Part shown: positions 1-64,000 of the stretch, piece by piece
Layout: each line of letters starts with the position of its first letter
How positions within the stretch are numbered: position 1 is the first letter of the stretch
Source: a virus
Taxonomy: Duplodnaviria; Heunggongvirae; Uroviricota; Caudoviricetes
Virus record (IMG/VR): IMGVR_UViG_3300048593_000385
Length of the DNA stretch: 64,000 nucleotides
Strand: one strand, 5' to 3'
Translations under genes and position numbers: made by a program
The notes under the pieces: model-generated
What the model saw: the letters and a program-made list of their open reading frames with translations, nothing else
The model's database searches: none
Told to the model about the DNA's origin: nothing

Positions 1-1489
1 CTGTATCTATAGCGTGTTTAATCGCTGCAGCTGCAGCATCAGGATCATCGTCTGTTGCCATACCGAAGTCTTCGACATTAGTAATAAAGCTAATCCCCGA
101 ACCTTTTGACTCCTCAGCAGCAACAGGAGCATCAAGAACAGCAGCTTCAGCTGCGATGGGTGCAGTGACGGAAGCAGTAGTAGAACCCTTGATGTTAGTT
201 GTATCGTCGGGTGAATTATGAGTTCCCTTGAGGTTCGTTGTCCCTGCATTCAGTGTGGTGATGTTTGCAGTTGTTACATCTAATGTTGCCGTATCAATTG
301 GCGAAGATGCAACAAGAGGTGCCTTGAGGTTGATATTGCCCGCACCTTCGACATTAACAGCAGCGCCTGATTTGATATTTGTTTCTGCAGTAGATTGGAT
401 AGATGTTTTTGCATCAGAGGCAAGAGAAATATCAGTAGTGGCGTGCTGTGATATCTTTTTGGCATCAACAATAAACTGTTCGCCAACAGTCATCGAGGTC
501 ATCTGAGTGCTATCAATATGATTAGCTTTAGACTTGATGTCGAGTTTTTCTGCTGATGTGATAATAGTATCCTTGGCCGACTTGGTGGTAATATTTCCGC
601 TAGTTGATTCCATGTTGATGGATCTTGCTTTGACACGGAAATCGCCCTTGGTTGACACATTCACACCCTGATCAGCTGACACTGTCAGATATCCACCAAC
701 TCTTAGCTGGCAGTTGCCCTTTACTACGATCTGAGCAGCGCCCTCGACACTGATAAAATCATCACCACAAACGATGGTATAATTGTCGTTAACAACCTTA
801 TGGACATAATTCCCGTTAGGTTTCATTTCTCTATATGTGCCGCTAACGTGCTGCTCTAACAATCTCTGATGATCAGGCGTGTCGTCGATCTCTATAAGGT
901 GTCCACCTTCAGATACGTAAACTTTGTTGTAAGGATATTCACCCTTAAACTCATCAACAGGCTCATTGGCAACGGGTGTCACCTGTCTGTCGTTAGGTCT
1001 TGCGCTTCCAGGATTTGCCGTAGGATCTAGAGGATTCTGTCTTGTTTCTGTCAGAGAAGGATCAACTGCAACTGAAGGATTTGCCAATATGACATCAGTA
1101 GCTTCATCGACCGTAGCTGATTTTGAGTCTCCCGTTGTGCCAATAGCCTCTGCAGTTGATATTAAAAGAGTTTCGATATCAGGCGTGTCAATGTTTAGAA
1201 TATAATCAGTAAAGGAGAAATCGTCAGGCAATAGATTACCAAACAGAGTGACCAAATCTAATGCACTTGATTCTGACGCATTGATGATTGTTCCAACAGC
1301 AAGAGAGTTGGATCCTATAATTAGTGTGTTGACCTTAAACTCGCCGATGAGTGGAGGATCAACAGAAATTGTATTATCAGTAGGGTTAACAGCTTTTACT
1401 GTAGAAGAAACAATTCCTGATGTTACTGTCTCGCCAATCTCGAATTGACCGAAAGTAGTCTTCACATTAAGTGTTATTAACGTTGCCAT
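1..1489 (-). CDS. Baseplate central spike / beta-helix protein (gp5 C-terminal-like), 3'-partial; runs off the window start
   Basis: Hand translation of the minus strand from an ATG at 1487-1489 (SD AAGGA upstream) gives about 495 codons with no stop down to position 1. It is absent from the ORF track because it is open-ended. It carries a YPYNKVYVSEGGHLIEIDDTPDHQRL motif and Val/Thr/Asn-rich beta-helix-like repeats typical of gp5/VgrG-type spikes. It sits immediately downstream of the OB-fold+lysozyme gene. Confidence 0.4.
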   Translation of the reverse strand, partial: MATLITLNVKTTFGQFEIGETVTSGIVSSTVKAVNPTDNTISVDPPLIGEFKVNTLIIGSNSLAVGTIINASESSALDLVTLFGNLLPDDFSFTDYILNIDTPDIETLLISTAEAIGTTGDSKSATVDEATDVILANPSVAVDPSLTETRQNPLDPTANPGSARPNDRQVTPVANEPVDEFKGEYPYNKVYVSEGGHLIEIDDTPDHQRLLEQHVSGTYREMKPNGNYVHKVVNDNYTIVCGDDFISVEGAAQIVVKGNCQLRVGGYLTVSADQGVNVSTKGDFRVKARSINMESTSGNITTKSAKDTIITSAEKLDIKSKANHIDSTQMTSMTVGEQFIVDAKKISQHATTDISLASDAKTSIQSTAETNIKSGAAVNVEGAGNINLKAPLVASSPIDTATLDVTTANITTLNAGTTNLKGTHNSPDDTTNIKGSTTASVTAPIAAEAAVLDAPVAAEESKGSGISFITNVEDFGMATDDDPDAAAAAIKHAIDT

Positions 1490-1498
1490 ATTATATCC

Positions 1499-2545
1499 TT
1501 ATTTGCTTGGCGTATTGGCTGTTGGTTTGCCCGTAGACCTGACAGGTGCACCTGCTTTATTCAGAGCAGCAAGTGTGGTTTTCGCATGCTTGATACGAGT
1601 ATCCGCAGAACTATACGCATACTTCTCTGCAGGTCGTTCATAATCGCCAATAAAATATCTTGTGGCACCCTCAATGGTGTTGACATTGTGTGGACCTTTG
1701 GGATGCCAAGGTGCTTTGTGTTCGCCACCTTTTCTGAATTTGGCTATAATATTTTTGAAGTCTGTCTGTAGCTCATACAAGAAGAAGTCTACGTTAGCAT
1801 TGTAGTCAGTTATCTGTCTGCCATTCTTTGCTGCCCAGTTGCAGAAATTAGTATAGCGTCCTGCGTTTGGTCGATTGTTGGTCCATTGAGCAAGTCCCCA
1901 GCCATTACCAACACCGTGACCAGACTGTGGCGGCGGAGTTTTCTTACCACCTTCGCGAACAATGCCGAGCGCACCGCCAGACTCATAAATCAAATTACCA
2001 ACAGCTGCGCATGCTTGGGCTGCAGATATTCCTGGGAACCTCTGCATCATACGAGAAGCAATGTCTGCTCCCTTCTGGTATACAGGTTTCTTTGGATCTA
2101 GATTACCAGGAGGAGCAGAAACCTGACCATCGCCTTGTGGTCCATAAGCAGAGTTTCCGTCGCTTCCTGTTGCTGGTGTGCCTTGCTCAGTTCCATAATT
2201 GAAATGTCCACCAGCGCCAGCGATAACACCAAAGAAGAACGGCTGCTGACGATCATAACCATCAGCAAAGAAACCTACGACATTGGTTCCAACAACAGGT
2301 CCAACTGCAGAGTGACCAGCTCCACCAAGAGCAGAGTTACCGAGGATAGGCATAACAGGAAATGCCCAAGGAAGCTGTTCTGTAGATACAAGCTCTTTGT
2401 CATCAGGATGCACTCCGAAAATACGGACTTTACATCTACCGAGATACAATGGATCACTACGATCTTCTACGATCCCGAAGAAAGGAAGGAATCGATCTAA
2501 TCCAAAAAAGTGTGGGTTCTCTGGGTTATTTTCGTGCGGGTTCAT
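1499..2545 (-). CDS. Baseplate hub subunit with N-terminal OB-fold and peptidoglycan hydrolase (tail lysozyme) domain, gp5 N-terminal-like
   Basis: 348 aa. The N-terminal GRCKVRIFGVHPDDKEL resembles the T4 gp5 OB-fold. The central/C-terminal region has a GWGLAQWTNNRPNAGRYTNF motif typical of phage tail lysozyme/peptidoglycan hydrolase domains. gp5 function appears split over two ORFs here. Confidence 0.55.
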   Translation of the reverse strand: MNPHENNPENPHFFGLDRFLPFFGIVEDRSDPLYLGRCKVRIFGVHPDDKELVSTEQLPWAFPVMPILGNSALGGAGHSAVGPVVGTNVVGFFADGYDRQQPFFFGVIAGAGGHFNYGTEQGTPATGSDGNSAYGPQGDGQVSAPPGNLDPKKPVYQKGADIASRMMQRFPGISAAQACAAVGNLIYESGGALGIVREGGKKTPPPQSGHGVGNGWGLAQWTNNRPNAGRYTNFCNWAAKNGRQITDYNANVDFFLYELQTDFKNIIAKFRKGGEHKAPWHPKGPHNVNTIEGATRYFIGDYERPAEKYAYSSADTRIKHAKTTLAALNKAGAPVRSTGKPTANTPSK

Positions 2546-4116
2546 AGCAATCCTCTTAATACATTTGAAACAGTTCCTACTACCCCATTATCAGGGACAT
2601 TGGGGAACAAGCTTCCTGGATCATTTTCTTCTTGATAATTATCTTGCTTAGACTTATTGTCTGTCGGCTTGGTCTTGGTTGAAGCAGCTTCAGGAGTAGA
2701 CTCAACCTTCTTGCCAAACGAATTCTTATACACATCCCATTTCGCCTGATATGTAGTCTGTGTCAGAATGTGGTTAATTGTGGCAACCAGATAATACCCA
2801 GTAAGATATGGATTCAGTGCGCTAGGGTCTTGTGGATTACCAGCTGGCATAGTAATGAAAACAACATCCCCAGCATTAATCTTTGGGTTGCCGTATACAT
2901 CAAGCGTAAACATATTCTGAGCTAATCGAGTGAAGTATGATGCTCTGGCTGGATAGATTTGATCCATAAACGAATCTTGGTTAGTCGATGATAGATCCTT
3001 GGGAATGAAGAAGAATCGACTGTATTTGACTTCTTTATCATCCTTAGAAGTAACACTGTTCATGAACGTGATGCTGTTTTCAGGATAAGATTGCTCTTTC
3101 TCGTTGCCCAGAGTCAGTGACTTGTTGTTTGTTTTGTCACCATTATCCAGAAAACGGAATCTTGATGGTATAGCCTTCTGATTGATATAATCGTAAACAA
3201 TAACATCAGATTCAAACATACCACGCTTTAGTTTCGCAACAGTATCAAAAAAGCTCTTTTGTTGCATCTTCAGAATAGTGTTAGTTTCTCTTGGATTAAT
3301 TGCTTCTTTCTGAGTGCCAATAAGAGGATTCTCAAACACATATTTGAATGGGTGTGGCTTGTTGTCAGTAGAAGGAAGACCTCCTGCTGATTTAATCTTT
3401 TCCATTCCCTTCTTGATCAGATACTCAACATCGCAGAAATTGAATCCTTTGAAGTTCTCGAAGAACAGATATGTTGCTGACACAAACTCATCAGAGCTGG
3501 AGATAGATCTTCTGGCAAGAAACTGACACGCTTGAAGGGGTGTGAGTCTAGGAATAACTACGTTTTGTAGACCTTTGGTTTCTTGCTTTTTGTTGAGAGT
3601 TTTAACTCTTTTGCCCTTGAATGGATTGTTTGCTTTGTCGATTAACAGATAATCTTTTGTTAGATCATCGATGTTATCGCTATGTGCTCTGTTATAGCTT
3701 TTCATAACAACACTTGTTGCGTCGATTAAATGCTCTTCGCTACAGAAGTTAAGAGTGTATTCTTTCAGTGTGTTGTTCTGTGCGTAATTGATATTCTCGA
3801 TAGCATATACAGCAAAACGCAGACTAACTTCAGCCAGATTACCATCTGCTGTTTCTGTAGCATAATCAATCTCAAGAAACTCTTCGCCGATAATAGGAAA
3901 GCTCGTGTCCTTTGCATTGGAAATATTCGCGAGACCACCCAATAGGTCTACAGCGTCTTTGATTCGTAATGCACCATAAAGTGTGTTCTTGAATATATCC
4001 TCAGTGATGGAGATATTTAACACTAGATTTGAAATGTTACGCTCTCTGGTGCCATCCGCATTCTTGAGGATGACTTTAAATTTCTTTAAACCACCAGGAA
4101 TATATGTCTCAGTCAT
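2542..4116 (-). CDS. Baseplate structural protein (wedge component, unassigned)
   Basis: 524-aa ORF between the gp53-like and gp5-like genes in a late-promoter-driven baseplate operon. No specific motif recognised. Confidence 0.35.
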   Translation of the reverse strand: MTETYIPGGLKKFKVILKNADGTRERNISNLVLNISITEDIFKNTLYGALRIKDAVDLLGGLANISNAKDTSFPIIGEEFLEIDYATETADGNLAEVSLRFAVYAIENINYAQNNTLKEYTLNFCSEEHLIDATSVVMKSYNRAHSDNIDDLTKDYLLIDKANNPFKGKRVKTLNKKQETKGLQNVVIPRLTPLQACQFLARRSISSSDEFVSATYLFFENFKGFNFCDVEYLIKKGMEKIKSAGGLPSTDNKPHPFKYVFENPLIGTQKEAINPRETNTILKMQQKSFFDTVAKLKRGMFESDVIVYDYINQKAIPSRFRFLDNGDKTNNKSLTLGNEKEQSYPENSITFMNSVTSKDDKEVKYSRFFFIPKDLSSTNQDSFMDQIYPARASYFTRLAQNMFTLDVYGNPKINAGDVVFITMPAGNPQDPSALNPYLTGYYLVATINHILTQTTYQAKWDVYKNSFGKKVESTPEAASTKTKPTDNKSKQDNYQEENDPGSLFPNVPDNGVVGTVSNVLRGLL

Positions 4117-4702
4117 TCAAAAGGTTACCCAATTCAGTTGCAACCAATGCCTTCAGCTTGTTGTCGATGAGGTTGATGTTTCTTTTTTCTTCGTTCAATT
4201 CTAATTCATGATCATATGCATAAACAGCAGAGTAATTCAAAGGATCTTCAACATCAGCAAAACTGTCAACAGTAATCCTTAGATCGGTATTGCTTAATAC
4301 GATATTCATATTAGAATTTGCTGTTGGCGAGAAGGTGGATCCATCAACAGAAACATAGCTGACATCTGGGTTTCTTCTGTAGAATAGGATCTCCGATCTT
4401 GCAGCCACAACAGACCCATACTTCTTTGCGATATATGCTTCGAACTGTTGGGTGGACTTTGGCCATTGTGTATGTGGATCAATGATGTTGTTTGCGAGAT
4501 AGATTAACCAGTCATATTCAGGCTTATCGTAATACCAAGAAGCAATAGCATCGGCTGTTTCTCCATCCTCAATAGTATAAGGGAAGTATACCAACGACTC
4601 TAATTTTAATCTTTCTAAGAAAGCTGCTCTGAGTGTAATGTTTGGTGCTACTACGTTGAAGTAGTTGATTCTTGGGAAGTTTTCGAAATAGCGGATTGAC
4701 AT
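4109..4702 (-). CDS. 53: Baseplate wedge protein gp53-like
   Basis: 197 aa (T4 gp53 is 196 aa). The segment WYYDKPEYDWLIYLANNIIDPHTQWPKSTQQFEAYIAKKYG parallels T4 gp53 IYGNPQLYWVLLMCNDNYDPYYGWITSQEAAYQASIQKYKN. It sits in a T4-like 53/5 neighbourhood. Confidence 0.5.
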   Translation of the reverse strand: MSIRYFENFPRINYFNVVAPNITLRAAFLERLKLESLVYFPYTIEDGETADAIASWYYDKPEYDWLIYLANNIIDPHTQWPKSTQQFEAYIAKKYGSVVAARSEILFYRRNPDVSYVSVDGSTFSPTANSNMNIVLSNTDLRITVDSFADVEDPLNYSAVYAYDHELELNEEKRNINLIDNKLKALVATELGNLLND

Positions 4703-4704
4703 TG

Positions 4705-5538
4705 TTAGCCTCGGATATCTTCAGATGTGACGATACTTCTTTCAAGGAAAGACATAGATAGAGTGACTTCTACAGGACTATTGCTTCCTGTGAAGAAAGC
4801 AGGGTGCGTTTGTCCCATATAGTCAACGCTTACGCTTTCAATGAATGCACCTTTGTTGCTGAACGTGATCAGTCCATTTTCCTTTGGACCTACAACTTGC
4901 AGGTATGCAATATCAGGATAATTCAGACCAAAGTTGCCACCGCTGGTTCTTGATGGTAGAGCAGCTTGTTTAAACTGTGTCACCATATTTTCCAGTTTGT
5001 TTGATTCGCTTTGGTTATATGCAATCATTCTCCATGTGAATGTATGCTTCCTTAGATTAACACCTTTAAATAAAGCAGCAAGGTTAGGGTTGTTAATTGC
5101 ACCTGTAGCCAACTGCACAGCATTAACACCAGCATCACCCAAAGCAGCGCCCATGGCTTCTTCGCCGAGAGTTCTGCCTAACGCACCAAGACCAGACAGA
5201 ACGTTTCCTACGATGCTAGAAGGGTTGTTGATTGCATCAACAACGGAAGAACCTACGCCACCAACAGCACCCATTTTTTGAGATTCTATTTGAATGTCAA
5301 AATTATCCTTTAGTCCAGCGACAGGCATAGGAAGAAAGAAGTGTTTGCCACCTGGACCAGCAACACCACCGCCACCACCAGGATTGATGTTTGCGCCCAC
5401 TGAGTATGGTCGCATTGTGATGGCAAAGTAATTTGGCTGTTGTGCGATGTCAGGAGGGAAACTACCTCCTGTTCCAGATAACCTCAACGCCTGAGCTTTC
5501 TTTGTTCCTGGATTACTGGTGTTAGTTGGTCTTGACAT
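4705..5538 (-). CDS. Baseplate tail-tube-family protein (gp48/gp54-like)
   Basis: 277 aa with a Gly-rich N-terminus and C-terminal beta-rich segments. It is the first gene after a TATAAATA late promoter at 5566-5573 (minus). Confidence 0.35.
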   Translation of the reverse strand: MSRPTNTSNPGTKKAQALRLSGTGGSFPPDIAQQPNYFAITMRPYSVGANINPGGGGGVAGPGGKHFFLPMPVAGLKDNFDIQIESQKMGAVGGVGSSVVDAINNPSSIVGNVLSGLGALGRTLGEEAMGAALGDAGVNAVQLATGAINNPNLAALFKGVNLRKHTFTWRMIAYNQSESNKLENMVTQFKQAALPSRTSGGNFGLNYPDIAYLQVVGPKENGLITFSNKGAFIESVSVDYMGQTHPAFFTGSNSPVEVTLSMSFLERSIVTSEDIRG

Positions 5539-5565
5539 TATTCACCTAAATATTTCTGTTACTTC

Positions 5566-5573
5566 TATTTATA
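5566..5573 (-). promoter_or_regulatory. T4-type late promoter TATAAATA for the baseplate operon
   Basis: Minus strand reads CACTATAAATAG about 28 nt upstream of the ATG at 5538. Confidence 0.5.
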
Positions 5574-5586
5574 GTGTGGACCCAGA

Positions 5587-6015
5587 ATGTTTAAGACGTA
5601 CAAAGGTAAATATCTACCGAAAAATCCAGAAAAATACATGGGTGACCCGAACAACATTATTTATAGAAGCAATTGGGAACAGCGTATGTTCTATCGGCTG
5701 GATGTAGATCCAGGAGTTGTCAAATGGGCATCAGAGGAATTCTCTATACCTTACCTAAGTCCTATTGACAACAAGTTACACAGATACTTTCCTGATGTGT
5801 ATGTTGAAAATGTCCATGGACAGAAGTATGTTATTGAAATAAAGCCAGATGCGCAGACCAGAGCTCCTGCCAAGAAGCCAAGGAATACTAAGAGATATCT
5901 CACAGAGGTAAGCACATACCTTATAAATAGTGCTAAGTGGAATGCAGCCGAAAGATTCTGTGAAGAACGAGGCTGGAAATTCCAGATTGTAACCGAAAAA
6001 GACTTGGGAATTTAA
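5587..6015 (+). CDS. 4: Head completion protein gp4
   Basis: 142 aa. The N-terminus MFKTYKGKYLPKNPEKYMGDPNNIIYRSNWEQR matches the conserved gp4 N-terminus (T4: MSLYKGKFKPKNPQKY..ITYRSSWER). It is divergent from the baseplate operon, as in T4. Confidence 0.7.
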   Translation: MFKTYKGKYLPKNPEKYMGDPNNIIYRSNWEQRMFYRLDVDPGVVKWASEEFSIPYLSPIDNKLHRYFPDVYVENVHGQKYVIEIKPDAQTRAPAKKPRNTKRYLTEVSTYLINSAKWNAAERFCEERGWKFQIVTEKDLGI

Positions 6016-6656
6016 TGGCTGTAACAACAGACAATTACATCTATTCTCGCCTTCTTAAGAGGGCTGCACAAGAGCGCATCATTCCGAACAAGACTAAAGA
6101 AGCCAGAGAGTGGTTTCGTTCTAAAGCTCAAAGGTATAATGGTAATAGAATCAGCCAAGACAAGCTGTTCGAGAAGTCAATCGTAACCAGCAGCATCATG
6201 CCTGGACGCATGTATATGTACGTATACGATGCCAAGACTAAAGACAAGCTACCCTACTGGGATGCTTTCCCTGTTATCTTTCCAGTCAGTACATTTGCTG
6301 GTGGATTTACAGGTCTGAATCTACACTATCTTCCGCCTCTTATGAGAGCAAGGTTGATGGATGCGCTTTATACTATTGCGAACAACGACAGATTCGACGA
6401 CACAACAAAACTCAAGATCTCATACGAAGCATTGAAGAGCGCTGGTTCAATGAAGCTGTTCGCTCCATGTTTCAAAAAATATTTATATTCGCAAGTCAAA
6501 TCTAGGTTCATCTATGTTGAACCGAAAGAATGGGACATTGCTATGTTTCTACCACTGCAGAGATTCCAGGGAGCAACAGCAGAGGAAGTTTGGGCAGACT
6601 CAGCATCAGGCGAACAGCCTTGGCAAAAATGGAAAACTGGAAGAGGGAAACGATAA
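6015..6656 (+). CDS. 2: DNA end protector protein gp2-like
   Basis: 213 aa with a conserved PGRMYMYVYDAKTKDKLPYWDAFP block. It is adjacent to gp4 as in T4 (genes 3-2-4). Confidence 0.5.
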   Translation: MAVTTDNYIYSRLLKRAAQERIIPNKTKEAREWFRSKAQRYNGNRISQDKLFEKSIVTSSIMPGRMYMYVYDAKTKDKLPYWDAFPVIFPVSTFAGGFTGLNLHYLPPLMRARLMDALYTIANNDRFDDTTKLKISYEALKSAGSMKLFAPCFKKYLYSQVKSRFIYVEPKEWDIAMFLPLQRFQGATAEEVWADSASGEQPWQKWKTGRGKR

Positions 6657-7274
6657 GTGGCTTTTAACATCAACAATTTTCTCCACGCTTTGCCTGATGG
6701 TCTGGCAAGAGAAGCGCATTTCGAAATGGAGATTGATCTTCCTTCAATCGTTGAGGGAGACTCAAGACAGCTGTCATTGATGTGCTCATCCGCCAGCCTT
6801 CCTAATAGAACTGCTGATATTACGCAAATTAGAAGAGGTGGTCAGGGTCTGCTGTCTCCATATGCCACAGGCTTGTCATATACTCCACTCAATGTTGCGT
6901 TCTATTGCGATGTTGAATCTAATACTATTCGCTCTCTTCAGAAATGGTTAGACTCATATATGGATCTAAACATCGGCAACATGTATGCGATGCAATATAA
7001 AGAGAACTACGTAACTGACATCAGGCTAATTCAATATGACTCGAAGGGCGACGCGATCGCGAACTATACGTTCTATGCATCATTCCTACAGTCCTTTGGT
7101 CCAGTCAATTTCAGCTGGGCTGCTCAGAACAGTCTCGTGATTGTTCCTGCAACCTTTGCATACACCTATTATAAGATTGATGATACGCCGCCAAGATCAA
7201 CAAAGAACAGCTCGACTACGCTACAACCAGCTCAAAACAATGGACTTCCTGTTACAGGAAACACACCAACTTGA
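6657..7274 (+). CDS. Tail-tube-fold protein (gp3 tail completion / gp19-like)
   Basis: 205 aa. The N-terminus FNINNFLHALPDGLAREAHFEMEIDL and LSLMCSSASLPNRTA resemble the gp19/gp3/gp54 tail tube family pattern (FQVEISY ... FQCKATALPAG). Synteny with gp2/gp4. Confidence 0.4.
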   Translation: MAFNINNFLHALPDGLAREAHFEMEIDLPSIVEGDSRQLSLMCSSASLPNRTADITQIRRGGQGLLSPYATGLSYTPLNVAFYCDVESNTIRSLQKWLDSYMDLNIGNMYAMQYKENYVTDIRLIQYDSKGDAIANYTFYASFLQSFGPVNFSWAAQNSLVIVPATFAYTYYKIDDTPPRSTKNSSTTLQPAQNNGLPVTGNTPT

Positions 7275-7292
7275 TATTAAAGTGAGGATACT

Positions 7293-7991
7293 ATGAAACT
7301 ACCAGTAATCGATTCGCCTATTTTTGAAATTAAACTGGTTTCTCTCGAGGAGCCTGTCAAGTTCCGCCCATTCACAGTCAAAGAAGAGAAAATCTTATTG
7401 ATTGCTGAAGAGAGCAACGATGATAAAGACATTCTAAATGCGATTAGACAAGTGATCAACAACTGTTGTATATCAAAGGTTGATGTCAACAAGCTGCCTC
7501 TGTTTGATATTGAATATCTGTTCCTTCAGCTTCGTTCTAAGTCTGTGAGCAATATTTCCACATTGCGTTATCGCGACAAAGAAGATAATGAAGTCAGAGA
7601 ATTTCAGGTTGATCTTGACACAATCAAACCGCACATGGATCCTGATCATAGCACAACTATAAAGCTATCTGACAATATTACTGTTACGTTCAAGTATCCT
7701 ACGATTGAAGATGTATCCAAGATTAAAACGGAATCAGATGATGCTGCAATCGAACTGGTGGCTTCTTGTATTGATACCATTTTAGACGGAGATGAGCTGT
7801 TCATTGCTGATAACTTTACCTTAGAGGAAAAGATTGAGTTTATCAACCAATTGAACACAAAGAGTTTCGAGAATGTTCTCGTCACCTTTGTTGAGAGCAT
7901 GCCGAAGATGACACATACGCTGAAGTATACAAACAATAAAGGGAATCCCAGAGAGATCGTCCTCGAAGGGTACAGAAGTTTTTTTCCGTAG
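7293..7991 (+). CDS. Hypothetical structural protein
   Basis: 232-aa ORF with SD GAGGA upstream, in the plus-strand late structural block. Confidence 0.35.
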   Translation: MKLPVIDSPIFEIKLVSLEEPVKFRPFTVKEEKILLIAEESNDDKDILNAIRQVINNCCISKVDVNKLPLFDIEYLFLQLRSKSVSNISTLRYRDKEDNEVREFQVDLDTIKPHMDPDHSTTIKLSDNITVTFKYPTIEDVSKIKTESDDAAIELVASCIDTILDGDELFIADNFTLEEKIEFINQLNTKSFENVLVTFVESMPKMTHTLKYTNNKGNPREIVLEGYRSFFP

Positions 7992-8167
7992 GGCTGAGTC
8001 ATAATACTCTGCTGAATTATTACTATTTGATTTTTAATTTGGCTCAGCACCATAAATATTCAATTGGAGAGATTGAAGCGATGTTTCCTTTCGAACGGGA
8101 CATTTATATTGGTTTGTTATACAAGATGATACAGGATGAAATAGCAGAAAACAAAAAAGGGTAAACG

Positions 8168-10231
8168 GTGGCCAGAAGAGATCCAAGCAGAACAGTAAGC
8201 ATTCATGGTGATAAGTACACCTATGATCCTGACAAAAACAAATGGATGTCAGGAAAGAAGGAAGCCACACCTGCAACAGCTGCGATGCTGGACATGGTTC
8301 TTGAACAACTGAGCCCAGACTCGGACGAAGAAGTTGAATCGTTCGTAGGAACAGCCAACATCACCCCACAAGATACTCCTGACGAAGAATCGCCAGAAGC
8401 AATACGTGACAAAGAAGAAGCTCACGAAAGAAAGCAAGAAGCCCAAGAAGATATGGAGGATTCGCCTCCTCCAGCAGAAGCAGAAGCCGAGCAGCTCAAG
8501 CCACCACCATTAGAACCCACATCGCTGAAGCCGCCTGAGCCTGAGCCAGAAGTTCCGACACCAGAGCCGACTCCTGCTGCACCAGAGCCAACTCCTCTCG
8601 AGAGAAGAGCTGGGACACTCAAGGATGAGTATACTGAGAGACTTAGAGAACGACTAGCCAAGCGTATGTCTCTGTTGAGGTTGTTTACTGACAAGCTAGA
8701 AGATCCTAAAAAGGCACCACAGGCTACTCGAGCTGCTGAGCAAGTCAAACCAAAACCTCTTGAAGCTGATCAGCTGAAACCTACTGCCGAGCAAACTGAT
8801 CAAGCTGCTCCTCAAGCAGAAGCAGAGCCAGCAAGAGAGCAAACTCCATTCGAGAGAAGATTCGGTAGACTCAAGGATGAATACACCGAAAGGTTTGCTG
8901 AGAGAATAAAGAAGCGCATGCCTCTGGCAAGGCTATTCACTGACAGGTTGGAAGACCCTAAGAGTGTTGCTAAGAAAGAGTCAACACCAGCCGATACACC
9001 AGCTGCTAAAGGCATTGGTGGATTCAGCAAAGAAGCAATTGATGCTCTCAAATCCATCGACAATTCTATAAAAGAAATTCTTGGTCTGTTCAAAGAGAAC
9101 AAAAAAGAGCAGAAACAAGACCAAACAAGAGAAACGACCGAAGAGCAGAAACAAGAACTTCAATCTGAATCTGCCAAAAGAGAACAGGCTGTCGACAATC
9201 TAGAGCAAAGAGGATTCGCCGATAGACCAGAGACTATGTTTAAGGCTCCGGAACCGCAACCTCTGCAGACAGATGATGCATATGAAGAGCCTGATTCTGA
9301 TGAAGGGTTTGGTCAGCAAATAAAGCAATATGCTGCCAAAAAAATCAAAGGTGGATTGAGAAGCAGAGGAAAGAGATTATTCTCTGGCATTAAAAGCAAG
9401 CTAGGGTTTGGTGCTGCTGCAGAAGTAGCAGAAGTAGCTGCCAAAGAACCTAAGATTGCTGAAGAGATAGCCTCTACAGGAACCAAAAGATTCAGAGATA
9501 AAGCAACTGGAAGATTTGTAACACAAGCAGTTGAAAAAGAAGGTGTCAAGGCTGCAGAAAAAGTTGGAGCCAAAGGCATCGCCAAAACTGCAGGCAGAAG
9601 TCTTCTAAAGAAAATTCCTGGAGTTGGACTTCTTGCTGGTCTGGCGTTTGGTGCTGGTCGTTTGATGAAAGGCGACCTGCTGGGTGCAGTCGGCGAAGTC
9701 GGCAGCGGATTGGCTTCGACAGTTCCTGGAGTTGGCACGGCAGCAAGTGTTGCTATTGATTCTGGCTTGGCCGCAAGAGATATCTACAAGTCTAAGGATG
9801 CAGAAAAAGAGCCAAGAGAATATGCTGATGGTGGCATCGTCAATAATCCGAAGCCACTTACATTGTTCGCAGATGGTGGTGTTGTAGATTCTCCTACAGC
9901 ATTCTCGCATGAAGGCGGAACAGGGATTATGGGAGAAGCTGGACCAGAAGCTATCATGCCTCTACAGAAAGGTGCAGATGGGAAGCTGGGCGTTAAGATG
10001 CAAGCTGATCCTGTTCCTAAAAATAGTATTACTCCTCAGACTAATGCTCTTGAACAAGCAGAAGAACAGAGAAAACTGGCCGAGCAGAAGAAGGAACAAA
10101 CTCCTGGAGCAAGTCCTACAATTATAAATAATAGTACTACCAATAACAACCAAAGTGGTGGCAGTGGTGGCGGTTCAGTCCCTACTGCTGGTCCAAGGAA
10201 TTCTCTGGATCTCAATTATTATGCTCAATAA
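8168..10231 (+). CDS. Putative tail tape-measure / gp29-like protein with internal duplication
   Basis: 687 aa. It has a Pro/Glu-rich spacer and a duplicated about 45-aa module (ERRAGTLKDEYTERLRERLAKRMSLLRLFTDKLEDPK vs ERRFGRLKDEYTERFAERIKKRMPLARLFTDRLEDPK). A Gly/Ala/Lys-rich amphipathic stretch and the C-terminal YADGGIV/FADGGVV motifs complete it. A rho-independent terminator follows at 10542-10573. Confidence 0.35.
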   Translation: MARRDPSRTVSIHGDKYTYDPDKNKWMSGKKEATPATAAMLDMVLEQLSPDSDEEVESFVGTANITPQDTPDEESPEAIRDKEEAHERKQEAQEDMEDSPPPAEAEAEQLKPPPLEPTSLKPPEPEPEVPTPEPTPAAPEPTPLERRAGTLKDEYTERLRERLAKRMSLLRLFTDKLEDPKKAPQATRAAEQVKPKPLEADQLKPTAEQTDQAAPQAEAEPAREQTPFERRFGRLKDEYTERFAERIKKRMPLARLFTDRLEDPKSVAKKESTPADTPAAKGIGGFSKEAIDALKSIDNSIKEILGLFKENKKEQKQDQTRETTEEQKQELQSESAKREQAVDNLEQRGFADRPETMFKAPEPQPLQTDDAYEEPDSDEGFGQQIKQYAAKKIKGGLRSRGKRLFSGIKSKLGFGAAAEVAEVAAKEPKIAEEIASTGTKRFRDKATGRFVTQAVEKEGVKAAEKVGAKGIAKTAGRSLLKKIPGVGLLAGLAFGAGRLMKGDLLGAVGEVGSGLASTVPGVGTAASVAIDSGLAARDIYKSKDAEKEPREYADGGIVNNPKPLTLFADGGVVDSPTAFSHEGGTGIMGEAGPEAIMPLQKGADGKLGVKMQADPVPKNSITPQTNALEQAEEQRKLAEQKKEQTPGASPTIINNSTTNNNQSGGSGGGSVPTAGPRNSLDLNYYAQ

Positions 10232-10242
10232 GGAGAAAATAA

Positions 10243-10488
10243 ATGAAAAAGATTCTCGATTATCTAAAAGGTATGATGCAGGATAGCCAAGGTTCTCCGT
10301 CGTCAAAACGTTGGGTTACTATTCTTGCTGTACTTTTGGTCGCTGTGGGCTATGTTGCTAATTTGTTTTGGGATTACACTGTAGAGCAATTTATGTTCGA
10401 GTCAATGATGTATATTGTTATTGCTGGTCTTGGTATCACTGGAGCTGAAAAATTCGCTCCGAAAAAGTCACCAACAGACAGTGAATAA
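10243..10488 (+). CDS. Small membrane protein (holin-like?)
   Basis: 81 aa with a single strong TM helix (ILAVLLVAVGYVANLFW) plus a second hydrophobic segment. SD AAGGAG upstream. Confidence 0.4.
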   Translation: MKKILDYLKGMMQDSQGSPSSKRWVTILAVLLVAVGYVANLFWDYTVEQFMFESMMYIVIAGLGITGAEKFAPKKSPTDSE

Positions 10489-10541
10489 ATAAAACGATTG
10501 GAAGATGTGGCAAACAATAAAACATAAGCCGCATACAACTT

Positions 10542-10573
10542 GGGGAGAGGTTTTTGGCCTCTCCCCTTTTTTG
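10542..10573 (+). terminator. Rho-independent terminator ending the plus-strand structural block
   Basis: GGGGAGAGG-TTTTTGG-CCTCTCCCC hairpin followed by TTTTTTG. Confidence 0.6.
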
Positions 10574-10738
10574 TTATTCGACGATCAACTCAGGTCCTCC
10601 GCCTTCGGTCCATTCCTGAACCGCAGCTTCGGCAATTTCCTTAGACTCGACACGACTCTCATGAACCTTCTGTCCATTTTCAAATCGTTTCACAGTCCAA
10701 GCCATAAAATTCGAGTTAAACTCGTAAGATGCATTTCT
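10565..10738 (-). CDS. Small hypothetical protein (57 aa, below ORF-track threshold)
   Basis: Hand translation gives MARNASYEFNSNFMAWTVKRFENGQKVHESRVESKEIAEAAVQEWTEGGGPELIVE. It directly follows the GapR-like gene on the same strand. Confidence 0.3.
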
Positions 10739-10745
10739 TGCCATA

Positions 10746-10985
10746 TTAGTCGATTCCTAGTGCTGCTTTGTATGTATCAAGGATTGCTTCCATCTCAGCG
10801 CGATCATGAGATTCCATCTTGCGCAGACGAACAATCTGCCTCATGATTTTGCCATCGTAACCACGAGATTTGGCTTCGCTGTAGACATCTTTCTTGTCAT
10901 CGCGAATGCTCTTTTCTTCTTCTTCAAGACGTTCAATTCGCTCAATAAGCAAACGAAGTTCGTCTGCTGAAACATTACCACTCAT
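10746..10985 (-). CDS. gapR: GapR-like nucleoid-associated protein (DUF2312/UPF0335 family)
   Basis: 79 aa. [49 protein letters not shown] matches the hallmark DUF2312/GapR consensus ([34 protein letters not shown]). This family is essentially restricted to Alphaproteobacteria and their phages. Confidence 0.7.
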
Positions 10986-11008
10986 TATAAAATCTCCATA
11001 TTGAAAGT

Positions 11009-11082
11009 TGGATGCTCCTTTAGGACTCGAACCTAAATTGACGGATTCAAAGTCCGATCTCTTACCTTTAGAGGAAGGAGCA
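11009..11082 (-). tRNA. tRNA-Gln (anticodon TTG)
   Basis: Hand-folded cloverleaf: acceptor TGCTCCT/AGGAGCA, D GCTC..GAGC-like, anticodon loop CTTTGAA, T-arm TTAGG-TTCGAGT-CCTAA, CCA encoded. Confidence 0.6.
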
Positions 11083-11091
11083 GCTAGTCAA

Positions 11092-11292
11092 TTACTTGCT
11101 GTCAGGTGCATGAGCTGCACGAGCTTCGCTGTGATCGCGGTCGGCTGGGTTAACAGCTACATCGGCTGGGGCAGCTTCAGTAACAGCTGTATTGGCTTCA
11201 GTAGCAGCTTCAGTAGCAGCTTCTGGTGCTTCCTGAGCACATGCAGAAGTAAGAGCAACAACAGCAGCGGCGATAAAAGTTTTGATATTCAT
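11092..11292 (-). CDS. Small secreted lipoprotein
   Basis: 66 aa with signal peptide and lipobox (VALTSAC), followed by an Ala/Glu/Thr-rich low-complexity region. SD AAGGA upstream. Confidence 0.4.
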   Translation of the reverse strand: MNIKTFIAAAVVALTSACAQEAPEAATEAATEANTAVTEAAPADVAVNPADRDHSEARAAHAPDSK

Positions 11293-11320
11293 GTGTTAAT
11301 CCTTAGAATAAAATTGAAAC

Positions 11321-11412
11321 TGGAGGAAGCGGTGGGATTCGAACCCACGGTACGCTCATCACGTACGGCAGTTTTCAAGACTGCAGGCATCAACCACTCG
11401 CCCACGCTTCCG
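11321..11412 (-). tRNA. tRNA-Ser (anticodon TGA), long variable arm
   Basis: Type II tRNA fold with anticodon loop CTTGAAA, variable arm GTACGTGATGAGCGTACC, T-arm GTGGG-TTCGAAT-CCCAC, CCA encoded. Confidence 0.6.
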
Positions 11413-11467
11413 TAACATTGGGGATGGAATGAAAGGAAGAAACTTTCCACCCCCAACGAACTGATAT

Positions 11468-12427
11468 TTAGTCTTCTTCGGCCAAACGCTTGAAGAAGGC
11501 CATATCGTCATCCTCATCAGTAGAGGTTTCGGCAGCTGGAGCAGTCCAAGGCAGGTCTTCATCTTCCTCGACCTTAGTCTCGAAGGCTGGCTTTGCAGTC
11601 TTACCTACTGGAGCTTCCTCGCGACCATAATGACGATTGTCGTCACGATTGATGTGAGTGTTCAGATCAAGAACTTCGTTCAGACGCTTTTCGAGGTCGG
11701 CAAACGACTTGAAGTTAGCAGCATCAAGGAACGGCTGTAGCTTATGTTCCTTCTGCCAGATTGCTTCGAGCGCATCATCATCCTCAAGAAGTGGCTTAGA
11801 ATCACCGAAGGAAGACTTGTCGTAGTTACGATAGCCATCAACCTGACGGATACGAAGATAGAAGTCAGCACCAGACCACATATCGAATGGATTGACTGGC
11901 TTGATTTCTTCAATACCATCATCCATTGGATGCATAAGTTCGTTCAGCTTTTCAAAGATCTTCTTGCCGAAGTCATAGAGGAAAACCTTACCGTTGTTAT
12001 CAGGATTAGCAGGATCCTTGACAACATAGATATTTGCGGCATAGTGAAGGCGACGCTTCTGCTTACGAGCCTGCTTGCGCTGAGGAGAGTCATCATTATC
12101 TGATTCCTTCCAGAGCTTGCTGTTATATTCAGCAACAGGATCCTTTTCGCCGAGGCTGGTCAACGACTTCTCGATATACCACTTTCCACTTGGACCTTGG
12201 AAACCATGATCCCAGTAACGAACAAACGGAACATCCTCGCCCTCGGGAGCAGGAAGAAAGCGAATAATCGCCGAACCATTACCAGCCTTATCGACTGTTG
12301 GCTTCCAGAATTGTTCGTTGTTTTTATCGGAATTTTCGCCGCCACCAGCGGACATCTTGCTAACCTGTTCGGTTAACTTACGGAGAGAATCCTGACTCGA
12401 ATTCTTCAGAGATGCAAAATTTGACAT
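11468..12427 (-). CDS. 32: Single-stranded DNA-binding protein gp32
   Basis: 319 aa. GNGSAIIRFLPAPEGEDVPFVRYWDHGFQGPSGKWYIEKSLTSLGE aligns with T4 gp32 [44 protein letters not shown]. Acidic C-terminal tail as in gp32. Confidence 0.9.
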   Translation of the reverse strand: MSNFASLKNSSQDSLRKLTEQVSKMSAGGGENSDKNNEQFWKPTVDKAGNGSAIIRFLPAPEGEDVPFVRYWDHGFQGPSGKWYIEKSLTSLGEKDPVAEYNSKLWKESDNDDSPQRKQARKQKRRLHYAANIYVVKDPANPDNNGKVFLYDFGKKIFEKLNELMHPMDDGIEEIKPVNPFDMWSGADFYLRIRQVDGYRNYDKSSFGDSKPLLEDDDALEAIWQKEHKLQPFLDAANFKSFADLEKRLNEVLDLNTHINRDDNRHYGREEAPVGKTAKPAFETKVEEDEDLPWTAPAAETSTDEDDDMAFFKRLAEED

Positions 12428-12470
12428 ATGTTTATTTCCTTATACAGTGTATGACAGTTTATACAGTTTA

Positions 12471-13043
12471 TTAATCAACAAAGTTTCTGTTCAGAAGAAA
12501 GATACTCTGCTCTCTTATATAGCGTTCTCTCATCGTTGACGCTTTGCGGATAGCATTAGTCTCTTCGAGAAGGATGGAGTATCCAAACGCATTCATGATA
12601 TGTGCCCAATATTCCGTGGTCTGGCAATTCACGTGGTGATGTCCAGGCTGTCCAGGGAATGCATGAGTCATAAGCACATACTTGCACTTATCCATCGTAG
12701 CAACAAAGTTGCGGATGTATTGCTCTTCAATATGCTCAACAAACTCGACCGTCCATGCTAGGTCGTAGCTTTTCTCCGGAACATATGGAGCTTTCTGGTA
12801 GTCATGGATGACGATGTCATCAACCTTGCGATCAACGACGAAGTCGCCATCCACGCCTAACACCTCGAGACCCTTTTCGCGAGCAAGTTCAACCATGCCC
12901 GCAGGACCACAACCAATATCGACCATGCTCTTGACACCGAGTTTCTCGATGATATAATCAAGAGCACCGTCATCAAGATGGGTCTCGCCTTCATGACCGC
13001 CCAAGTGCATGGGCAGACCATTGTCAGTAAATGTAATTTTCAT
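12471..13043 (-). CDS. Class I SAM-dependent methyltransferase
   Basis: 190 aa with motif I VDIGCGPAGMVELA and downstream acidic motif II (DDIVIHD). Confidence 0.75.
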   Translation of the reverse strand: MKITFTDNGLPMHLGGHEGETHLDDGALDYIIEKLGVKSMVDIGCGPAGMVELAREKGLEVLGVDGDFVVDRKVDDIVIHDYQKAPYVPEKSYDLAWTVEFVEHIEEQYIRNFVATMDKCKYVLMTHAFPGQPGHHHVNCQTTEYWAHIMNAFGYSILLEETNAIRKASTMRERYIREQSIFLLNRNFVD

Positions 13044-13101
13044 TCAATATCCTTTCTCATCATATTTCCACTATACTATAGATAGTTTAAAAAGTCAAGC
13101 A

Positions 13102-13329
13102 TTAAATTGGTAGCATTGCACTTTTAGGAAGATAGTGTAGACTCTCTGCTTCGAGTTGAAGTTTTGCTTTAAGCATATCGTTGGTTTTAATTGCCTTGGC
13201 AAATATTTCCACCTCCACATTATTCTCTTCGCAGTAATAGATGATTGCATCCATATACGAGAGATCGTGTTTCCACACGAGTTCTTCAATTGTTTCGCAA
13301 ATTACTTTCATTCGAGTCATTGAGTTCAT
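13102..13329 (-). CDS. Hypothetical protein (possibly gp33-like late transcription accessory)
   Basis: 75-aa ORF in the position that 33/59 occupy next to gene 32 in T4. No motif confirmation. Confidence 0.3.
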   Translation of the reverse strand: MNSMTRMKVICETIEELVWKHDLSYMDAIIYYCEENNVEVEIFAKAIKTNDMLKAKLQLEAESLHYLPKSAMLPI

Positions 13330-13332
13330 AAT

Positions 13333-13965
13333 TTAGCCTTCTCTATAAAAAATATGTGCACCAATTCGTGTGACTCTTTCTAGATTCCAACGTGGATTTA
13401 CATAGTTCGCATGATAGAATTTAGCTCCCCCTGTAATGTCCCCGTAATTGCCAAGATATACTTGTTCAGCAATTTTCTTTGATTCGACAAATTGCTCACG
13501 GCTACGAATTTTCTTCTGACCTTCACATTTCCAAGAAAATTGACATGTTCTTTTGTTTCTTTGTGAAACAACTGCACATGCTGTCTTTCCGAAACGACCT
13601 TTAGGATCATTTACTCTATTCATAACTACATTGTTGACGGCAATCTTGCCTTTGGTTGATTGGTTACCAGCCTCGAAATATGTGTTTTCGGCGAGGCACT
13701 GGATCTGTTTTTGATCATTATGATCCAGTTTTACAGGAACTTTCACGATTGTTGGCTTTTCAACAATCTTGATCACGGGAACCTTTTGGATCACCGGAAC
13801 TTCTACAGTAATTGCTTTGGCAGGAGCTAGTGCAGATATAGTTAGAATGGCAACCATTCCCATGCAAAAACCTGAGCCATATGTTAGATTTGGGTAATCA
13901 ATTCTCTGTTCGAATAATTTATCAATATTAAATTTTGATGTGAGATTTTTGAAGAAATTCTTCAT
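13333..13965 (-). CDS. SleB-family cell wall hydrolase with N-terminal signal-anchor (candidate endolysin)
   Basis: 210 aa. An N-terminal TM segment is followed by NTYFEAGNQSTKGKIAVNNVVMNRVNDPKGRFGKTACAVVSQ ... FYHANYVNPRW ... IGAHIFY, matching the Hydrolase_2 (SleB) family signature. Confidence 0.7.
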   Translation of the reverse strand: MKNFFKNLTSKFNIDKLFEQRIDYPNLTYGSGFCMGMVAILTISALAPAKAITVEVPVIQKVPVIKIVEKPTIVKVPVKLDHNDQKQIQCLAENTYFEAGNQSTKGKIAVNNVVMNRVNDPKGRFGKTACAVVSQRNKRTCQFSWKCEGQKKIRSREQFVESKKIAEQVYLGNYGDITGGAKFYHANYVNPRWNLERVTRIGAHIFYREG

Positions 13966-14397
13966 TTGTATCCTCTTTAGTTTAATGAGTCGGCGACTGT
14001 TCCGTGTATAACATACAAGAACAATACCGCTACGAGAAGATACAATAATAAAGAAAGTCGAGGTATCTTCTAATCCATTTCCCTCTTACTGGAAATGCGA
14101 ATCATTATGGTTTGGTCGGTAGTAGGCGAGCCTACTGCTTTCTGTGCCCTAAAGACTGAAGCTGTGTAAGAGTCAATGGAGGAAGACCCCCAGAGGTAAC
14201 ATTTTATTTAGGTCTCGAGTTTACCCCAAAACCTTCGGTCTGCCGCTATAAACCTTCGGTTAGACTTAGATGGACACACGTTGCGCAACTCAGTCGATCT
14301 GTCGTGACATTACATCCTGTGCAATGTGGTTGAAAGACTGTGTGTCCATCTAAGTGGCGGGATTCTGTTGCAAGGTTCCCGCCAGACCCCAATTTAA

Positions 14398-14604
14398 TTA
14401 ATTGCCATCAACGAAAGATTTGAGAAGTTGTGCTTCAGCAATAATGTCATCTGTGGCAGGATAAGCAACTTCTGGAAGAGGCGTATTGTGCAACCTAGAA
14501 TTCTCATAGGCAGCATTCATACTCGCATGGAATTTTTCTGAGGCTCTTTGTTGAGCTAGTTTGATCATGTCCATACGGAGCAAGAAAGGTGTATCATTAG
14601 ACAT
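14398..14604 (-). CDS. Hypothetical protein
   Basis: 68-aa ORF immediately downstream of the tmRNA coding piece. Confidence 0.35.
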   Translation of the reverse strand: MSNDTPFLLRMDMIKLAQQRASEKFHASMNAAYENSRLHNTPLPEVAYPATDDIIAEAQLLKSFVDGN

Positions 14605-14619
14605 AGTTATTTTCCTTAT

Positions 14620-14799
14620 GTGTGTAGTGTGTATTTGAGCCCGTTCTGTTTCGAGGTGGAACTCATACCCAATGCTAGCTGTTAGGCAGCTAGAGCAAAG
14701 GCAACGTCATTGTCGTTTGCATTTACAGTTTGTGGCACTTTGCCAGTCAATCAGTCTCGGACGCCCTATTACACGAAAATCGATATCCAGGTCACCCCC
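14620..14799 (-). ncRNA. ssrA: tmRNA (ssrA) coding piece of a permuted two-piece tmRNA; tag reading frame 14682-14720 encodes ANDNDVAFALAA
   Basis: The minus strand reads GGGGGUGACCUGGAUAUCGAUUUUCG (cf. E. coli GGGGCUGAUUCUGGAUUCGACGGG), then ..GCAAACGACAAUGACGUUGCCUUUGCUCUAGCUGCCUAA, a classic A-N-D...ALAA tag plus UAA. The 3' boundary is approximate. Confidence 0.7.
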
Positions 14800-14949
14800 A
14801 TCATAGACAAAGCACCAACTTGAAGTAACATCCAAGGTCATGACTCCTATCCAGTTACTCGTCCCCAAACATTATCTCCCTTGAGGCAAGCCATGCGGTC
14901 GGCCAGTTCCTATATTACGTACGCTGTATAGTCCCTGTTGCTTTATCTA

Positions 14950-15030
14950 TGGTGGAGGTGAGGGGAGTCGAACCCCTGTCTTTCCGCTTTTACTGTTGCC
15001 TGTCAGCAACTGATATTTTATTTAGGTATT
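14950..15030 (-). ncRNA. ssrA: tmRNA acceptor piece (T-arm + 3' acceptor strand + CCA), located upstream of the coding piece (permuted gene order)
   Basis: The minus strand reads ..GACAGGGGUUCGACUCCCCUCACCUCCACCA. The 3' acceptor strand CACCUCC pairs (one G-U) with the GGGGGUG 5' end at 14799. No matching 5' acceptor strand exists adjacent to it, so it is not a stand-alone tRNA. The 5' boundary is approximate and overlaps the 3' end of the 14990-15313 ORF. Confidence 0.6.
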
Positions 15031-15313
15031 TTACCTTCTCTTTGATCCAGTTATCAAACGGAAGGTGCATACCAGTGGAACCATTCCAGTCGGCGAATGC
15101 ATCATCATAAAAGCCAATCTTGGACTTTTTCACCTGCAGTTCGGTCAACTCGTCAGCCCACTGTTGCCACTTTTCGTCAGTGATAACTGGATCATCAAGC
15201 ACATAATACCGATACGAATGTACCAGCATTTGTGTCCGACGCTGTTTGATTTTCTCATCCAGCGTCTGGACTTCATTCACCAGATCCGCCTCGAAAAACG
15301 AATCTAGGCTCAT
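14990..15313 (-). CDS. Small protein resembling the NAD-dependent DNA ligase (LigA) N-terminal Ia domain
   Basis: 107 aa. QRRTQMLVHSYRYYVLDDPVITDEKWQQWADELTELQ resembles the LigA Ia pattern [29 protein letters not shown]. No adenylation domain follows. Confidence 0.4.
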   Translation of the reverse strand: MSLDSFFEADLVNEVQTLDEKIKQRRTQMLVHSYRYYVLDDPVITDEKWQQWADELTELQVKKSKIGFYDDAFADWNGSTGMHLPFDNWIKEKVKYLNKISVADRQQ

Positions 15314-15537
15314 TATATCTTAACTTTCAATTCGTTCAGAACACCCAAACAAATCAGAGCAACCCCGATGGAGCAACGAATAAGGATTTCAGAAAGGCTG
15401 ATCGGTGGACCAGCAACACAGTCAGCAGCAGCACGACATTCTTCATAGAAGTCACTAGCACCGACCGTGCCGAGAACAGCAAAAAAACCAACTCCGACGA
15501 GCAACAAATTCACGATCTTCATAAGCTTCCCTTTCAT
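15313..15537 (-). CDS. Small membrane protein
   Basis: ORF-track entry 15313..15579 starts with a non-ATG codon that sits inside the promoter cassette. The likely start is the ATGATG at 15532-15537 right after the AATAGGA leader. TM segment IVNLLLVGVGFFAVLGTV. Confidence 0.4.
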   Translation of the reverse strand: MKGKLMKIVNLLLVGVGFFAVLGTVGASDFYEECRAAADCVAGPPISLSEILIRCSIGVALICLGVLNELKVKI

Positions 15538-15550
15538 CATCCTATTATTC

Positions 15551-15579
15551 ACTATAACCCGAATCGGAAATAATAGCAA
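15551..15579 (-). promoter_or_regulatory. Early sigma70-like promoter cassette copy 1 (-35 TTGCTA, 17 bp, -10 TATAGT)
   Basis: Minus strand reads GTGCTTGCTATTATTTCCGATTCGGGTTATAGTGAATAATAGG. Member of the approx. 50-bp repeated cassette. Confidence 0.5.
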
Positions 15580-15588
15580 GCACTATTT

Positions 15589-16032
15589 TCATTCTTCTTC
15601 AAAATTATAATGCTCGGGGATGTCATACATCTCCATGAGATAGTCAGGGATGTTGCTGAAATCGTCTGGATCAATCTCGAAATCTTCATCCACACCATTG
15701 CTGAATTCACCAACATATCCTGCTCCTGGTTCGAAATACTGAGCCTCGACCTCAAACCCAAGACGCTCTAGAGCCTCATAGAACTTGATTGGAGGAGCCC
15801 AAGCAGTTTCGAACATGCAGTCAAGGCTGGTCTCATCAGACTCAAAGACTTGACCTTCGTTGATGTCCCATTTGGTGCCCCAATTTTGCACACACCAGTC
15901 ATAATCCCAGCCTGTTGGACAGGCAACGAACTCATTGAGCAGTGTGTCCTGTTCAATGGCAGTTTTTGCACGAACAATCATCTCTGGATCATTGTGGGTA
16001 AGAGTCACATTATTTGAGCACCAATTAGGCAT
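15589..16032 (-). CDS. Hypothetical conserved phage protein (acidic)
   Basis: 147-aa ORF starting MPNWCSNNVTLTH, preceded by cassette copy 2. Confidence 0.5.
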   Translation of the reverse strand: MPNWCSNNVTLTHNDPEMIVRAKTAIEQDTLLNEFVACPTGWDYDWCVQNWGTKWDINEGQVFESDETSLDCMFETAWAPPIKFYEALERLGFEVEAQYFEPGAGYVGEFSNGVDEDFEIDPDDFSNIPDYLMEMYDIPEHYNFEEE

Positions 16033-16060
16033 AAAATTTCCTTTTCAATTCCTATTATTC

Positions 16061-16089
16061 ACTCTAACCTATTTTTAAAAATAAAGCAA
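16061..16089 (-). promoter_or_regulatory. Early promoter cassette copy 2 (TTGCTT-17-TAGAGT)
   Basis: Minus strand reads AATAGTGCTTGCTTTATTTTTAAAAATAGGTTAGAGTGAATAATAGGAATTGAAAAGG, then ATG. Confidence 0.55.
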
Positions 16090-16092
16090 GCA

Positions 16093-16323
16093 CTATTTTT
16101 CTTGATTCTTGAGCTTCTCACGCTTACGATCACCGAGCCAGAAGAGACCAAAGAACGGTCCGATGATAATTACGGCAGCAAGTACAACTGGCCACGTCAG
16201 AGATCCAATAAAGGTGACCCAAAATATACCAAACTTACTATCAATATCTGTATCAAGCGTGCCGACTACGTACGAACCTACTGCAATAAACAAAATAGCA
16301 ACAATTAACCACAACCAAAACAT
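16093..16323 (-). CDS. Small integral membrane protein
   Basis: 76 aa with three predicted TM helices. Confidence 0.45.
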   Translation of the reverse strand: MFWLWLIVAILFIAVGSYVVGTLDTDIDSKFGIFWVTFIGSLTWPVVLAAVIIIGPFFGLFWLGDRKREKLKNQEK

Positions 16324-16324
16324 A

Positions 16325-16555
16325 TTAAACTTCCTTCTTATCTATATTCCATTTAAAATGATTCCGAGTATATACAATCGCAAGAGCGATGCTCATCGGA
16401 ATCAATCCCCATGCTTCGCTGGCAATAATCCATGTCACCCAGAGGACTTGGTTGGCAAGACCGACCGCCCATGCACGAGGATGATTATTGCCAGCGAGTA
16501 ATGTCATCCAGATAGTAAGGCATGACATCAACCATGGTAGATACGTTACAATCAC
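16325..16555 (-). CDS. Small integral membrane protein
   Basis: 76 aa, hydrophobic, Trp-rich. Confidence 0.45.
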   Translation of the reverse strand: MIVTYLPWLMSCLTIWMTLLAGNNHPRAWAVGLANQVLWVTWIIASEAWGLIPMSIALAIVYTRNHFKWNIDKKEV

Positions 16556-17514
16556 GCAGCTTCAGCCATCTCGAGCGCGAGGTTACCAGCCTCAAGCTTG
16601 CGACGCTGGTTATAACCAAACCAAGCCGAAGTCAGGCGAGTGTCAGCCGAACGACCAAGAAGGTGATCGGTTGAGTAGGTAACAGCATTAAATGCCTGCC
16701 ACCAAGAGCCAGCAGCATATTCGGCTCCAGGCTGAGTCTCGAGAACTTCGTAAGCCAGCTTGGCAGCACGCGACTGCAGTTCCAACGGATCGACTTCCTT
16801 GCGAGTGGTCATCGGGAATACACGATTGAAATATTCAACGATCGACTCGTTGTTATAACGCTTGGTCGAGAGATACTCAGCCATTTCCTTGTAACGAGCC
16901 AGCTTATCCTTAGAGACGCCGAGGACTTCCTTGACCATATCGCCGTCAAACACCTGACGGTGGTTCATCTTGAACATACGCTCAGCTGTGCCGTTCAGCG
17001 ACATAGTCAGAGTGTTGTTGCAGACAACACGGATGGGAGTGAAACGAACGTCAACGGTCTTGCCGTACTGGTGAGGATTCGAGAAGAGAAGGTATCCTTC
17101 AACCTTGTCGTCACCGTTGATCTCGAAGGATTCGTTAACCTTTGCGAGAGCCCAGATATTACGACCACCCTTGAGCGAGCCAGCCGTATGCATTTCCATA
17201 TCGCCAGCAGCGATAAAGTCATTGAAGAATTCGAATGCCTCACGATTCTGGACAGGATTCCAGTCATCGCCAACCATGTCGAAGAACTTATTGTCAGAGG
17301 TGCGAACCAAAGCGGAACGACCAGTGTCAATGCGCTTGCCATTAACTTCGGCAAAAGCAGGGAACTTCTCGACTTCCCAGTCGAGACCAGCAGCCTTCAT
17401 CATCTGCTCGGGCGAGAGATCCGAAGGAACCTTGGTACCAAGACCGTGCCAAGGCAGGTCGCCAGCGTAAGCCATCGAAGCAGCATCGCCGATCATTTCA
17501 AGTTCATGAGCCAT
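16552..17514 (-). CDS. DUF932-like phage/plasmid protein
   Basis: 320 aa starting MAHELEMIGD. Overall resemblance to the phage/plasmid-like DUF932 (TIGR03299-type) family is from memory only. Its 5' UTR contains a perfect hairpin (17536-17559) between the promoter cassette and the ATG. Confidence 0.45.
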   Translation of the reverse strand: MAHELEMIGDAASMAYAGDLPWHGLGTKVPSDLSPEQMMKAAGLDWEVEKFPAFAEVNGKRIDTGRSALVRTSDNKFFDMVGDDWNPVQNREAFEFFNDFIAAGDMEMHTAGSLKGGRNIWALAKVNESFEINGDDKVEGYLLFSNPHQYGKTVDVRFTPIRVVCNNTLTMSLNGTAERMFKMNHRQVFDGDMVKEVLGVSKDKLARYKEMAEYLSTKRYNNESIVEYFNRVFPMTTRKEVDPLELQSRAAKLAYEVLETQPGAEYAAGSWWQAFNAVTYSTDHLLGRSADTRLTSAWFGYNQRRKLEAGNLALEMAEAA

Positions 17515-17569
17515 AATATAATTTCCTTTTCAAACGGAGAGGGAACCATTCCCCTCTCCTCATATTCTC

Positions 17570-17598
17570 AATATAACCTAGTTTTTAAAATAAAGCAA
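17570..17598 (-). promoter_or_regulatory. Early promoter cassette copy 3 (TTGCTT-17-TATATT)
   Basis: Minus strand reads AATAATGCTTGCTTTATTTTAAAAACTAGGTTATATTGAGAATATGAGG. Confidence 0.55.
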
Positions 17599-17614
17599 GC
17601 ATTATTTTTAAAAA

Positions 17615-17968
17615 TTAAGCAGCAAAAAGATATTTCGCACGATCAGCTGTCGTCTTGAACATCTTACCGTTTTCTTCATAGATGAACGGGAACTTCGGCT
17701 TGCGAGTATCGTAGCGAACCAGCTTGCGACCGTTCTTTTCCATAACCAGATTGTATGCTTCAATCATACGCTGCAGGTTCAGGTCGGTGCGAGTAACAGC
17801 ACCCTTGATTTTGGTGGTCAGCTTAATCGTAGCTTCAGCTTCGCTAAAACGAATACCACCAATATCAAAATCAAGACCAGACTTTGCAGCGTAGGCATCC
17901 AGAACAGTCTGGAGATCATCACGAAGAGCCTTCAGCGAGGCACGGTCAAAAGAGGTAAACTTGGTCAT
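17615..17968 (-). CDS. Hypothetical protein
   Basis: 117-aa ORF downstream of cassette copy 4. Confidence 0.5.
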   Translation of the reverse strand: MTKFTSFDRASLKALRDDLQTVLDAYAAKSGLDFDIGGIRFSEAEATIKLTTKIKGAVTRTDLNLQRMIEAYNLVMEKNGRKLVRYDTRKPKFPFIYEENGKMFKTTADRAKYLFAA

Positions 17969-17999
17969 AAAAACTTCCTTTCTTCATTTCCTATTATTC

Positions 18000-18028
18000 A
18001 CTCTAACCTAATTTTAAAAATAAATCAA
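18000..18028 (-). promoter_or_regulatory. Early promoter cassette copy 4 (TTGATT-17-TAGAGT)
   Basis: Minus strand reads AATAATGCTTGATTTATTTTTAAAATTAGGTTAGAGTGAATAATAGGAAATGAAG. Confidence 0.5.
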
Positions 18029-18606
18029 GCATTATTTTCAGAATCATAAACTTTTTTTCCGTGCTTATAAATTTGCTTTTTGGTCAGCACACCCTGCATG
18101 CGTGGATCCTTGATTCGGTCGTTAGCCTTTAAGGTTTCGTAACGCTTTTTGAGTTTCGGGAGCAGGAGATCATATACAGTCTGACAATCCATCTGCCAGA
18201 TCTCCATGCATTCTCCATTTTCCCATCGAGAATGGTAGTGATTTTTGTATGCCAAAATCTTTTGGTCAAGATATTCCAGTTGCTCTTCCCATGTAGGGAA
18301 GAACGAAATTCCGCCATACACTGCATCAAACTTTCCTTTATACACTGCATCTTCGCCAGGAGAGCAAGATTTAATCTCGGCAGGTCCATCGGCGTCGTAA
18401 GCATCTGCTCCACTCACAGAGTTGCTGATTGTAAATCCAAGAATATTGCAGACGACGATCTCTTGACTTCGACCTGGAACAAAGGGATTACCCCATTTAT
18501 TTTGTCGGCAGACTTTTTGCGAACCAGAGCTATAAAAGGCGAATTTTTCTTCAGGAGAATATTTTCCTAAGATAGCTTCGATTGCCAGTTTGTCCTGCTC
18601 AAGCAT
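18025..18606 (-). CDS. Hypothetical protein (Cys/Trp-rich)
   Basis: 193-aa ORF. No motif recognised. Confidence 0.5.
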   Translation of the reverse strand: MLEQDKLAIEAILGKYSPEEKFAFYSSGSQKVCRQNKWGNPFVPGRSQEIVVCNILGFTISNSVSGADAYDADGPAEIKSCSPGEDAVYKGKFDAVYGGISFFPTWEEQLEYLDQKILAYKNHYHSRWENGECMEIWQMDCQTVYDLLLPKLKKRYETLKANDRIKDPRMQGVLTKKQIYKHGKKVYDSENNA

Positions 18607-18608
18607 GG

Positions 18609-18809
18609 TTATGCTTCCACCAACATATGCTTTTCGATGTAATGGTCACGAAAATCTTCGTAGAGGTAGCCCTCTTCTTGGGCAACGATCAAACCATCAC
18701 CATTACAGATGGAACGTTCACCATGGCAATTTTCCATGATATACACCATATGCTGATCCTGGAGATCATAGGAGTTATCGTACATGTTATCAAATTCATC
18801 ATAAGTCAT
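18609..18809 (-). CDS. Hypothetical small acidic protein
   Basis: 66-aa ORF adjacent to the previous gene. Confidence 0.35.
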   Translation of the reverse strand: MTYDEFDNMYDNSYDLQDQHMVYIMENCHGERSICNGDGLIVAQEEGYLYEDFRDHYIEKHMLVEA

Positions 18810-18831
18810 AATTCATTTCCTTTTCTCATCT

Positions 18832-18839
18832 TATAAATA
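18832..18839 (+). promoter_or_regulatory. T4-type late promoter TATAAATA on plus strand
   Basis: Exact TATAAATA 69 nt upstream of the plus-strand small basic ORF. Confidence 0.4.
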
Positions 18840-18840
18840 C

Positions 18841-18869
18841 ACCATAACCTGTTTTTTAAAATAAAGCAA
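18841..18869 (-). promoter_or_regulatory. Early promoter cassette copy 5 (TTGCTT-17-TATGGT)
   Basis: Minus strand reads AATAACTCTTGCTTTATTTTAAAAAACAGGTTATGGTGTATTTATAAG. Confidence 0.5.
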
Positions 18870-18907
18870 GAGTTATTTTCTAAAAAATATGATTGGGAGA
18901 AAAAATT

Positions 18908-19057
18908 ATGGCTAAAAAATCTACTGCTGTCGGAAAAGAGATACATGTCCGCAGACCCAAGAAAACAGCTCAGGACATTCGGTATCCTAAGTTGAGTTCG
19001 ATGAACAAGCGCAAAAGAAGCAACTTCAAGAAATATCGCGGTCAGGGTCGCCCATAA
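18908..19057 (+). CDS. Small highly basic protein (49 aa), unannotated in ORF track
   Basis: Hand translation gives MAKKSTAVGKEIHVRRPKKTAQDIRYPKLSSMNKRKRSNFKKYRGQGRP. SD GGGAGAAAAAATT-ATG. It is the only plus-strand gene in a minus-strand block, with a late promoter upstream and a hairpin terminator downstream. Confidence 0.4.
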   Translation: MAKKSTAVGKEIHVRRPKKTAQDIRYPKLSSMNKRKRSNFKKYRGQGRP

Positions 19058-19061
19058 AAAA

Positions 19062-19078
19062 GGAGGCTCGAAGCCTCC
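19062..19078. terminator. Bidirectional hairpin terminator
   Basis: GGAGGCT-CGA-AGCCTCC, flanked by AAAAA on one side and TTAATT on the other. It separates the convergent genes 18908-19057 (+) and 19079-19363 (-). Confidence 0.5.
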
Positions 19079-19363
19079 TTAATTATTCACAACATTTTCT
19101 AGAATGGCAATAAACTCATCGATCTTTTTTCCTCGATGTGGCCAATAGATATACTCATTTTTGTCTGCATCTTTCTTAAGATTTAGCAGCAGAGGCATGA
19201 TCATTTTGTAGATCTTTTCGACCTTTACATTTGATGCTTCAGTTACCTCTTTGGTGACCTGCTGGACAACAGTCGTTTCTTTGATCTTGAAGTCTTGCTC
19301 GGAGACAGTGGTGAATCCAAAGTCGAACGACTCGTCGTCATACTCAAATGTTTGTTTGGTCAT
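19079..19363 (-). CDS. Hypothetical protein
   Basis: 94-aa ORF at the end of the sugar operon. Confidence 0.45.
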   Translation of the reverse strand: MTKQTFEYDDESFDFGFTTVSEQDFKIKETTVVQQVTKEVTEASNVKVEKIYKMIMPLLLNLKKDADKNEYIYWPHRGKKIDEFIAILENVVNN

Positions 19364-19844
19364 GGCTTTTACCTTTTAGAAAATAGTGTTCTTTTATATA
19401 GGCTATCGTTGTCTTCACGTCAACATGGACAATCGCTTCACCGCCAGCTTCAATGAAATCTTGACAATTGTTTGCTTGATCATCAATCAAAAGATAATTC
19501 TCTCGAGCAAATTGTTTCTTGATGCCTTTAGAGGGAACGATGATGGTCGGCAGGTCAATTCCGTTCTTGCGCAGAGCTTCAAGCTTCTGGTCAACAATTT
19601 CTTCAAATCTGGATGCACCACCAGCTGATGATAGAAAATTGACGTTTACATTTTCACAAAGAAACTCTATCAATTCATAAGCATATGGTAGAAGAGGCAG
19701 ATCCGCGAACCCACCAACGTCGATAAATGCAGGAAATCCTTCGTTCCACCATTTTTCTTTGTCATTTAGCTGGTCGCCGACCACACTATGAAAATCAAAG
19801 ACAACTCCATCAAGATCTAGAAAGACAAAATCAATCTGTTTCAT
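19344..19844 (-). CDS. gmhB: HAD-family phosphatase, likely D,D-heptose 1,7-bisphosphate phosphatase (GmhB-like)
   Basis: 166 aa. N-terminal FVFLDLDGVVFD matches the HAD motif I DxDGT/V. Context is GmhA and a GHMP kinase. Confidence 0.6.
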   Translation of the reverse strand: MKQIDFVFLDLDGVVFDFHSVVGDQLNDKEKWWNEGFPAFIDVGGFADLPLLPYAYELIEFLCENVNVNFLSSAGGASRFEEIVDQKLEALRKNGIDLPTIIVPSKGIKKQFARENYLLIDDQANNCQDFIEAGGEAIVHVDVKTTIAYIKEHYFLKGKSHDQTNI

Positions 19845-20443
19845 CAGTATTTAATATCCCTTGGATCTTTGTTAGAAGCCCAACGTCTCATCAGTTGAGC
19901 CATGAAATGCATAATGGCTTGGCTGGCATCTTCAATGATACCATAATTGTCAGAATCGATATGAATGACAATGTTAGCAAGTTGTTTCGCATCGCCACCA
20001 TCAAATCCAACAATGGCAATAGTTTCCATTCCCTTTTCTTCTGCCTTAGAAATCGCATTAAGAATGTTCGGGGAATTACCGCTGGAACTGATAGCGATCA
20101 GAACATCGGCAGCACCATCTTTGACCTGCCATTCAATTTGTTTTGAAAAGATTTCATTATATCCAATGTCGTTGGCAATGGCAGAGATGAGAGGGAAGTT
20201 GGACGCTAGAGATGTGATGTTCAACCACTGCCCTAGATCTGATTCCATAGCAACACCCTTCATACAGTCACAGGTCAGATGTTCCGCGATAGCTGCCGAA
20301 CCGCCATTACCACAGACATAAATGTTTCCTTTGGTAGCGTAAATCTTTCTGGTTGCTAGGTCAAGTTCTTTCAGATCAACAGTGCTCAATGCACGTGACA
20401 GTTCTGCTGCGTATGAATCTAGAGTATAATATGGTGTTGTCAT
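19844..20443 (-). CDS. gmhA: SIS-domain phosphoheptose isomerase (GmhA)
   Basis: 199 aa. GNGGSAAIAEHLTCDCMKG corresponds to the GmhA GNGGSAADAQHFAAEL motif, and the C-terminal SSSGNSPN matches the SIS motif. Confidence 0.8.
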   Translation of the reverse strand: MTTPYYTLDSYAAELSRALSTVDLKELDLATRKIYATKGNIYVCGNGGSAAIAEHLTCDCMKGVAMESDLGQWLNITSLASNFPLISAIANDIGYNEIFSKQIEWQVKDGAADVLIAISSSGNSPNILNAISKAEEKGMETIAIVGFDGGDAKQLANIVIHIDSDNYGIIEDASQAIMHFMAQLMRRWASNKDPRDIKY

Positions 20444-20445
20444 GT

Positions 20446-21390
20446 TTAATCCTTGTATACTACTCTTGCCCCGTCTAATGCGACAGCCACATCAAGACAG
20501 ACTCGATCAGAAAACTCATGCTTCAATTTGTTTTTGTTGTCAGTCAGAGCCAGCATATATCCACCTCCTCCTGCGCCAAGCAGCTTTGCCCCTGACGCAC
20601 CAGCCTTCAGGCATCGGTCATAAAGAGAATCAATCTCTGGGCTGCTGATTCCACCTTCCAGCTGTTTCTTAAACTTCCATGCTTCGTTGAGCAGTGGACC
20701 GTAGAGATCGTAGGTCGGAGAAAGGTCGGCATGCATATCCGCCATGTGTGACATTTCACGAATGAGGTATGTCTTTTGATCAAAATCAATTTTATTGAGA
20801 ATCTCTGCAGCATGGCGCTGAATGTTTGTCGGAATCAAAACCATGGAGCTATCGATGCCTTTAGGGTCGATTCTCTGGACCAACACCCGATCGCTGGCAA
20901 GATATTCAATATAATTCATGCCACCGAAGGCAGAGGCATACTGATCTTGCTTCCCGATTGCCCAGCCGCACATATCGATCTCAATGTTACATGCAGCTTC
21001 CGCTAACTCATATTCGCTATACCGTTTACCGTTAGGGAAATATTCAGCAAGAGCAGCCACCAGTGCACAGGCGAAAGCAGAAGAACCTGCCAACCCTGTG
21101 CCAACTGTAGGAATATCAGCGAACGTGGTGATCTCGATATTAGATTTGATACCGAAATATTTTAAGGCATTCTTGACAATTTCATTTTGAATGTCATCAA
21201 CAGCAGTCACCAATTCTTGTTTAGAATAGTTGATCTTGATGTGATTCTGAGGAGTTCTTCCTACTGCAACGTAGACATACTTGTCAATCGCAGTAGAGAT
21301 TGTTGATCCGCCCCAACGAAGGTAGTGGGCAGGAATATCCGACCCACCACCAAAGAAGGAAACTCGAAGAGGTGCCTTAGCAAGAATCAT
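20446..21390 (-). CDS. hddA: GHMP-family sugar kinase (D-glycero-D-manno-heptose 7-phosphate kinase, HddA-like)
   Basis: 314 aa. MILAKAPLRVSFFGGGSDIP at the N-terminus and the GHMP motif PTVGTGLAGSSAFACALVAAL. Confidence 0.75.
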   Translation of the reverse strand: MILAKAPLRVSFFGGGSDIPAHYLRWGGSTISTAIDKYVYVAVGRTPQNHIKINYSKQELVTAVDDIQNEIVKNALKYFGIKSNIEITTFADIPTVGTGLAGSSAFACALVAALAEYFPNGKRYSEYELAEAACNIEIDMCGWAIGKQDQYASAFGGMNYIEYLASDRVLVQRIDPKGIDSSMVLIPTNIQRHAAEILNKIDFDQKTYLIREMSHMADMHADLSPTYDLYGPLLNEAWKFKKQLEGGISSPEIDSLYDRCLKAGASGAKLLGAGGGGYMLALTDNKNKLKHEFSDRVCLDVAVALDGARVVYKD

Positions 21391-21392
21391 AA

Positions 21393-22421
21393 TTACGACT
21401 TGTAGATAAACTTGGGAGCAGGAACAGACAGATCCTTACCTTCGTATTCATTCAACAACGATTCGCAGAGCGCATTCCATTGACTACCAATCTTATCCCA
21501 GTTGTAGCGATAGTCGGCATAAGTCTTTTGGAACTGTAGATACGGCATCATATCATTGTCGCGCATCTTTTGGATTGTGTCATCCAGAACAGCATAGAAC
21601 ATATTCGCATGAACATTGACATCCTGATCCCAATGGTACTGAATGGTAATGCTACCCGAGGTATCGGTAAGACCAGCATAGTTCGGGTGAACACAGACAG
21701 CACCAGATGACATTGCCTCGATCAACGACTGGCTGTTGCATTCTGGCCAGATCGAAGGATAGGCAAAGATATGTGCCTTTGCGACAGTCTCACGAACTGT
21801 TTCGTTCGGAGCAAAGCCATGGTAGTTAATCTTAGGATGATTACGACACTTGTCAAACAGATCCTCGAACTGTTGATCAGCATTTTCCCAACCGTAGATC
21901 TTATAGCTTGAGAAAACGTCAAGCACGATATTGTCATACTTTTCGCATAGCTTCTCGAACACAGGAACAAGAATGTTCAGACCACGTTGAGGAGTGCTGG
22001 TGTAAACCAAACGAATTTCTTCTTTCGGATCACTCTTGTTGATTGGGCCAAAAGGAGTTGTCGCAGTATCAATGACACAGCTTTGCTGAGTGTGCGGAAT
22101 TCCCAAATGATTTTGGTACATGTTCATCTGCCACTGGCCACAGTAGACAATCTTGTGGAAACGGTTGCGACTGTTCTCGGCGGTCAAATGCTTGGTCTCG
22201 GGATCCCAAGGCAAATCGTGCAACCAATAGATACGGATGCGATCATCATGCAGCTCGCGCACACGCGAGGGGATAATCTGAAACTTTTCGTGGTACTCTG
22301 GCTTCAATCGAGCCAGAACACCTTCCATCATTCGCTCTGTCCCACCTTGAGACTTTGCGTTCAATTCATTACGTTCCCAAATACTACTCATTGTAATTTC
22401 CCATCGTAAGTTCGGAGCCAT
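21393..22421 (-). CDS. Putative glycosyltransferase (GT-B, family 1/4-like)
   Basis: 342 aa. The C-terminal half (IRLVYTSTPQRGLNILVPVF ... AYPSIWPECNSQSLIEAMSSGAVCV) resembles the GT1/GT4 nucleotide-sugar-binding domain. Confidence 0.45.
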   Translation of the reverse strand: MAPNLRWEITMSSIWERNELNAKSQGGTERMMEGVLARLKPEYHEKFQIIPSRVRELHDDRIRIYWLHDLPWDPETKHLTAENSRNRFHKIVYCGQWQMNMYQNHLGIPHTQQSCVIDTATTPFGPINKSDPKEEIRLVYTSTPQRGLNILVPVFEKLCEKYDNIVLDVFSSYKIYGWENADQQFEDLFDKCRNHPKINYHGFAPNETVRETVAKAHIFAYPSIWPECNSQSLIEAMSSGAVCVHPNYAGLTDTSGSITIQYHWDQDVNVHANMFYAVLDDTIQKMRDNDMMPYLQFQKTYADYRYNWDKIGSQWNALCESLLNEYEGKDLSVPAPKFIYKS

Positions 22422-23383
22422 GGTTGCCCAACAAGCATCTGGCTACTAATAGATTCAAAGTGTGAAGTGATGATGTCGGCGAGATCATACTTTGGACCTT
22501 CTGGCCACATCAACGACAATTTATATGGATCGCCAATCAGGAATCCAGGATCGCCTGGACGAACTTCCGCAATATCATATTCCAGAGGATATAGTTTTGC
22601 GAATGTAAGAGCAAGTTGCAGATTCGACACAGGTTTGCCACTGCAAACATTGAAGGTGTCGTATTCACGTTCAGGCTTATTATATAGTTGTTCTGCTGCA
22701 GCAACCAGAGCATCACACACATCAGCTACGTGGATATAATCTCTTACGCATGTTCCATCAAAGGTGTCGTATTCATTACCGTTGATGTAGAATGTGTCAT
22801 CAGTCAAAGATGCCTTTGACATTTTGGTAAGGATATGTGGTTGATTAGCAGCTTGGCCGATACCTTTGTATGCACCAGCAACATTGAAGAAGCGCATTGA
22901 GTATGCCTTGAGGCCATACGCTTCGCATGATTCTTTCAACATCATCTCACCAACCCACTTGGTTGAGCCATAGGGATTGATTGGACTTCCAGCCACAACT
23001 TCAGGCAAAGGATCAGGGCTGCGCATATCACCATATGTTGCAGCAGAGGATGCAAAGATAAATGCACCCTTCCAGTTTTCTCTAGCTAAATTGGACAGCA
23101 TATCGCACATACTACTAACGTTATTATCATAGTAGTATAGTGGTTTGGATACCGATGGCCCAAGCAAACTGTTAGCGCCAAGATGGAAGATTGCATCAAC
23201 GCCATCCAGATCGCCGTCAGAGGCAATTGTTGCATAATTATCAATAAAAAACTCATCAGTGTTCCAGTCGTAATTGTCACACTTTACGTCTACGCCAATG
23301 ACATAATAACCAGCTTCTTTCAGCTTTAGCTGGAGAACACGCCCGATGAACCCTGATGCTCCAGTAACAATCGCCTTCTTCAT
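22388..23383 (-). CDS. NAD-dependent nucleotide-sugar epimerase/dehydratase (SDR extended family)
   Basis: 331 aa. N-terminal Rossmann motif MKKAIVTGASGFIGRVL and the YxxxK catalytic pair further downstream. Confidence 0.8.
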   Translation of the reverse strand: MKKAIVTGASGFIGRVLQLKLKEAGYYVIGVDVKCDNYDWNTDEFFIDNYATIASDGDLDGVDAIFHLGANSLLGPSVSKPLYYYDNNVSSMCDMLSNLARENWKGAFIFASSAATYGDMRSPDPLPEVVAGSPINPYGSTKWVGEMMLKESCEAYGLKAYSMRFFNVAGAYKGIGQAANQPHILTKMSKASLTDDTFYINGNEYDTFDGTCVRDYIHVADVCDALVAAAEQLYNKPEREYDTFNVCSGKPVSNLQLALTFAKLYPLEYDIAEVRPGDPGFLIGDPYKLSLMWPEGPKYDLADIITSHFESISSQMLVGQPWLRTYDGKLQ

Positions 23384-23601
23384 GCTGCAGCCTGAATTTT
23401 GGTGATCACATCCTCATATGTATCGAACTGATCCAGAGATAAGGGAATTTCGCCTTCTTTTGCTAATATGATATATGCGGCGGCGCTATAAACGCCATGT
23501 GCCGGAATCTTTTTCACATCGATGATATGATTTACATTAATATAGTGTTCAAACTTGTCGCGATCTCTTACCCAAATAAACTTACTCATCGATTGCCTCA
23601 A
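23380..23601 (-). CDS. Hypothetical protein
   Basis: 73-aa ORF. A further 51-aa membrane ORF (MQPLTRWEYIRAVVAKWIVVNVASRISALAVLALCLEISEKYMEQIEAIDE) lies at about 23596-23751 on the minus strand. Confidence 0.4.
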   Translation of the reverse strand: MRQSMSKFIWVRDRDKFEHYINVNHIIDVKKIPAHGVYSAAAYIILAKEGEIPLSLDQFDTYEDVITKIQAAA

Positions 23602-23736
23602 TCTGTTCCATATATTTTTCTGAAATTTCTAAGCAGAGTGCCAACACCGCCAGCGCACTGATGCGACTGGCGACGTTGACTACAATCCACTTTGCTACAA
23701 CTGCTCGGATATATTCCCAACGAGTAAGCGGCTGCA

Positions 23737-24264
23737 TTATTCTACATCCTCAAAGACCATATAGCTCTTCACCGAATTGAGACGGAAGCTGCGCCATTCG
23801 TTCTTCTCTAGATCGAAGACAACAACCAGACCATCGGTATCCTTACGAGTCCGTTCAGTTTTCTTTTCAGGAGCAGTGTATTGCTCAGAGATAACCTGAG
23901 AGTTCTTGGTGCAGAGCATGGTGCGCTCGGTGCCATCAGCCTTGGTGAACACAACACTGAGAGTTGCACCTTCATCGAGAGCCTGTTCAATTTCACTCTT
24001 CTCGAACGATGCCTTCAGTTCCTGGAAACCACCAATGTGAGTCCAATTTTCTTTGAGTTTGTTAGTATCTTGGATCAGCCAAATCTGTGGAACAGACCGA
24101 GCTTCTGGGGCCATAGCAAACAAATCTTCACGGTCATAATCTACGTTCAGTGTAAGATAGTCAAACTTCATACCTTTGGAGGTCAGAAGTGCCTTAGCCT
24201 GTTCACAGAAAGGGCAATCATCTTTGCCGTAAATCACATAAATATTTTCCATAATCATTTCCAT
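23737..24264 (-). CDS. Glutaredoxin-domain protein (NrdC-like) with C-terminal extension
   Basis: 175 aa with an N-terminal CPFC active site in a glutaredoxin context (VIYGKDDCPFCEQAKALL). Confidence 0.6.
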   Translation of the reverse strand: MEMIMENIYVIYGKDDCPFCEQAKALLTSKGMKFDYLTLNVDYDREDLFAMAPEARSVPQIWLIQDTNKLKENWTHIGGFQELKASFEKSEIEQALDEGATLSVVFTKADGTERTMLCTKNSQVISEQYTAPEKKTERTRKDTDGLVVVFDLEKNEWRSFRLNSVKSYMVFEDVE

Positions 24265-24452
24265 TCTACATTGTTAATAATAATTTCGGAGTTGGGGTAA
24301 GTGCGCTTCAGATATGCCTGAACAGCAAAATCTGACTTCGCGTTGTTGAGGTGGATTGTGGGAGAACCTTGAAGCATCCGCCGATTGCTGATGCCATTCT
24401 TGTTCTCATAAAAGTCAACCATAAAGTTAGTCATATCAATCTCCTATTATTC

Positions 24453-24481
24453 ACTCTAACCTATTTCGGAAATTAAAGCAA
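24453..24481 (-). promoter_or_regulatory. Early promoter cassette copy 6 (TTGCTT-17-TAGAGT)
   Basis: Minus strand reads AAAGTCCTTGCTTTAATTTCCGAAATAGGTTAGAGTGAATAATAGGAGATTG. Confidence 0.5.
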
Positions 24482-25138
24482 GGACTTTTTATAGAGATTG
24501 ATGCGATCCATGGCTTTGTAGATCCAATCGTTTCGCTTTTCGACAAAGACAGAAGGTTTGGTTGACTCTTCGGTGCCGATCAGAATGACCAGCTGAGGAA
24601 CAGGAATTCCTGTAAGTTCCTCGAACATCACTGCATATATAGATGTCTGCAGAAAGTAGTCCTCAATCCATTCACGCTTCTTGACCTTGTTACTGGACTT
24701 ATAGTCAATGATTGAGGTCTTTCCTTGCCAATCAGCAACGAGATCGACTCGACCTGCGATACCAAGGAAGTTTGAATATAGAGGAGATTCAACACCTCTG
24801 ATATTGTTGACATTTTCCTGTATGACTGGTCGCAGCTGACTGAACAACTGCACAGGAACAGGCATTTCTTTTCGAAGATCATAGGGTTGGTTAAGGACTA
24901 GCTTCTCGCACAATAGGTGGAGAGCAGTTCCTCGATCAGCTGTTCTCTTGCTCTCTCGAGCAGCAGCCTCTTCGCCTAATCTTTCTTTCCATTTCTGGAG
25001 ATGAGATTGGTCTTTTGTTGCACCTAGAACAGTGGTGACGGAAGGATACACAATTCCCTCAGGAGTAGTGTAGAACCTTCCGTCTTCACGTGTTTCAGAT
25101 TCAAGTTCAGTAAAGTCTATAAGATTCAATTCAAACAT
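24473..25138 (-). CDS. PD-(D/E)xK family nuclease (Cas4/RecB-exonuclease-like)
   Basis: 221 aa. Motifs GRVDLVADWQGKTSIIDYKSS (D..E/D.K core) and the C-terminal QTSIYAVMFEEL. Confidence 0.5.
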   Translation of the reverse strand: MFELNLIDFTELESETREDGRFYTTPEGIVYPSVTTVLGATKDQSHLQKWKERLGEEAAARESKRTADRGTALHLLCEKLVLNQPYDLRKEMPVPVQLFSQLRPVIQENVNNIRGVESPLYSNFLGIAGRVDLVADWQGKTSIIDYKSSNKVKKREWIEDYFLQTSIYAVMFEELTGIPVPQLVILIGTEESTKPSVFVEKRNDWIYKAMDRINLYKKSLL

Positions 25139-25147
25139 AACAATGTT

Positions 25148-25176
25148 ACTATAACCTAGTTAGAGAAAAAAGTCAA
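25148..25176 (-). promoter_or_regulatory. Early promoter cassette copy 7 (TTGACT-17-TATAGT)
   Basis: Minus strand reads ATATCGCTTGACTTTTTTCTCTAACTAGGTTATAGTAACATTG. Confidence 0.5.
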
Positions 25177-25994
25177 GCGATATTTAACTCTGCGATGATA
25201 AATTCTTTGACGAATCCAGAACGAACGATATCCTGGATCTCAAACTCAATCTTGGAAACCGATGGAATTCTATCCATAATTTTCATGATTGATTTAAGAC
25301 CAGATTCTTCGCTGTATCTGGAGCTGGTTAGATCGTCCTGATTGACATCTCCGCAGATAACGATCTTAGAGTTATCTCCGACACGAGTCAATACAGTTTT
25401 TAATTCTTGGTAGGAAAGGTTTTGCGCTTCATCGATGATAATGATTGCATCATCAATCGTGGTACCGCGAAGGAACGATGTTGATTCAAATTCAACAATT
25501 CCCTTATTCTTTAGAACTTGGTATGCGTCGCCTCGATCAAACAACTTAGAACAGATCGAGGAGTAGGGTGTTTCATAGACTTCCATCTTTTGTTTTGCAG
25601 TTCCTGGTAAGAAACCGATGCCTTTGGAAGATTGTGCGCTTCGGATGATTACAACTTTTTGAAGTTTTGAATTATTGTTGGCCAATTCATCTAGAGCAAG
25701 GTAAAGGCTGATAAAGGTCTTTCCGCTTCCTGGGACTCCATGAAGCAATAGATTTTTACCTGTCGAGTATTCTCTAAATGTCTTTCGTTGATTTTCAGTT
25801 TTCGGTTTAATGTTTTCTAGCTGAAGAGGATTCGGTTGATGTAATTGGACAACGTTATTAGGTTTACCTCTTTGAGATTTTCTAGACATCTTTCTCTCTT
25901 TACGAGTCGGTCTATAATTGTTTTCTTCTGTAATATCAAAAGCAGTTTGAGACATAGGGATAAGCTCCATGTTAGGAACGGTTGATACGATCAA
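25173..25994 (-). CDS. phoH: PhoH-like ATPase
   Basis: 273 aa. Walker A LLHGVPGSGKTFISLYLA and Walker B IIIIDEAQN. This is the typical PhoH core common in marine phages. Confidence 0.9.
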   Translation of the reverse strand: MIVSTVPNMELIPMSQTAFDITEENNYRPTRKERKMSRKSQRGKPNNVVQLHQPNPLQLENIKPKTENQRKTFREYSTGKNLLLHGVPGSGKTFISLYLALDELANNNSKLQKVVIIRSAQSSKGIGFLPGTAKQKMEVYETPYSSICSKLFDRGDAYQVLKNKGIVEFESTSFLRGTTIDDAIIIIDEAQNLSYQELKTVLTRVGDNSKIVICGDVNQDDLTSSRYSEESGLKSIMKIMDRIPSVSKIEFEIQDIVRSGFVKEFIIAELNIA

Positions 25995-26022
25995 ATACCC
26001 ATAACAAAATGCTAAAATCTCT

Positions 26023-26337
26023 TTACATTGTAGTAGTGTTTATTCCGTGACGCTTTTGTGCTGCCTTGACAGCATCGCGTGTTTTGCTTGCTTTGATACC
26101 CTTGTCGCCGTACTTATCAGCCAGAGGTGATCCAGGATTTGCGCGAGCAATCCGTCCGAGCATGTCGTTCATGCCAGACTCGACCTTAACTCGGTCGCCT
26201 GTTCCGCCAATGACGTTTATTGAAAATACGGGATTAATGTGAGGATTGTCGGCAAGAAATTTCTTCATGTCATCATAGGACATGAGATTGGTCCACTGTT
26301 CTTCAGTTTCTGTATTGTAAAATTCGTAGAGCGGCAT
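26023..26337 (-). CDS. Hypothetical protein
   Basis: 104-aa ORF. Confidence 0.45.
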   Translation of the reverse strand: MPLYEFYNTETEEQWTNLMSYDDMKKFLADNPHINPVFSINVIGGTGDRVKVESGMNDMLGRIARANPGSPLADKYGDKGIKASKTRDAVKAAQKRHGINTTTM

Positions 26338-26354
26338 TAGTCCTCCATCATCTT

Positions 26355-26543
26355 TTATTTAGTAGTTTTGCGCCATTGAAACCCAAAACAAAGTTCTTGC
26401 ATTTTACGATGAAACCAGTTAGGTTCCATTCCTTTTCGAGCTCGGTATACGACAGCGCCATATTGACTCTTGCCATAATCACCCATTAACCAGCAAGACC
26501 AGTCAGAATATTCTGGCTCCAAATTGATTCTCATGTTTTCCAT
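26355..26543 (-). CDS. Hypothetical small protein (probable true start at the internal MENMRINLEPEY)
   Basis: The N-terminal 50 aa of the 112-aa track ORF look non-protein-like. The C-terminal 62 aa look genuine, and they overlap the stop of the upstream ORF by about 10 nt in another frame. Confidence 0.3.
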   Translation of the reverse strand: MENMRINLEPEYSDWSCWLMGDYGKSQYGAVVYRARKGMEPNWFHRKMQELCFGFQWRKTTK

Positions 26544-26550
26544 TTTAAAT

Positions 26551-26787
26551 TCACCATTCAGGTCCACTAGATTTCTCCGTCTTTTCATAAATTTGAAACC
26601 AGTCGACACCATATGCAGGGCAGATATGGATTCGTTCGGGAAGGTTGTTTTGATCCTTCTCGCCACCTTCACCACAGATGAAGTAAATTCCACCCATTTT
26701 TTCTGCTAGACCAGTATGTTTCACTAGCTTGTAGCAATGCCGAAGCATCGCTAGTTCGCCTTCATATGCTTCTAATTCTAGATTCAT
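26551..26787 (-). CDS. Hypothetical protein
   Basis: 78-aa ORF starting MNLELEAYEGELAMLRHCYKL. Confidence 0.4.
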   Translation of the reverse strand: MNLELEAYEGELAMLRHCYKLVKHTGLAEKMGGIYFICGEGGEKDQNNLPERIHICPAYGVDWFQIYEKTEKSSGPEW

Positions 26788-26904
26788 TTAGAGCTTTCTC
26801 TGCAATATTGGCGCAGGTGTATCCACGCCCATGTCCATGCGAATGACCAAATTCTTTGATTTTCTCAAGAGCCTTGATCAAAATCTCGAATCTTTCATTT
26901 TTGG

Positions 26905-27186
26905 TCACCGAACAATCAGTCCTGTGGTTTGCTTGATGTATTCAGCCTTAACTGCATCAAAGGTCTTGGTAATTGCTGCGACCGCAGTCTGAGCAATCTC
27001 AAACTGAGCATTCGGATCTGCTGTGAGAACCCAAGGAATCAACCCGAATCCTCCCTTATCGAGCATCACACCATGTGGTTTGGTAACAACATATGCCCGA
27101 CCTTCCCAGACTTCAACCAGCTTGGCAACTACCTCGTCACCAGAGACCAGCTTCATTGTTACAATATCATTTTCTTTAACAGCCAT
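26905..27186 (-). CDS. Hypothetical protein
   Basis: 93-aa ORF. Confidence 0.45.
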   Translation of the reverse strand: MAVKENDIVTMKLVSGDEVVAKLVEVWEGRAYVVTKPHGVMLDKGGFGLIPWVLTADPNAQFEIAQTAVAAITKTFDAVKAEYIKQTTGLIVR

Positions 27187-27389
27187 TATTCAGGGATCCT
27201 ATACCATTCAATTATAAGGTTCAGAGCATCAATGTGCTTCTGAATTTCGATGTCATCTGCTTCTGGGTCGCCCCAGACAAATACATTACTGTTTGCGCCA
27301 AGGTCTTTGGTAAGACTATCGCGAGTTTCTTCAAGTTGTTTCCAAACGATCCTATCGACCTGTTCGTACTGTAATTCTATACTAACCAT
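27186..27389 (-). CDS. Hypothetical protein
   Basis: 67-aa ORF. Confidence 0.4.
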   Translation of the reverse strand: MVSIELQYEQVDRIVWKQLEETRDSLTKDLGANSNVFVWGDPEADDIEIQKHIDALNLIIEWYRIPE

Positions 27390-27634
27390 TATACTTTCCT
27401 ATCCAATACAATAAAAATCGCTAGTAGTACTACTAGCATAGCGACAAAGGTCCAACCGAGGATATACCATTCAGTCATTATACTAACTCCTCATACACAC
27501 CAACGATCTCTGCGAGACCGTAACCCAATCCAAGAATGAATACGGCAACAGATGGATTGCTCATCATCAAGCAAGCAACGCAGCTCGCAGCAATTCTTAT
27601 ACCACTCTTTACAAAAGAGATTAACTGGTGTTTC

Positions 27635-28048
27635 TTAGGATCTGGATGTTTCATTGTCTACTACCTTCTTGTAACGATTGTAAGTTCCATCAGCCTCTTC
27701 GATCATGATCTCATCAAGCTCAGTATTACATGCTATAACACGCTGTTCACCTTCTGCTACAATACGAGCAGCTGATCGAAGCCTACGCAATACAGCATTG
27801 GCAATACCAAACTTATTACGATTGGTTTCAATAGCTTCTTCTACCGCATCAGCACATTGACGATACAATTCATCAGGAAGTTCCCACGAATGATCGACAG
27901 CGTTTGCAAAGTCACCGACCCGACGAAGGTATGCTTGCCCACCATCCACCGAGATAGAGCCACAGGTGCAAGTTACAAAATCGTGACGGTGCTTAGAGAC
28001 GATGAAGTCTCCGCAGCCTAGACACGTTACAGCATTCTGAATAATCAT
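27635..28048 (-). CDS. Zinc-ribbon protein
   Basis: 137 aa with CLGCGD ... CTCGS Cys pairs near the N-terminus. Confidence 0.45.
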   Translation of the reverse strand: MIIQNAVTCLGCGDFIVSKHRHDFVTCTCGSISVDGGQAYLRRVGDFANAVDHSWELPDELYRQCADAVEEAIETNRNKFGIANAVLRRLRSAARIVAEGEQRVIACNTELDEIMIEEADGTYNRYKKVVDNETSRS

Positions 28049-28287
28049 GACGAAACCTTTTGATGAACCAAGGTAATATGCTTACATTTACCGTGGAAGT
28101 TGAATCCCATACAATCACACACCCAACCAGTTGCAACCATGGTTGTGTTGTATTGTTTACCTTTTGAATTTATATAGGGCCAAGTGAAACCGACCAGATG
28201 GTGTTCTTCGCTGAAATTTATTCCAGGAAGAGCAACAGGAGTTCGATAAGGACTTACTCCAGAAACTTGCATCATATAACCTCTCAA
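28045..28287 (-). CDS. SWIM zinc-finger domain protein
   Basis: 80 aa. WVCDCMGFNFHGKCKHI fits the SWIM CxCxnCxH signature. Confidence 0.5.
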   Translation of the reverse strand: MRGYMMQVSGVSPYRTPVALPGINFSEEHHLVGFTWPYINSKGKQYNTTMVATGWVCDCMGFNFHGKCKHITLVHQKVSS

Positions 28288-28297
28288 TCAATAATTC

Positions 28298-28326
28298 ACT
28301 ATACCCCATTTTTTAAAATAAAGCAA
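28298..28326 (-). promoter_or_regulatory. Early promoter cassette copy 8 (TTGCTT-17-TATAGT)
   Basis: Minus strand reads AATCCTTGCTTTATTTTAAAAAATGGGGTATAGTGAATTATTG. Confidence 0.5.
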
Positions 28327-28329
28327 GGA

Positions 28330-30411
28330 TTATTTTGAGGTTGCGCGATAAACACCATCCCAATTTTTAGGAGCAGCTTTGGCTTCGTTCATACGATCGA
28401 GCATGGCTTCGTAGTAGCCTTTGAGTTCTCCATTCCACAATGGACCCATTTCATATGCCATGGCCATGGCTCTGCCCCAATCACCTGAGCGATATGCATC
28501 CAGGAATCTGTTGTGAGCAATTTCAGCCTTTTCGTTCTTTTCTTCAAGAACTGTATAGATTCGAGCTGGTTCAGTTTTGCCTTTAACAGCAATCAAATCA
28601 AGTTCAATTACTTGGTATACATCCCTAACCAGTTCGGCAGTTTGTGGTCCGACGATGAGTTTGACCCCATAAGGTTTGGTTTGACCTTCGAGGCGAGCAG
28701 CCAAATTAACCCCATCACCCAAGCAAGTGTAATCAAAACGCTGGTCGCTGCCCATATTACCAACAACCACAGTGGCAGTGTTAATACCAAGACCCATACC
28801 GAAAGCTGGAATGCCTTCCCCTTTAATTTCGCCATTAAATATCTCCAGGTCTTTTAGCATCTGGAAAGCAGTGCGCACCGAATCCAAAGCATGTTGAGGG
28901 TTATCTACTGGTGCATTCCAGAAAGCCATCTGTGCGTCACCAATATACTTATCAAGTGTTCCTTTGTTTTCCAGAATAGCTCTTGTCATCACAGTCATAT
29001 ATCTATTCATTATGGAAGTAAGACCTTCAACGTCTTCGCCATAGTGTTCGGAAATAGTAGTGAAGCCACGAACATCAGTAAACATAATCGACAACTGTTG
29101 TTTTGTTCCACCTAGCTTGAGTAACTCTGGCTGTTTCTGCAGCTGAGCAACCAAGTCTGGCGACAGATACGTGCCAAACTGTTTCTTAATCTGTTGCTTT
29201 TGTAGGAATTCGCTGATAAACTTGGCAGTATATAGATGTATATATACAAACAGTGCAGCAGCAATATTGAACGACACATCAAAAAGGATGTGTTCTTTGG
29301 TAAATAAATAGAATGGTAGATACAGATATCCGCCCATGATCACGGCGATATATATAATTGAATAGCGGAAACGAGAAACAACAATCAATGACAGGCAAAC
29401 AAAAACAAATGCACCAAGATCAGCAAGTTGCCCCCACAGAGGAATCGCAACCGAATCACCATTTATCAGAGTCTGAAGAATTGACGCTTGCAACTGATGG
29501 GGATACTGCGCACCTTGTGGAGTCGCTACAGGATTCGCGATACCAGCGGCAGTTACGCCAAGTATCACAATTTTACCTGTCAGATCAGGCAAAGCCTTGT
29601 CACCAATTTCGAATGACGCAAATTTATAGTTCGGATTGACGAACACTCGACCATATTCATCAGTTTTAATTGTTTCGAAGGAAGGAATTCGTAATGCCTC
29701 AACTCCCGTCTGATTTATCTTCGCTTGATATGACGGATCTCCAGCAGCTACACGCAGCATCTCTAGAGCAAATGCGGGATAGTATTCGCCAGATGATTGT
29801 GCTAGAAGAGGAACTCGCCGTACGACCCCGTCTGCCTCAGGTAATGTTGATGTTATCCCAACACCGACAGCGGCTTCTTGCAGAGGTGCAATATTACTTA
29901 GAACGCATGGATATTGAGGAAGAAATTCAGTTGGTTCTCCATCGCCGATTACGGCAACGCCTGTCTTCCGAATTGTCGCACTTGCCTGAGGTGAACCTCG
30001 GCCAGTGGTCGATCCAGCAATACAGTCAGCGGAAACAGTCTGACTGAGTACAACTGGATATTCGCTTAGAGCATTCGCAAGAACTCTATCAGTCCCCAAG
30101 CGGTCAGGCTCAGGCATAAGTATAGTGCTGCCAACAGCGCCAGCCCCTCTGCTGTATATATCGCCAATGATTTTAGCATGGACTTCCCTCGGGAAAGGCC
30201 ACTGACCATATTTTTCAATTGATTTCTCCCCTAAATTAGCGACTACAATCTGCTCAGATTGCTTTGGTGTATCCAGCATGATGTAGTCATAAAATTTAAG
30301 GCGAGACGCTTCAACCAAAAATGGATCTTGTAGCTTTACTACAAGCAGTAGCGCAAATGTGATCAGTACCAACCACGGAGACAATAAAATTTTAATCGCT
30401 TTGTTTGACAT
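28330..30411 (-). CDS. Membrane-bound class III adenylate cyclase with periplasmic CHASE2 sensor domain
   Basis: 693 aa. N-terminal TM, then about 300 aa extracytoplasmic CHASE2-like domain, 3-4 TM helices, then the cyclase homology domain (FTDVRGFTTISE ... DKYIGDAQMAFWNAP ... GINTATVVVGNMG ... DYTCLGDGVNLAARLE). The Lys before YIGD indicates ATP specificity. Confidence 0.85.
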   Translation of the reverse strand: MSNKAIKILLSPWLVLITFALLLVVKLQDPFLVEASRLKFYDYIMLDTPKQSEQIVVANLGEKSIEKYGQWPFPREVHAKIIGDIYSRGAGAVGSTILMPEPDRLGTDRVLANALSEYPVVLSQTVSADCIAGSTTGRGSPQASATIRKTGVAVIGDGEPTEFLPQYPCVLSNIAPLQEAAVGVGITSTLPEADGVVRRVPLLAQSSGEYYPAFALEMLRVAAGDPSYQAKINQTGVEALRIPSFETIKTDEYGRVFVNPNYKFASFEIGDKALPDLTGKIVILGVTAAGIANPVATPQGAQYPHQLQASILQTLINGDSVAIPLWGQLADLGAFVFVCLSLIVVSRFRYSIIYIAVIMGGYLYLPFYLFTKEHILFDVSFNIAAALFVYIHLYTAKFISEFLQKQQIKKQFGTYLSPDLVAQLQKQPELLKLGGTKQQLSIMFTDVRGFTTISEHYGEDVEGLTSIMNRYMTVMTRAILENKGTLDKYIGDAQMAFWNAPVDNPQHALDSVRTAFQMLKDLEIFNGEIKGEGIPAFGMGLGINTATVVVGNMGSDQRFDYTCLGDGVNLAARLEGQTKPYGVKLIVGPQTAELVRDVYQVIELDLIAVKGKTEPARIYTVLEEKNEKAEIAHNRFLDAYRSGDWGRAMAMAYEMGPLWNGELKGYYEAMLDRMNEAKAAPKNWDGVYRATSK

Positions 30412-31483
30412 TTATAATAGTCCCGCCCGATGGTTGATTTACTTCGATTAGAAATGACTTTCCATTACTATCTATGTATAATGTTTTGTTTGAATCTTTT
30501 TTGACAACAATGTCAACAGTACTACTTAGTGTCCGAACGAGCCGTAGATAATCTCCAGAAAGAATTGTAGTTATCTGTGTAGTATTATCTAGCCCAAATG
30601 TTGTTCCGCACAACTTGGTGTCTTCTCTGGTGACACAATTATCTGCTCCTAAAGCATTGTCTAAAAAGTCTTCGCCGAGGTAATTTGCATCGATTGCATT
30701 AATATCAAGATCCGAACTTGCAAGTGCATTTTCTTGTAGATCATCTTTGGCAAGGAAATCTACATCAAGTTCAGAGAGATCCAGCATGTTAGTCCTGATA
30801 TCTCTCAATTCCTCCTCAGTCTTGAATTCTTCGGCAGGTGCTACGATGAGCATATTATCAATTTGATCAAGTGACATATTCAGAATGACTGGACGAGTAG
30901 GTCTGCTGTCTGTGGTTGATACTATGGTCGCTTGAAACGCTCTGGTCAAAATGACTGAGCCAGCAGCATTTGAAACAGTAATCTCACCAACTGATCCATC
31001 TTCCTCTGGCAGAAGGATGACCAAACTCTTTCCAAAATCATCGACTGTGGTCGCAAAGTCTGTTCCACGAACAGCAATCGTGGCTGTTGGTGTTCTCAGA
31101 TTAATATTGCCTTTGTTGATTTTTCCGGATTTACCTGTCGCAAATCTGGCAGTCCCCGAAGCAAATTTGAGAACCATTTTTGATGTTGATGGATTGCCGC
31201 TGTAAACAAAATCATCAACAACAAGCCTAGAATTTTCAGTGACTTTGACGGTAGAGTCGTCTAAAAAAGTTATCTCGACTCTACCGTTTCCAGTCTGCAC
31301 TTTGTCCATCTTGGCAATAGGTAACTGAAGTCGTGAAGGAACCTTTGCAGTTTTCTTCACAACTTCGCTCGAACCTCGAGTTTGAGTTACCTTACCAATA
31401 TTAGCATGGACCACCTGCGTTGCACTGATTAATAGTAATAGTGCTGCCGTTGCTCGTGCTATCAACTTTAAGTGTGTCAACAT
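30392..31483 (-). CDS. Secreted FecR-domain protein
   Basis: 363 aa. Signal peptide (LLLLISATQVVHA). FecR-type beta-rich pattern including ATIAVRGTDFATTV (the a.v.GT.F.v hallmark). Confidence 0.6.
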   Translation of the reverse strand: MLTHLKLIARATAALLLLISATQVVHANIGKVTQTRGSSEVVKKTAKVPSRLQLPIAKMDKVQTGNGRVEITFLDDSTVKVTENSRLVVDDFVYSGNPSTSKMVLKFASGTARFATGKSGKINKGNINLRTPTATIAVRGTDFATTVDDFGKSLVILLPEEDGSVGEITVSNAAGSVILTRAFQATIVSTTDSRPTRPVILNMSLDQIDNMLIVAPAEEFKTEEELRDIRTNMLDLSELDVDFLAKDDLQENALASSDLDINAIDANYLGEDFLDNALGADNCVTREDTKLCGTTFGLDNTTQITTILSGDYLRLVRTLSSTVDIVVKKDSNKTLYIDSNGKSFLIEVNQPSGGTIINVKQSD

Positions 31484-32096
31484 TTGTTGTGCTCTGCTGA
31501 TTTATTGTTAATGTATTTGTACTGCCTGTAAGAACCAATTCAATATTCTTCCCAGCATTGCCATTCTGCAGCGTAGTAATAGTATTACCATCACCAACAA
31601 TAGTCTTAGTGTTCACCACATCATCCGCATTTATGGTGGATGTCATTGTGTTGGTGTCACCAGTGATTGCGATAGTTTGTGTAGCATTAGTGGCTGATGC
31701 CGCTGTACCCTGATTAAAGGTCAAGTCGTTTGAATCCCCAGTCACTGTAAGTGTTTTGGTGGATCCAGCCACACTACCGCTATCGCCTTCGTCATACGTC
31801 AACTTATTGTTGTCGCCAGTAACAGTAACATCCTTATCGACATTATCTGCTTGAACAATAGAGCCTTGGATAATGTTTCCATTACCTTCTTGTTTGACTG
31901 TAACTGTTTGGTTATTACCTTCAATTACTACTCGATTCTGCTCAGAACCGATGCTGTTGGTTTGACCTTTTTGGGTAATAGTAATAGTGCTACTATCACC
32001 GACCTGATCAATAAAAATCGAGTTGGTTGTTGTTTGTGCAAAACTCACCGAACTCGTCATCAGAAACATAATGAAAAGAGCTATTTTATTTTTCAT
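31401..32096 (-). CDS. Secreted curlin-repeat protein (CsgA/CsgB-like amyloid subunit)
   Basis: 231 aa. Signal peptide. Tandem degenerate repeats of the form ITQKGQTNS / VKQEGNGNIIQG / TVTGDNNKLTYDEGDSG / TVTGDSNDLTFNQG / AITGDTNTMTS / LTGSTNTLTINQ, resembling curlin repeats (S-x5-Q-x-G-x-G-N). Confidence 0.6.
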   Translation of the reverse strand: MKNKIALFIMFLMTSSVSFAQTTTNSIFIDQVGDSSTITITQKGQTNSIGSEQNRVVIEGNNQTVTVKQEGNGNIIQGSIVQADNVDKDVTVTGDNNKLTYDEGDSGSVAGSTKTLTVTGDSNDLTFNQGTAASATNATQTIAITGDTNTMTSTINADDVVNTKTIVGDGNTITTLQNGNAGKNIELVLTGSTNTLTINQQSTTNVDTLKVDSTSNGSTITINQCNAGGPC

Positions 32097-32101
32097 TACC
32101 C

Positions 32102-32920
32102 TTATTCCTTTAATGATACCGATCGATCGATATCGATCTTCGGTGCGAACTTAAAATATCCTTTCTCGATACCCTGTTTTATCAATTGTAAAACTGCTTC
32201 TTCAATCGCCATTTTGACTGCCATGGTGTTGGCTTCATTTTCGGTCATGCCTGCTTCGGCTTCCACCAATTTTGTGCCAACATCGACAAATTTAAACAGT
32301 GACAGATCTTTACCGACAGATAATACTGTTTTAGAAACTTGCACATTAAGAACAACTTCTCCAGTATTAGTGTTGACTCCTCGCAGAGAAACAACAACCT
32401 GATCTTTTCGGTAGACGACAGAGCCTCCTACACCAAGATATCTTGCTCCTGCTCCGCCTGTCTGTATGTTACTATCATACCCGATAATACCACCTTGGAT
32501 GATGAGCCCAGCGAACAGCATTGGTTCGAGTTTATTTGCACCCTCACCAAGATATTCTTCACGAGTCTGTCTAACAATCTGACGTTCTTTGGCAAGATCC
32601 TCGACACGATTTCGTTCTACAACTCTAAACCATGTTCCTCCACCTGCATCCCTCAAAGCAGAAATTAATAGTGGTGTTCCGCCTTGTGTGACTGCAGTTG
32701 ATATGCTGGCAATACCATCTTTATCTCTGCGTTGACCTGTCATATCAGGAAAGTCATAAACCGCTACTACTGCTTGTCTGTCAGGCGCAGGAAGGTTGTA
32801 TAATTCTTTGACTTGTGTCTTTACAATCTTTGCATCTTCTTTTAATTGAAGACCAACAGGTCCAGATGCCACGCAACCACACAGAAGAAAAGGTAATAAT
32901 AGAATCTTCCACATTACCAC
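32102..32920 (-). CDS. csgG: Curli production assembly/transport outer-membrane lipoprotein CsgG
   Basis: 272 aa. Lipobox LLCGC. Extensive collinearity with E. coli CsgG, for example AVVAVYDFPDMTGQ (VSVYNIQDETGQ) and GLIIQGGIIGYDSNIQTGGAGARYLGVGG (NIMVEGSIIGYESNVKSGGVGARYFGIGA). Confidence 0.9.
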   Translation of the reverse strand: MVMWKILLLPFLLCGCVASGPVGLQLKEDAKIVKTQVKELYNLPAPDRQAVVAVYDFPDMTGQRRDKDGIASISTAVTQGGTPLLISALRDAGGGTWFRVVERNRVEDLAKERQIVRQTREEYLGEGANKLEPMLFAGLIIQGGIIGYDSNIQTGGAGARYLGVGGSVVYRKDQVVVSLRGVNTNTGEVVLNVQVSKTVLSVGKDLSLFKFVDVGTKLVEAEAGMTENEANTMAVKMAIEEAVLQLIKQGIEKGYFKFAPKIDIDRSVSLKE

Positions 32921-33366
32921 TTGAATCCACTTGTTGGAACTATAATCTCAGTTTGATTGCCAGCTGCATCAATGATCACAAGTTTAATTTCTGTTTCAGT
33001 TTTTTCATACTTGATAGTGTTGCCTTCGAGTATGAATTCTCCAGCCTCTCCGCCATCTTCGCCAAACAAATTATTGGTAAGCTGTTGTGCCAGCTGAGAA
33101 TAGATACGAGACTGCAAGTTATTCAAGAAACGATTCAAAATAGAGTTTTTTTCTTCGAGAGCCTTTGCTTTCAAATCAGCTTCTATCTTGTCCTGTATAG
33201 TTTTTTTACGCAGAGTCTCTTGATTTTCAATCGTCAGCCATTGCGCTCCAGCATTGACGCCAGAGAATGAAGGATTTTTAAATTGATGGACCAGTTCACT
33301 TGCTTGCAGGTGGCTGCTTGTCAGGAGCAGCATTAGTGCCGTCACTCGTTTTAGCATCTTTCCCAT
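32914..33366 (-). CDS. csgF: Curli assembly protein CsgF-like
   Basis: 150 aa. Signal peptide, then LVHQFKNPSFSGVNAGAQWLTIENQ (E. coli CsgF: [25 protein letters not shown]). C-terminal KLVIIDAAGNQTEIIVPTSG ([30 protein letters not shown]). Confidence 0.7.
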   Translation of the reverse strand: MGKMLKRVTALMLLLTSSHLQASELVHQFKNPSFSGVNAGAQWLTIENQETLRKKTIQDKIEADLKAKALEEKNSILNRFLNNLQSRIYSQLAQQLTNNLFGEDGGEAGEFILEGNTIKYEKTETEIKLVIIDAAGNQTEIIVPTSGFKW

Positions 33367-33422
33367 CCTTTATTTTTTTGTTTGAACAAAAAGAAAAGTT
33401 GAGCTCGAAGACTTTGAGGATT

Positions 33423-33689
33423 TCAATCTTTAGATTTACTTGCATTTTTATGCTCCTCGTGAACCTGCAGCACAACGTTAACCTTTTGTTGTAACCTAAT
33501 TAGATCATTGTCCAACATTCTAATACGATCAATCAGTGCGATCAAAATTACATTTGTTTCACCAATCAGAGGCATTAATCTGTCAGTAACAAACTTATAG
33601 ATAAAGAATACAAAGTAACCCATTCCCACAGACGCTACGATCGGGAAACCATATTGTTTTATTAACTCCGCAACAACTTGTGGATCCAT
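33423..33689 (-). CDS. Small single-TM protein, paralog 1 (holin-like?)
   Basis: 88 aa with N-terminal TM (FPIVASVGMGYFVFFIYKFV) followed by a coiled-coil. Tandem paralog of the next ORF. Confidence 0.4.
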   Translation of the reverse strand: MDPQVVAELIKQYGFPIVASVGMGYFVFFIYKFVTDRLMPLIGETNVILIALIDRIRMLDNDLIRLQQKVNVVLQVHEEHKNASKSKD

Positions 33690-33976
33690 CAGTCCCTCCG
33701 AGCATCATTCTTTCCATCTGCTCGGGCGATTCTATCCAAATCAGGTCGAAGACCAAGAGCAGAACTAACTACAGCATCAACACGAATAATGTCGTGGTTC
33801 ATAGTTTTCACTCGGTTGTCCAACCCCATAATGATACCTTGCATTCCTTTGATTGCTTTCAAAACACTCTCAAGAATATAGTTGATCACAAAATACACGA
33901 AAACCCCACCGAGCAAACAAGCTGCGATGGGGAAGCCGACATCGGCGATCAGTTGAAAGATAACATCATATTGCAT
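33689..33976 (-). CDS. Small single-TM protein, paralog 2 (holin-like?)
   Basis: 95 aa. Same architecture (FPIAACLLGGVFVYFVINYI, then a coiled-coil). Confidence 0.4.
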   Translation of the reverse strand: MQYDVIFQLIADVGFPIAACLLGGVFVYFVINYILESVLKAIKGMQGIIMGLDNRVKTMNHDIIRVDAVVSSALGLRPDLDRIARADGKNDARRD

Positions 33977-34168
33977 GCATCTATTTATAATAAAAGCGAA
34001 GTGGGAGGATTTAGGTATACCTCCAAGGTCCAGTCAATTACTATCTGTAATCTCGACCCACGACTCGTTAGCTGGTTAAGCAGGAGACCAATCCCCGAGT
34101 CTACTTTATCCCCACTGACGAGGGGATTATTCAGTCACACTTCTTACTAGACCCGTCGGTCCAGATAT

Positions 34169-34245
34169 TTGGTACGGGATGACAGGCTCGAACTGCCGAC
34201 ATTCTGCGTGTAAAGCAGACGCTCTACCAACTGAGCTAATCCCGC
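34169..34245 (-). tRNA. tRNA-Val (TAC)
   Basis: Cloverleaf with anticodon loop TTTACAC, T-arm GGCAG-TTCGAGC-CTGTC, CCA encoded. Confidence 0.65.
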
Positions 34246-34246
34246 A

Positions 34247-34684
34247 TTAACTTCTTACCATATGGTCAGCTGCATGCGTTGCAGCAAATGCCTCAGGTTT
34301 AACTTTTGCATCAAGACCAGTAGTTCCTTTGACATATCCCAATGCTTCTTTTATCGCAATACTAGATTTGTGCTTAGGATCAGGATTGATGTCAAGGTGA
34401 ATTTCTAGTTTGCGATCGCCAACAACATCAATAATTTCTGTTGCTGCTTGGATCGCAAATCCAGCTTCGGTGATCATTCTTTGACGAAGGTTTCCGTAGT
34501 CGCGCATGTCAACCGAATTGTGCCAAAGCTGACAACCATGCTTCGAATCCTTGTGCAGGATGATCACGGTCGAATACTTTGCCCACCACTCCTTGTTCTT
34601 TTTATATCGAATGCTATCGGCACCAACATAAATTGTAGAAGTGTCGCTTGATTCTATAATTGCCTTCTTTGCTTCATCAAACAT
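34247..34684 (-). CDS. Hypothetical protein, possibly RNase H-like fold nuclease
   Basis: 145-aa ORF embedded in the tRNA array. Acidic residues are spaced as in RuvC/YqgF-like nucleases (IYVGADS ... ITEAGF ... EIHLDINPD), which is weak evidence. Confidence 0.3.
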   Translation of the reverse strand: MFDEAKKAIIESSDTSTIYVGADSIRYKKNKEWWAKYSTVIILHKDSKHGCQLWHNSVDMRDYGNLRQRMITEAGFAIQAATEIIDVVGDRKLEIHLDINPDPKHKSSIAIKEALGYVKGTTGLDAKVKPEAFAATHAADHMVRS

Positions 34685-34698
34685 AAATCACCTAAAAA

Positions 34699-34773
34699 CT
34701 GGCGAAGGTGCCGAGACTCGAACTCGGAACGACGGTTTTGGAGACCGTAATGATAGCCATTTCACCACACCGA
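34699..34773 (-). tRNA. tRNA-Trp (CCA), acceptor stem with two mismatches
   Basis: Anticodon arm ACGGT-CTCCAAA-ACCGT, T-arm CCGAG-TTCGAGT-CTCGG, CCA encoded. The acceptor GTCGGTG/CACCTTC has two non-pairing positions. Confidence 0.5.
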
Positions 34774-34779
34774 CAAAAA

Positions 34780-34857
<78 letters not shown>

Positions 34858-34862
34858 AATTA

Positions 34863-34944
34863 TGGAGCCCAAGACAGGATTCGAACCTGCATCTTACTTC
34901 CAGTTACCTTTGGCTCCGTTCGTAGCGGAGAGGGATACTTGGGC
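34863..34944 (-). other. Degenerate tRNA-like element (perfect acceptor stem, T-arm and CCA, but aberrant D/anticodon region)
   Basis: Acceptor GCCCAAG/CTTGGGC, T-arm GCAGG-TTCGAAT-CCTGT, CCA. The interior contains a perfect 5-bp/7-nt hairpin CTCCG-CTACGAA-CGGAG (anticodon-like ACG) but no orthodox D-arm. Confidence 0.3.
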
Positions 34945-34949
34945 AAAAG

Positions 34950-35024
34950 TGGAGCGGATGATCGGGATCGAACCGACGACGAACAGCTTGGAAGGCTGAC
35001 ACTCTACCACTGAGTTACATCCGC
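34950..35024 (-). tRNA. tRNA-Gly (TCC)
   Basis: Anticodon loop CTTCCAA, T-arm GTCGG-TTCGATC-CCGAT, CCA encoded. Confidence 0.6.
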
Positions 35025-35039
35025 ATTAAACTTATTTAG

Positions 35040-35115
35040 TGGCGAGGACGATGGGTTTCGATCCCACTACCTCCAGCGTGACAAGCTGGTGCTCTCCCGA
35101 TTGAGCTACGCCCCC
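35040..35115 (-). tRNA. tRNA-Asp (GTC)
   Basis: Anticodon arm CCAGC-TTGTCAC-GCTGG, CCA encoded. Confidence 0.65.
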
Positions 35116-35117
35116 AA

Positions 35118-35202
35118 TGGTGGGTCAGTGAGGTATCGATCCTCCCCCGAAGACGGATCGGATTTACAGTCCGACTGCCAGAGCCACTGGCTTTACCGAC
35201 CC
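35118..35202 (-). tRNA. tRNA-Tyr (GTA), long variable arm
   Basis: Anticodon arm TCGGA-CTGTAAA-TCCGA, extended variable arm, CCA encoded. Confidence 0.6.
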
Positions 35203-35208
35203 TTAAAA

Positions 35209-35291
35209 TGGTACGGGTAGAGGGACTTGAACCCCCACGCCGAAGCGCTAGTACCTAAAACTAGTGTGTCTGCCAATTCCACCATACCCGC
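35209..35291 (-). tRNA. tRNA-Leu (TAG), long variable arm
   Basis: Anticodon arm CTAGT-TTTAGGT-ACTAG, T-arm GGGGG-TTCAAGT-CCCTC, CCA encoded. Confidence 0.6.
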
Positions 35292-35380
35292 ATAGGAGTA
35301 TCTCACGTCTCGATACACGTGCTAAACATTCACGACAGACTCCATACACCATACGGTATGCGAGTAGTTTAGCTATTAAC

Positions 35381-35456
35381 TGGTGCCTTCGGAGGGAGTC
35401 GAACCCCCGACACGTGGATCTTCAATCCACTGCTCTACCAACTGAGCTACAAAGGC
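35381..35456 (-). tRNA. tRNA-Phe (GAA)
   Basis: Anticodon arm GTGGA-TTGAAGA-TCCAC, T-arm GGGGG-TTCGACT-CCCTC, CCA encoded. Confidence 0.65.
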
Positions 35457-35548
35457 AAATAAAAACTCCTTAACAAATGCGTTTCCTAGGACACAAATGT
35501 TACCGCCTGTCAGTTCAGGTCGGAACTTAAACCAGAGGTCGGAGTCAA

Positions 35549-36565
35549 TTAGATAATTATTGCTGCCGTACAATTTGCACATATCTCACGATATGCTCGT
35601 TCAACTGTAGCGGCATGGGCATCGCTGCCCCAAATTTCTCGAATAGTTTGGGTGTTAATGTTTCCAAACTTATAGTCGAAATTATAATCGTTACAACAAA
35701 GAATCACGTCACCTGCTGCATTGATATGCAGCCATTCGGTGGTTCTGTCGCCCCAATTTCCACAACCGACAACGGTGCGAGTCTCGAGTCTGCGTTCCTG
35801 CATCTCTTTGTTAGAAATATAATCAGAAAGCAAACCAGTGCGATCCATCAACGAACCTTTGCCGACATTAAACTTGGGGAACCTTCGATCAGCGATCACC
35901 CACTGTCGTTCCCACTCGCCATGTTCTCTGTCTAAGTTAATATCAAGTTCGTCAAACTTTGGACCTTTGGTTGTTCGACCATTGAAATCTTCAGTGTTAA
36001 CACCGTTGACATGGATATTGAGTTCTATAAGCCCATGCAGAGTTTCTCCTGCATAATCCAGATTCTCCATCAATTCGTCGAACCGTCTTTCAGGAAACCC
36101 AGCACGCTTTGCCCACAGTTCCTTCTCAAAAGCAGGAATGTTCAGCCCAATATGAGGAACAACATCTTTATACTCTTTGATCAGATCGACTTTTTCTTTG
36201 TTCAGGTTCATACCATTACTGAGAATAAAAGTCTGCAGCTTATATTTTCTGGCAAGTTCCAACAGCCCAGCAAAATCCTTATACAAAAGAATCTCGCTAT
36301 AATGAGTTGTCATAAACAAACTAAAGCTGCGATCAACAACACCTTCTTCTTTGTCTCGTTCTTCTACAAATTGCTTGAAGATTTTCTCGACAGTTTCCAA
36401 AGGCATTTGAACCATGCCTTCTTCTGGCTGAGGAATATATCTTACAGGGCAATACCAACATTTGGCATTACAGAATCCAAACACATCAAGCTGAAGCATT
36501 TTGATCTTCGCCTTGGCGAGTCTAGATTGCACATAAGTCATATTACTGTCGCTAGAAGATAACAT
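35549..36565 (-). CDS. Radical SAM domain protein (Cys-rich C-terminal, SPASM/twitch-like)
   Basis: 338 aa. CNAKCWYCP matches the CxxxCxxC radical-SAM cluster motif near the N-terminus. The C-terminal CGNWGD ... CCNDYNF ... CANCT gives an auxiliary cluster signature. Confidence 0.7.
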   Translation of the reverse strand: MLSSSDSNMTYVQSRLAKAKIKMLQLDVFGFCNAKCWYCPVRYIPQPEEGMVQMPLETVEKIFKQFVEERDKEEGVVDRSFSLFMTTHYSEILLYKDFAGLLELARKYKLQTFILSNGMNLNKEKVDLIKEYKDVVPHIGLNIPAFEKELWAKRAGFPERRFDELMENLDYAGETLHGLIELNIHVNGVNTEDFNGRTTKGPKFDELDINLDREHGEWERQWVIADRRFPKFNVGKGSLMDRTGLLSDYISNKEMQERRLETRTVVGCGNWGDRTTEWLHINAAGDVILCCNDYNFDYKFGNINTQTIREIWGSDAHAATVERAYREICANCTAAIII

Positions 36566-36719
36566 TTTAATTCCTTTTTATGAGCGACCACCCACAGTGT
36601 GCCTTGATCAATTACTTCCGGACGCTTGATCTTCCTAGATAGTCTTTACTGTTGCAACAGCAAGCGCTACCCTTTTCTCTATGTGGTTTCCCACGAGGTT
36701 CAGCAGAGGTGGTCTATAA

Positions 36720-36795
36720 TGGTGGAGGATAACGGGATCGAACCGTTGACCTTCTGCGTGCAAGGCAGACGCTCTCCCAGCTGAGCTAATCCCCC
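36720..36795 (-). tRNA. tRNA-Ala (TGC)
   Basis: Anticodon arm CTGCC-TTGCACG-CAG.., T-arm AACGG-TTCGATC-CCGTT, CCA encoded. Confidence 0.65.
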
Positions 36796-36944
36796 AATTC
36801 TTTAAACACAATTTTAATATTCGAAACTTTATATATCTCTGCTAAAACCGTTTCATCTGTAAATGCCGCACGATTCAAAGGTGTATCGGGCACATACATC
36901 ACACATTCTGCAGATTCGCTTCTCATATTCATATCCTAGAATAA

Positions 36945-37020
36945 TGGTGCCCTCATGAGGACTCGAACCCCAGACCCCCTGCTTACAAGGCAGGTGCTCT
37001 ACCAACTGAGCTATAAGGGC
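36945..37020 (-). tRNA. tRNA-Thr (TGT)
   Basis: Anticodon arm CCTGC-CTTGTAA-GCAGG, T-arm CTGGG-TTCGAGT-CCTCA, CCA encoded. Confidence 0.65.
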
Positions 37021-37205
37021 AGTAAACTTCTTAAATGACCACACTGGCTACTGAGATGTTGCCACGCACACTGGCAGTAATTTCGCTCTTTACGTTCCTA
37101 TCTTCCCCCGAGCGCTTGGTCGCCACAGGAACTTCCAGTGTGGTCATCTAAAAGGTCTAACAATTTCAAAGAGCAACGTATTTAGTGATTTTCTCACTAT
37201 AATTC

Positions 37206-37234
37206 ACTATAACTCGAAATAAATAATATGTCAA
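37206..37234 (-). promoter_or_regulatory. Early promoter cassette copy 9, perfect consensus (TTGACA-17-TATAGT), driving the tRNA sub-cluster
   Basis: Minus strand reads AGTGCTTGACATATTATTTATTTCGAGTTATAGTGAATTATAGTGAG. Confidence 0.6.
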
Positions 37235-37245
37235 GCACTATTTTA

Positions 37246-37323
37246 TGGTAGGGGTAGTGGGACTCGAACCCACACTGTGGGGATTTTAAGTCCCCTGACT
37301 CTAACCAATTGGCCTATACCCCC
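37246..37323 (-). tRNA. tRNA-Leu (TAA)
   Basis: Anticodon arm GGGGA-CTTAAAA-TCCCC, T-arm GTGGG-TTCGAGT-CCCAC, CCA encoded. Confidence 0.6.
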
Positions 37324-37324
37324 A

Positions 37325-37400
37325 TGGGGTGATCGACGGGTAACGATCCCGCAACTCCGGATTCACAATCCAGCATGTATCCATTAACACCTCGACCACC
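37325..37400 (-). tRNA. tRNA-His (GTG) with encoded G-1
   Basis: Anticodon arm CTGGA-TTGTGAA-TCCGG, T-arm GCGGG-ATCGTTA-CCCGT, an extra 5' G pairing opposite the discriminator (typical of bacterial tRNA-His), CCA encoded. Confidence 0.5.
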
Positions 37401-37507
37401 ATAAACTCTGTGTGGAACAGTCCCCGCTGCTCTGTATTACTGTTTGCTCAATGGGGTTACATAAGGTCGACCTCATCTCTTTTCTATGCAAACAAACCAC
37501 GCAAACT

Positions 37508-37596
37508 TGGCGGAACGTCTGGGAGTCGAACCCAGTCTACCCTTTACAGGTAGTACAGATTAGCAGTCTGCTGCATTACCGTCCTGCCCACGTTCC
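37508..37596 (-). tRNA. tRNA-Ser (GCT), long variable arm
   Basis: Acceptor GGAACGT/ACGTTCC, anticodon loop CTGCTAA, long variable arm, T-arm CTGGG-TTCGACT-CCCAG, CCA encoded. Confidence 0.55.
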
Positions 37597-37602
37597 TATG
37601 TC

Positions 37603-38400
37603 TTACTTTACGTTGACAATACCCTTGAAGTCATAAGGAACAACGATGGTGTTAACCTTGCCGTCCTTAATCGCTTCAGCAATCGTCACGATAGCAGTAG
37701 CTTCCATATACTTAGTTGCGCCAGCGTTAGCATTCAATGCAGAGATACGCTGTGCTTCAAGTTTTGCAGTAGAAACTTCTACTTCCTTACGCTTGTTTTC
37801 ATTTTGCGCTTGGACCAAAAGGTTAGCAGACTGCACGATATTGGCTGCAGGCTTGACCTGACGAACCAGAACCTGTGAGATAGAAATTGAGTTATCTAGC
37901 TTTTCAGATGCGAGGCTTGCAATAATTTCCTGACGAACAAGCTGTTCGATTTCAGCACGATTGTCTGCCATCTTCAGTGACTCGTAGCGACGAGCAACCT
38001 TGTATGCAGCATTACGACCCAACTGACGAATGTAGTTATACATCAACAGCGTATCACCTTCTTCGGTGTCAGCGTGGAAGCCACGATTCTTCTCGATGTA
38101 GAGTTCGGCAACCGAACCTGGATTGATCGAGTAGATGACTGCCATGTCGAAGTCAGCAACGGTCGAGTTATCTGACGCGAGTGGAGTCAAGTCAGCAACG
38201 TCAACAGAAACGTCCTTGGTAGGAAACGTCATAACATCGCCAAACAGTGTCTGGTTGATTGATCCTGGCATCAACTCTGTGGTTTCAATGGTCTTGTCGA
38301 TAGCACGACGAACACCTACTTCACCTGTTTCAATTCGAGTACAAGCAGCAGTCGTAGCCATGAGACCAGCGAGCACAGCAATCTTAGCAATACGATTCAT
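37603..38400 (-). CDS. SPFH/Band-7 (prohibitin/HflKC-like) domain protein with N-terminal signal-anchor
   Basis: 265 aa with an N-terminal hydrophobic segment, followed by a domain with SPFH-type periodicity and a C-terminal Ala/Gln-rich coiled-coil. Confidence 0.6.
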   Translation of the reverse strand: MNRIAKIAVLAGLMATTAACTRIETGEVGVRRAIDKTIETTELMPGSINQTLFGDVMTFPTKDVSVDVADLTPLASDNSTVADFDMAVIYSINPGSVAELYIEKNRGFHADTEEGDTLLMYNYIRQLGRNAAYKVARRYESLKMADNRAEIEQLVRQEIIASLASEKLDNSISISQVLVRQVKPAANIVQSANLLVQAQNENKRKEVEVSTAKLEAQRISALNANAGATKYMEATAIVTIAEAIKDGKVNTIVVPYDFKGIVNVK

Positions 38401-38412
38401 AATATATCTTCC

Positions 38413-38637
38413 TTAAAACAAAACGATAATAGCAAGAGCAAATAGCGACGCGATTGTCGCAATGCCCAACGAGTAACTGGCCAACTTAACAAACTCCATC
38501 TTTTCTTTTCCGGTCAGCCGACGGAAAATATCAATGCTTGTATATAAAATTATACACATTGACAAGAAAGCAAAAATCATTTTACCCATAACAATCTCCA
38601 AAAATGGTGGACGGTCTGGGGTTTGAACCCAGGACAC
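38413..38637 (-). CDS. Small membrane protein
   Basis: 74 aa with two TM segments. Confidence 0.35.
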   Translation of the reverse strand: MSWVQTPDRPPFLEIVMGKMIFAFLSMCIILYTSIDIFRRLTGKEKMEFVKLASYSLGIATIASLFALAIIVLF

Positions 38638-38680
38638 ACAGGTTAAAAGCCCGTTGCTCTACCTACTGAGCTAACCGTCC
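38605..38680 (-). tRNA. tRNA-Lys (TTT)
   Basis: Anticodon arm ACGGG-CTTTTAA-CCTGT, T-arm CTGGG-TTCAAAC-CCCAG, CCA encoded. It overlaps the predicted start of the small membrane ORF. Confidence 0.6.
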
Positions 38681-38684
38681 GAAT

Positions 38685-38760
38685 TGGTAGACCCTGTTGG
38701 ATTCGAACCAACGACCTGCGGATTAAGAGTCCGATGCTCTACCGACTGAGCTAAGGGTCC
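38685..38760 (-). tRNA. tRNA-Lys (CTT)
   Basis: Anticodon arm TCGGA-CTCTTAA-TCCGC (first pair mismatched), T-arm GTTGG-TTCGAAT-CCAAC, CCA encoded. Confidence 0.5.
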
Positions 38761-38768
38761 ATTAAACT

Positions 38769-38984
38769 TTAACCGATGTAGATCCGATGACGTTCGGAAT
38801 CTACAGGAGCGCCGACTACACGATGCTCGATGTAGTAAAAATCGATGAATTGATCGCCGTCACGAGTATACACACCGTAGGCAGTCCGTGCTTCTTCTTC
38901 AGATGCATACACGCCCAACAACAGCGAACCGTGGTGATCAAACTCACCTAACAATGCAAAAACTTCCATTTCGAATTCCTTCAT
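38769..38984 (-). CDS. Hypothetical protein
   Basis: 71-aa ORF preceded by cassette copy 10. Confidence 0.35.
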   Translation of the reverse strand: MKEFEMEVFALLGEFDHHGSLLLGVYASEEEARTAYGVYTRDGDQFIDFYYIEHRVVGAPVDSERHRIYIG

Positions 38985-38996
38985 TTCCTATTATTC

Positions 38997-39025
38997 ACTC
39001 TAACCTAGAATTAAAAATAAAGCAA
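38997..39025 (-). promoter_or_regulatory. Early promoter cassette copy 10 (TTGCTT-17-TAGAGT)
   Basis: Minus strand reads ACTTCTTGCTTTATTTTTAATTCTAGGTTAGAGTGAATAATAGGAAATGAAGG. Confidence 0.5.
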
Positions 39026-39054
39026 GAAGTATTTTCAAAAATCGTCCATCAAAC

Positions 39055-39555
39055 TTAGCACACGTACTCATAATCCTCTTTATAGTAATTTCTTACCATT
39101 TCTTCCAGATCATCGTCAAGTTCTAAGAATGTTACTGTTTTATGTAGTCTAGGTATATCAGCGCCTGTAGACCCAAATATGGTCTCTAGAAATCTAATAC
39201 TAGTTTCGTACTCAGAGAAGGGAAGAATCGTTAAATTCGGCACATTCTTATACCACTCACACTGAGGTTTAAAGAGCATTAAAGGAGGGTCGCCAGACAT
39301 TAAGCCTGTAATAATCTCTCTAGCATCCCATACTGTTCCATCCTCGTCAGTCTCATTAAAGAACTTCACAGCAGACTTAAACCGATCTACAGGGTCTCTC
39401 CAAAATGCATACACATTATCGAACTCCCCTTGTATATCTTGGTATAGTATATGAGGTTCTAATATGCTTACTCGCTCACCAACTAGAAATTCTCTGGCAG
39501 TTGTGGACCCACACTTAGGCACTCCAAGGAGTAGGTTTCTTTGATTTTTTAACAT
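39055..39555 (-). CDS. Sulfotransferase-like protein
   Basis: 166 aa. N-terminal LLLGVPKCGSTTAREFL resembles the 5'-PSB (PAPS-binding) motif PKxGTT of sulfotransferases. Confidence 0.45.
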   Translation of the reverse strand: MLKNQRNLLLGVPKCGSTTAREFLVGERVSILEPHILYQDIQGEFDNVYAFWRDPVDRFKSAVKFFNETDEDGTVWDAREIITGLMSGDPPLMLFKPQCEWYKNVPNLTILPFSEYETSIRFLETIFGSTGADIPRLHKTVTFLELDDDLEEMVRNYYKEDYEYVC

Positions 39556-39583
39556 TTGTTTTTACAAAACCTAATAAACAAAT

Positions 39584-39659
39584 TGGTACGGGTAACAGGG
39601 TTCGAACCTGTGACCTAACGATTATCGGTCGTTTGCTCTACCAGCTGAGCTATACCCGT
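39584..39659 (-). tRNA. tRNA-Ile (GAT)
   Basis: Anticodon arm AACGA-CCGATAA-TCGTT, T-arm ACAGG-TTCGAAC-CCTGT, CCA encoded. Confidence 0.6.
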
Positions 39660-39660
39660 A

Positions 39661-39737
39661 TGGTATCCCGTAGGGGATTCGAACCCCTGATCTCTGCCGT
39701 GAAAGGGCAGTGTCCTAGACCGCTAGACGAACGGGAC
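39661..39737 (-). tRNA. tRNA-Glu (TTC)
   Basis: Anticodon arm CTGCC-CTTTCAC-GGCAG, T-arm AGGGG-TTCGAAT-CCCCT, CCA encoded. Confidence 0.6.
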
Positions 39738-39738
39738 A

Positions 39739-39813
39739 TGGTACCTCTGGTTGGACTCGAGCCAACAACCTTTCGCGTATGAAGCGAATGCTCTACCGTT
39801 GAGCTACAGAGGT
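39739..39813 (-). tRNA. tRNA-Met (CAT) with A1-U72 (could be elongator Met or Ile-lysidine)
   Basis: Anticodon arm TTCGC-TTCATAC-GCGAA, T-arm GTTGG-CTCGAGT-CCAAC, CCA encoded. The 5' end overlaps the last codons of the 39793-40227 ORF. Confidence 0.55.
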
Positions 39814-40227
39814 GTTTGATACTGCATTACAAAATTCAACAGAACCATAATTGTGCCAGTAATTATTGATCATAACTCTCATATTGTGGTTTTGTTTTGC
39901 GCCAAATTCATAGATCCAAGCAAGAATCTGAGAACTGATTATTGCATCAGTTTCTCTGAATTCATAATATAATCCATCCTGCCATTCTCTAGTAGTAATA
40001 ATAACCTTTGAGATGTCAGGACGCATCCATTCTGGGAATACATCTTGCCGTAGCCAATCACAAGAATAGTCAATGCAAGGATCCTTTGGTCTATCTTCGT
40101 AGATAGTGCATCCATTGCATAAAAATTGACAGGGTCGTCCTGGGAACATATCATATCCCAGAACGCTCCCCATATGCCAACCTTCGCAGCATGCAGTGCA
40201 ATCACCGCATTGTCTGACTTTCTCCAT
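39793..40227 (-). CDS. YkgJ/UPF0153-like CxxCxxCC Fe-S/zinc-binding protein
   Basis: 144 aa. QCGDCTACCEGW matches the CxxCxxCC signature, with further Cys pairs (CQFLCNGC, CIDYSCD). Confidence 0.5.
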   Translation of the reverse strand: MEKVRQCGDCTACCEGWHMGSVLGYDMFPGRPCQFLCNGCTIYEDRPKDPCIDYSCDWLRQDVFPEWMRPDISKVIITTREWQDGLYYEFRETDAIISSQILAWIYEFGAKQNHNMRVMINNYWHNYGSVEFCNAVSNTSVAQR

Positions 40228-40234
40228 AGAAATT

Positions 40235-40813
40235 CTATGCGCTTGTTTTTAACCAAGCCAGAATGTTTTCTGGTGACGTTTCGCCGTATGGATCAGTGTC
40301 AGCATTATCGCGAGGATCAGGTTCGATGAACCATTTCTCAATCTTGCCGTTGTTCACAACACAAGCATAACGCCAAGAACGCTCGCCAAAACCAAGATTG
40401 TCTTTCTGAACCCGCATATGCATCTTGCTAGTAAACTCGCACGATCCGTCAGGAATTACCTTGACCTTCTTAATCTTTTGAGCCTTAGCCCAGCAGTTCA
40501 TTACGAATGCATCATTGACTGAGATGCAGTAGATATCCTTGATACCCAGAGCCTTAAACTCGGCGAAGCTGTTTTCAAACCCAGGAAGCTGCATTGTCGA
40601 ACAAGTCGGAGTAAATGCACCTGGAAGCGAGAACAGAACAACACGTTTGCCAGCGAACAGATCAAAGGATGTCACATCTTCCCAACGATAGGGATTGTCA
40701 CCTTCAATCGAGTTATCGCGAACACGAGTCTTGAAGACTACGCTAGGAACTACCTGAGGTAAGTTTTCGCCTTCTTCATCCCAAGAACGCTTAATCTTAA
40801 TTTTTTCTGTCAT
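40235..40813 (-). CDS. Peroxiredoxin (Prx5-like, AhpC/TSA family)
   Basis: 192 aa. VVLFSLPGAFTPTCSTMQLPGF contains the peroxidatic PGAFTPTCS motif of Prx5-type peroxiredoxins. Confidence 0.8.
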   Translation of the reverse strand: MTEKIKIKRSWDEEGENLPQVVPSVVFKTRVRDNSIEGDNPYRWEDVTSFDLFAGKRVVLFSLPGAFTPTCSTMQLPGFENSFAEFKALGIKDIYCISVNDAFVMNCWAKAQKIKKVKVIPDGSCEFTSKMHMRVQKDNLGFGERSWRYACVVNNGKIEKWFIEPDPRDNADTDPYGETSPENILAWLKTSA

Positions 40814-40835
40814 ATTTAAATCCTCAAATTAAAAA

Positions 40836-40913
40836 TGGAGTGCCGAGTGGGATTCGAACCCACGACTGGAAGGATTTGCAGTCCTTTGCATTTGACCACT
40901 CTGCCATCGACAC
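40836..40913 (-). tRNA. tRNA-Cys (GCA)
   Basis: Anticodon arm AAGGA-CTGCAAA-TCCTT, T-arm GTGGG-TTCGAAT-CCCAC, CCA encoded. Confidence 0.6.
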
Positions 40914-40917
40914 AATT

Positions 40918-40991
40918 GGTACTCCCGAAGGGATTCGAACCCCTAACCAAACCGTTATGAGCGGTCGGCTCTACCGTTGAGCTACAGGAGT
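40918..40991 (-). tRNA. tRNA-Met (CAT), second copy, A1-U72
   Basis: Anticodon arm GACCG-CTCATAA-CGGTT, T-arm AGGGG-TTCGAAT-CCCTT, CCA encoded. Confidence 0.55.
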
Positions 40992-40992
40992 A

Positions 40993-41069
40993 TGGTGCGC
41001 TGTGCAGGACTCGAACCTGCTGCCTCAAGATTAGAAGTCTCGCGCTCTATCCAGATGAGCTAACAGCGC
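40993..41069 (-). tRNA. tRNA-Arg (TCT)
   Basis: Anticodon arm CGAGA-CTTCTAA-TCTTG, T-arm GCAGG-TTCGAGT-CCTGC, CCA encoded. Confidence 0.55.
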
Positions 41070-41077
41070 AATAAACT

Positions 41078-41272
41078 TTAACTCTCCGATGTCATCAAAA
41101 AGTTGTTTGCCGTATCCATCCAGTCAAGAGCCTCAGGATCCAGCTTAACACCATTGCGATAATCATTGATGAGTTCGCAAAATGTGCGCTCGATTGCAGT
41201 ACGAGAACCGTCATTAAGAGCAGGAAATTTAAACACTAATACTTCAGTCATAATCTTTTTTCCTTTTCGCAC
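41078..41272 (-). CDS. Hypothetical protein
   Basis: 64-aa ORF between tRNA-Arg and tRNA-Asn. Confidence 0.35.
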   Translation of the reverse strand: MRKGKKIMTEVLVFKFPALNDGSRTAIERTFCELINDYRNGVKLDPEALDWMDTANNFLMTSES

Positions 41273-41278
41273 AATAGT

Positions 41279-41353
41279 TGGCTCCCTGAGAAGGATTCGA
41301 ACCTCCGACCAATTGATTAACAGTCAACTGCGCTACCGCTGCGCCATCAGGGA
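41279..41353 (-). tRNA. tRNA-Asn (GTT)
   Basis: Anticodon arm GTTGA-CTGTTAA-TCAAT, T-arm GGAGG-TTCGAAT-CCTTC, CCA encoded. Confidence 0.6.
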
Positions 41354-41369
41354 ATAAACTTTATAATTC

Positions 41370-41398
41370 AATATAACCTATCTAATTAAATAAGTCAA
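41370..41398 (-). promoter_or_regulatory. Early promoter cassette copy 11 (TTGACT-17-TATATT) upstream of tRNA-Asn
   Basis: Minus strand reads CCTTGACTTATTTAATTAGATAGGTTATATTGAATTATAAAG. Confidence 0.55.
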
Positions 41399-41551
41399 GG
41401 TTTTATTTAGGAGAAAATCACGATTTTTGCCAAACCTTTTTCAACTTCCTTCTTGCGAGCAGCCTGACTCTTGGACACTTGTTTGTGTCTCATACTCATT
41501 CCACCTGCCCATTCGTAGCGCTCGAGCAAGACTCCATTGATATCCATATAC

Positions 41552-41977
41552 TCAGGCATCAGCAGCCTCCGACACCCACTTGGCGATTGAACCGTACTTG
41601 AGGTTCAATTCGTTCTCAAGAATCTCGAGACCATAGAAATCGAACTCTCGTTCACTGATGCCTTCGGCTTCGGCAATGATCTCGATCGCACGCTCGCGAG
41701 TGGTGCCTTCGACAAGGTACATCGTGGCTGCAACACGAGCAGTAAACTCCAGGAATGCCTTCTCCTGCCGATCCTGTTCGTAAGCGATCTGCTTATCGAG
41801 TTTCAACGAGAGATACTCGAAGTCAGCATCGAATGCTTCGACCGACTCAAACGTAGGATTATATGGACGACATCCATACACTTCCTTGTAGAGATCCGAG
41901 TAGATGCTTGCATCTTTCGAACCAGTGGCGGCATCAATATCGCGAAGAGTCAACATAATCAATTCCCTTTCAATCAA
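41552..41977 (-). CDS. Hypothetical protein
   Basis: 141-aa ORF, acidic, preceded by cassette copy 12. Confidence 0.5.
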   Translation of the reverse strand: MIERELIMLTLRDIDAATGSKDASIYSDLYKEVYGCRPYNPTFESVEAFDADFEYLSLKLDKQIAYEQDRQEKAFLEFTARVAATMYLVEGTTRERAIEIIAEAEGISEREFDFYGLEILENELNLKYGSIAKWVSEAADA

Positions 41978-41988
41978 CCTTATATTTC

Positions 41989-42017
41989 ACTCTAACCTAT
42001 TTTTTAAAAAAAGTCAA
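41989..42017 (-). promoter_or_regulatory. Early promoter cassette copy 12 (TTGACT-17-TAGAGT)
   Basis: Minus strand reads AGTCCTTGACTTTTTTTAAAAAATAGGTTAGAGTGAAATATAAGG. Confidence 0.55.
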
Positions 42018-42041
42018 GGACTATTTTTGGTCCAGACATTT

Positions 42042-42548
42042 TTATTTTTGTCTAAAGTGACCTTTCATATTGAACACGATATTGGCCCGAACAAACGTAT
42101 CATCCTGTATTGTCGCAGCATGTTTCTTGAGTCCATCAAACAACACAAAGCGATTGGCGACACTATCAACCTTGGTGTCTTCTACTATCGTAGGTCCATT
42201 GTTGGTATTGATGTAGTATATGCCTGTATAGTGAGGTTCATCAAAATCCACATGCATTGTTTGTGGCTTTATTTTGCCTTGGTTTGTGCACAGCGTACAG
42301 TTGATCCTCATCAGATTATCGATCACAAAGCCAAGCTTGTCATCCATAAAATACAGCACTGGTTTGATGTCATTGAATATAGGAGAAGTGTGCTCTTTGG
42401 CTATGACTTTGTGGACGAAATAAAATTCATCTTTTATATCGACGGAAGTACCTCCAGGCATATAGTTCCAGTTGATCTGATCACCCAACACAACATTTTT
42501 TAAGTCGTTGTATAAAGAGTCAGGCAAAAAATCATCAACAATCCACAT
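42042..42548 (-). CDS. 2OG-Fe(II) oxygenase superfamily protein
   Basis: 168 aa with an HxD motif (QTMHVDFDEPH) and a distal His (GLKKHAAT), consistent with the small 2OG-Fe(II)/PhyH-like oxygenases common in marine phages. Confidence 0.5.
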   Translation of the reverse strand: MWIVDDFLPDSLYNDLKNVVLGDQINWNYMPGGTSVDIKDEFYFVHKVIAKEHTSPIFNDIKPVLYFMDDKLGFVIDNLMRINCTLCTNQGKIKPQTMHVDFDEPHYTGIYYINTNNGPTIVEDTKVDSVANRFVLFDGLKKHAATIQDDTFVRANIVFNMKGHFRQK

Positions 42549-42563
42549 AGTTTAAACTTTCTC

Positions 42564-42851
42564 TTAAATATATTTTAGAAGTGGGTCGGTCGCCTTGACG
42601 TTTCCTTTTTGAATTTCGTACTCTAGTCGGTTCTGAATTGTTTCGGTGCCGTCTAGTTCTTCTATCGTGATCGTGGTCTCGTTGGCTCGTCTAAGCCAAC
42701 AAACTCGGTCTTGATCCTTTTTGAATTTGCGTTGCCGCTGTTCGAACTTTCCTAATTTTTCTATTTGCGCTCTGAGGTTTTGATACTCCTCGCGCATCTC
42801 GAAAATTTCGTACGATTCTAACTCTTGGAAAAGTGTGTAAACGTCGGTCAT
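42564..42851 (-). CDS. Hypothetical protein
   Basis: 95-aa ORF preceded by cassette copy 13. Confidence 0.45.
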   Translation of the reverse strand: MTDVYTLFQELESYEIFEMREEYQNLRAQIEKLGKFEQRQRKFKKDQDRVCWLRRANETTITIEELDGTETIQNRLEYEIQKGNVKATDPLLKYI

Positions 42852-42871
42852 GTTTCGTTCTCCTATTATTC

Positions 42872-42900
42872 ACTCTACCTTATTTTTAAAAATAAAGCAA
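42872..42900 (-). promoter_or_regulatory. Early promoter cassette copy 13 (TTGCTT-17-TAGAGT)
   Basis: Minus strand reads AATTCTTGCTTTATTTTTAAAAATAAGGTAGAGTGAATAATAGGAG. Confidence 0.5.
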
Positions 42901-42903
42901 GAA

Positions 42904-43326
42904 TTATTTTTTAGGATTCTTTACAGCATTCACATGGACCGAGGAAATCTTGACGCTTACCCAATCGTTATAGAAATCTTCCGATAGGATGGCATCGTGC
43001 TGGAAAATCAGCTTTGATTCGTAGTAGCTGCACTCGGATCGGTTGTAGCATATACGCACGATCTCTCGGGAGAAATCTTCTTTTCCGAATTCTTCTAATG
43101 CTCGTGACATTGAGGGGGATGATCCGTAGTAGTCTTTCCAATCAGACTCAAGACGGATCTTCTTGCGTTTCTTGTTGACAGTTTTGTATCCAGCTTTGGT
43201 AAAGAACTTTCTTCCGATGTATCTTTTACCAGTGGATATCTGAGTGATTATGTAAACGAACCCATACGCATTTTCAGGGATTTCTTCAAGAGCCTGACCT
43301 TGGAAAATCCAAGGCATCAATCCCAC
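42904..43326 (-). CDS. GIY-YIG domain nuclease-like protein
   Basis: 140 aa. YGFVYIITQISTGKRYIGRK matches the GIY-(x10-11)-YIG spacing of GIY-YIG homing-endonuclease/Seg-like proteins. It is short, with no obvious DNA-binding extension. Confidence 0.5.
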   Translation of the reverse strand: MGLMPWIFQGQALEEIPENAYGFVYIITQISTGKRYIGRKFFTKAGYKTVNKKRKKIRLESDWKDYYGSSPSMSRALEEFGKEDFSREIVRICYNRSECSYYESKLIFQHDAILSEDFYNDWVSVKISSVHVNAVKNPKK

Positions 43327-43329
43327 TCT

Positions 43330-43470
43330 TCATCTTCAAGCAGCTCTTCTTCTTCCTCTAATTCATAACCACAAAACGGACAGAAGCCAATGCTCTCATG
43401 ATTGTCCGAGATTACTCTGAATTCTAAGGTACAATTTCCACAGGTTGTCCAATCTTCTTTTTTCGCCATA
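43330..43470 (-). CDS. Small zinc-ribbon protein (about 47 aa), not in ORF track
   Basis: Hand translation gives MAKKEDWTTCGNCTLEFRVISDNHESIGFCPFCGYELEEEEELLEDDE, with CxxC ... CxxC and an acidic tail. End coordinate approximate. Confidence 0.3.
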
Positions 43471-43858
43471 CTTTAACTCCACATTTTTCTAAGAATTCAA
43501 TACCGATTTTATCTCGGTATTCTTCCTTATATATGACTTCTGCAATTCCTGCTTGGTAGAGCAGTTTTGCGCAGTCCATGCATGGAGCATGCGTGACAAA
43601 GGCAGTGGCATCCTTTGAAGATTCGGTAGATGCTGCTAGTTTGGTAATGGCATTTGATTCGGCGTGAATAACTTCTGGTTTGGTTTTGTTGTCATGCTCA
43701 CAACAGTTGTCCCAACCAGAGGGTGTTCCGTTGTATCCAATCGAAAGAATGCGACGATCCTTGACTATGACACAACCAACTTGTAGACGTTTCGCATACG
43801 AGAGGGCAGCTGTTTCTTCTGCCACTCTCATAAAATAATCAATGAATCTATTGTTCAC
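43424..43858 (-). CDS. cd: dCMP deaminase
   Basis: 144 aa. HAESNAI ... HAPCMDCAKLL matches the zinc-binding H(A)E ... PCxxC deaminase motifs. Confidence 0.85.
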   Translation of the reverse strand: MNNRFIDYFMRVAEETAALSYAKRLQVGCVIVKDRRILSIGYNGTPSGWDNCCEHDNKTKPEVIHAESNAITKLAASTESSKDATAFVTHAPCMDCAKLLYQAGIAEVIYKEEYRDKIGIEFLEKCGVKVWRKKKIGQPVEIVP

Positions 43859-44020
43859 CCAACTTTTCCAGTTCTAGCTTGGCTCTCTGTAGAGCCTGAA
43901 TTTCTACGCCCATGTCATGGATGCCGTGGGCATCTCTGTTCTGTAAAAATACTTCAGCCATATCCCAACAGATCATCTCACGATAGCCTATGCTGTCCAG
44001 AATCTCTTCTTGTCTGGTTC

Positions 44021-45097
44021 TCATAACGTAAATCCCTTGAATGTATCAGAATCAACATCCTTCTTGACTCCACCGCTGATATAGCTGGTGATCTCAGTTT
44101 CCTGAGGAGCAACCTGCACATCGCTTCCGCTGATCCATTTCTGTGTCCATGGCAGAGGATTTGCTCCTGGCTTACCATTGAGACCAATCGCGCCCATACG
44201 CTTCGCAGCAATGTGATCAACATAGTCACAGAGTAGTTGCTCATTTAGTCCGATCATGGATCCGTTCTGAAATAGGTAATGTGCCCAGCTTTTCTCTTGT
44301 TCGACCACGCTGTGAAACATGTCAATACACTCAGATCGTGTCTCCTCTTGTATGCGAGCAAAGTCTTCATCCTCTTTCGGGAGAATTTTGAGGAGCTGCT
44401 GAGTAGAGGCAAGGTGAACGTTCTCATCCCTCGCAATGAGTTTGATGATTTTCGCATTGCCTTCCATCTTCTTGACTTCAGCAAACGCCCACGAACAGGC
44501 AAAGGATACATAAAATCTCACTCCTTCTAATGCATTAACAGCATTGAGACACAACCATAATGCTTTCTTGTGATCATAATGCGCACCGCCATCTCCATTC
44601 CAGCGAACATTATAACTGATCAAGTCGTCATAATATTTGCTGATGTCATCGGCACACTCTCCGATTTCTTTAATGTCAAGCATCTGATCAAACACACTTG
44701 ACGGATCGCTGTAGACGTTACGAATAATGTGAGTATACGAACGAGAGTGAATTGTTTCCGAAAATGCCCAAGTTTGAATCCAAGTTTCTAATTCAGGCAA
44801 AGAACAGATAGGAAGAAAGGCGATCGATGGTGCTCTGCCTTGAACCGAATCCAAAAGAATTTGTCTCTTCAGATTTGAAGTGAAGATATGCTTTTCTTGT
44901 TCGCTCAATCCCTTGAAGTCTTTGCCGTCACGCGACAAATCAACTTCCTCTGGTCTCCAGAAAAACCCAAGCTGCTTGTCAGTCAGTTTCTCGAATATAG
45001 GATACTTTTGTTTGTCGTACCGAGCAATATTGACAGGACTGCCAAAAAAGCAATTCTGTTCCATTGCATCAACTTTATCTTTTTTAAATACTGGCAT
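44021..45097 (-). CDS. nrdB: Ribonucleotide reductase class Ia beta subunit NrdB
   Basis: 358 aa with the ferritin-like di-iron ligand pattern and overall R2 collinearity. It lies downstream of nrdA. Confidence 0.9.
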   Translation of the reverse strand: MPVFKKDKVDAMEQNCFFGSPVNIARYDKQKYPIFEKLTDKQLGFFWRPEEVDLSRDGKDFKGLSEQEKHIFTSNLKRQILLDSVQGRAPSIAFLPICSLPELETWIQTWAFSETIHSRSYTHIIRNVYSDPSSVFDQMLDIKEIGECADDISKYYDDLISYNVRWNGDGGAHYDHKKALWLCLNAVNALEGVRFYVSFACSWAFAEVKKMEGNAKIIKLIARDENVHLASTQQLLKILPKEDEDFARIQEETRSECIDMFHSVVEQEKSWAHYLFQNGSMIGLNEQLLCDYVDHIAAKRMGAIGLNGKPGANPLPWTQKWISGSDVQVAPQETEITSYISGGVKKDVDSDTFKGFTL

Positions 45098-45295
45098 TTA
45101 CCAATCCTTAGCTTCGAGCCATTCTATTTCGTGGAACGCAACAACACGTCTCAAAGTTTCACCAGTAGAGGTGTCTTCGAGGACCAAATGCGTAGCGGAA
45201 CTTTTTGGGTTTGGTCTGGAATATTCAACAACAGCCCAAACCTTATTTAGATCATCCCAGCTATCATTATTGATTTTTATGTATCTCATACTCAT
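45098..45295 (-). CDS. Hypothetical small protein between nrdA and nrdB
   Basis: 65-aa ORF tightly packed between the two RNR genes. Confidence 0.4.
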   Translation of the reverse strand: MSMRYIKINNDSWDDLNKVWAVVEYSRPNPKSSATHLVLEDTSTGETLRRVVAFHEIEWLEAKDW

Positions 45296-47559
45296 ATTTT
45301 ACAACTTTCACAATCTTCATCATCCATATCGCCAGCAGCAAGTGACTTATCTTCAATCTCACCAGCACCATCATTGGTGTTCAAATAGTATAGAGTTTTC
45401 CCGCCATACTTATAGTGCATCAAAAGGTGGCCAATCATTTCTGACATTGGGATCTTACCATCTTCATAGTGAGCAGGATTGTAGGAAGTGTTGACAGAGA
45501 TAGCCTGATCAATAAACTTCTGCAATACAGCCATAATCTTCAGATATCCTTCTGGCGATTTCTGATCCCAAAGCAATTCATACTTGTTTTTCAGAGTACG
45601 AATACCAGGAACAACCTGCTTGAGAACACCATCCTTAGACTGCTTGATCGAAACCAGAGCACGAGGAGGCTCAATACCATTGGTCGAGTTAGAGATCTGA
45701 GCTGAAGTTTCGGCTGGCATCAACGCCATCAGAGTTGAGTTACGGATACCAGATGCCAACGCCCGACTTGATAATATGCTCCAAGGCATCTTGTAGTCTG
45801 GTGCAACTAGCTCGTCCACCTCTTTCTTGTATGTATCGATTGGCATATACCCGTGACCATACTTGGTTTCATGATCGAGGGGGCATGCCCCTACTTCTTC
45901 AGCCAAGTCGACGGAGGCTTTAATGAGATAGTAACTCCATGCTTCAGCATACTCATGTACCAACTCAAGGTTTGGATTAGAATAATTACTGTCATTACGA
46001 GCCAGCCAATAAGCAAAATTAATGATGCCAATACCAAGAGGGCGACGATTCCGAGTACCAATAGCAGCGGCTCTAACAGGATAGTCCTGATAATCCAGTA
46101 AGGCATCCAAAGCACGTACTGCAAGGGTGCATGGCTTTTCGAAATCTGCTGGCTTTTTAATCTTTCCCCAATTGATTGCAGCAAGTGTGCAAAGGCTAAT
46201 TTCGCCTGATTCATCGTGAATATCCTTTAGCGGTGTAGTCGGTAGCGTGATCTCACAGCAGAGATTGCTCATCTTAATCGGAGCAGCCTGTGTAAACGAA
46301 CCATGGTCATTGACATGATCAACATTCATCAGATAGATTCGTCCAGTGTCTTTTCGCTCTTGCATAAAAGATGAGAAGAGATCAATCGCAGGGATGGTTT
46401 TCTTTCTGATTTTGGTTGAACGCTCATACTTTTCGTAGAGTTCTCGGAACTTATCAACGTCTGAAAAGAACTCTGCGTAGAGATCTGGGCAATCATGAGG
46501 CGAGAACAGGGTGATATTACCTCCAGACAGAAGTCTCTCATACATCACCTTGTTAAACTGGACACCATAATCAAGATGGCGGATGCGGTTATCTTCCGTT
46601 CCCTTGTTGTTCTTCAAAACAAGAAGATCTTCCACCTCATAATGCCAGATCGGGTAATAGACAGTCGCTGCTCCACCACGAACGCCACCTTGTGAACAAG
46701 ATTTAACAGCAGATTGAAAATGCTTCCAAAAAGGAATAACACCAGTATGGCTAGCATCGCCGTTGCGTATAGGAGATCCAACAGCCCTAATAGAACCGCC
46801 GCCAATACCAATTCCGGCTTTCTGAGAGACGTACTTAACAATCGCAGAAGAAGTCGCATTTATGGAATCCAGACTGTCATCTGTTTCGATAAGTACGCAC
46901 GAACTAAACTGGCGTTGAGGTGAGCGGACTCCTGCCATAATAGGAGTAGGCAGACTAATATCAAAAGTACTGATTGCATCATATAATTCCTTTACCCATT
47001 TAATTCTATCCGTCTTATAATTTTGAAAGAGTGTCATAGCAATCAACATGAATGCCATCTGAGGAGTTTCGTAGAACTTGTTTGTCACACGGTTACGAAT
47101 CAGATACTTGCCACGGAATTGTTCCATAGCAGCATAAGTCAGTAGGTTGTCGCGCTCATGGTCGATGTAACGATTGAGTTCGTCCCACTCACCACTTGTA
47201 TAAGATAATCCCAATTCTGGATCATAATATCCTTGAGTCATCACTTTAAGGTAATGTTCGTTCAACCAATCAGGCTCATACCGACCATAGACTTCTTTGC
47301 GAAGATGGTAGTTGATTAGACGACCAGCGACATACTGATAGTTTGGATGTTCTTCATCAATCAGATCAGCAGCTGCTTTGATCAGAGTTTCTTGAATGTC
47401 AGTTGACTTGATGCCATTGTAGAACTGGATATGCGTTTTAATTTCAAGATCAGAAACAGAAACTCCAGTCAAACCTTCGCATGCATAATTTGTAACTTTG
47501 TGGAATTTCTCGATATTCAATGGCTCTTTGGTACCATCACGTTTCGTCACTTGAATCAT
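45292..47559 (-). CDS. nrdA: Ribonucleotide reductase class Ia alpha subunit NrdA
   Basis: 755 aa with an N-terminal ATP-cone and conserved catalytic motifs including the C-terminal CESC pair. Confidence 0.95.
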   Translation of the reverse strand: MIQVTKRDGTKEPLNIEKFHKVTNYACEGLTGVSVSDLEIKTHIQFYNGIKSTDIQETLIKAAADLIDEEHPNYQYVAGRLINYHLRKEVYGRYEPDWLNEHYLKVMTQGYYDPELGLSYTSGEWDELNRYIDHERDNLLTYAAMEQFRGKYLIRNRVTNKFYETPQMAFMLIAMTLFQNYKTDRIKWVKELYDAISTFDISLPTPIMAGVRSPQRQFSSCVLIETDDSLDSINATSSAIVKYVSQKAGIGIGGGSIRAVGSPIRNGDASHTGVIPFWKHFQSAVKSCSQGGVRGGAATVYYPIWHYEVEDLLVLKNNKGTEDNRIRHLDYGVQFNKVMYERLLSGGNITLFSPHDCPDLYAEFFSDVDKFRELYEKYERSTKIRKKTIPAIDLFSSFMQERKDTGRIYLMNVDHVNDHGSFTQAAPIKMSNLCCEITLPTTPLKDIHDESGEISLCTLAAINWGKIKKPADFEKPCTLAVRALDALLDYQDYPVRAAAIGTRNRRPLGIGIINFAYWLARNDSNYSNPNLELVHEYAEAWSYYLIKASVDLAEEVGACPLDHETKYGHGYMPIDTYKKEVDELVAPDYKMPWSILSSRALASGIRNSTLMALMPAETSAQISNSTNGIEPPRALVSIKQSKDGVLKQVVPGIRTLKNKYELLWDQKSPEGYLKIMAVLQKFIDQAISVNTSYNPAHYEDGKIPMSEMIGHLLMHYKYGGKTLYYLNTNDGAGEIEDKSLAAGDMDDEDCESCKI

Positions 47560-47713
47560 GTTTGCTCTTTCCTAATTTAACTTTGCCATCATCATCGATA
47601 GTCCACACCAATTCTGTAGACTCGTCCCACCCCAGATCTTCCATAAGATCTGGGGGGAGCTCTATATATAATCCTTGTTCATCTTCCTGAACAGTTATTA
47701 TCATTAATTTAAA

Positions 47714-47923
47714 TTATTGTGCTTGTAATTGTTCTTGCGCTTGTTGAATCAGCTTCTTTATAATCGCATCAACAACACGATGCGGAAGCTCTTGGAGTCC
47801 AGCAACAACTACGTTCAATTCATTGATATCCAGTGTCAATGTGACAATTGGTGCAGCTGCTGGTTGGGCTTGCGCTTCAACAGTTGGCGTTTCAGTTTCT
47901 ACATTTTCTACATTATCAGTCAT
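47714..47923 (-). CDS. Hypothetical protein
   Basis: 69-aa ORF. An additional about 45-aa ORF (MIITVQEDEQGLYIELPPDLMEDLGWDESTELVWTIDDDGKVKLGK...) lies at about 47565-47700 and overlaps the nrdA start. Confidence 0.35.
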   Translation of the reverse strand: MTDNVENVETETPTVEAQAQPAAAPIVTLTLDINELNVVVAGLQELPHRVVDAIIKKLIQQAQEQLQAQ

Positions 47924-47939
47924 TATATTTTCTCCTTAA

Positions 47940-48320
47940 TTATGGGGTATTTGCACTTGCTTCTTCTGCAGGTGCTTCTACTGTTGGTGTTTCTTCCATC
48001 CATGGAAGAGTTGGGGTTATTACAGTTGGATTTTTACTAGCTTCGATTTGGCTGGCTACGCTTTGTTCGTAGGCTGCAACCTGTTCTTCGCCGAGGGCAT
48101 CATGCACCCAACCAATCACTTGTTCTTGTGTCAAATCAGCGAATGGAGTAAATTCTGTGTCTTCATCAATCTGAATTCCTACAGAACCATACACATAACC
48201 AGTATGAGTATCGTCGGTTCCTGTCAAATTCCAATGCACATTGAAGACTACGTTTGTTTCATTTTCATATTCTGGGTAAGCTTCAAGTTGAACAACTCCC
48301 CATGTATTTGTAATTGGCAT
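47940..48320 (-). CDS. Hypothetical acidic protein
   Basis: 126-aa ORF. Confidence 0.45.
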   Translation of the reverse strand: MPITNTWGVVQLEAYPEYENETNVVFNVHWNLTGTDDTHTGYVYGSVGIQIDEDTEFTPFADLTQEQVIGWVHDALGEEQVAAYEQSVASQIEASKNPTVITPTLPWMEETPTVEAPAEEASANTP

Positions 48321-48347
48321 ATTAATTCCTCTCTATTATATTTATTC

Positions 48348-49016
48348 TTATTCCATATCATCTAATGCTTTGATGACATCAGGGAAGTGGTGGCCGATAA
48401 TGTCCCAGCACAGTTCGGCAATGATACGGTGTTCTTTCTGAGTCGCCATGTCCATACGCAGCTGACAGTAGTGAACCCAACTACGAAGTGTGCCAGTCAC
48501 AATCATCACAGACTCGGTATTACCTTCAGGAAGAACTACGCGAGCCTGTTCCTTGGCGATACCATTTTCGATAGCCCACTCATAAGCATCTAATGCAGCA
48601 TCAGTAGCAGCTACCTGTCTCATCGCCCATTCTTCTTGCAGGCGATGGTCATCGACCTCTACTGAGTTCTGTCTGTTCTTGGCATCCTGGAGGCGTGCTT
48701 CCCGTACAACAAATCCCAGATCCTGGGTTGGATCGGCGTAACGCTGACTGTACTCTTGGAATGAGAAAGAACGATGCCGCAAAATCTGGCGGGCAATATC
48801 TCTTGTTGTTCGGATTTCCATTGATACATGTATCATCTCCAAAGGCGACCAATGCTTGTTCTTGATTAAATACTGAACCAGCTTGGATGCTGTTGCTGTG
48901 TTGTTCTGGTTAGACGGATTAGACACTCTTGCTGTCCAAGCCACCAATTCGTTTGCAGTAGTGCATCCTGTATACGCACTCGGCTTAGTGATGCCGATCA
49001 AATTAACTTCACTCAT
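48348..49016 (-). CDS. thyX: Flavin-dependent thymidylate synthase ThyX
   Basis: 222 aa. ILRHRSFSFQEYSQRY matches the ThyX RHRxxxxxxxSxR signature. Confidence 0.9.
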   Translation of the reverse strand: MSEVNLIGITKPSAYTGCTTANELVAWTARVSNPSNQNNTATASKLVQYLIKNKHWSPLEMIHVSMEIRTTRDIARQILRHRSFSFQEYSQRYADPTQDLGFVVREARLQDAKNRQNSVEVDDHRLQEEWAMRQVAATDAALDAYEWAIENGIAKEQARVVLPEGNTESVMIVTGTLRSWVHYCQLRMDMATQKEHRIIAELCWDIIGHHFPDVIKALDDME

Positions 49017-49282
49017 TAATCATCCAATCTATATAATTTCACAAATTCTTTACGTAGGACTTCCGCTTCCTTTAGATTATCGCGCATACCTGTAAGATCA
49101 TGAATGCTTGTTGCATCAATTTTAGTAGCTAACAATCGAGATCTAGTATCAAGTTCTTCTTCACTCATTTTTTACCCTTTATATGTGCTTCACAATATCT
49201 CTGACCATTCGTGGCTTTGTCGCCAAGAAGAGTGACCTTCCACACTTCTCCGCTTGCAGTTTTTATTTCATATTCATCAATC

Positions 49283-49990
49283 TTATGCATTGTTTCTGTA
49301 GATGTCAACTCTTCCAGTTTCTGTATTAGCAGTGTAGGCGATTGTTCTATTGGTGCGATACAAGTTAGTTACTGGATATTCGCCATATCCACCAGAAACA
49401 ATGCATTCCTGAAAATCATTGGGCAGCACATCGACGATCAGATATACTGTTCGAGTTAATCCGCGATTAATTTCAGTGTGAATATTGATATTATCGAATT
49501 CATACACTCCACCAACAGGCAGCGCCCCTTGGAATCCATTAATTTCTACAACATCATCTGCATTGGTTTCAAGAGCAACAATATTCTTAGAAACAAGAGG
49601 AACCAAAAGACAATCGCCATCTCCGTGACGATCAACTTCCGATTGAGGATCTAATTGTGAATAATATGCTCTTACTGCAACTCCATTGTGGTGCGCCTCA
49701 ATCTGTTCAACGAGAGGTTTCGCAAGCGCCCATAGCTCTGTGTCCATGTGAAACTTGTCAACAAAAGGATCAACATCTTGGCTGTGTTTCCAATCGAAAT
49801 TAGGATCAACAAACCATTTAAAGATAATTGACTTGGTAGCGCCCAAGCCCCAAGCAGGGTCTTCCTGTCGTCTGGTGTCTAGAGCCCAAATAGGATCCTC
49901 ATCAGGCGGCATGTTGGCAACGATATCAGAAACATCATAATCGAAAAGATGAACCTTTAAAGTATCATCGGTGAAATTACGCATCTTCAT
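49283..49990 (-). CDS. Hypothetical protein
   Basis: 235-aa ORF. A 50-aa ORF (MSEEELDTRSRLLATKIDATSIHDLTGMRDNLKEAEVLRKEFVKLYRLDD) lies at about 49022-49174. Confidence 0.5.
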   Translation of the reverse strand: MKMRNFTDDTLKVHLFDYDVSDIVANMPPDEDPIWALDTRRQEDPAWGLGATKSIIFKWFVDPNFDWKHSQDVDPFVDKFHMDTELWALAKPLVEQIEAHHNGVAVRAYYSQLDPQSEVDRHGDGDCLLVPLVSKNIVALETNADDVVEINGFQGALPVGGVYEFDNINIHTEINRGLTRTVYLIVDVLPNDFQECIVSGGYGEYPVTNLYRTNRTIAYTANTETGRVDIYRNNA

Positions 49991-50264
49991 TGAAAGAAAA
50001 CTCCTTGACTGTTTGAAACTGTGCTTTGCTCACGAATCCAATATCAATCAAATGATCCACACGACTTGATGCATCAGCATAATCAACATATACTCCATCA
50101 TCGAACCACCACCAGCGATCGAGACCTAGCGGCCACCTCGGCTGACGACGATACTCAACCAACCACTTACCGTCTGTGCGATGGATACGCAACTTAGTAA
50201 TTTTGATATGGTCAAATTCTACACCATATTCGTTTGCGACAAGATCGCTCATGTTTTCCTCCAT
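49977..50264 (-). CDS. Hypothetical protein (Trp-rich)
   Basis: 95-aa ORF. Confidence 0.45.
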   Translation of the reverse strand: MEENMSDLVANEYGVEFDHIKITKLRIHRTDGKWLVEYRRQPRWPLGLDRWWWFDDGVYVDYADASSRVDHLIDIGFVSKAQFQTVKEFSFNEDA

Positions 50265-51265
50265 GCGGCGAGTTTTAGCGTCGCCTCTAATTCTTTATAG
50301 CTGCATTTATTTATTAAGTCAAGCAATTTATTCGTCGTCATACCAGATAAAATCATGTCGTTGATGTCTTTTTCTACAACATCATCTGGCCAGATACAAA
50401 CTGTGTAGCCCTGATCAATTGTTTTCTGTATTCGTTTAACAATATCCTTGTTGCGAGGCTCGTTGTCAAATATAACTACAGTCTTTTCTGTATCCAACCA
50501 ATCCTGATTAACATCTGCTCCAGCCATAGCTAAACAGTTAGGCAGAAACATACTATCGATTGGACCCTCGACCATGTATACGGTCTTATTGAAGTCAACC
50601 TGATCAAGACCAAAGACTTTGCTGTGGTCGCCGCGAATCATAATCGAATAGTAACGGATTTTAGAATTAGGATCAAACGAACGACCCTGATATCCAAACA
50701 TCTTACCGTCTGCATCAAAGAACGGCATAACCAATCTTGGCTCGTCGCCCTTGGTCAAATCAAACTTATCAGGAATCATTGTATTTGTCCAAGCACAAAA
50801 CTTAGGAACATAATACAGCCTGAAATGCTGTTGAGAGGGGATGCCTCGCTTTAGAACATAATCTCTAGCAGGATGACCAACTGGCAGCTGCGAGATTTTC
50901 TTGACCTTCTTTAAAGGTGCGTTAGGATCCCCAGGATTTAAATACTCATGCTTGAGCGGTTTCGCTTCGATAGGAGCATTGGCTCTCATCTCAGCAAACA
51001 ATTCTAAGTCATATTCTTTTTTAAGAGTTGGGTCTATGTCTTTCAGCAGACTAGAGACAGATCGAGTGCACCCACAGTTGTGACACTTCATTAGAATCTT
51101 ATTCTTCTGTTGGAAGAAGTATGCTCTTTTCTTATACAGATTCTTTTTAGAGTCGCCACATACAGGACAACGACTGTTGGCTAGGTAAGGGTTAGTCGAC
51201 TTGACCGTAAACATTGGTATTCTGGCAGACAACATCCCCAGATACTTCGCATCAATCCAATACAT
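50249..51265 (-). CDS. 61: DNA primase (gp61-like; zinc-binding N-terminus + TOPRIM)
   Basis: 338 aa. N-terminal CPVCGDSKKNLYKKRAYFF ... CHNCGC zinc ribbon as in T4 gp61, with a downstream acidic TOPRIM-like region. Confidence 0.8.
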   Translation of the reverse strand: MYWIDAKYLGMLSARIPMFTVKSTNPYLANSRCPVCGDSKKNLYKKRAYFFQQKNKILMKCHNCGCTRSVSSLLKDIDPTLKKEYDLELFAEMRANAPIEAKPLKHEYLNPGDPNAPLKKVKKISQLPVGHPARDYVLKRGIPSQQHFRLYYVPKFCAWTNTMIPDKFDLTKGDEPRLVMPFFDADGKMFGYQGRSFDPNSKIRYYSIMIRGDHSKVFGLDQVDFNKTVYMVEGPIDSMFLPNCLAMAGADVNQDWLDTEKTVVIFDNEPRNKDIVKRIQKTIDQGYTVCIWPDDVVEKDINDMILSGMTTNKLLDLINKCSYKELEATLKLAAWRKT

Positions 51266-51294
51266 AATATTCCAATCATCAAAGGCTACATCCC

Positions 51295-51322
51295 ATTATA
51301 CCCTAAATCGAAATAAAAGCAA
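51295..51322 (-). promoter_or_regulatory. Early promoter cassette copy 14 (TTGCTT-16-TATAAT) upstream of primase
   Basis: Minus strand reads ACTTCTTGCTTTTATTTCGATTTAGGGTATAATGGGATG. Confidence 0.5.
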
Positions 51323-51336
51323 GAAGTATTTTATGG

Positions 51337-51690
51337 CTAGAAGAGTTTTATTCCTAAAACCTTGGACAATATATATCCAGCTACTGTGGCCATACCAACA
51401 ACAATCCAACGCCATTTGTTGAGATCATTTAGTTTGTCGCTTATCTTGGTAAGAAGTTGGTTCTGAGCCTCGATCTTCTTTTCTAAATCAACCTTTAGAG
51501 TATTAATATCCTCTTTGAGCTCAGTCCTAAAGTCTTCCATACGATCATAAATCTTTCCGGTATTATGATTGCTTTCCTCTCTGTGCTTTTCCATTGCAGT
51601 GTTCATTCTGTCAAGCGATGTGTTCGCTCTTAGCATGTCATTTTCAAGCAAAGAAATTCTTGTGGATACAGACGGATTCTTTTCAACCAT
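51337..51690 (-). CDS. Coiled-coil protein with C-terminal TM anchor
   Basis: 117 aa with heptad-like repeats and the C-terminal WRWIVVGMATVAGYILSKVLG. Confidence 0.45.
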   Translation of the reverse strand: MVEKNPSVSTRISLLENDMLRANTSLDRMNTAMEKHREESNHNTGKIYDRMEDFRTELKEDINTLKVDLEKKIEAQNQLLTKISDKLNDLNKWRWIVVGMATVAGYILSKVLGIKLF

Positions 51691-51691
51691 T

Positions 51692-52420
51692 TTATTTGTC
51701 TTTCTGCTTATTGAGAACTTGGTTGCCGATATCGATCAGGCGACCTTTAGTGCTCTTTGCGAATCCTGTTGGGTTCTCAGCAGTTTTTGAGTTTGATGCA
51801 ATAAGTTCTTTCTGGTTCTTGACAGTGTCTTCCTTGACATCATCAGCAGAAACCTTATACAGAGGATGCTTCATAGCCTTTACGTCGGCATCATCCTTTG
51901 ACTTATGTTTAGAAACAACTTCGGTTCCTTTCTTCACAACCCAATTTTCTTTGGTCATGAAGTTTTGTGGACCAACGCCAGAATCTGAAGCCTTGATCTT
52001 TGTGTTTTTCTTGTGGAAATTTGCAAAGGATTCCATATTTACTGCTCCAGTTATTTTACGTGGGTTTTGTGGTCCGACTCTGTTGGATACTCCGGAACTC
52101 GGAGCCTTCACAGCAGGAGTTTCTGAATGAGGTCCAAGCACCGAGGCTCTTCTATCTAGGGTATGTTTTTGGACTGTTTGTGTTCTGACCAAATCTGCAT
52201 TTTTTCTTTGTTTCACATCAGCAGACATTTTGGATTTTTCTCTTTGTTGCTGGGTGTCTGGGTCATTCTGTTCGCCCATAGCAGCGGCAACATATTTCTT
52301 CTGCATCTTTTTAGAAACAGGAACAGTGTTCTTGTCGTCACCAGCGCCAGCTACGCCAGCTACGCCTGTGCCGACACCAGCAGCGCCACCATCTTCAGCG
52401 AATTGTTTGAACGACTTCAT
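51692..52420 (-). CDS. Low-complexity lysine-rich protein (possible internal virion protein)
   Basis: 242-aa ORF with a Gly/Ala-rich N-terminus and Lys-rich body. Confidence 0.4.
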   Translation of the reverse strand: MKSFKQFAEDGGAAGVGTGVAGVAGAGDDKNTVPVSKKMQKKYVAAAMGEQNDPDTQQQREKSKMSADVKQRKNADLVRTQTVQKHTLDRRASVLGPHSETPAVKAPSSGVSNRVGPQNPRKITGAVNMESFANFHKKNTKIKASDSGVGPQNFMTKENWVVKKGTEVVSKHKSKDDADVKAMKHPLYKVSADDVKEDTVKNQKELIASNSKTAENPTGFAKSTKGRLIDIGNQVLNKQKDK

Positions 52421-52848
52421 ATCTTCTTTAATACCTTTATTATGTTTTCGTCGCTATTGATATCAGAACAATCTATTTTTTTGTTCGTGATACCAATATT
52501 AATAACTGTATTTGGCAAATAGCCAAGAAAATCTAAGAACGGTTTCAAATATTCGTAGTGTTCAGTCATTCTAAAGAATAACATTCTGGTAGCAGGAACA
52601 ACTCCGAATACATTATAAAGAACAATGATATGATTTAATATCAATCGTTCTTTTAATTCGCCACTCTCTTGGTACTTGTTGAATAAACGCTTGAGATACT
52701 TGAATCTTTTTAAATCAGAAAAAAATTCCTCTGTGTCGAAACACTCGGGATTATCATAGTGTCTAGCAGCATACAGAACAAAATTGGTTTCATCAAGGCT
52801 ATCGTTCATATCAATTACCGATTTTTCGGTATACTCCATCATAGGCAA
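52417..52848 (-). CDS. Hypothetical protein
   Basis: 143-aa ORF. Confidence 0.45.
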   Translation of the reverse strand: MPMMEYTEKSVIDMNDSLDETNFVLYAARHYDNPECFDTEEFFSDLKRFKYLKRLFNKYQESGELKERLILNHIIVLYNVFGVVPATRMLFFRMTEHYEYLKPFLDFLGYLPNTVINIGITNKKIDCSDINSDENIIKVLKKI

Positions 52849-53278
52849 CCCAAGTATATACCTCTCCGATAGAGGTCAGACTTGTAGTATTACCAACAGA
52901 ACCGCCTGTAGCAGCTTCAATTGTTGTAACAGATGTGTTGCTTGTTGTTACAATTACGCTGTATGGTCCAGGAGCAATACATTTGATTGTGAAGATCTTA
53001 TTGTTTGCACCTGCTGGCAAAGTGACAGTAATGTCTTCACCAGCAGTGTTTGGGTTGCAAAGAATAATATCAGTCGAAAGATTGGCAACGAATGTATCGT
53101 TGGCAACAAAAGTTACTGCTCTTGTACTGGTTACTTTATTGGCAACGTAGCTGTAGATTGTGTTGGCTACGACGACGTATGTATTACCATCCGCCCTCTC
53201 GATCGCAAACAAGTCAGTATCAGCGACACTAGCAGTGTTTGACGTCTTGTAGATATCGCTGTACTTTTTACCTGCCAT
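52811..53278 (-). CDS. Hypothetical structural protein (Thr/Val-rich beta)
   Basis: 155-aa ORF. Confidence 0.4.
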   Translation of the reverse strand: MAGKKYSDIYKTSNTASVADTDLFAIERADGNTYVVVANTIYSYVANKVTSTRAVTFVANDTFVANLSTDIILCNPNTAGEDITVTLPAGANNKIFTIKCIAPGPYSVIVTTSNTSVTTIEAATGGSVGNTTSLTSIGEVYTWVAYDGVYRKIGN

Positions 53279-53301
53279 TTAATCAATTCCCTCTATAACT
53301 A

Positions 53302-54120
53302 TCAGGCGTCAGGGAATACTGTATCTTCAGCGTCCGCACCAGCATTGTTCATCGAGCGAACAACAGCAATATTTTCATACTGAACGCGACCAGAACGACC
53401 ACCGACAGTGATGCCAGCAAGAGTTCCGCCTGTAGAAGCAACAGCATTCGCGCCGAACGTAGCACCCGAACCACCTGAAGCTCCACCAGTCGAGTTAGCA
53501 ATAGTAACAACCAACTGGTTATTTGCGGTCGTGTTAGCAACTGTTCCTGAGTTCGTGACTGTGAAAGTCAGAGAACCACCAGTAGCATTGGTCGAGACTG
53601 TTGCTGTAGCATTGACGATCGCATTTGCAACTGTAACAACGTCGGTGTTGCTATAGCCTGTCGCAGTTCCTGTGTAGGTGATCACAGTGACATGCTTTTC
53701 GCGATTGAAACCTGCAACAACGACAGAAGCATTAACGTAGCCTGAACCCAGACCACTACCGTTGATGCCAACGGAAACAAGATTTCCTGTAGCATTTGCG
53801 GTCAGAGTTGCTGTAGCATTAGCCGAACCATTCGAAACAGTGATAGTGTCACCTGTCTTGAACCCTGTTCCGCCTGTTGCAGTCATTGCAGTGATCGGAC
53901 CAGTGCCAGTACGAACGATATTCCAACCTGGAGTCACGCCCTTAGCTTTGACTGTTGCTTCTGTTTGGTCAACGCCAAAAAGACCAGCAACCTGCTTGTC
54001 GACAACTGCATTTGGTGTATTATTACTGAAGATCGTATTGCCACGATATTCAGTGCCAGCAATAACGCTTGTTTGTCTTGGTGCATTATTAGCTTGGTCT
54101 AGTTTTCCCCATAGAGCCAT
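53302..54120 (-). CDS. Thr/Gly/Ala-rich repeat structural protein (fibre or decoration-like)
   Basis: 272-aa ORF with TATG/NATG-type low-complexity repeats. Confidence 0.4.
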   Translation of the reverse strand: MALWGKLDQANNAPRQTSVIAGTEYRGNTIFSNNTPNAVVDKQVAGLFGVDQTEATVKAKGVTPGWNIVRTGTGPITAMTATGGTGFKTGDTITVSNGSANATATLTANATGNLVSVGINGSGLGSGYVNASVVVAGFNREKHVTVITYTGTATGYSNTDVVTVANAIVNATATVSTNATGGSLTFTVTNSGTVANTTANNQLVVTIANSTGGASGGSGATFGANAVASTGGTLAGITVGGRSGRVQYENIAVVRSMNNAGADAEDTVFPDA

Positions 54121-54135
54121 TTCTAGTTTCTCCTG

Positions 54136-55230
54136 TTATACTTTATATTTATTGAAGTAGTCAACGACTTCCATACTACCCGTCGAGACATTGAGCCAAT
54201 CTTGGCGCTGTTCAGGGGAAATGATGGTGATATTTGAAGCATCTTCAAACATCTTGCGTTTCTCGAAAGTTTTTGCCATAACATCAAGTACAGCAGATTC
54301 AACAGCTGGAACTCTCTTGTTGACCGAAGTAGCATTCATAGCGTCGCCAGACTTGCCTGACTTCTTGTAGATTTCACCAGTCTTTGATTGTGCGATTTGA
54401 TCAGCACCACCCATTGAAGTGTCAGTCATGCAACCTTCACTTTCTTCCTTGGCAAGTTTTCTAACTGCAGTCAAAACGCCCAAAGAACGCTTTACAGCTT
54501 TGGCATCTTCTTTTTCGCCAGCAGATGAATCTGTGTCGCCACGCTCGCCTTGCTCGAATCCACCCTTAGAAGCCAAATTGCTGATCGACTTTTCGCTGCT
54601 AGGAGCTAGGGATTTGATCACATAAGAATTGAGAGTTCCCTTCGACAATTCGTCAAGTTCTTCAGCTTCTTCCTTGGTCAGTTTATTAACAGCGAGTTTA
54701 ATACCCTTTTCGCGCTTGCCCATGTCCTTAAAGTTCTTGCTCGACTTTTCGTCTGCAGCAATCTTCAGGCCAGCTGTAACACCTTGACTGCCCATTTTTG
54801 TGGCAGCCTTGTTGATATAACGACCCATTGTATCCTTTGAAAGTTCATCAATCTGTTCTGCGTCTTCTTTGGTCAACTTCTTGACAGCAGTTTCAATACC
54901 TCTATGGCGCTTGTCGAGCTTTTTGCCTAAAGATGCGACATGCTTTGGGTTAGCGGCCACATCAGCTTCTTTGTGACCTTGTCTCCAAGCAGTTAGATCA
55001 ATAGAGTTTTTTGCTTTATTGATATAGCGACCAAGTGTTGGCTTTGAGATCTCATCAAGATCTTCAACTTCTTCAGCAACTTTGTTCTTACCACGAAGAA
55101 GTTTGAAGTCATGAGCATCAACCTTGCCATTCTTGTTGGCATCAATCTTATGCTGATTACCTTTTAGTTCATCGATCTGCTCGAACTTCGCTCGAGCCTC
55201 CGACAACTTCATTTTAATGAATTCTGACAT
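54136..55230 (-). CDS. Lysine-rich protein with three about 65-aa ELDELSK-TLG-YI-KA repeats (family member 1)
   Basis: 364 aa. Repeats EDLDEISKPTLGRYINKA / EQIDELSKDTMGRYINKA / EELDELSKGTLNSYVIKS, each ending in AV-KLTKEE. TATAAATA late promoter at 55255-55262. Confidence 0.5.
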   Translation of the reverse strand: MSEFIKMKLSEARAKFEQIDELKGNQHKIDANKNGKVDAHDFKLLRGKNKVAEEVEDLDEISKPTLGRYINKAKNSIDLTAWRQGHKEADVAANPKHVASLGKKLDKRHRGIETAVKKLTKEDAEQIDELSKDTMGRYINKAATKMGSQGVTAGLKIAADEKSSKNFKDMGKREKGIKLAVNKLTKEEAEELDELSKGTLNSYVIKSLAPSSEKSISNLASKGGFEQGERGDTDSSAGEKEDAKAVKRSLGVLTAVRKLAKEESEGCMTDTSMGGADQIAQSKTGEIYKKSGKSGDAMNATSVNKRVPAVESAVLDVMAKTFEKRKMFEDASNITIISPEQRQDWLNVSTGSMEVVDYFNKYKV

Positions 55231-55254
55231 GTTATTCTCCCAAATTTTATTATC

Positions 55255-55262
55255 TATTTATA
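55255..55262 (-). promoter_or_regulatory. T4-type late promoter TATAAATA
   Basis: Minus strand reads TATAAATAG about 25 nt upstream of the ATG at 55230. Confidence 0.45.
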
Positions 55263-55282
55263 ATTATCGGTATCTTATGATC

Positions 55283-56692
55283 TCAACGATACTTGGGCAT
55301 GCCATAATCACCACTGTCTTTGTGGGCAGGTGTTGGCTCGGAAACAGCTTTTACGAATGCATCATGCGAAGCACTGGCTTTCTTTTGGAACGCAGCTTTA
55401 TCTTGAGTCGTTCTGCGAGCAGCCATGTGATCATTAAATGCAGTAATATGTCTTGGGTGAATCTCATGTTTTTTGCCATCATCAAATTCTACATGAGAAT
55501 TGATTGATGCTGCTTTGCGAAGTTGCATACCAAGAGCAACTGGCTCTTCTTTTGGCTTACCTGCAGAAGCTGCAGCCTGTTGGCGATGCCAAGCTGCCGA
55601 GCCTTCTTTGGCTGGGCGACCGCGACCTTCTTCGAGTTTCTTAAGAACACCAGTTAAAAATTTGTTTTCTTTCATGACTTCTTCCTTGGTAAGTTTATCA
55701 GCTGCTCTTGTGATTCCTGTTTCGCGATTTTTACGGAGACGCTCTGCTTTGTCGTAAGTTGCTTGGTTGAATCTTTTGCCAAAGTGTCCTGTTTCACTAT
55801 CGCCTTGATATGCAGCGATTTTTGTCAGAGGAAGATTCTTTGGTGACATTACATTCTTTGGCTGTTCAGCACCAGATGCCTTCTTGATATATGAACCAAG
55901 AGTTCCCTTTGACAATTCGTCAAGTTCTTCAGCTTCTTCCTTGACAGCATTCTGACGAAGACTCTTGTAACGACGGACAGCAGCTTTTCGCTCAGAAGAA
56001 CCACCAGGAGTTTTTAGAAGATCAGCATACGCCTTCTTGATTTCTGGATTTGTCACACCTTCATCAATTTCAACTTCTTCGTTGGTTTTCTTGGCCTTCT
56101 CAATTGTTCTGAGCGCACGGGCAGTGCTCTTCATATCTTTGTTCATCTTACCAAAAGACTGCGGCTTCTTTAACTTGCTAGATTTGCCATCTGGACTGAT
56201 ATCGTAATCTCTTTCACGCTTTCCTTTTAGATAGCGATGAGCCATATCAGAAGAAATCTCATCCATCTGCTCAACTTCTTCATTTGCTGGGAGGTGTGGA
56301 GTCACCTTAAACTTATGAAGTGGACCATTGGCATTTTTTCCACTCTTGTTGTATGCACGGATGTGAACGCTCGCGCCATCATTTTTTGTTACGGTGCCAT
56401 AATGTTTGTCGCCAGTTCCTGGAAGATAGTAGTCGACATCATCATTTTTATTCATGTCCTTTGCCATATCAGGATGCATCAAACCATGAGAAGCATAGGC
56501 GCGATGACTATAATTAGCTTCAGCCATATAGTCGTCAAAGTTTTGTTGAAGATGAGACACAGCAGCACCTTCATGCGATGCGCCATGGTCAGCAACAGAG
56601 AAAGATGCCTTGATGTCACCGTCTTTACCTAGGACATGCGAACCTGACTCGTCAGAAAATACTGTTGGTTTCTTAAACATTTGTGTCTCCAT
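55283..56692 (-). CDS. Lysine-rich ELDELSK-repeat protein (family member 2)
   Basis: 469 aa. Contains EEAEELDELSKGTLGSYIKKA and EVEQMDEISSDMAHRYLKGK repeats homologous to those in 54136-55230. Confidence 0.5.
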   Translation of the reverse strand: METQMFKKPTVFSDESGSHVLGKDGDIKASFSVADHGASHEGAAVSHLQQNFDDYMAEANYSHRAYASHGLMHPDMAKDMNKNDDVDYYLPGTGDKHYGTVTKNDGASVHIRAYNKSGKNANGPLHKFKVTPHLPANEEVEQMDEISSDMAHRYLKGKRERDYDISPDGKSSKLKKPQSFGKMNKDMKSTARALRTIEKAKKTNEEVEIDEGVTNPEIKKAYADLLKTPGGSSERKAAVRRYKSLRQNAVKEEAEELDELSKGTLGSYIKKASGAEQPKNVMSPKNLPLTKIAAYQGDSETGHFGKRFNQATYDKAERLRKNRETGITRAADKLTKEEVMKENKFLTGVLKKLEEGRGRPAKEGSAAWHRQQAAASAGKPKEEPVALGMQLRKAASINSHVEFDDGKKHEIHPRHITAFNDHMAARRTTQDKAAFQKKASASHDAFVKAVSEPTPAHKDSGDYGMPKYR

Positions 56693-57129
56693 TACTTTAC
56701 TGTGGCTCTAAGCATCCAGCCATGCTTGTTGTGAATATCTAGGCGATCCTGCATAAAGTTCTCAATGCCCTTATGCTTTGGATCTTTTCCTGCTTCTGCG
56801 ATCGCAGCAATAACAGAATCAATTACCTTGTCGTTATCAGACAACAGTGTTTTGATCATGGCGCGAGCATCAGGAACAGTTTCAATTGTGCCAATTGTTG
56901 ATAATTCTTGGAAACGCTTATAGCTTCCTGGAGCATATTCATCAAGAGTGCGAATGTGCTCTGCGATTGCATCCACAGCACCAAAAACTTCGCTGTAGAG
57001 AGTTTCGAACAATGCATGATATTGTGGGAAATTATCCCCTTCTACGTTCCAGTGAAAGTAGTGAGATTTCAAATAGAATGTAAAGCTGTCCGCTAAGACA
57101 ACCTTTAGTTTGTCACCCAGTGTGCTCAT
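56692..57129 (-). CDS. dps: Dps (DNA-binding ferritin-like protein)
   Basis: 145 aa. FYLKSHYFHWNVEGDNFPQYHALFETLYSEVFGAVDAIAEHIRTLD matches the Dps ferroxidase-centre helix pattern (H..W.V.G..F...H..FEE.Y ... D.IAER). Confidence 0.8.
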   Translation of the reverse strand: MSTLGDKLKVVLADSFTFYLKSHYFHWNVEGDNFPQYHALFETLYSEVFGAVDAIAEHIRTLDEYAPGSYKRFQELSTIGTIETVPDARAMIKTLLSDNDKVIDSVIAAIAEAGKDPKHKGIENFMQDRLDIHNKHGWMLRATVK

Positions 57130-59120
57130 TTCTTGCCTTCCATAATTGCCTTGACTCTGTCTGTCAGAGATTCCTCAGAGACAGTATCAACTTTGGCATG
57201 TTTCTTTGCTTTTTCTAGAGCCGAATCAGCAAGTCTCCAATATTTAACGTGGTATCCATCGGAAGATTTATAACCGACTTGCTTACCGTTTTCTGAATAT
57301 GGCTTTACATATGGAGTTGCTTTGGCTTCTTTAATTGCTTCAATCTCGCTGGCTTTCAGATGAAGATTAGAACCATGTTTGTCAGTAGCAACTACGTAGC
57401 TGTCGCTAGCAGCATCATACATGTCGATGTTACCCTTACCAGTGTATCCATCTTTCTTGATCATTACTCGATCGCCACGATGAAATTGACCAGCCTTTTG
57501 TGTATGACCTTCGTCACCATCATCATATTCGATTTCTTCGCAGTTCCAAGCACGACGAGACCAGTAGTTGGCCGAAGACTTGTCAGTCAGATTGCCTTGA
57601 CCGCCAGAACGAGCGCAATATGATTTCTTGCGAGCAGGAATATTCTTTTTAATGCTGAGAGTCTTGTCGCCGAAGTTTACCTTCTTAGCTTTGCCGTCAC
57701 CATCTGGATCGACATAGACCTTTGACTTCTTAACATCGCCAGCCATTGGCTTGTTTAGAGGAACTTTCTTGCCTTGATATGTGGCTTCATCAATCTCGAC
57801 TTCTTCTTTCGGAACACAATTAGGAACGGTCTTGCCGTTTTTCTTCTTGGTGCCTACAGGCTCGTAGCCTTTCCAGCAAGGATTATCGGTGCGCAGACTT
57901 TCACGAACAGGCTTAAACTTCTTGGTCTTTTCAGCAGTTGTTGGAATGCCATCCATAGATTGGTTGGCGCTGCCTGATTCGCCAGTTTCGCCGTTAGCAA
58001 TATCAGCAGCGAACAATCCCTCTGCCTTGATTCTCTTGCCACCGATGCGGCTAGTCTTCATTGCTTGTGTTGTTGGAGCATTTGACTCTGGAGCTTTTGG
58101 TGTATCTAAAGCACCTGTTCCCTCAATGTCATCATAACCCTCAAGGAAACCAGCCGACAGTTGGCGCTTCTTAGATCTACGACGCATTAGCTCAAAATTA
58201 GTCTGGTCGCTATCATCTTTTTTGTTCGAATCAAGACCAATATTGCCTTTGTCCTCAGGAGGTGGCAATTTGTTCAGTGGTGATTTCTTGCCGATGAAGT
58301 CACGAGCAGTTCTGGTTGGAATGGCAGGGACAGGATATCCACTTGCATCGCCACCAGCTTCGTTCATAGGTTTTGCTGTATTCAGACCCATACCATTATG
58401 AAGGTCGTCATATAGTTCTTTGGCATGTTTATCTGACACGTGTGACGGAACAGCATTTGTGCGGAATTTCTTATAATCCCCTGCTTCAACTGTTTCTCTG
58501 CTCTTTGTTCCAGACCATCCTGCAGCACCAGTGGCAGCGGCATCGCGCTGTTCTCCAGCAGCAACTACGCTGATTTTCGGAAAATTGAAATATCCATGTT
58601 TGCCAGCTTCGCCATTGTATCTGTTCAGCAATCTTTCGTATTCAGATACGCGATCCGATCCAGCAACAACCATAAGGTGCTTGTGCCCCTTTTGGTGAAG
58701 TTCAGCAGCTTGGCTAAGGAGATTTGGTCTTTCCTCAGAAGCCATTTGAATGTTTGCTTTAGGGAAAAATCTTTTGGCGTGCTTTAGTTTTTGATCAGGC
58801 GTCAAAGGATTGCGAACGCCAGAGCCTGTCTTTTTCTTGATGACATCATGCGAACGAGTAAGTATAATATGGTGAGGTGCGCCATGAGCCTTAGCTAGTT
58901 GCATTGCTTTGTCGACAACAATACCATGAGAAGGTGTAGGAGGAGACATGCGCATCGGCGCAAGAACAACTGGTTTGTCACCTGGAGCTGATGGATCAAC
59001 AGATTCATTCTGTGTTGCACGGCTGACGATAACCTCGTTAGGAGTCTTGCCAGTAAGAGTCACATCTCTTTTTGGCTCTAACCCTAACTTTGCTCTAATT
59101 TTATTAAGAAACTGACCCAT
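57126..59120 (-). CDS. Large lysine-rich protein with N-terminal HxGH-type nucleotidyltransferase-like domain
   Basis: 664 aa. The N-terminal VVLAPMRMSPPTPSHGIVVD (HIGH-like) and the later ISVVAAGEQRD (ISST-like) resemble the cytidylyl/adenylyltransferase alpha/beta fold. The long C-terminal region is Lys/Gly/Asp-rich. Confidence 0.4.
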   Translation of the reverse strand: MGQFLNKIRAKLGLEPKRDVTLTGKTPNEVIVSRATQNESVDPSAPGDKPVVLAPMRMSPPTPSHGIVVDKAMQLAKAHGAPHHIILTRSHDVIKKKTGSGVRNPLTPDQKLKHAKRFFPKANIQMASEERPNLLSQAAELHQKGHKHLMVVAGSDRVSEYERLLNRYNGEAGKHGYFNFPKISVVAAGEQRDAAATGAAGWSGTKSRETVEAGDYKKFRTNAVPSHVSDKHAKELYDDLHNGMGLNTAKPMNEAGGDASGYPVPAIPTRTARDFIGKKSPLNKLPPPEDKGNIGLDSNKKDDSDQTNFELMRRRSKKRQLSAGFLEGYDDIEGTGALDTPKAPESNAPTTQAMKTSRIGGKRIKAEGLFAADIANGETGESGSANQSMDGIPTTAEKTKKFKPVRESLRTDNPCWKGYEPVGTKKKNGKTVPNCVPKEEVEIDEATYQGKKVPLNKPMAGDVKKSKVYVDPDGDGKAKKVNFGDKTLSIKKNIPARKKSYCARSGGQGNLTDKSSANYWSRRAWNCEEIEYDDGDEGHTQKAGQFHRGDRVMIKKDGYTGKGNIDMYDAASDSYVVATDKHGSNLHLKASEIEAIKEAKATPYVKPYSENGKQVGYKSSDGYHVKYWRLADSALEKAKKHAKVDTVSEESLTDRVKAIMEGKK

Positions 59121-59153
59121 ATTTCGCTCTCTTTTTATATATTTATCTATTTA

Positions 59154-60398
59154 TTATTCTGGCGTGTTAGTGGGTTGACTGCGATTCTTTGACATAGCAA
59201 AGTTCGCAGCACTAAATGCTGGCTTTCCAGGTTCATCTTGGCGGCGAACAAACTTGGATATGTTATTGTCTTTATCAACAGAAACAAATCCTTCAGGTCC
59301 AGACTTCTGTCCGCCTAAAGAATATCCATATTGCTTGTTGTTTTCCAAAGAATTGATCAGAGTGTTCTTGGCTTTCTGCAGGTGATTGTGCAGTCTCAAT
59401 GCTCGCTCAATGTGCGGCTTGTTTACTTGAATATGTGCCAATCTTTGATCAAGCAGAGCTCTCTTGCGGTCTATAGCCGAAGGAGTTTTGAGTTTGGCAA
59501 TAGCCTTTTCTTCTTTTTCTCTGACATGACGCATGAAACCAGCATGAGTCGGAGCACCATTTTGCCTAATCTCATGGTTCAAATATGTTCCGATAGCATC
59601 AGCATGCTGACCAACAGCATCATGGCCATGCTTAGGCATTGCTTGAAATTCTTTTTCAGCAGAATTCATATGATCAAGAAACTTCAATTTCTCTTCATCA
59701 GAATAGTGAGAAGAGTCAACAGGAACCTTGGTCGAAATTACGTGGACATCTGAATGGGATTTGAATCTAGCCAAGTTTGGCATGAATTTCGGACTCATTC
59801 CAGCAAGAGTATTAGTGCCATCGCCTTGATATTCAGTATGCGTTGACACACCAATCTTTGCGTTAGAAACCTTCTTGCCCTCTGTAGAGTTTTTGTCTAC
59901 ATCGTATTTCAAGGTGTTTGGAGTGAAGGAATAAGTTTTACCTTCATCCTGCACATCAGGTTTAGTATACATAACATCGCCCTGATACACCTTATTTCCA
60001 GGAGTAACTTTAGGCAGATGCTCTAGAGCTGCGTTCATCTTCTCGACCAGACCAGGAGCATGACCGTGATTACGTTCAATATCTTCTGGTGTATAGTTTA
60101 TCTTTGGTGTCTTGTTGCCGATTGCTTTGGTTGCAACAAAGAATTTGCCATTTTCGGGATTTGTGCCCCAAACCAATGATGGACTGCCATCATCTTTTCT
60201 TCCGACTTTAACATCAGAAGGAAGTCCACGCATCGCATTGTGCATGCCAATGAGGTGTTTGACTGCATGGCGATAGCCATCTGCTCCATGCATATACGAA
60301 TAATCTTCGACATGAGTCGTATGCCCATGCACTTTACCCGAAGGCTCTTCGGTTTGTTGAGGAGCCTCCTCGGCAAACAATAGATTAAACTTTTTCAT
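59154..60398 (-). CDS. Hypothetical His/Lys-rich protein
   Basis: 414-aa ORF preceded by a TATAAATA late promoter at 60427-60434. Confidence 0.5.
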   Translation of the reverse strand: MKKFNLLFAEEAPQQTEEPSGKVHGHTTHVEDYSYMHGADGYRHAVKHLIGMHNAMRGLPSDVKVGRKDDGSPSLVWGTNPENGKFFVATKAIGNKTPKINYTPEDIERNHGHAPGLVEKMNAALEHLPKVTPGNKVYQGDVMYTKPDVQDEGKTYSFTPNTLKYDVDKNSTEGKKVSNAKIGVSTHTEYQGDGTNTLAGMSPKFMPNLARFKSHSDVHVISTKVPVDSSHYSDEEKLKFLDHMNSAEKEFQAMPKHGHDAVGQHADAIGTYLNHEIRQNGAPTHAGFMRHVREKEEKAIAKLKTPSAIDRKRALLDQRLAHIQVNKPHIERALRLHNHLQKAKNTLINSLENNKQYGYSLGGQKSGPEGFVSVDKDNNISKFVRRQDEPGKPAFSAANFAMSKNRSQPTNTPE

Positions 60399-60426
60399 GC
60401 ATTATTCCTTACTGTGTCCACAGCTC

Positions 60427-60434
60427 TATTTATA
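60427..60434 (-). promoter_or_regulatory. T4-type late promoter TATAAATA
   Basis: Minus strand reads TTATTATAAATAGAG 29 nt upstream of the ATG at 60398. Confidence 0.45.
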
Positions 60435-60460
60435 ATAAAAAAGGACAAGGAGTTTCCCCC

Positions 60461-61573
60461 TTATCCTAGTTTGAACGCACCAGCCATACCTTTGTGTGGA
60501 CCAGATGTGGCTTTGAAAATTTGGGATGCGACTTTCGTTGGCTTGCCCGTTTCCTTATGGGTTCCCCAAATTTCAGAAGAGATACCTCTGCCTTGTTTTA
60601 CATGTAAGTGCGCAAATTTATCCAGATGTTCGTTGGCAATATCTGCAGCATTATGGATCAGAGGAACTGCAGAACCATCGGATTGAACGTGGCCATGAGC
60701 AACAATATGCGGATATACAGTTGGAGCAGAAACTTGGCTCACTATATGTCTACGCAAATGAGCATCTTGGAGTTCTGGATTGTGTTGGTCTCTGCTCAAC
60801 CCCTGTTCATGCATTCTTGCCATTCTCTGTCTGGCATCAAGAGAAGAAGCTTCTGCAGCAGCAACCTTTGCCTGCACTTCAGGATCCTCAGACTTCAAGT
60901 CTTGCTTGTACTGAGCATGTCTTTCTTTCTTTGATCCTTCGTAGCCCAACTCTGTCATTTTAGAATCATGGTCTCGAGCTATTCTCGTGTAAGAACCTTT
61001 GGCATGACCAGCCTGAGATTCTAATGATTCTAATCCAGAGTTGCGGAAATTTGGTTGCTTTTCTGAACCATATTTTGCCGAAATAGGAATAAAGTTTCGT
61101 TCGCCAGCAGCATTCGTTGTGGTCGCGATAATGTCAGCGTTTGAGTTGACATCTTTGATTCCTGTTGTTTTTTCGTGGTCACCTGCTTTTTTATCTGTGT
61201 CAGCATTAGAAGTCCAGCTGACATCAGCAATCTTGTGACCTCCTGATCCACCAAGCATTCCCTGCCTACCGAGATGGTCTTTTACTGCATCAGCAGTTGC
61301 TCGCGCATGCTCGTGCAACTCATTATATGCTTCCTCGCCAATCTTTTCTCGAAGTCGATCGTGGACTTGCTGGGGAGTTCCGCCGTATTCTTCGTTCTCA
61401 GAACGATGGTGAGAGGGCAATTGTTTCTTACTATCATCTGTGTGTGACATATGATGTGCCAAAAGCAACTCAAACATTTTGCCTTTGTCATCATTTGATA
61501 CTTTAGATGTGGCGGAGAGACTTGGTTTTCTCGCCTCATCCAGATAGTGTTTGTATTCTTTAAAAGATAACAT
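60461..61573 (-). CDS. Hypothetical His/Lys-rich protein (possible paralog of 59154-60398)
   Basis: 370-aa ORF of similar composition, with a TATAAATA late promoter at 61599-61606. Confidence 0.5.
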   Translation of the reverse strand: MLSFKEYKHYLDEARKPSLSATSKVSNDDKGKMFELLLAHHMSHTDDSKKQLPSHHRSENEEYGGTPQQVHDRLREKIGEEAYNELHEHARATADAVKDHLGRQGMLGGSGGHKIADVSWTSNADTDKKAGDHEKTTGIKDVNSNADIIATTTNAAGERNFIPISAKYGSEKQPNFRNSGLESLESQAGHAKGSYTRIARDHDSKMTELGYEGSKKERHAQYKQDLKSEDPEVQAKVAAAEASSLDARQRMARMHEQGLSRDQHNPELQDAHLRRHIVSQVSAPTVYPHIVAHGHVQSDGSAVPLIHNAADIANEHLDKFAHLHVKQGRGISSEIWGTHKETGKPTKVASQIFKATSGPHKGMAGAFKLG

Positions 61574-61598
61574 AAGTCCCCCAGGATCGCATTTTTAT

Positions 61599-61606
61599 TA
61601 TTTATA
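61599..61606 (-). promoter_or_regulatory. T4-type late promoter TATAAATA
   Basis: Minus strand reads TTTATAAATAATAAAAATG 26 nt upstream of the ATG at 61573. Confidence 0.45.
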
Positions 61607-62249
61607 AAATCCAGGAAGGTGCCTCTCTCTTTTTCCAGGCATGCATTCTAGCTTTGCCGATTTTGTAGTAGTTTCGATAGTTCGTAACGGGATCTTTGCT
61701 GATGATATACTCCTGATCCATACAAGATGGCATTTCGGTCATATCATATTCAGTCAGATTTAAAGGAGGAGACTGAAGCATATAGCCCAGTTTCTCTATA
61801 GTTTTGTGCGTTTTCCCGTAACGATAGCTATACTCAGAACCAAGAGCAAGAAGATGATCGGCGAGCCAAACATAATTGCAAACAGACTCACGACACCAAA
61901 CAGCGCTAGGGTGATTAATATGAGTTGCATTATACATGACATCATTTCGGTTATCATCAAGCACCCAAACTTTCTTTTTTCTGAGTTTGTCTGTCGAAGG
62001 AACACGATATGTCACCTCGACAGGAGCACCGTCAAGCACACGATGAGCAGTGGAGAGAAGCTGTGCCGACTCAAGAATCATCTTGACGACATGCTTGTCA
62101 ACCATCCACTCAGCGCATTGCTTGGGATCTTCATGAAGATAGAAGATATTCATATTTATATCACTCGTATGCGTATGCAACGATGTCTTGCACAATATCT
62201 GAGGTTCTACGATAATTGGGATGCACCCTATCTTTGGTAGGAATACCAA
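61602..62249 (-). CDS. Hypothetical protein
   Basis: 215-aa ORF. Start uncertain; there is an internal MNIFYLHEDPKQCAEWMV candidate start. Confidence 0.45.
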   Translation of the reverse strand: MVFLPKIGCIPIIVEPQILCKTSLHTHTSDINMNIFYLHEDPKQCAEWMVDKHVVKMILESAQLLSTAHRVLDGAPVEVTYRVPSTDKLRKKKVWVLDDNRNDVMYNATHINHPSAVWCRESVCNYVWLADHLLALGSEYSYRYGKTHKTIEKLGYMLQSPPLNLTEYDMTEMPSCMDQEYIISKDPVTNYRNYYKIGKARMHAWKKREAPSWIL

Positions 62250-62580
62250 TAGCGCCTAGATCTACAATGGCATCAGGGAACTGTTGTGCAACCTTGCGAA
62301 TCGCAGCTGCTGCTTTTCGGTCATATGGTAGAATCCACACAACAAAGCCAACGTCTAATGATTCGCGAAGCTTCAGCGCATTCTGATAGTTGCGAGGATT
62401 CATAGGAGCATTAGAGCCCATAGAGATTACCGCATGACCGCCTACCTTGGTGCCAGAAAACTTCTTGACAATAAAATCAGTATCAGCGCCAACCTTGGCA
62501 TAGATGCCACAGCTAGGTTCATACTTCTGTAAACCAACAGCGATACTGTCGCCGATATAAACACAATCCATCATGGCCAC
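62161..62580 (-). CDS. SGNH/GDSL-like hydrolase (short)
   Basis: 139 aa. The N-terminal VYIGDSIAVG matches GDSL block I. It overlaps the previous ORF in another frame. Confidence 0.4.
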   Translation of the reverse strand: MAMMDCVYIGDSIAVGLQKYEPSCGIYAKVGADTDFIVKKFSGTKVGGHAVISMGSNAPMNPRNYQNALKLRESLDVGFVVWILPYDRKAAAAIRKVAQQFPDAIVDLGAIGIPTKDRVHPNYRRTSDIVQDIVAYAYE

Positions 62581-62639
62581 ATTTCCTTATCATTTAACAT
62601 TTCATCACGTTCTTCGGGAGAAACCCGACTAACAATTAC

Positions 62640-62668
62640 ACTATACGCTGTATATGAAATTAAAGCAA
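62640..62668 (-). promoter_or_regulatory. Early promoter cassette copy 15 (TTGCTT-17-TATAGT)
   Basis: Minus strand reads TTTGTGCTTGCTTTAATTTCATATACAGCGTATAGTGTAATTG. Confidence 0.5.
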
Positions 62669-62691
62669 GCACAAAAAGAAAGAGATATGTA

Positions 62692-62958
62692 TTACTTGTC
62701 ATAATTCACCTTGTGGACATATTCCATCGCCTTCTCTGGCCCCCATTCTACAAGATATGGATGGTCTTCGAAAAACAGAACAGGAATTTCTTCATCTCCG
62801 ATCTCTCGACAACCAACGATATTCTCGTCAATATGAAGCTGACCAAACTCATCTGCCTCGTTCATAGTGACAGTGTCTTTGGCATGTTCAGCGCTGTCAC
62901 AATCCACAACATAACGAATACGAAACATTGAAACTGTTTCAACAAGATATTTCGGCAT
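62692..62958 (-). CDS. Hypothetical protein
   Basis: 88-aa ORF. Confidence 0.4.
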   Translation of the reverse strand: MPKYLVETVSMFRIRYVVDCDSAEHAKDTVTMNEADEFGQLHIDENIVGCREIGDEEIPVLFFEDHPYLVEWGPEKAMEYVHKVNYDK

Positions 62959-64000
62959 CAGAGTGCTCCGAAGTAGTTAAACTTCTCAGTCTTTTCGCGA
63001 GTCAATTTGAGACGCGAGCCATCCTTCGACTTATATTCAAAGGTGCCAGTCTCGCCATTGATATTGATCAATTCAGACTGATGGAACGAATAAGTCACCT
63101 CGTCTTCGTTGTCTGGGTCGACCAACCAAGAAGGAATGCCGTCAGCATCCTCATTCACTTCGATGACGATAGTGTTTGAAGACAGAGGGTTGCGATTCCA
63201 GGTTTTAGTATAGAGAAATTTGTCTTCAACCTTCTGGCCATTCTCGGCAATCAGTTCGACCTTAAACTTGGTTTCAGATTGAGAATCATACTCAGGCTTC
63301 GCATTGAGAAGCTGCATGACCTGTTGAGGAGTTTCGCCGTAACGATTCATGTCTTCGACCATCGCCTTGAGCATATCGAAGTTGAATTGACTGAACAGAG
63401 AAGCGATCTTGACCATCTGTTCGATATAGCTCTTGTTTTCCAGATTGTCATTGCAATATTCTACAATGAATTCTGGATCAAGACCCTTGAAGTCAATCAT
63501 GTAGAAGATGCGTCCAGGACGATTGCGCATATGCTGGTCAATACGCCACTTGTCATTGCAAGTCAGAATGAACAGCTTCTTGCTAGGAAACACACCATCG
63601 AGCAGAGTCAGAATAGCTTCTTGCTGGCGCTGGTCGTAGACCTTCTCGAACTCGTCAAAGAGAACGATGCAAGGCTGGTCAATGTCAGCCATAAACTTAT
63701 TGAATTTGTCGCCATTCCATGCATTGTTGATGACGATGGTGGGAATGTCGTAACGATATCCGGAAATCGACAGTTCCTTGGCCAACAGAGTCTTACCAGA
63801 ACCCTTCTCGCCAGTTAGCATTACGCCTGTCGAGTTAGGACGATCTGAAAATGTGCGGTGGATACGATCGGCATGCCGCAACGTGTCGCCGTAGTATTTC
63901 GAGAGAGGCTTAAATTTATCAGTTTCTTCCAGGAACAGATTCCCGAACTGATCTTCCTTGATGATGTAATTGCCTGCAGGAAGAGTCTCATGCAGGCAAT
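62958..64000 (-). CDS. AAA+ ATPase (MoxR/CobS-like), 5'-partial; runs off the window end
   Basis: Walker A GVMLTGEKGSGKTLLAKEL and Walker B CIVLFDEFEKV ... QEAILTLLD. The reading frame stays open upstream to position 64000, and the track start at 63881 is a TTG inside the continuous frame. Confidence 0.55.
   Translation of the reverse strand, partial: CLHETLPAGNYIIKEDQFGNLFLEETDKFKPLSKYYGDTLRHADRIHRTFSDRPNSTGVMLTGEKGSGKTLLAKELSISGYRYDIPTIVINNAWNGDKFNKFMADIDQPCIVLFDEFEKVYDQRQQEAILTLLDGVFPSKKLFILTCNDKWRIDQHMRNRPGRIFYMIDFKGLDPEFIVEYCNDNLENKSYIEQMVKIASLFSQFNFDMLKAMVEDMNRYGETPQQVMQLLNAKPEYDSQSETKFKVELIAENGQKVEDKFLYTKTWNRNPLSSNTIVIEVNEDADGIPSWLVDPDNEDEVTYSFHQSELININGETGTFEYKSKDGSRLKLTREKTEKFNYFGAL

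Follow-up and report, generated by a model that had tools for sequence, protein, structure and literature searches.

A Phage Curli-Type Gene Cassette Ending in a FecR-Domain Protein and a Predicted CHASE2-Sensor Adenylate Cyclase

Introduction

A curli-type gene module has been described in marine phages. In myo- and podoviruses, this viral curli (T8SS) cluster was reported to include FecR and an adenylate cyclase, and the podovirus modules always carry FecR, often without the cyclase (Wittmers et al., 2022; PMC9599517). Wittmers et al. read FecR as an iron regulator, and CHASE2 is never named in their article. Sensory systems with CHASE2 proteins have been characterized in bacteria. In Sinorhizobium meliloti, the receptor NsrA, which is associated with the outer membrane, transmits the signal of an extracellular protein to the CHASE2 cyclases CyaK, CyaD1, and CyaD2, resulting in cAMP that acts on Clr (PMC7529298; PMC13001267). 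The NsrA/CyaK cue is the ubiquitous ribosomal protein uL2, present in crude bacterial and yeast lysates (PMC7529298), and CyaD1 deprived of CHASE2 is constitutive, i.e., CHASE2 is inhibitory (PMC5498481). In Burkholderia and Pseudomonas, operons encoding a LysM-FecR protein and a CHASE2 histidine kinase have been reported, together with a related PBP and HK operon in P. aeruginosa PAO1 (PMC5192318).

Here, we describe a 64,000-nucleotide stretch of DNA (IMG/VR record IMGVR_UViG_3300048593_000385), referred to as the window, from a contig of approximately 160 kb. A sequence-only reading of this DNA had placed a FecR-domain gene and a CHASE2 cyclase gene in a phage genome, and the phage setting is confirmed by genes for a gp32-type SSB, ribonucleotide reductase, and tail and tape-measure proteins, along with a tmRNA and 24 tRNA genes. 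The nearest relatives of the gp32 SSB are those of Caulobacter phage Cr30 and cyanophages, not that of HTVC008M. The G+C content of the window is approximately 43% and its cyclase is approximately 40% identical to the orthologues of the cultured phages HTVC008M and Melnitz, which argues for a lineage other than that of the Pelagibacter and OM43 phages; judging from these comparisons, the lineage of the window is distinct from the cultured phages. Both open reading frames are located exactly where the sequence-only reading had placed them on the minus strand. Its view that such a pair was unseen in T4-like phages was wrong, since the pair is annotated in Pelagibacter phage HTVC008M (KC465899) and Methylophilales phage Melnitz (MZ577097) as part of a cassette explicitly described by Wittmers et al. 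(PMC9599517). Furthermore, the two-gene unit was drawn too small: the pair belongs to a cassette of seven genes, including those for CsgF, CsgG, and a curlin-repeat protein.

Organization of the Seven-Gene Cassette

The FecR/cyclase pair forms the 3′ end of a tightly packed cassette, the genes of which abut or overlap on a single strand in the order of two small membrane proteins, CsgF, CsgG, curlin-repeat protein, FecR-domain protein, and cyclase. A signal peptide, a lipobox, or transmembrane (TM) segments can be recognized in the sequence of every product. The first gene encodes a single-pass membrane protein of 95 aa (33689..33976, minus strand; phrog_18771, PHROG 3.6e-29, and synteny) and the second encodes one of 88 aa (33423..33689, minus strand; phrog_18771, PHROG 2.1e-30), for which no domain is found in Pfam or NCBIfam. 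The two proteins are paralogues and both accompany the cassette in relatives. From the gene order, we infer that they are the genes labeled HK by Wittmers et al., although the proteins at this “histidine kinase” position contain no kinase domain here. The following genes encode a CsgF-type secreted protein of 150 aa (32914..33366, minus strand; Pfam CsgF 4.2e-22), a CsgG-type outer-membrane lipoprotein channel of 272 aa (32102..32920, minus strand; Pfam CsgG 1.1e-47, NCBIfam CsgG 4.2e-50), and a secreted curlin-repeat protein of 231 aa (31401..32096, minus strand; Pfam Curlin_rpt 2e-8, 34.5 bits against a cut-off of 20.7, with a weak NCBIfam CsgA match of 1.1e-4). The curlin-repeat protein consists of a signal peptide and approximately eight 22-aa strand-turn-strand repeats, and the 3′ end of its gene extends 83 nt into the FecR gene. 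Among the cassette proteins, neither Pfam nor NCBIfam detects CsgE, CsgC, CsgH, or CsgD. Gene content and order, on one strand of a T4-like myovirus, are the same as in the pelagiphage module of Wittmers et al., except for the absence of the second curlin-repeat gene that the published order allows between FecR and the cyclase. The window module is another example of the known, still unexplained marine-phage curli-type module.

The first cassette gene is preceded, 5 nt upstream of its ATG, by a TATAAATA box conforming to the T4 late-promoter consensus (33982..33989, minus strand), for which, ahead of this cassette, we found no description in the articles consulted. The window contains 11 copies of the motif where 2.06 would be expected, and 11 copies are reached in 0 of 100 shuffles. 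Of 52 relatives, 30 keep the arrangement (T/C)ATAAATA-N4-8-ATG at the first cassette gene, with spacers of differing sequence; in loci L058 and L067, the box comes after a terminator hairpin. The conservation of this T4-late-type box suggests late expression of the cassette, and we infer a late promoter role from the sequence; the spacing of only 5 nt to the ATG, compared with 25–29 nt at other genes of the window, would imply a leaderless mRNA or possibly no promoter at all. Between tRNA-Val and the cassette lies a manA RNA motif, an orphan riboswitch candidate (33994..34163, minus strand; Rfam RF01745, full-length model, 66.1 bits against a gathering score of 55.2). Four other loci (L026, L027, L058, and L067) have the motif as well; in each of them, it follows the tRNA array, and 17 nt to 1.7 kb separate it from the downstream cassette. 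A further 15 loci lack it, and its link to the cassette is uncertain.

The conserved late-type box, together with the two small single-pass membrane proteins that are always present with the cassette, could also point to a lysis-timing device, in which a late-opened CsgG/CsgF pore permeabilizes the envelope and the cyclase and FecR-domain protein tune the timing, and a pinholin- or secretin-like role has been proposed for Melnitz (Buchholz et al., 2022; PMC9004378). However, the cyclase is never mentioned in that article, and CsgG is an outer-membrane protein, whereas holins and pinholins work on the inner membrane. Moreover, no endolysin gene adjoins the cassette, the cell-wall hydrolase gene of the window (13333–13965) being approximately 14 kb away, and the conserved curlin-repeat substrate and the intact cyclase site would be left unexplained. 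A device of this kind is accordingly considered improbable.

The FecR-Domain Protein

The sixth gene (30392..31483, minus strand) encodes a FecR-domain protein of 363 aa, identified from the Pfam FecR match, the conservation of the signal peptide, and an alignment of two phage clades. The match to PF04773 covers aa 60–155 (E 4.1e-12, 46.8 bits against a cut-off of 24), and the protein contains IAVRGTDFATTV, the motif that the sequence-only reading had cited. The N-terminus, MLTHLKLIARATAALLLLISATQVVHA (aa 1–27) followed by NIGKV, has the features of a signal peptide, which are shared by the orthologues from Melnitz and HTVC008M and by approximately 80%-identical relatives, and the claim that the protein is secreted thereby gains support at the level of sequence. 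The conserved region of aa 28–215 is β-rich and is followed by acidic D-F-L repeats at approximately aa 235–275 and by a small β-rich C-terminal domain ending in a curlin-like strand, GGTIINVKQSD. In NCBIfam, similarity to the Leptospira FecR-domain lipoproteins Lsa33 and LipL45 is found.

The name of the Pfam family and the discussion by Wittmers et al. (PMC9599517) would favor an iron (ferric citrate) regulator that ties the module to iron limitation. The phage protein and the E. coli FecR of the anti-sigma type have the periplasmic PF04773 domain in common; however, in the former this domain is the only match and stands behind a cleavable signal peptide, and neither an N-terminal anti-sigma domain nor a membrane anchor was found. 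Likewise, a Pfam scan of the seven cassette proteins and 20 neighboring proteins detects neither an ECF sigma factor nor a TonB-dependent transducer, and bacterial pairs of FecR-domain and CHASE2 proteins do not function as iron systems (PMC5192318; PMC7529298). An anti-sigma regulator of the E. coli type was rejected on these grounds, and a role in iron regulation of any form is hardly to be expected.

The CHASE2-Sensor Cyclase

The last gene (28330..30411, minus strand), the start of which is overlapped by the FecR stop by 20 nt, encodes a protein of 693 aa that is assigned, from Pfam, PDB matches, and hydropathy, as a CHASE2-sensor class IIIb adenylate cyclase. The predicted layout comprises an N-terminal TM segment, a periplasmic CHASE2 domain, three TM segments, the cytoplasmic cyclase domain, and a helical tail of approximately 70 aa. 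A Kyte-Doolittle hydropathy scan, the sole source of the TM assignments, locates one segment at approximately aa 7–27 and three within approximately aa 331–398, and the predicted order of TM segment, extracytoplasmic domain, three TM segments, and cytoplasmic output is that of CHASE2-type proteins. The CHASE2 domain (aa 21–340; 29392..30351, minus strand) is matched by Pfam PF05226/COG4252 with an E value of 7.8e-37 and 127.7 bits against a cut-off of 26.3. It carries the signature G-x-W-P-(W/F)-P-R as GQWPFPR, which aligns with SQWPWPR of CyaK. The motif is kept in CyaK and throughout the phage clades, and none of the 84 viral homologues deviates at P72 or R75. No mention of the CHASE2 identity of the sensor domain was found in the articles consulted.

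The catalytic domain (aa 437–614; 28570..29103, minus strand) is matched by Pfam Guanylate_cyc (PF00211; E 1.2e-16, 61.3 bits against a cut-off of 21.9), and both domain calls of the sequence-only reading thus stand. The residues noted in this domain are D446, K488, D492, R558, T562, N569, R573, and K612. They include the metal-binding pair D446/D492, the substrate-specifying pair K488/T562, and the transition-state pair N569/R573, and these six align with their equivalents in the solved cyclases CyaC of Spirulina (1wc1, 1.3e-26) and CyaB of P. aeruginosa (3r5g, 5.8e-32). The ATP-type residues, including the Lys of DKYIGD (aa 487–492) that the sequence-only reading had singled out, are therefore present, as are the metal Asp pair and the transition-state Asn and Arg, the absence of which would have spoken against a functional cyclase. 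The catalytic residues of CyaC and CyaB are identical to these, down to the Thr at the second substrate-specifying position, and their sensor domains are unlike that of the phage cyclase. Thr or Ser at this position marks the bicarbonate-responsive subclass. Among 84 viral homologues, D446, K488, D492, R558, R573, and K612 are invariant, T562 is conserved in 78, and N569 in 81; the Melnitz-type orthologues, which have Ser in place of the transition-state Asn, are a point against the signaling role proposed below. As judged by alignment, the phage protein keeps the complete active site of a class IIIb adenylate cyclase, and the six invariant residues argue for a working enzyme under selection.

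The product could instead be cGMP, cCMP, or cUMP, serving for instance to disturb host cyclic-nucleotide immune signaling. The catalytic domain matches PADLOC profiles of the Pycsar cyclase PycC (E 9.5e-23), although such a match is expected from any class III cyclase fold, and the S. meliloti relatives have been called adenylate/guanylate cyclases (PMC13001267). By contrast, the K488/T562 pair is that of the proven adenylate cyclases CyaC and CyaB, the best matches among solved structures, and PADLOC detects no Pycsar effector (PycTM, PycTIR) among the other cassette proteins. A product other than cAMP is thus very improbable, and a Pycsar anti-phage system was rejected for want of an effector adjacent to the PycC-like cyclase.

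Conservation and Bacterial Parallels

In IMG/VR, relatives are encoded on 554 contigs, 80 of which were fetched for counts of co-inheritance filtered by the upstream sequence present. The FecR gene is present in 57 of the 58 fetched contigs with at least 2.7 kb upstream, and the genes for CsgF, CsgG, curlin, and FecR occur in the same order in 45 of 45 with at least 5.6 kb upstream. HTVC008M and Melnitz share this order. Strict adjacency of the pair is not universal, since a second curlin-repeat gene lies between FecR and cyclase in 24 of these 45 viral loci; it is absent from the window and likewise from 21 of the 45, and 21 of the 45 relatives resemble the window in the overlap of FecR stop and cyclase start.

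The closest bacterial parallel is CyaK of S. meliloti, which has the same architecture of CHASE2, three TM segments, and class III cyclase and aligns collinearly with the phage protein (30% identity over 655 positions, E 2e-77). The cyaK gene is preceded by a co-oriented FecR-domain gene with which it shares a start/stop base, an arrangement repeated in the phage, and a second S. meliloti CHASE2 cyclase is also adjoined by a FecR-domain gene. The gene directly upstream of cyaK, which we take to be that of NsrA, encodes a protein of 1190 aa with FecR, TPR, and weak OMP β-barrel matches. The 363-aa phage protein, in which Pfam finds no TPR or barrel match, has the acidic region and the small β-rich domain instead, a difference that counts against the relay proposed below. 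The S. meliloti cyclase loci lack CsgG, CsgF, and curlin genes, whereas the phage cassette has all three. No mention of the collinearity with CyaK, likewise located behind a FecR-domain gene, was found in the articles consulted. The recurrence of FecR/CHASE2 pairs in bacteria, which the sequence-only reading had brought up, was confirmed in Burkholderia and Pseudomonas (PMC5192318) and in Sinorhizobium, Ensifer, Desulfopila, and Rhodocyclaceae loci. Burkholderia BiofilmReg resembles the phage pair in that a secreted FecR-domain protein is encoded directly upstream of a CHASE2 membrane sensor, but differs in its output through a histidine kinase and response regulator, in the LysM on the FecR-domain protein, and in the absence of curli genes (PMC5192318).

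Enterobacterial and alphaproteobacterial curli systems have CsgG (36–49% identical), CsgF, and curlin repeats in common with the phage, and phage CsgG is 44–49% identical to alphaproteobacterial plasmid CsgG. By comparison, the phage module adds FecR and the cyclase, lacks CsgE, CsgC, CsgD, and CsgH, and has a weak curlin-repeat match. The CsgG loci of Bosea, Azospirillum, and Rhizobium (44–47% identity) contain CsgH, CsgF, CsgG, and curlin genes and no FecR or cyclase gene, and Wittmers et al. likewise described bacterial curli loci without these two genes (PMC9599517). Since neither gene is present in the closest of the bacterial CsgG operons examined, the phage module looks, from gene content, like a curli-type secretion unit fused to a FecR/CHASE2-cyclase sensor unit, each being of the alphaproteobacterial type; the absence of the pair from the nearest operons, and hence this fused appearance, was not found in the articles consulted.

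The same comparisons bear on the alternative that the FecR-domain protein is part of the secretion system, i.e., a periplasmic assembly factor, chaperone, capping factor, or fiber-associated subunit replacing CsgE, CsgC, or CsgH, and that the CHASE2 cyclase senses something unrelated, the two being neighbors only by shared inheritance. Podovirus modules that retain FecR, often without the cyclase (PMC9599517), imply that the protein may serve secretion, and the missing CsgE, CsgC, and CsgH, the loci split by a second curlin gene, and the curlin-like C-terminal strand in both phage clades (GGTIINVKQSD and NAITIQQIN) are in line with this. However, FecR-domain genes adjoin CHASE2 genes in five bacterial loci, i.e., the cyaK locus and four further loci, all without CsgG (see also PMC5192318), and the overlap of FecR stop and cyclase start in the window and in 21 of 45 relatives points the same way. 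Furthermore, CsgH of Bosea and Rhizobium, used as query, finds nothing similar in the cassette, the FecR-domain protein included. We consider a purely secretory role unlikely, albeit one to be reckoned with.

Proposed Signal Relay and Perspective

On balance, the FecR/cyclase pair would probably, if by no means certainly, constitute the signaling arm of an envelope-targeted accessory module, in which the FecR-domain protein relays a cue to CHASE2 and the cyclase makes cAMP, the cyclase and the two small proteins of the cassette being predicted to lie in the inner membrane. The precedent of S. meliloti, where NsrA acts on CHASE2 cyclases and CHASE2-less CyaD1 is constitutive, suggests such a relay for the phage. 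During infection, the FecR-domain protein in the periplasm would pass an envelope or extracellular cue, possibly the status of either the CsgG/CsgF channel or the curlin-like product, to the CHASE2 domain, and the relayed cue would free the cytoplasmic cyclase to produce cAMP; the cassette would be expressed late, from the T4-late-type box at its first gene. In S. meliloti, the Crp-family receptor Clr lies downstream, whereas searches of the phage window found none. With E. coli CRP as the phmmer query, no CRP-like receptor is matched in the open reading frames of the window at E up to 10 or in those of 90 related viral and MAG loci at E up to 1, and Pfam detects no cNMP-binding domain in 20 neighboring proteins, these being weak tests that cover 64 kb of the contig. 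The cAMP receptor may be a host protein, and the phage might, as the sequence-only reading put forward, rewire CRP-type regulation of its host.

A bolder version of the proposed signaling arm, to which we attach little probability, is that the CsgG/CsgF channel, the FecR-domain protein, and the CHASE2 cyclase form a phage-built trans-envelope relay that converts an extracellular cue to cAMP late in infection. Since uL2 is ubiquitous in crude lysates, such a relay might detect the debris of lysed neighbor cells. If this were true, lysis timing or the production of surface fibers would be adjusted in response to debris, and the module would represent a protein-based counterpart to lysis inhibition or to communication between phages.

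A Putative Receptor-Type Adenylate Cyclase and the Adjacent FecR-Domain Protein

Two minus-strand open reading frames, 28330-30411(-) and 30392-31483(-), encode a CHASE2 and class III cyclase protein of 693 aa and a FecR-domain protein of 363 aa, respectively, at the positions where the sequence-only reading had placed them, and the stop of the FecR-domain gene overlaps the start of the cyclase gene by 20 nt. The proposed domain composition of the cyclase is borne out by Pfam, which assigns aa 21-340 to CHASE2 (E = 7.8e-37) and aa 437-614 to the class III cyclase domain (E = 1.2e-16), with scores that greatly exceed the curated cut-offs in both cases. A hydropathy scan places one membrane segment at the N-terminus and three between approximately aa 331 and 398, and this predicted topology, in which the sensor is periplasmic and the output domain cytoplasmic, is typical of CHASE2 proteins. 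Alignment to the solved structures of Pseudomonas aeruginosa CyaB (3r5g) and Spirulina CyaC (1wc1) identifies D446 and D492 as the metal sites, K488 and T562 as the adenine-specifying positions, and N569 and R573 as the transition-state positions, so that the metal-binding Asp pair and the transition-state Asn/Arg are all present. Across 84 full-length viral cyclases, D446, K488, D492, R558, R573, and K612 do not vary, T562 is found in 78 and N569 in 81, and the exceptions are Melnitz-like; the invariance of the catalytic residues argues for an active enzyme under selection. The cyclases of the type found in the Methylophilales phage Melnitz (L001, and also the loci L009 and L014) have the transition-state Asn replaced by Ser and the Thr by Asp, and the activity of these orthologues may be altered or reduced. 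A product other than cAMP was considered because PycC profiles match the cyclase domain; it is contradicted by the K/T pair and by the matches to structures in the PDB, and is regarded as very improbable. Directly 3′ of the cyclase gene, the region 27635-28287(-) holds an ORF of 80 aa containing a Cys/His-rich motif, CDCMGFNFHGKCKH, as well as the gene for a DUF7695 protein of 137 aa; this DUF7695 gene also lies 3′ of the cyclase in the source contig L109.

The FecR domain occupies aa 60-155 of the smaller protein (Pfam, E = 4.1e-12) and is preceded by a signal-peptide-like N-terminal segment. The features of this segment are kept in distant orthologues even though it is encoded within an 83-nt overlap, 31401-31483(-), with the end of the upstream curlin-repeat gene, which is in agreement with the proposal that a secreted FecR-domain protein precedes the cyclase. 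Several public gene callers choose a later start and so predict proteins of 340-341 aa that lack the signal peptide. The remainder of the protein (aa ~230-363, 30392-30800(-)) comprises an acidic region with repeated D-x-D-F-L-type motifs followed by a small β-rich C-terminal domain, the last element of which is a curlin-like strand in both clades (NAITIQQIN in the clade of the Pelagibacter phage HTVC008M); sequence comparison of this C-terminus with CsgH revealed no similarity. AlphaFold2 models of the protein were too poor for use, with a mean pLDDT of 33.5 from 25 sequences and 40.2 from 38 sequences of two clades, the alignments having drawn on the best 120 homologues per search, all at least 76% or at least 83% identical to the query. 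Iron sensing by this protein is scarcely credible: it was rejected as an iron-regulatory FecR because it has neither an anti-sigma domain nor a membrane anchor, and because neither an ECF sigma factor nor a TonB-dependent transducer is encoded among the cassette and neighboring genes scanned.

A Curli-Type Cassette Shared by T4-Like Phages

The unit proposed by the sequence-only reading exists as a pair but extends further, since five further genes of the same strand lie directly upstream, neighboring genes being separated by, or overlapping for, no more than tens of bases. They encode a curlin-repeat protein at 31401-32096(-) (Curlin_rpt, 2e-8), CsgG at 32102-32920(-) (1.1e-47), CsgF at 32914-33366(-) (4.2e-22), and two paralogous small membrane proteins at 33423-33689(-) and 33689-33976(-) (phrog_18771). 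Each product of the seven-gene cassette has a signal peptide, a lipobox, or membrane segments, and the whole cassette is thus aimed at the cell envelope. The two small genes (33423-33976(-)) encode single-pass membrane proteins of 88 and 95 aa with a conserved C-terminal helix (LDNRV..M..D), in which no domain was found in Pfam, NCBIfam, or PADLOC. They occupy the position labeled “histidine kinase” by Wittmers et al. and are constant companions of the cassette, lying downstream on the opposite strand in one clade of ~50% identity (L100-L105 and L014).

The statement that such a pair is unseen in T4-like phages is wrong. The cyclase is ~40% identical to the annotated adenylate/guanylate cyclases of HTVC008M and Melnitz, the whole cassette is syntenic in both phages, and the module has been published. 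A “curli operon” of pelagimyophages was described with its function called unclear (Zaragoza-Solas et al., 2020; PMC7029224), and a pore or lysis-timing role was proposed for CsgG/CsgF of Melnitz, with no mention of the cyclase and FecR (Buchholz et al., 2022; PMC9004378); as an account of the whole cassette, lysis timing is considered quite improbable. Wittmers et al. (2022) listed “HK,” CsgF, CsgG, CsgA/B, FecR, often a second CsgA/B, and adenylate cyclase as a T8SS-type module of podoviruses and myoviruses, inferred an alphaproteobacterial origin, and noted that FecR and the cyclase are missing from bacterial curli operons (PMC9599517). The function of the cassette is still called unclear in all three reports (PMC7029224; PMC9004378; PMC9599517). 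Hence, the gene pair in T4-like phages is already published and is not new as a discovery. CHASE2 is not mentioned in PMC9599517, and full-text literature searches found nothing linking CHASE2 with a phage cyclase.

Relatives of the cyclase are numerous: at least 7,900 database proteins match it at E ≤ 1e-20, the best 120 of them being 75-92% identical, and relatives are encoded in 554 contigs of IMG/VR. From these contigs, 80 loci were screened with profiles derived from four sources: the window, Melnitz, HTVC008M, and a metagenomic relative. The recurrence of the pair in viral metagenomes, which had been suggested as a check, was found, with a FecR gene in 57 of the 58 loci having at least 2.7 kb upstream of the cyclase; CsgF, CsgG, curlin, and FecR occur in the same order in all 45 loci having at least 5.6 kb. 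A second curlin-repeat gene lies between FecR and the cyclase in 24 of these 45, and FecR abuts the cyclase in the other 21, as in the window. The cassette is common in aquatic viromes, and the window adds a further member of the module, one from a distinct, very abundant lineage without the second curlin gene. The same cassette, with a 100% identical FecR gene, is found in a contig of 160,657 bp (JGI 3300044716 Ga0453708_0000020). A scan of 185,579 species genomes with a cyclase alignment as the query yielded 17 loci, mostly MAG contigs, including nine (L006-L014) binned into Bacteroidota, Rhodobacteraceae, and Pirellulales. Because six of these nine have further cassette genes next to the cyclase, the contigs are probably mis-binned phage DNA, and the bins were set aside as an indication of host.

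The window comes from a T4-like myovirus, and its proteins include a gp32-type SSB, ribonucleotide reductase, ThyX, PhoH, and tail and tape-measure proteins; it also has 24 tRNA genes and a permuted tmRNA. Of the tRNA genes, 21 form an array, 34170-41353(-), that directly precedes the cassette and is interspersed with genes for a radical SAM/SPASM protein (35549-36565), a Band 7/SPFH protein (37603-38400), and a peroxiredoxin (40235-40813), and two more tRNA genes lie downstream at 11009-11411(-). The tmRNA at 14633-15049(-) is of the permuted two-piece alpha type with the tag peptide ANDNDVAFALAA (ARAGORN and Rfam; tmRNA_permuted 91.6 bits, alpha_tmRNA 54.2 bits), and a two-piece tmRNA is also found in Melnitz. 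Sugar/LPS-type genes at 19344-23383(-) and 57126-59120(-), encoding SIS-domain, GHMP kinase, glycosyltransferase, and NAD-dependent epimerase/dehydratase proteins and, further on, a cytidyltransferase-like protein, resemble the surface-modification genes reported in pelagimyophages.

Candidate Expression Signals of the Cassette

The T4 late-promoter consensus TATAAATA is enriched in the window, with 11 matches versus 2.06 expected, and one box, 33982-33989(-), precedes the ATG of the first cassette gene by 5 nt. In 30 of 52 relatives, this gene has a (T/C)ATAAATA sequence, then 4-8 variable bases and the ATG; in two of these 30, the box lies directly 3′ of a terminator hairpin. This arrangement suggests that the cassette may have its own late promoter and a nearly leaderless mRNA. 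The reading is tentative because the boxes at 5566, 55255, 60427, and 61599 (all minus strand) lie 25-29 nt from the ATG of four long minus-strand genes. Scans of the cassette region for sigma-70 promoters and terminators gave no more sites than shuffled sequence.

Between tRNA-Val and this box lies a full-length manA RNA motif, 33994-34163(-) (Rfam RF01745, 66.1 bits versus a gathering score of 55.2); this orphan riboswitch candidate is known from T4-like cyanophages (PMC2864571). Of 19 relatives examined, four (L026, L027, L058, and L067) have the motif and 15 do not; in each of the four, it closes the tRNA array, with 17 nt to 1.7 kb separating it from the cassette downstream. A dedicated cassette leader was rejected as the general role of the motif, because its position goes with the end of the tRNA array, and only in the window and L026 is it directly next to the cassette.

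Bacterial Counterparts

A search of plasmid records revealed rhizobial CHASE2 cyclases with full-length collinear homology to the phage cyclase, including CyaK of Sinorhizobium meliloti (30% identity over 655 aligned positions, E = 2e-77). The gene before cyaK shares a start/stop base with it and encodes a protein of 1190 aa, in which a FecR domain at the N-terminus is combined with TPR repeats and with a weak match to an outer-membrane barrel at the C-terminus; we take this gene to encode NsrA, the description of which fits this architecture. CyaK, CyaD1, and CyaD2 of S. meliloti raise cAMP on a proteinaceous signal, ribosomal protein uL2; it is perceived via the outer-membrane-associated NsrA, and its effects are exerted via Clr, a regulator of the Crp family (PMC7529298; PMC13001267), and CyaD1 without CHASE2 makes cAMP constitutively (PMC5498481). 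FecR-domain genes also adjoin a second S. meliloti CHASE2 cyclase, an Ensifer homologue (35% identity), and CHASE2 genes of Desulfopila and Rhodocyclaceae, and LysM-FecR genes lie directly upstream of CHASE2 histidine kinases in Burkholderia and Pseudomonas (PMC5192318). The FecR/CHASE2 pairing in bacteria, mentioned in the sequence-only reading, is thus real. Neither FecR nor CsgG was found near two clearly bacterial Roseibium cyclases (31% identity).

The closest bacterial relatives of the phage CsgG are alphaproteobacterial (44-49% identity). Three such plasmid loci, in Bosea, Azospirillum, and Rhizobium, carry CsgH, CsgF, CsgG, and curlin-type genes and, in this small sample, no FecR or CHASE2 gene, and CsgG is found at none of the bacterial CHASE2 loci inspected. 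On this small sample, the phage cassette would therefore be a curli-type secretion unit joined to a FecR/CHASE2-cyclase sensor unit.

Proposed Function and Perspective

In the explanation that we favor as somewhat probable, the periplasmic FecR-domain protein would relay a cue from the envelope or the outside, possibly one involving the CsgG/CsgF channel or the curlin-like product, to the CHASE2 domain, which would then release the cyclase to produce cAMP in the infected cell. What the sequences show is that all parts are targeted to the envelope, that they are encoded in a tight operon and strictly co-inherited, that the adenylate cyclase site is intact, and that the architecture is of the CyaK type. 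No CRP-like receptor was found in the window or related loci in a single-sequence search with E. coli CRP, and no cNMP-binding domain in 20 neighboring proteins, both being weak tests. Against the relay, podovirus modules keep FecR without the cyclase (PMC9599517), and FecR and the cyclase are often not adjacent, with the second curlin gene between them. Both observations favor a FecR-domain protein that acts as a secretion factor, and its curlin-like C-terminal strand would also fit fiber handling; this alternative is judged unlikely. For the earlier proposal as a whole, the analysis confirms what was observed and lends partial support to its interpretation.

The reading of the last two genes as a CyaK-type FecR-domain/CHASE2 receptor cyclase replaces the published “iron regulator” reading. 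Together with the argument for a chimeric cassette and the late-type box, it refines the published descriptions of the module, in which these points were not found, and makes the function of the module testable. If the relay is true, these phages would supply the host cell with an envelope sensor and a second-messenger source of their own.

Follow-up and report, generated by a model that had tools for sequence, protein, structure and literature searches.

Clusters of curli, or type VIII secretion system (T8SS), genes have been annotated in phages since 2013 and are treated in three papers (Zaragoza-Solas 2020, Buchholz 2022 and Wittmers 2022; PMC7029224, PMC9004378 and PMC9599517), in which they are reported from all 65 GOV2.0 ocean stations and in which aggregation, superinfection exclusion and transport through the pore have already been raised as possible roles. 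The HTVC023P-type pelagipodophages and GOV2.0 contigs encode one or two "HK" genes, CsgF, CsgG, CsgA/B and FecR, with a second CsgA/B and an adenylate cyclase as optional members; their T8SS has no CsgE, is expressed in metatranscriptomes and has been proposed to be of alphaproteobacterial origin (PMC9599517). In phage Melnitz, the cluster has been read as a pore that times lysis (Buchholz 2022). Among bacteria, csgC, csgD and csgE are reported to be missing from all Alphaproteobacteria (Dueholm 2012).

The locus described here lies in a stretch of 64,000 nucleotides from the IMG/VR record IMGVR_UViG_3300048593_000385, which we refer to in its entirety as the window. The initial annotation of this DNA knew of no T4-like phage that carries a secretion channel together with an amyloid subunit, which does not hold, since HTVC008M (in its 2013 GenBank record) and Melnitz carry the same cluster in annotated form. 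We are nearly certain that the locus is an uncultured phage's member of the phage type VIII secretion (curli) auxiliary module already described, and it is to be taken as a further example of that module and not as a discovery. What it adds is the occurrence of the module in a T4-like lineage without a near DNA match among 50,697 GenBank phage records, and a one-subunit variant with a single curlin gene. It also provides leads, namely that the module may be under late-promoter control, that the FecR/CHASE2 gene pair may be an imported alphaproteobacterial sensor cassette rather than an iron regulator, and that the published "histidine kinase" label of the small upstream proteins is doubtful. 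If it is true that phage curli aggregate hosts or block rival phages, a question already raised in the literature, the module would be relevant to marine carbon flux and to phage ecology.

Gene content, distribution and ancestry of the module

The module consists of seven co-oriented genes, encoding the small proteins smA and smB, CsgF, CsgG, a curlin-repeat protein, a FecR-domain protein and a predicted CHASE2 adenylate cyclase (Table 1), and all seven are under purifying selection, with dN/dS values of 0.03-0.20 where dS could be estimated. The three minus-strand open reading frames singled out initially are found where they had been placed (32914-33366, 32102-32920 and 31401-32096), and Pfam searches score all three above the curated cut-offs, in agreement with their identification as genes for CsgF, CsgG and a curlin-repeat protein. 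The view of these three genes as a minimal module has to be revised, as the conserved unit also includes the two small membrane proteins upstream and the FecR and CHASE2 cyclase genes downstream. CsgE, CsgC and CsgD are absent, as had been noted, with no Pfam or NCBIfam match in the cluster or in neighbouring genes. This absence is not a mark of reduction in the phage and is better read as the ancestral alphaproteobacterial state, because Alphaproteobacteria lack all three genes and the closest cellular relatives of the window CsgG are alphaproteobacterial (42-48% identity). High-GC alphaproteobacterial genomes (Mesorhizobium, Devosia, Rhizobium, Nitratireductor and others) encode CsgF-CsgG together with curlin-repeat genes in most loci, and no FecR, cyclase or smA/B gene was found within 8 kb of these CsgF-CsgG loci. 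The module is a seven-gene unit of alphaproteobacterial ancestry that resides in marine and aquatic T4-like phages and podophages.

Table 1. Coordinates of the module features in the window, listed in the direction of transcription.
Feature	Position	Strand	Basis
TATAAATA box, putative promoter	33982..33989	-	T4-type late-promoter consensus, read straight from the sequence
smA, 95 aa, first module gene	33689..33976	-	phrog_18771, E 4e-29
smB, 88 aa, smA paralog	33423..33689	-	phrog_18771, E 2e-30
CsgF homolog, 150 aa, with signal peptide	32914..33366	-	PF10614, phrog_35372
CsgG outer-membrane lipoprotein channel, 270 aa	32102..32914	-	PF03783, E. coli CsgG structures, lipobox
Curlin-repeat protein, 231 aa	31401..32096	-	PF07012, signal peptide, repeats
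Secreted FecR-domain protein, 363 aa	30392..31483	-	PF04773, phrog_37870
CHASE2 receptor adenylate cyclase (predicted), 693 aa	28330..30411	-	PF05226, PF00211, phrog_35576

The suggestion that other carriers be sought in IMG/VR proved fruitful: 330 contigs encode a CsgG relative, and among the 80 viral contigs that were examined, 69 have CsgF, CsgG, curlin, FecR and cyclase genes in the same order, while most of the remaining 11 are cut by contig ends. The window itself has the T4-like setting first attributed to it, with T4-type baseplate and hub genes (gp5-, gp26-, gp48- and gp53-like), a gp2-like end protector, ribonucleotide reductase and primase. Some of its structural genes are closer to those of cyanophages and Caulobacter phage Cr30 than to those of pelagimyophages. 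The lineage is also characterized by a GC content of 43%, 23 tRNA genes and an alpha-type tmRNA, and a manA riboswitch-candidate RNA lies immediately next to the module in the window phage.

The channel, its cap and the curlin-repeat protein

The CsgG homolog matches PF03783 with an E value of 1.1e-47 (162 bits, cut-off 20.8), and its residues 6-265 align over the full length with residues 6-261 of the solved E. coli CsgG (3x2r/4uv3/6l7a; E 5e-47), which upholds the collinearity originally noted. Because its match to NCBIfam PRK15184 (E 4e-50) scores under the equivalog cut-off, it is to be viewed as a diverged homolog and not as an ortholog of the E. coli protein; its identity to the CsgG proteins of HTVC008M and Melnitz is 45% and 41-42%, respectively. 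The peptide IIGYDSNIQTGGAGARYLGVGG, quoted in the initial annotation, is present in the translation, as is the lipobox, in which L-C-G-C (FLLCGC) lines up with L-S-G-C (LLSGC) of E. coli and with LLTGC of HTVC008M. In E. coli, the +2 rule governs lipoprotein sorting. The residue that follows the lipid Cys of the window protein is Val, not Asp, and by analogy with the E. coli rule the protein would be sorted to the outer membrane. The constriction loop of the channel is present, and its lining differs from that of E. coli, with Y51, N55 and F56 replaced by K67, S72 and I73; HTVC008M CsgG has Q and L at the last two of these positions. The start of the gene may be drawn at GTG 32920 (272 aa, as in the list of open reading frames) or at ATG 32914 (270 aa, the JGI gene call), of which the ATG is the more likely; the csgG start overlaps the csgF stop by 1 nt.

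CsgF is matched by PF10614 over positions 3-132 of the 132-position profile (E 4.2e-22, 79 bits, cut-off 25.8) and by phrog_35372 (E 5e-35), with a weak match to the PDB CsgF profile (E 0.08). Judged by eye, its hydrophobic leader ends in LQA, followed by SE, which gives SELVHQFKNPSFSG as the mature N-terminus. This segment resembles the N-terminal peptide with which E. coli CsgF enters the barrel of CsgG. Its F-x-N-P-x-F-S-G motif is unchanged across three phages, F29, P32, F34, S35 and G36 being invariant.

The third protein is a secreted curlin-repeat protein, as had been proposed: it exceeds the cut-off of the Pfam Curlin_rpt family (PF07012; E 2e-8, 34.5 bits, cut-off 20.7) in two stretches and has a signal peptide that ends in SFA, followed by QT. 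The signal peptide is succeeded by about 8.5 (8-9) strand-turn-strand repeats of 22-26 aa, which show the periodicity of 11 and 22 residues and the N/Q/T ladders that are typical of curlins. The top structural match is a solved CsgA; the E. coli CsgA fibril subunit can be aligned across all 111 residues, and the protein conforms to the two-sheet strand-turn-strand beta-solenoid arrangement of solved CsgA. An unstructured N-terminal segment of the kind represented by the N22 secretion signal of E. coli CsgA is nearly absent, and the C-terminus carries an invariant Cys-x5-Cys (C225 and C231), which could cap the solenoid and oppose polymerisation. The window and its clade have one curlin-type gene only and lack the second that 37 of the 80 viral loci possess; with this single copy, there is no separate nucleator (CsgB).

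The FecR/CHASE2 pair, the small proteins and the putative promoter

The FecR-domain protein matches PF04773 (E 4e-12) and phrog_37870 (E 7e-64) and consists of a signal peptide, a FecR domain at residues 60-155, an acidic D/E/L-rich linker and a C-terminal beta-rich region, with no anti-sigma or transmembrane part. Its N-terminal hydrophobic leader is kept in all clades. The ATG start that gives 363 aa creates an 83-nt overlap with the curlin gene, and the JGI start lies later (340 aa). The cyclase matches CHASE2 (PF05226; E 8e-37 over residues 21-340), PF00211 (E 1e-16) and phrog_35576 (E 4e-225), and its layout comprises a first transmembrane segment at 6-24, a periplasmic CHASE2 domain, hydrophobic segments within 321-393, a cytoplasmic class III cyclase domain at about 436-625 and a helical tail. 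It is similar to adenylate cyclases of known structure (CyaB 3r5g, E 6e-32; CyaC 1wc1, E 1e-26), and D446, D493, K489, T562, N569 and R573 align with the catalytic positions of both, which in class III cyclases are the two metal-binding Asp residues, the substrate Lys with its Asp/Thr, and the transition-state Asn and Arg. The catalytic set is complete and has the Lys/Thr signature of the adenylate type, and the protein is a predicted adenylate cyclase. A defence cyclase of the Pycsar type was considered and rejected, in that the match to PycC (E 1e-22) reflects the shared fold, the adenylate-cyclase match is stronger, the Lys/Thr signature is present and there is no effector gene.

A FecR gene adjoins a CHASE2 cyclase gene in each of the three annotated alphaproteobacterial replicons that were checked (Ensifer, Paracoccus and Shinella), whose cyclases are 30-35% identical to that of the window. 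In S. meliloti, CyaD1 (SMc02176) adjoins, by consecutive locus tags, SMc02177, which has a FecR domain, and in the Burkholderia BiofilmReg system a LysM-FecR protein is encoded beside a CHASE2 histidine kinase; these arrangements resemble that of the window in that the gene for an extracytoplasmic FecR-domain protein stands beside that for a CHASE2 sensor. The FecR and CHASE2 cyclase genes are thus a pair that already exists in Alphaproteobacteria. The output of CyaD1 is cAMP, as predicted for the window cyclase, and the S. meliloti FecR protein is dispensable for signal perception. None of the bacterial pairs (S. meliloti, Burkholderia, Ensifer, Paracoccus and Shinella) is linked to a T8SS, unlike that of the window.

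At the other end of the module, smA has a single hydrophobic segment near its N-terminus (13-31) as well as a helical tail, accompanies the module in most viral loci and shares 48-49% identity with its positional counterparts in HTVC008M and Melnitz. The smB start overlaps the smA stop, and the smB hydrophobic segment is at 17-35. From their position we infer that smA and smB correspond to the "HK" genes of Wittmers 2022. The histidine kinase label is not supported for these proteins of 88-95 aa: none of 21 smA/smB family members has a HisKA or HATPase Pfam match, and the family alignment has no conserved His. No Pfam holin family was matched among the same 21 members, and matches to YvrJ, in 5 of the 21, are weak (best E 0.044; 0.14 for the window protein).

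The TATAAATA box ends 5 nt upstream of the smA ATG, and the window contains 11 copies of it as compared to 2.06 expected, a count that none of 100 shuffles reaches; baseplate genes are preceded by further copies at a distance of 25-30 nt. The arrangement of [T/C]ATAAATA, 5 nt and ATG recurs in relatives L016-L018, L021-L023, L037 and L038, with a spacing of 6-7 nt in L015, L084 and L087. Going by this consensus box, the module would be driven by a T4-type late promoter.

Proposed mechanism and comparison with known systems

The mechanism that we favour, with moderate confidence as a whole, is one of secretion and fibre formation. The unit would be transcribed late in infection from the T4-type promoter, and CsgF, the curlin protein and the FecR-domain protein would be exported by Sec. 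CsgG would be lipidated and reach the outer membrane to form the channel, with the conserved N-terminal peptide of CsgF inserted, and the single curlin beta-solenoid subunit would exit through it onto the surface of the infected cell, where it would probably stack to give fibres of the curli kind or a sticky coat. Alongside this, the CHASE2 cyclase and its periplasmic FecR-domain partner may convert an extracytoplasmic cue into cAMP. Candidate pay-offs for the phage include aggregation or "sibling capture" and the exclusion of competing phages, among others. The absence of clumping in infected cultures (Buchholz 2022, PMC9004378) counts against fibres, and this mechanism is further weakened because the constriction residues are altered, the N22-like segment is nearly absent, there is no nucleator and the subunit ends in Cys-x5-Cys. 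A more tentative reading, which we consider unlikely, departs from bacterial curli and treats the module as a phage "sense-and-secrete" circuit. A late and possibly leaderless transcript would then supply an ungated CsgG/CsgF channel for the export of one solenoid capped by Cys residues, and the FecR-domain protein and the CHASE2 cyclase would signal, through cAMP, the condition of the envelope or of what has been secreted, thereby reprogramming the dying host or timing lysis; in this phage, the abutting manA riboswitch-candidate RNA might add metabolite control.

It is also conceivable, if improbable, that the repeat protein is a monomeric, end-capped beta-solenoid (an adhesin, decoy or receptor mask) exported via CsgG in a T8SS-like manner without forming curli; the curlin-type periodicity and ladders, the Curlin_rpt score and the alignment with the CsgA fibril subunit argue against it. 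Slightly less probable still is the proposal argued by Buchholz 2022, that CsgG/CsgF is a gated envelope pore, pinholin- or secretin-like, which times or executes lysis and to which the curlin-like protein is secondary. The late-promoter box directly upstream, the altered constriction, the lack of a CsgE gate and the pair of small proteins that cross the membrane once and show a weak match to a holin family (phrog_4898, E 0.003, for smA) would suit such a pore, but the holin similarity is not significant, an outer-membrane lipoprotein could not bring about holin-like depolarisation of the inner membrane, and a simple pore has no need of the curlin protein, CsgF plug motif, FecR-domain protein and cyclase that are co-conserved under purifying selection. 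We give little credence to an ungated conduit by which nutrients or small molecules such as cofactors and siderophores would enter or leave, FecR acting as a regulator related to iron, as discussed in Zaragoza-Solas 2020 and Wittmers 2022. The absence of CsgE and the association of the FecR name with ferric citrate signalling speak for it, but the window protein has a signal peptide and neither an anti-sigma nor a transmembrane part, its bacterial relatives adjoin CHASE2 sensors and not iron transporters, and import leaves the co-conserved curlin-repeat protein and CsgF cap unexplained. Bacterial contamination or chimeric assembly, which the initial annotation had named as a concern, can be dismissed with near certainty even though curli genes are typically bacterial and some matches come from bins labelled bacterial: GC is even across the region and its junctions (0.41-0.43), co-oriented phage genes and a phage tRNA array flank the module, an identical CsgF is found on 4 contigs of 50-200 kb (one of 160,657 bp), the layout recurs in more than 20 independent IMG/VR contigs from its clade, two cultured phages carry the cluster, and those "bacterial" bins that contain the full module, being low-GC contigs (0.35-0.41) in phage gene order, most probably represent phage DNA that was binned with bacteria.

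The window shares with the csgBAC-csgDEFG system of E. coli and Salmonella the CsgG lipoprotein channel, a CsgF cap with an N-terminal insertion motif and a Sec-dependent curlin-repeat subunit with a strand-turn-strand solenoid. The window differs from that system in the absence of CsgE, CsgC, CsgD, a distinguishable CsgB and an N22-like leader, in the replacement of Y51/N55/F56 and in having 8-9 repeats as compared to 5. In the alphaproteobacterial csg loci (such as those of Mesorhizobium, Devosia and Rhizobium; Dueholm 2012), as in the window, CsgF and CsgG are adjacent and accompanied by curlin repeats without csgC, csgD or csgE, although these loci have very large multi-repeat curlin genes and a GC content of 0.57-0.71. 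Among the phages, those with the HTVC023P-type T8SS are SAR11 podoviruses, in contrast to the T4-like, myovirus-type genome of the window. Melnitz (MZ577097; Buchholz 2022), whose host is a betaproteobacterial-type methylotroph (OM43) and which also has a tmRNA, carries a second curlin-repeat gene where the window has only one, and otherwise agrees with the window in which genes it has and how they are arranged; their annotations read CsgF, CsgG, curlin repeat protein, FecR domain protein and adenylate/guanylate cyclase. HTVC008M (KC465899; Zhao 2013; analysed in Zaragoza-Solas 2020 and Wittmers 2022) differs in that a further, large curlin-like gene separates FecR from the cyclase, in the GC content of the locus (0.34 as compared to 0.43) and in its flanks, which are an ssDNA-binding protein and the tail tape measure instead of the tRNA array and DUF7695 of the window; its proteins are 32-48% identical to those of the window, and it has the same seven-gene order, likewise within a T4-like (Kyanoviridae) genome.

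The curli-type proteins and their partners

The presence of curli-type genes in the window is confirmed: the three minus-strand open reading frames in which the initial annotation had recognized a CsgF homolog, a CsgG channel and a curlin-repeat subunit lie exactly where it had placed them, and their Pfam matches all exceed the curated cut-offs. The extent of a three-gene module was drawn too small, since a secreted FecR-domain protein and a CHASE2 adenylate cyclase are encoded downstream of these genes and two small paralogous membrane proteins, smA and smB, upstream. NCBIfam models matched the same CsgF, CsgG and curlin families again with scores far under the equivalog cut-offs, and we therefore regard the proteins as diverged homologs rather than E. 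coli orthologs. CsgG aligns end to end with the solved E. coli CsgG (E 5e-47), its LCGC lipobox being in register with LSGC of E. coli and LTGC of the Pelagibacter phage HTVC008M, and the E. coli constriction residues Y51, N55 and F56 correspond to K67, S72 and I73. CsgF carries a signal peptide, has the mature N-terminus SELVHQFKNPSFSG and keeps the F-x-N-P-x-F-x-G motif with which E. coli CsgF inserts into the barrel of CsgG; this motif is invariant across three aligned phage proteins.

The curlin-like protein also has a signal peptide, is rich in Thr (18%) and Asn (12%), and shows peaks of identity autocorrelation at 11 and 22 residues. Structure prediction had been suggested as a check on it, and AlphaFold2, given an alignment of 30 homologs, returned a confident model (pLDDT 80.2) in which 18 paired strands are predicted to form ~8.5 strand-turn-strand rungs of 22-26 residues each. 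The protein differs from E. coli CsgA in that its repeats begin just four or five residues after the signal peptide, and in having two C-terminal cysteines, C225 and C231, that are invariant in the 30 homologs.

The FecR-domain and cyclase genes overlap or abut the genes that precede them, on the same strand as the curlin gene. If the ATG start of the FecR-domain gene is used, its overlap with the curlin gene is 83 nt (31401-31483); the JGI gene call has a later start that yields 340 aa, while the long form is backed by a signal-peptide-like N-terminus conserved across all clades. For this protein AlphaFold2 reached a pLDDT of 32, too low for a usable model; the underlying alignment was shallow, its members sharing 76% identity or more. 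In the cyclase, D446 and D493 (the two metal aspartates), K489 and T562 (the Lys/Thr substrate pair) and N569 and R573 (the Asn/Arg pair) all match their counterparts in CyaB of Pseudomonas and CyaC of Spirulina, and on this alignment the protein should be an active adenylate cyclase. A reading of the cyclase as part of a defence system was rejected, as PADLOC gave similarity to PycC at the fold level only. For smA and smB, a Pfam scan of 21 family members gave nothing significant (no HisKA, no HATPase, sub-threshold YvrJ matches only), no His is conserved across these members (the window proteins have 88-95 aa), and comparison with PHROGs gave a holin match at E 0.003.

Features of the window
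Feature	Position	Strand	Match or remark
DUF7695 protein	27635-28048	minus	just past cyclase; E 1.5e-21
80-aa ORF	28045-28287	minus	just past cyclase; C-x-C...C-x-H pattern, SWIM-like by eye, without Pfam match
CHASE2 class III nucleotide cyclase	28330-30411	minus	PF05226 E 8e-37; PF00211 E 1e-16
Secreted FecR-domain protein	30392-31483	minus	directly 3' of curlin gene; PF04773, E 4e-12
Curlin-repeat protein		minus	Curlin_rpt PF07012, E 2e-8
CsgG		minus	likely ATG start 32914, 270 aa as in JGI gene call; PF03783, E 1.1e-47
CsgF		minus	PF10614, E 4.2e-22, whole profile
smB	33423-33689	minus	upstream of CsgF, paralog of smA; phrog_18771; single hydrophobic segment, then helical tail
smA	33689-33976	minus	upstream of CsgF; phrog_18771; single hydrophobic segment, then helical tail
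manA RNA motif, full-length	33994-34163	minus	Rfam RF01745, 66.1 bits (gathering 55.2), E 1.3e-14
tRNA genes (23)	34170-41353; 11009-11411	minus	
RNaseH-like	34247-34684		inside tRNA array
Radical SAM/SPASM	35549-36565		inside tRNA array; precomputed Pfam, JGI contig
Band_7	37603-38400		inside tRNA array; precomputed Pfam, JGI contig
AhpC-like	40235-40813		inside tRNA array; precomputed Pfam, JGI contig
Permuted two-piece alphaproteobacterial-type tmRNA	14633-15049	minus	RF04321 91.6 bits; RF01849 54.2 bits
TATAAATA, example sites	5566-5573; 55255-55262; 60427-60434; 61599-61606	minus	
TATAAATA, example site	5922-5929	plus	

Phage context and timing of expression

The possibility that the region is a bacterial contaminant or a chimeric assembly, raised in the initial annotation, is contradicted by the phage genes around it, by a GC content that is even across the curli cluster and by an identical CsgF that occurs on four contigs (50-200 kb). 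Among these contigs, Ga0453708_0000020 of JGI sample 3300044716 (160,657 bp) has the gene layout of the window. Genes for baseplate proteins resembling gp5, gp26, gp48 and gp53 lie in the window, together with genes for a gp2-like end protector, a ribonucleotide reductase and a primase; the gp26-like protein shares 42% identity with its counterpart in cyanophage S-RIM8, and one tail protein shares 38% with that of Caulobacter phage Cr30. Near-identity DNA searches of GenBank phages with 28-34 kb and 1-25 kb returned no match or tRNA-sized matches only, so that the phage is undescribed there. All but two of the tRNA genes (21 genes) are loosely clustered just ahead of the module, in an array interspersed with protein genes. 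The tmRNA, whose tag peptide is ANDNDVAFALAA, has a parallel in the Methylophilales phage Melnitz, which also carries a tmRNA, and its type may reflect a host or donor among the Alphaproteobacteria.

A perfect TATAAATA octamer, the T4 late-promoter consensus, stands 5 nt before the smA ATG. The window holds 11 such sites against 2.06 expected (~five-fold), a number reached in none of 100 shuffles, and the other copies are typically placed 25-30 nt ahead of an ORF start, those of baseplate genes included; this enrichment and placement are consistent with T4-type late promoters in the phage. The same arrangement of [T/C]ATAAATA, 5 nt and ATG was seen in eight relatives, in some of them immediately following a GC-rich hairpin and its T run. 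These consensus matches suggest that the module is an independent late transcription unit whose RNA would begin with the first AUG or very close to it. Scanning 27-35 kb for sigma-70 promoters and terminators gave results no better than shuffles.

Between tRNA-Val and the module's TATAAATA box lies a copy of manA, a riboswitch candidate known in T4-like cyanophages and marine metagenomes. In five related loci on other contigs (L016-L018, L021, L022) this RNA is separated from smA by 0.55-1.7 kb and by intervening genes, which in the two loci that were inspected (L018, L021) encode a peroxiredoxin and small membrane proteins; its adjacency to the module in the window is thus lineage-specific. 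That distance, together with a terminator before the late-promoter box in at least three loci, led us to reject manA as a general, integral regulator of the module. Most likely, a CsgG/CsgF outer-membrane channel would be expressed late and would export the curlin-like solenoid, with putative formation of fibres, while a FecR/CHASE2 cAMP sensor would be made alongside the channel.

Conservation and origin of the module

The IMG/VR search proposed in the initial annotation yielded 330 viral contigs with a CsgG relative, and HMMs built from the module proteins were run on the best 80 loci. CsgF, CsgG, curlin, FecR and cyclase genes occur in the same order in 69 of these 80, and most of the other loci are interrupted by contig ends; smA and smB precede these genes in most loci, and are a few kb downstream on the opposite strand in one subgroup. 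A second curlin-type gene is present in 37 of the 80 best viral loci and in none of the window's clade (CsgG 70-89% identical, GC 0.40-0.47), the window included. Against clade relatives, all seven genes have dN/dS of 0.03-0.20 where dS could be estimated, these being rough values as dS is >0.9 throughout. The one-curlin module also occurs on a 346,700-bp contig (GCA_902725375.1, CACUVW010000001.1), where its neighbours encode a DNA polymerase of family B and a protein with an ART-PolyVal domain; this contig represents a phage genome of much larger size or else an assembly of concatenated sequences.

Among species-representative genomes, CsgF-CsgG occurs in genuine high-GC loci of Alphaproteobacteria (Mesorhizobium, Devosia, Rhizobium, Nitratireductor, Dinoroseobacter), most of which also have large curlin-repeat genes; no FecR, cyclase or smA/smB gene was found within 8 kb of these csg genes, and a search for a bacterial source of all seven genes together gave none among the genuine high-GC loci. 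Six contigs of bacterial MAGs labelled Rhodobacterales, Sphingobacteriales or Rhodobacteraceae (L083, L084, L087, L089, L092, L105) hold the complete module at GC 0.35-0.41 and in phage gene order, and are probably phage contigs mis-binned with bacteria. Since csgC, csgD and csgE are missing in all Alphaproteobacteria (Dueholm 2012), their absence from the window is inherited.

On bacterial replicons the cyclase finds its best full-length matches, at 30-35% identity, in Ensifer, Shinella and Paracoccus, each with an adjoining FecR-domain gene. Similarly, the CHASE2 cyclase CyaD1 (SMc02176) of S. meliloti adjoins the FecR-domain gene SMc02177, by consecutive locus tags, and a LysM-FecR protein adjoins a CHASE2 kinase in a biofilm-regulating operon of Burkholderia. 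Given this bacterial adjacency, and csg loci that are free of FecR and cyclase genes, we read the phage unit as an alphaproteobacterial T8SS fused with an alphaproteobacterial FecR/CHASE2 sensor pair, the FecR-domain protein being on this fusion reading the sensor's periplasmic partner and not an iron regulator. The FecR/CHASE2-cyclase pair adjoins an NHLP-type bacteriocin export system in two of three alphaproteobacterial replicons checked (an Ensifer and a Shinella plasmid, L110 and L112), and such pairs may generally accompany export systems.

Comparison with described phage clusters

The initial annotation had been aware of no lytic T4-like phage with a complete secretion channel plus amyloid subunit, and had proposed a search for other carriers. 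A tblastn search with CsgG of 50,697 GenBank phage records found HTVC008M (45% identity) and four Melnitz records (42.5%), in which the cluster is already annotated; phage clusters of this kind are also treated in three papers, so that the module is not new. One further record, OR851715.1 ("Salmonella phage S.Kent 1-2-1", 1.5 kb, unannotated, 36.5% identity), is probably a host csgG fragment rather than a phage curli gene. Pelagimyophages were known to carry the cluster, with "sibling capture" proposed (Zaragoza-Solas 2020); the CsgG/CsgF complex has been modelled and a lysis-timing pore proposed (Buchholz 2022); and the full module, given as "HK", CsgF, CsgG, CsgA/B, FecR, an optional second CsgA/B and AC, has been described in podo- and myo-pelagiphages, at 65 of 65 GOV2.0 stations and in metatranscriptomes, with the lack of CsgE noted and an alphaproteobacterial origin argued (Wittmers 2022). 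The functional ideas listed in the initial annotation had all been put forward in these three papers. Freshwater SAR11 myophages have so far been reported to lack the module. The phages covered in a transcriptome study of pelagiphages (PMC12753301) include none with curli genes. From their place in the module and their number, smA and smB probably correspond to the "HK" genes of Wittmers 2022, a histidine kinase label that our domain searches do not support. The window is a one-subunit variant of a known module, in an undescribed T4-like lineage. In HTVC008M and Melnitz the gene order is that of the window, with annotations of CsgF, CsgG, a curlin-associated protein, a FecR domain protein and an adenylate/guanylate cyclase, the FecR domain protein being so named in the Melnitz record only and listed as "hypothetical protein" in HTVC008M.
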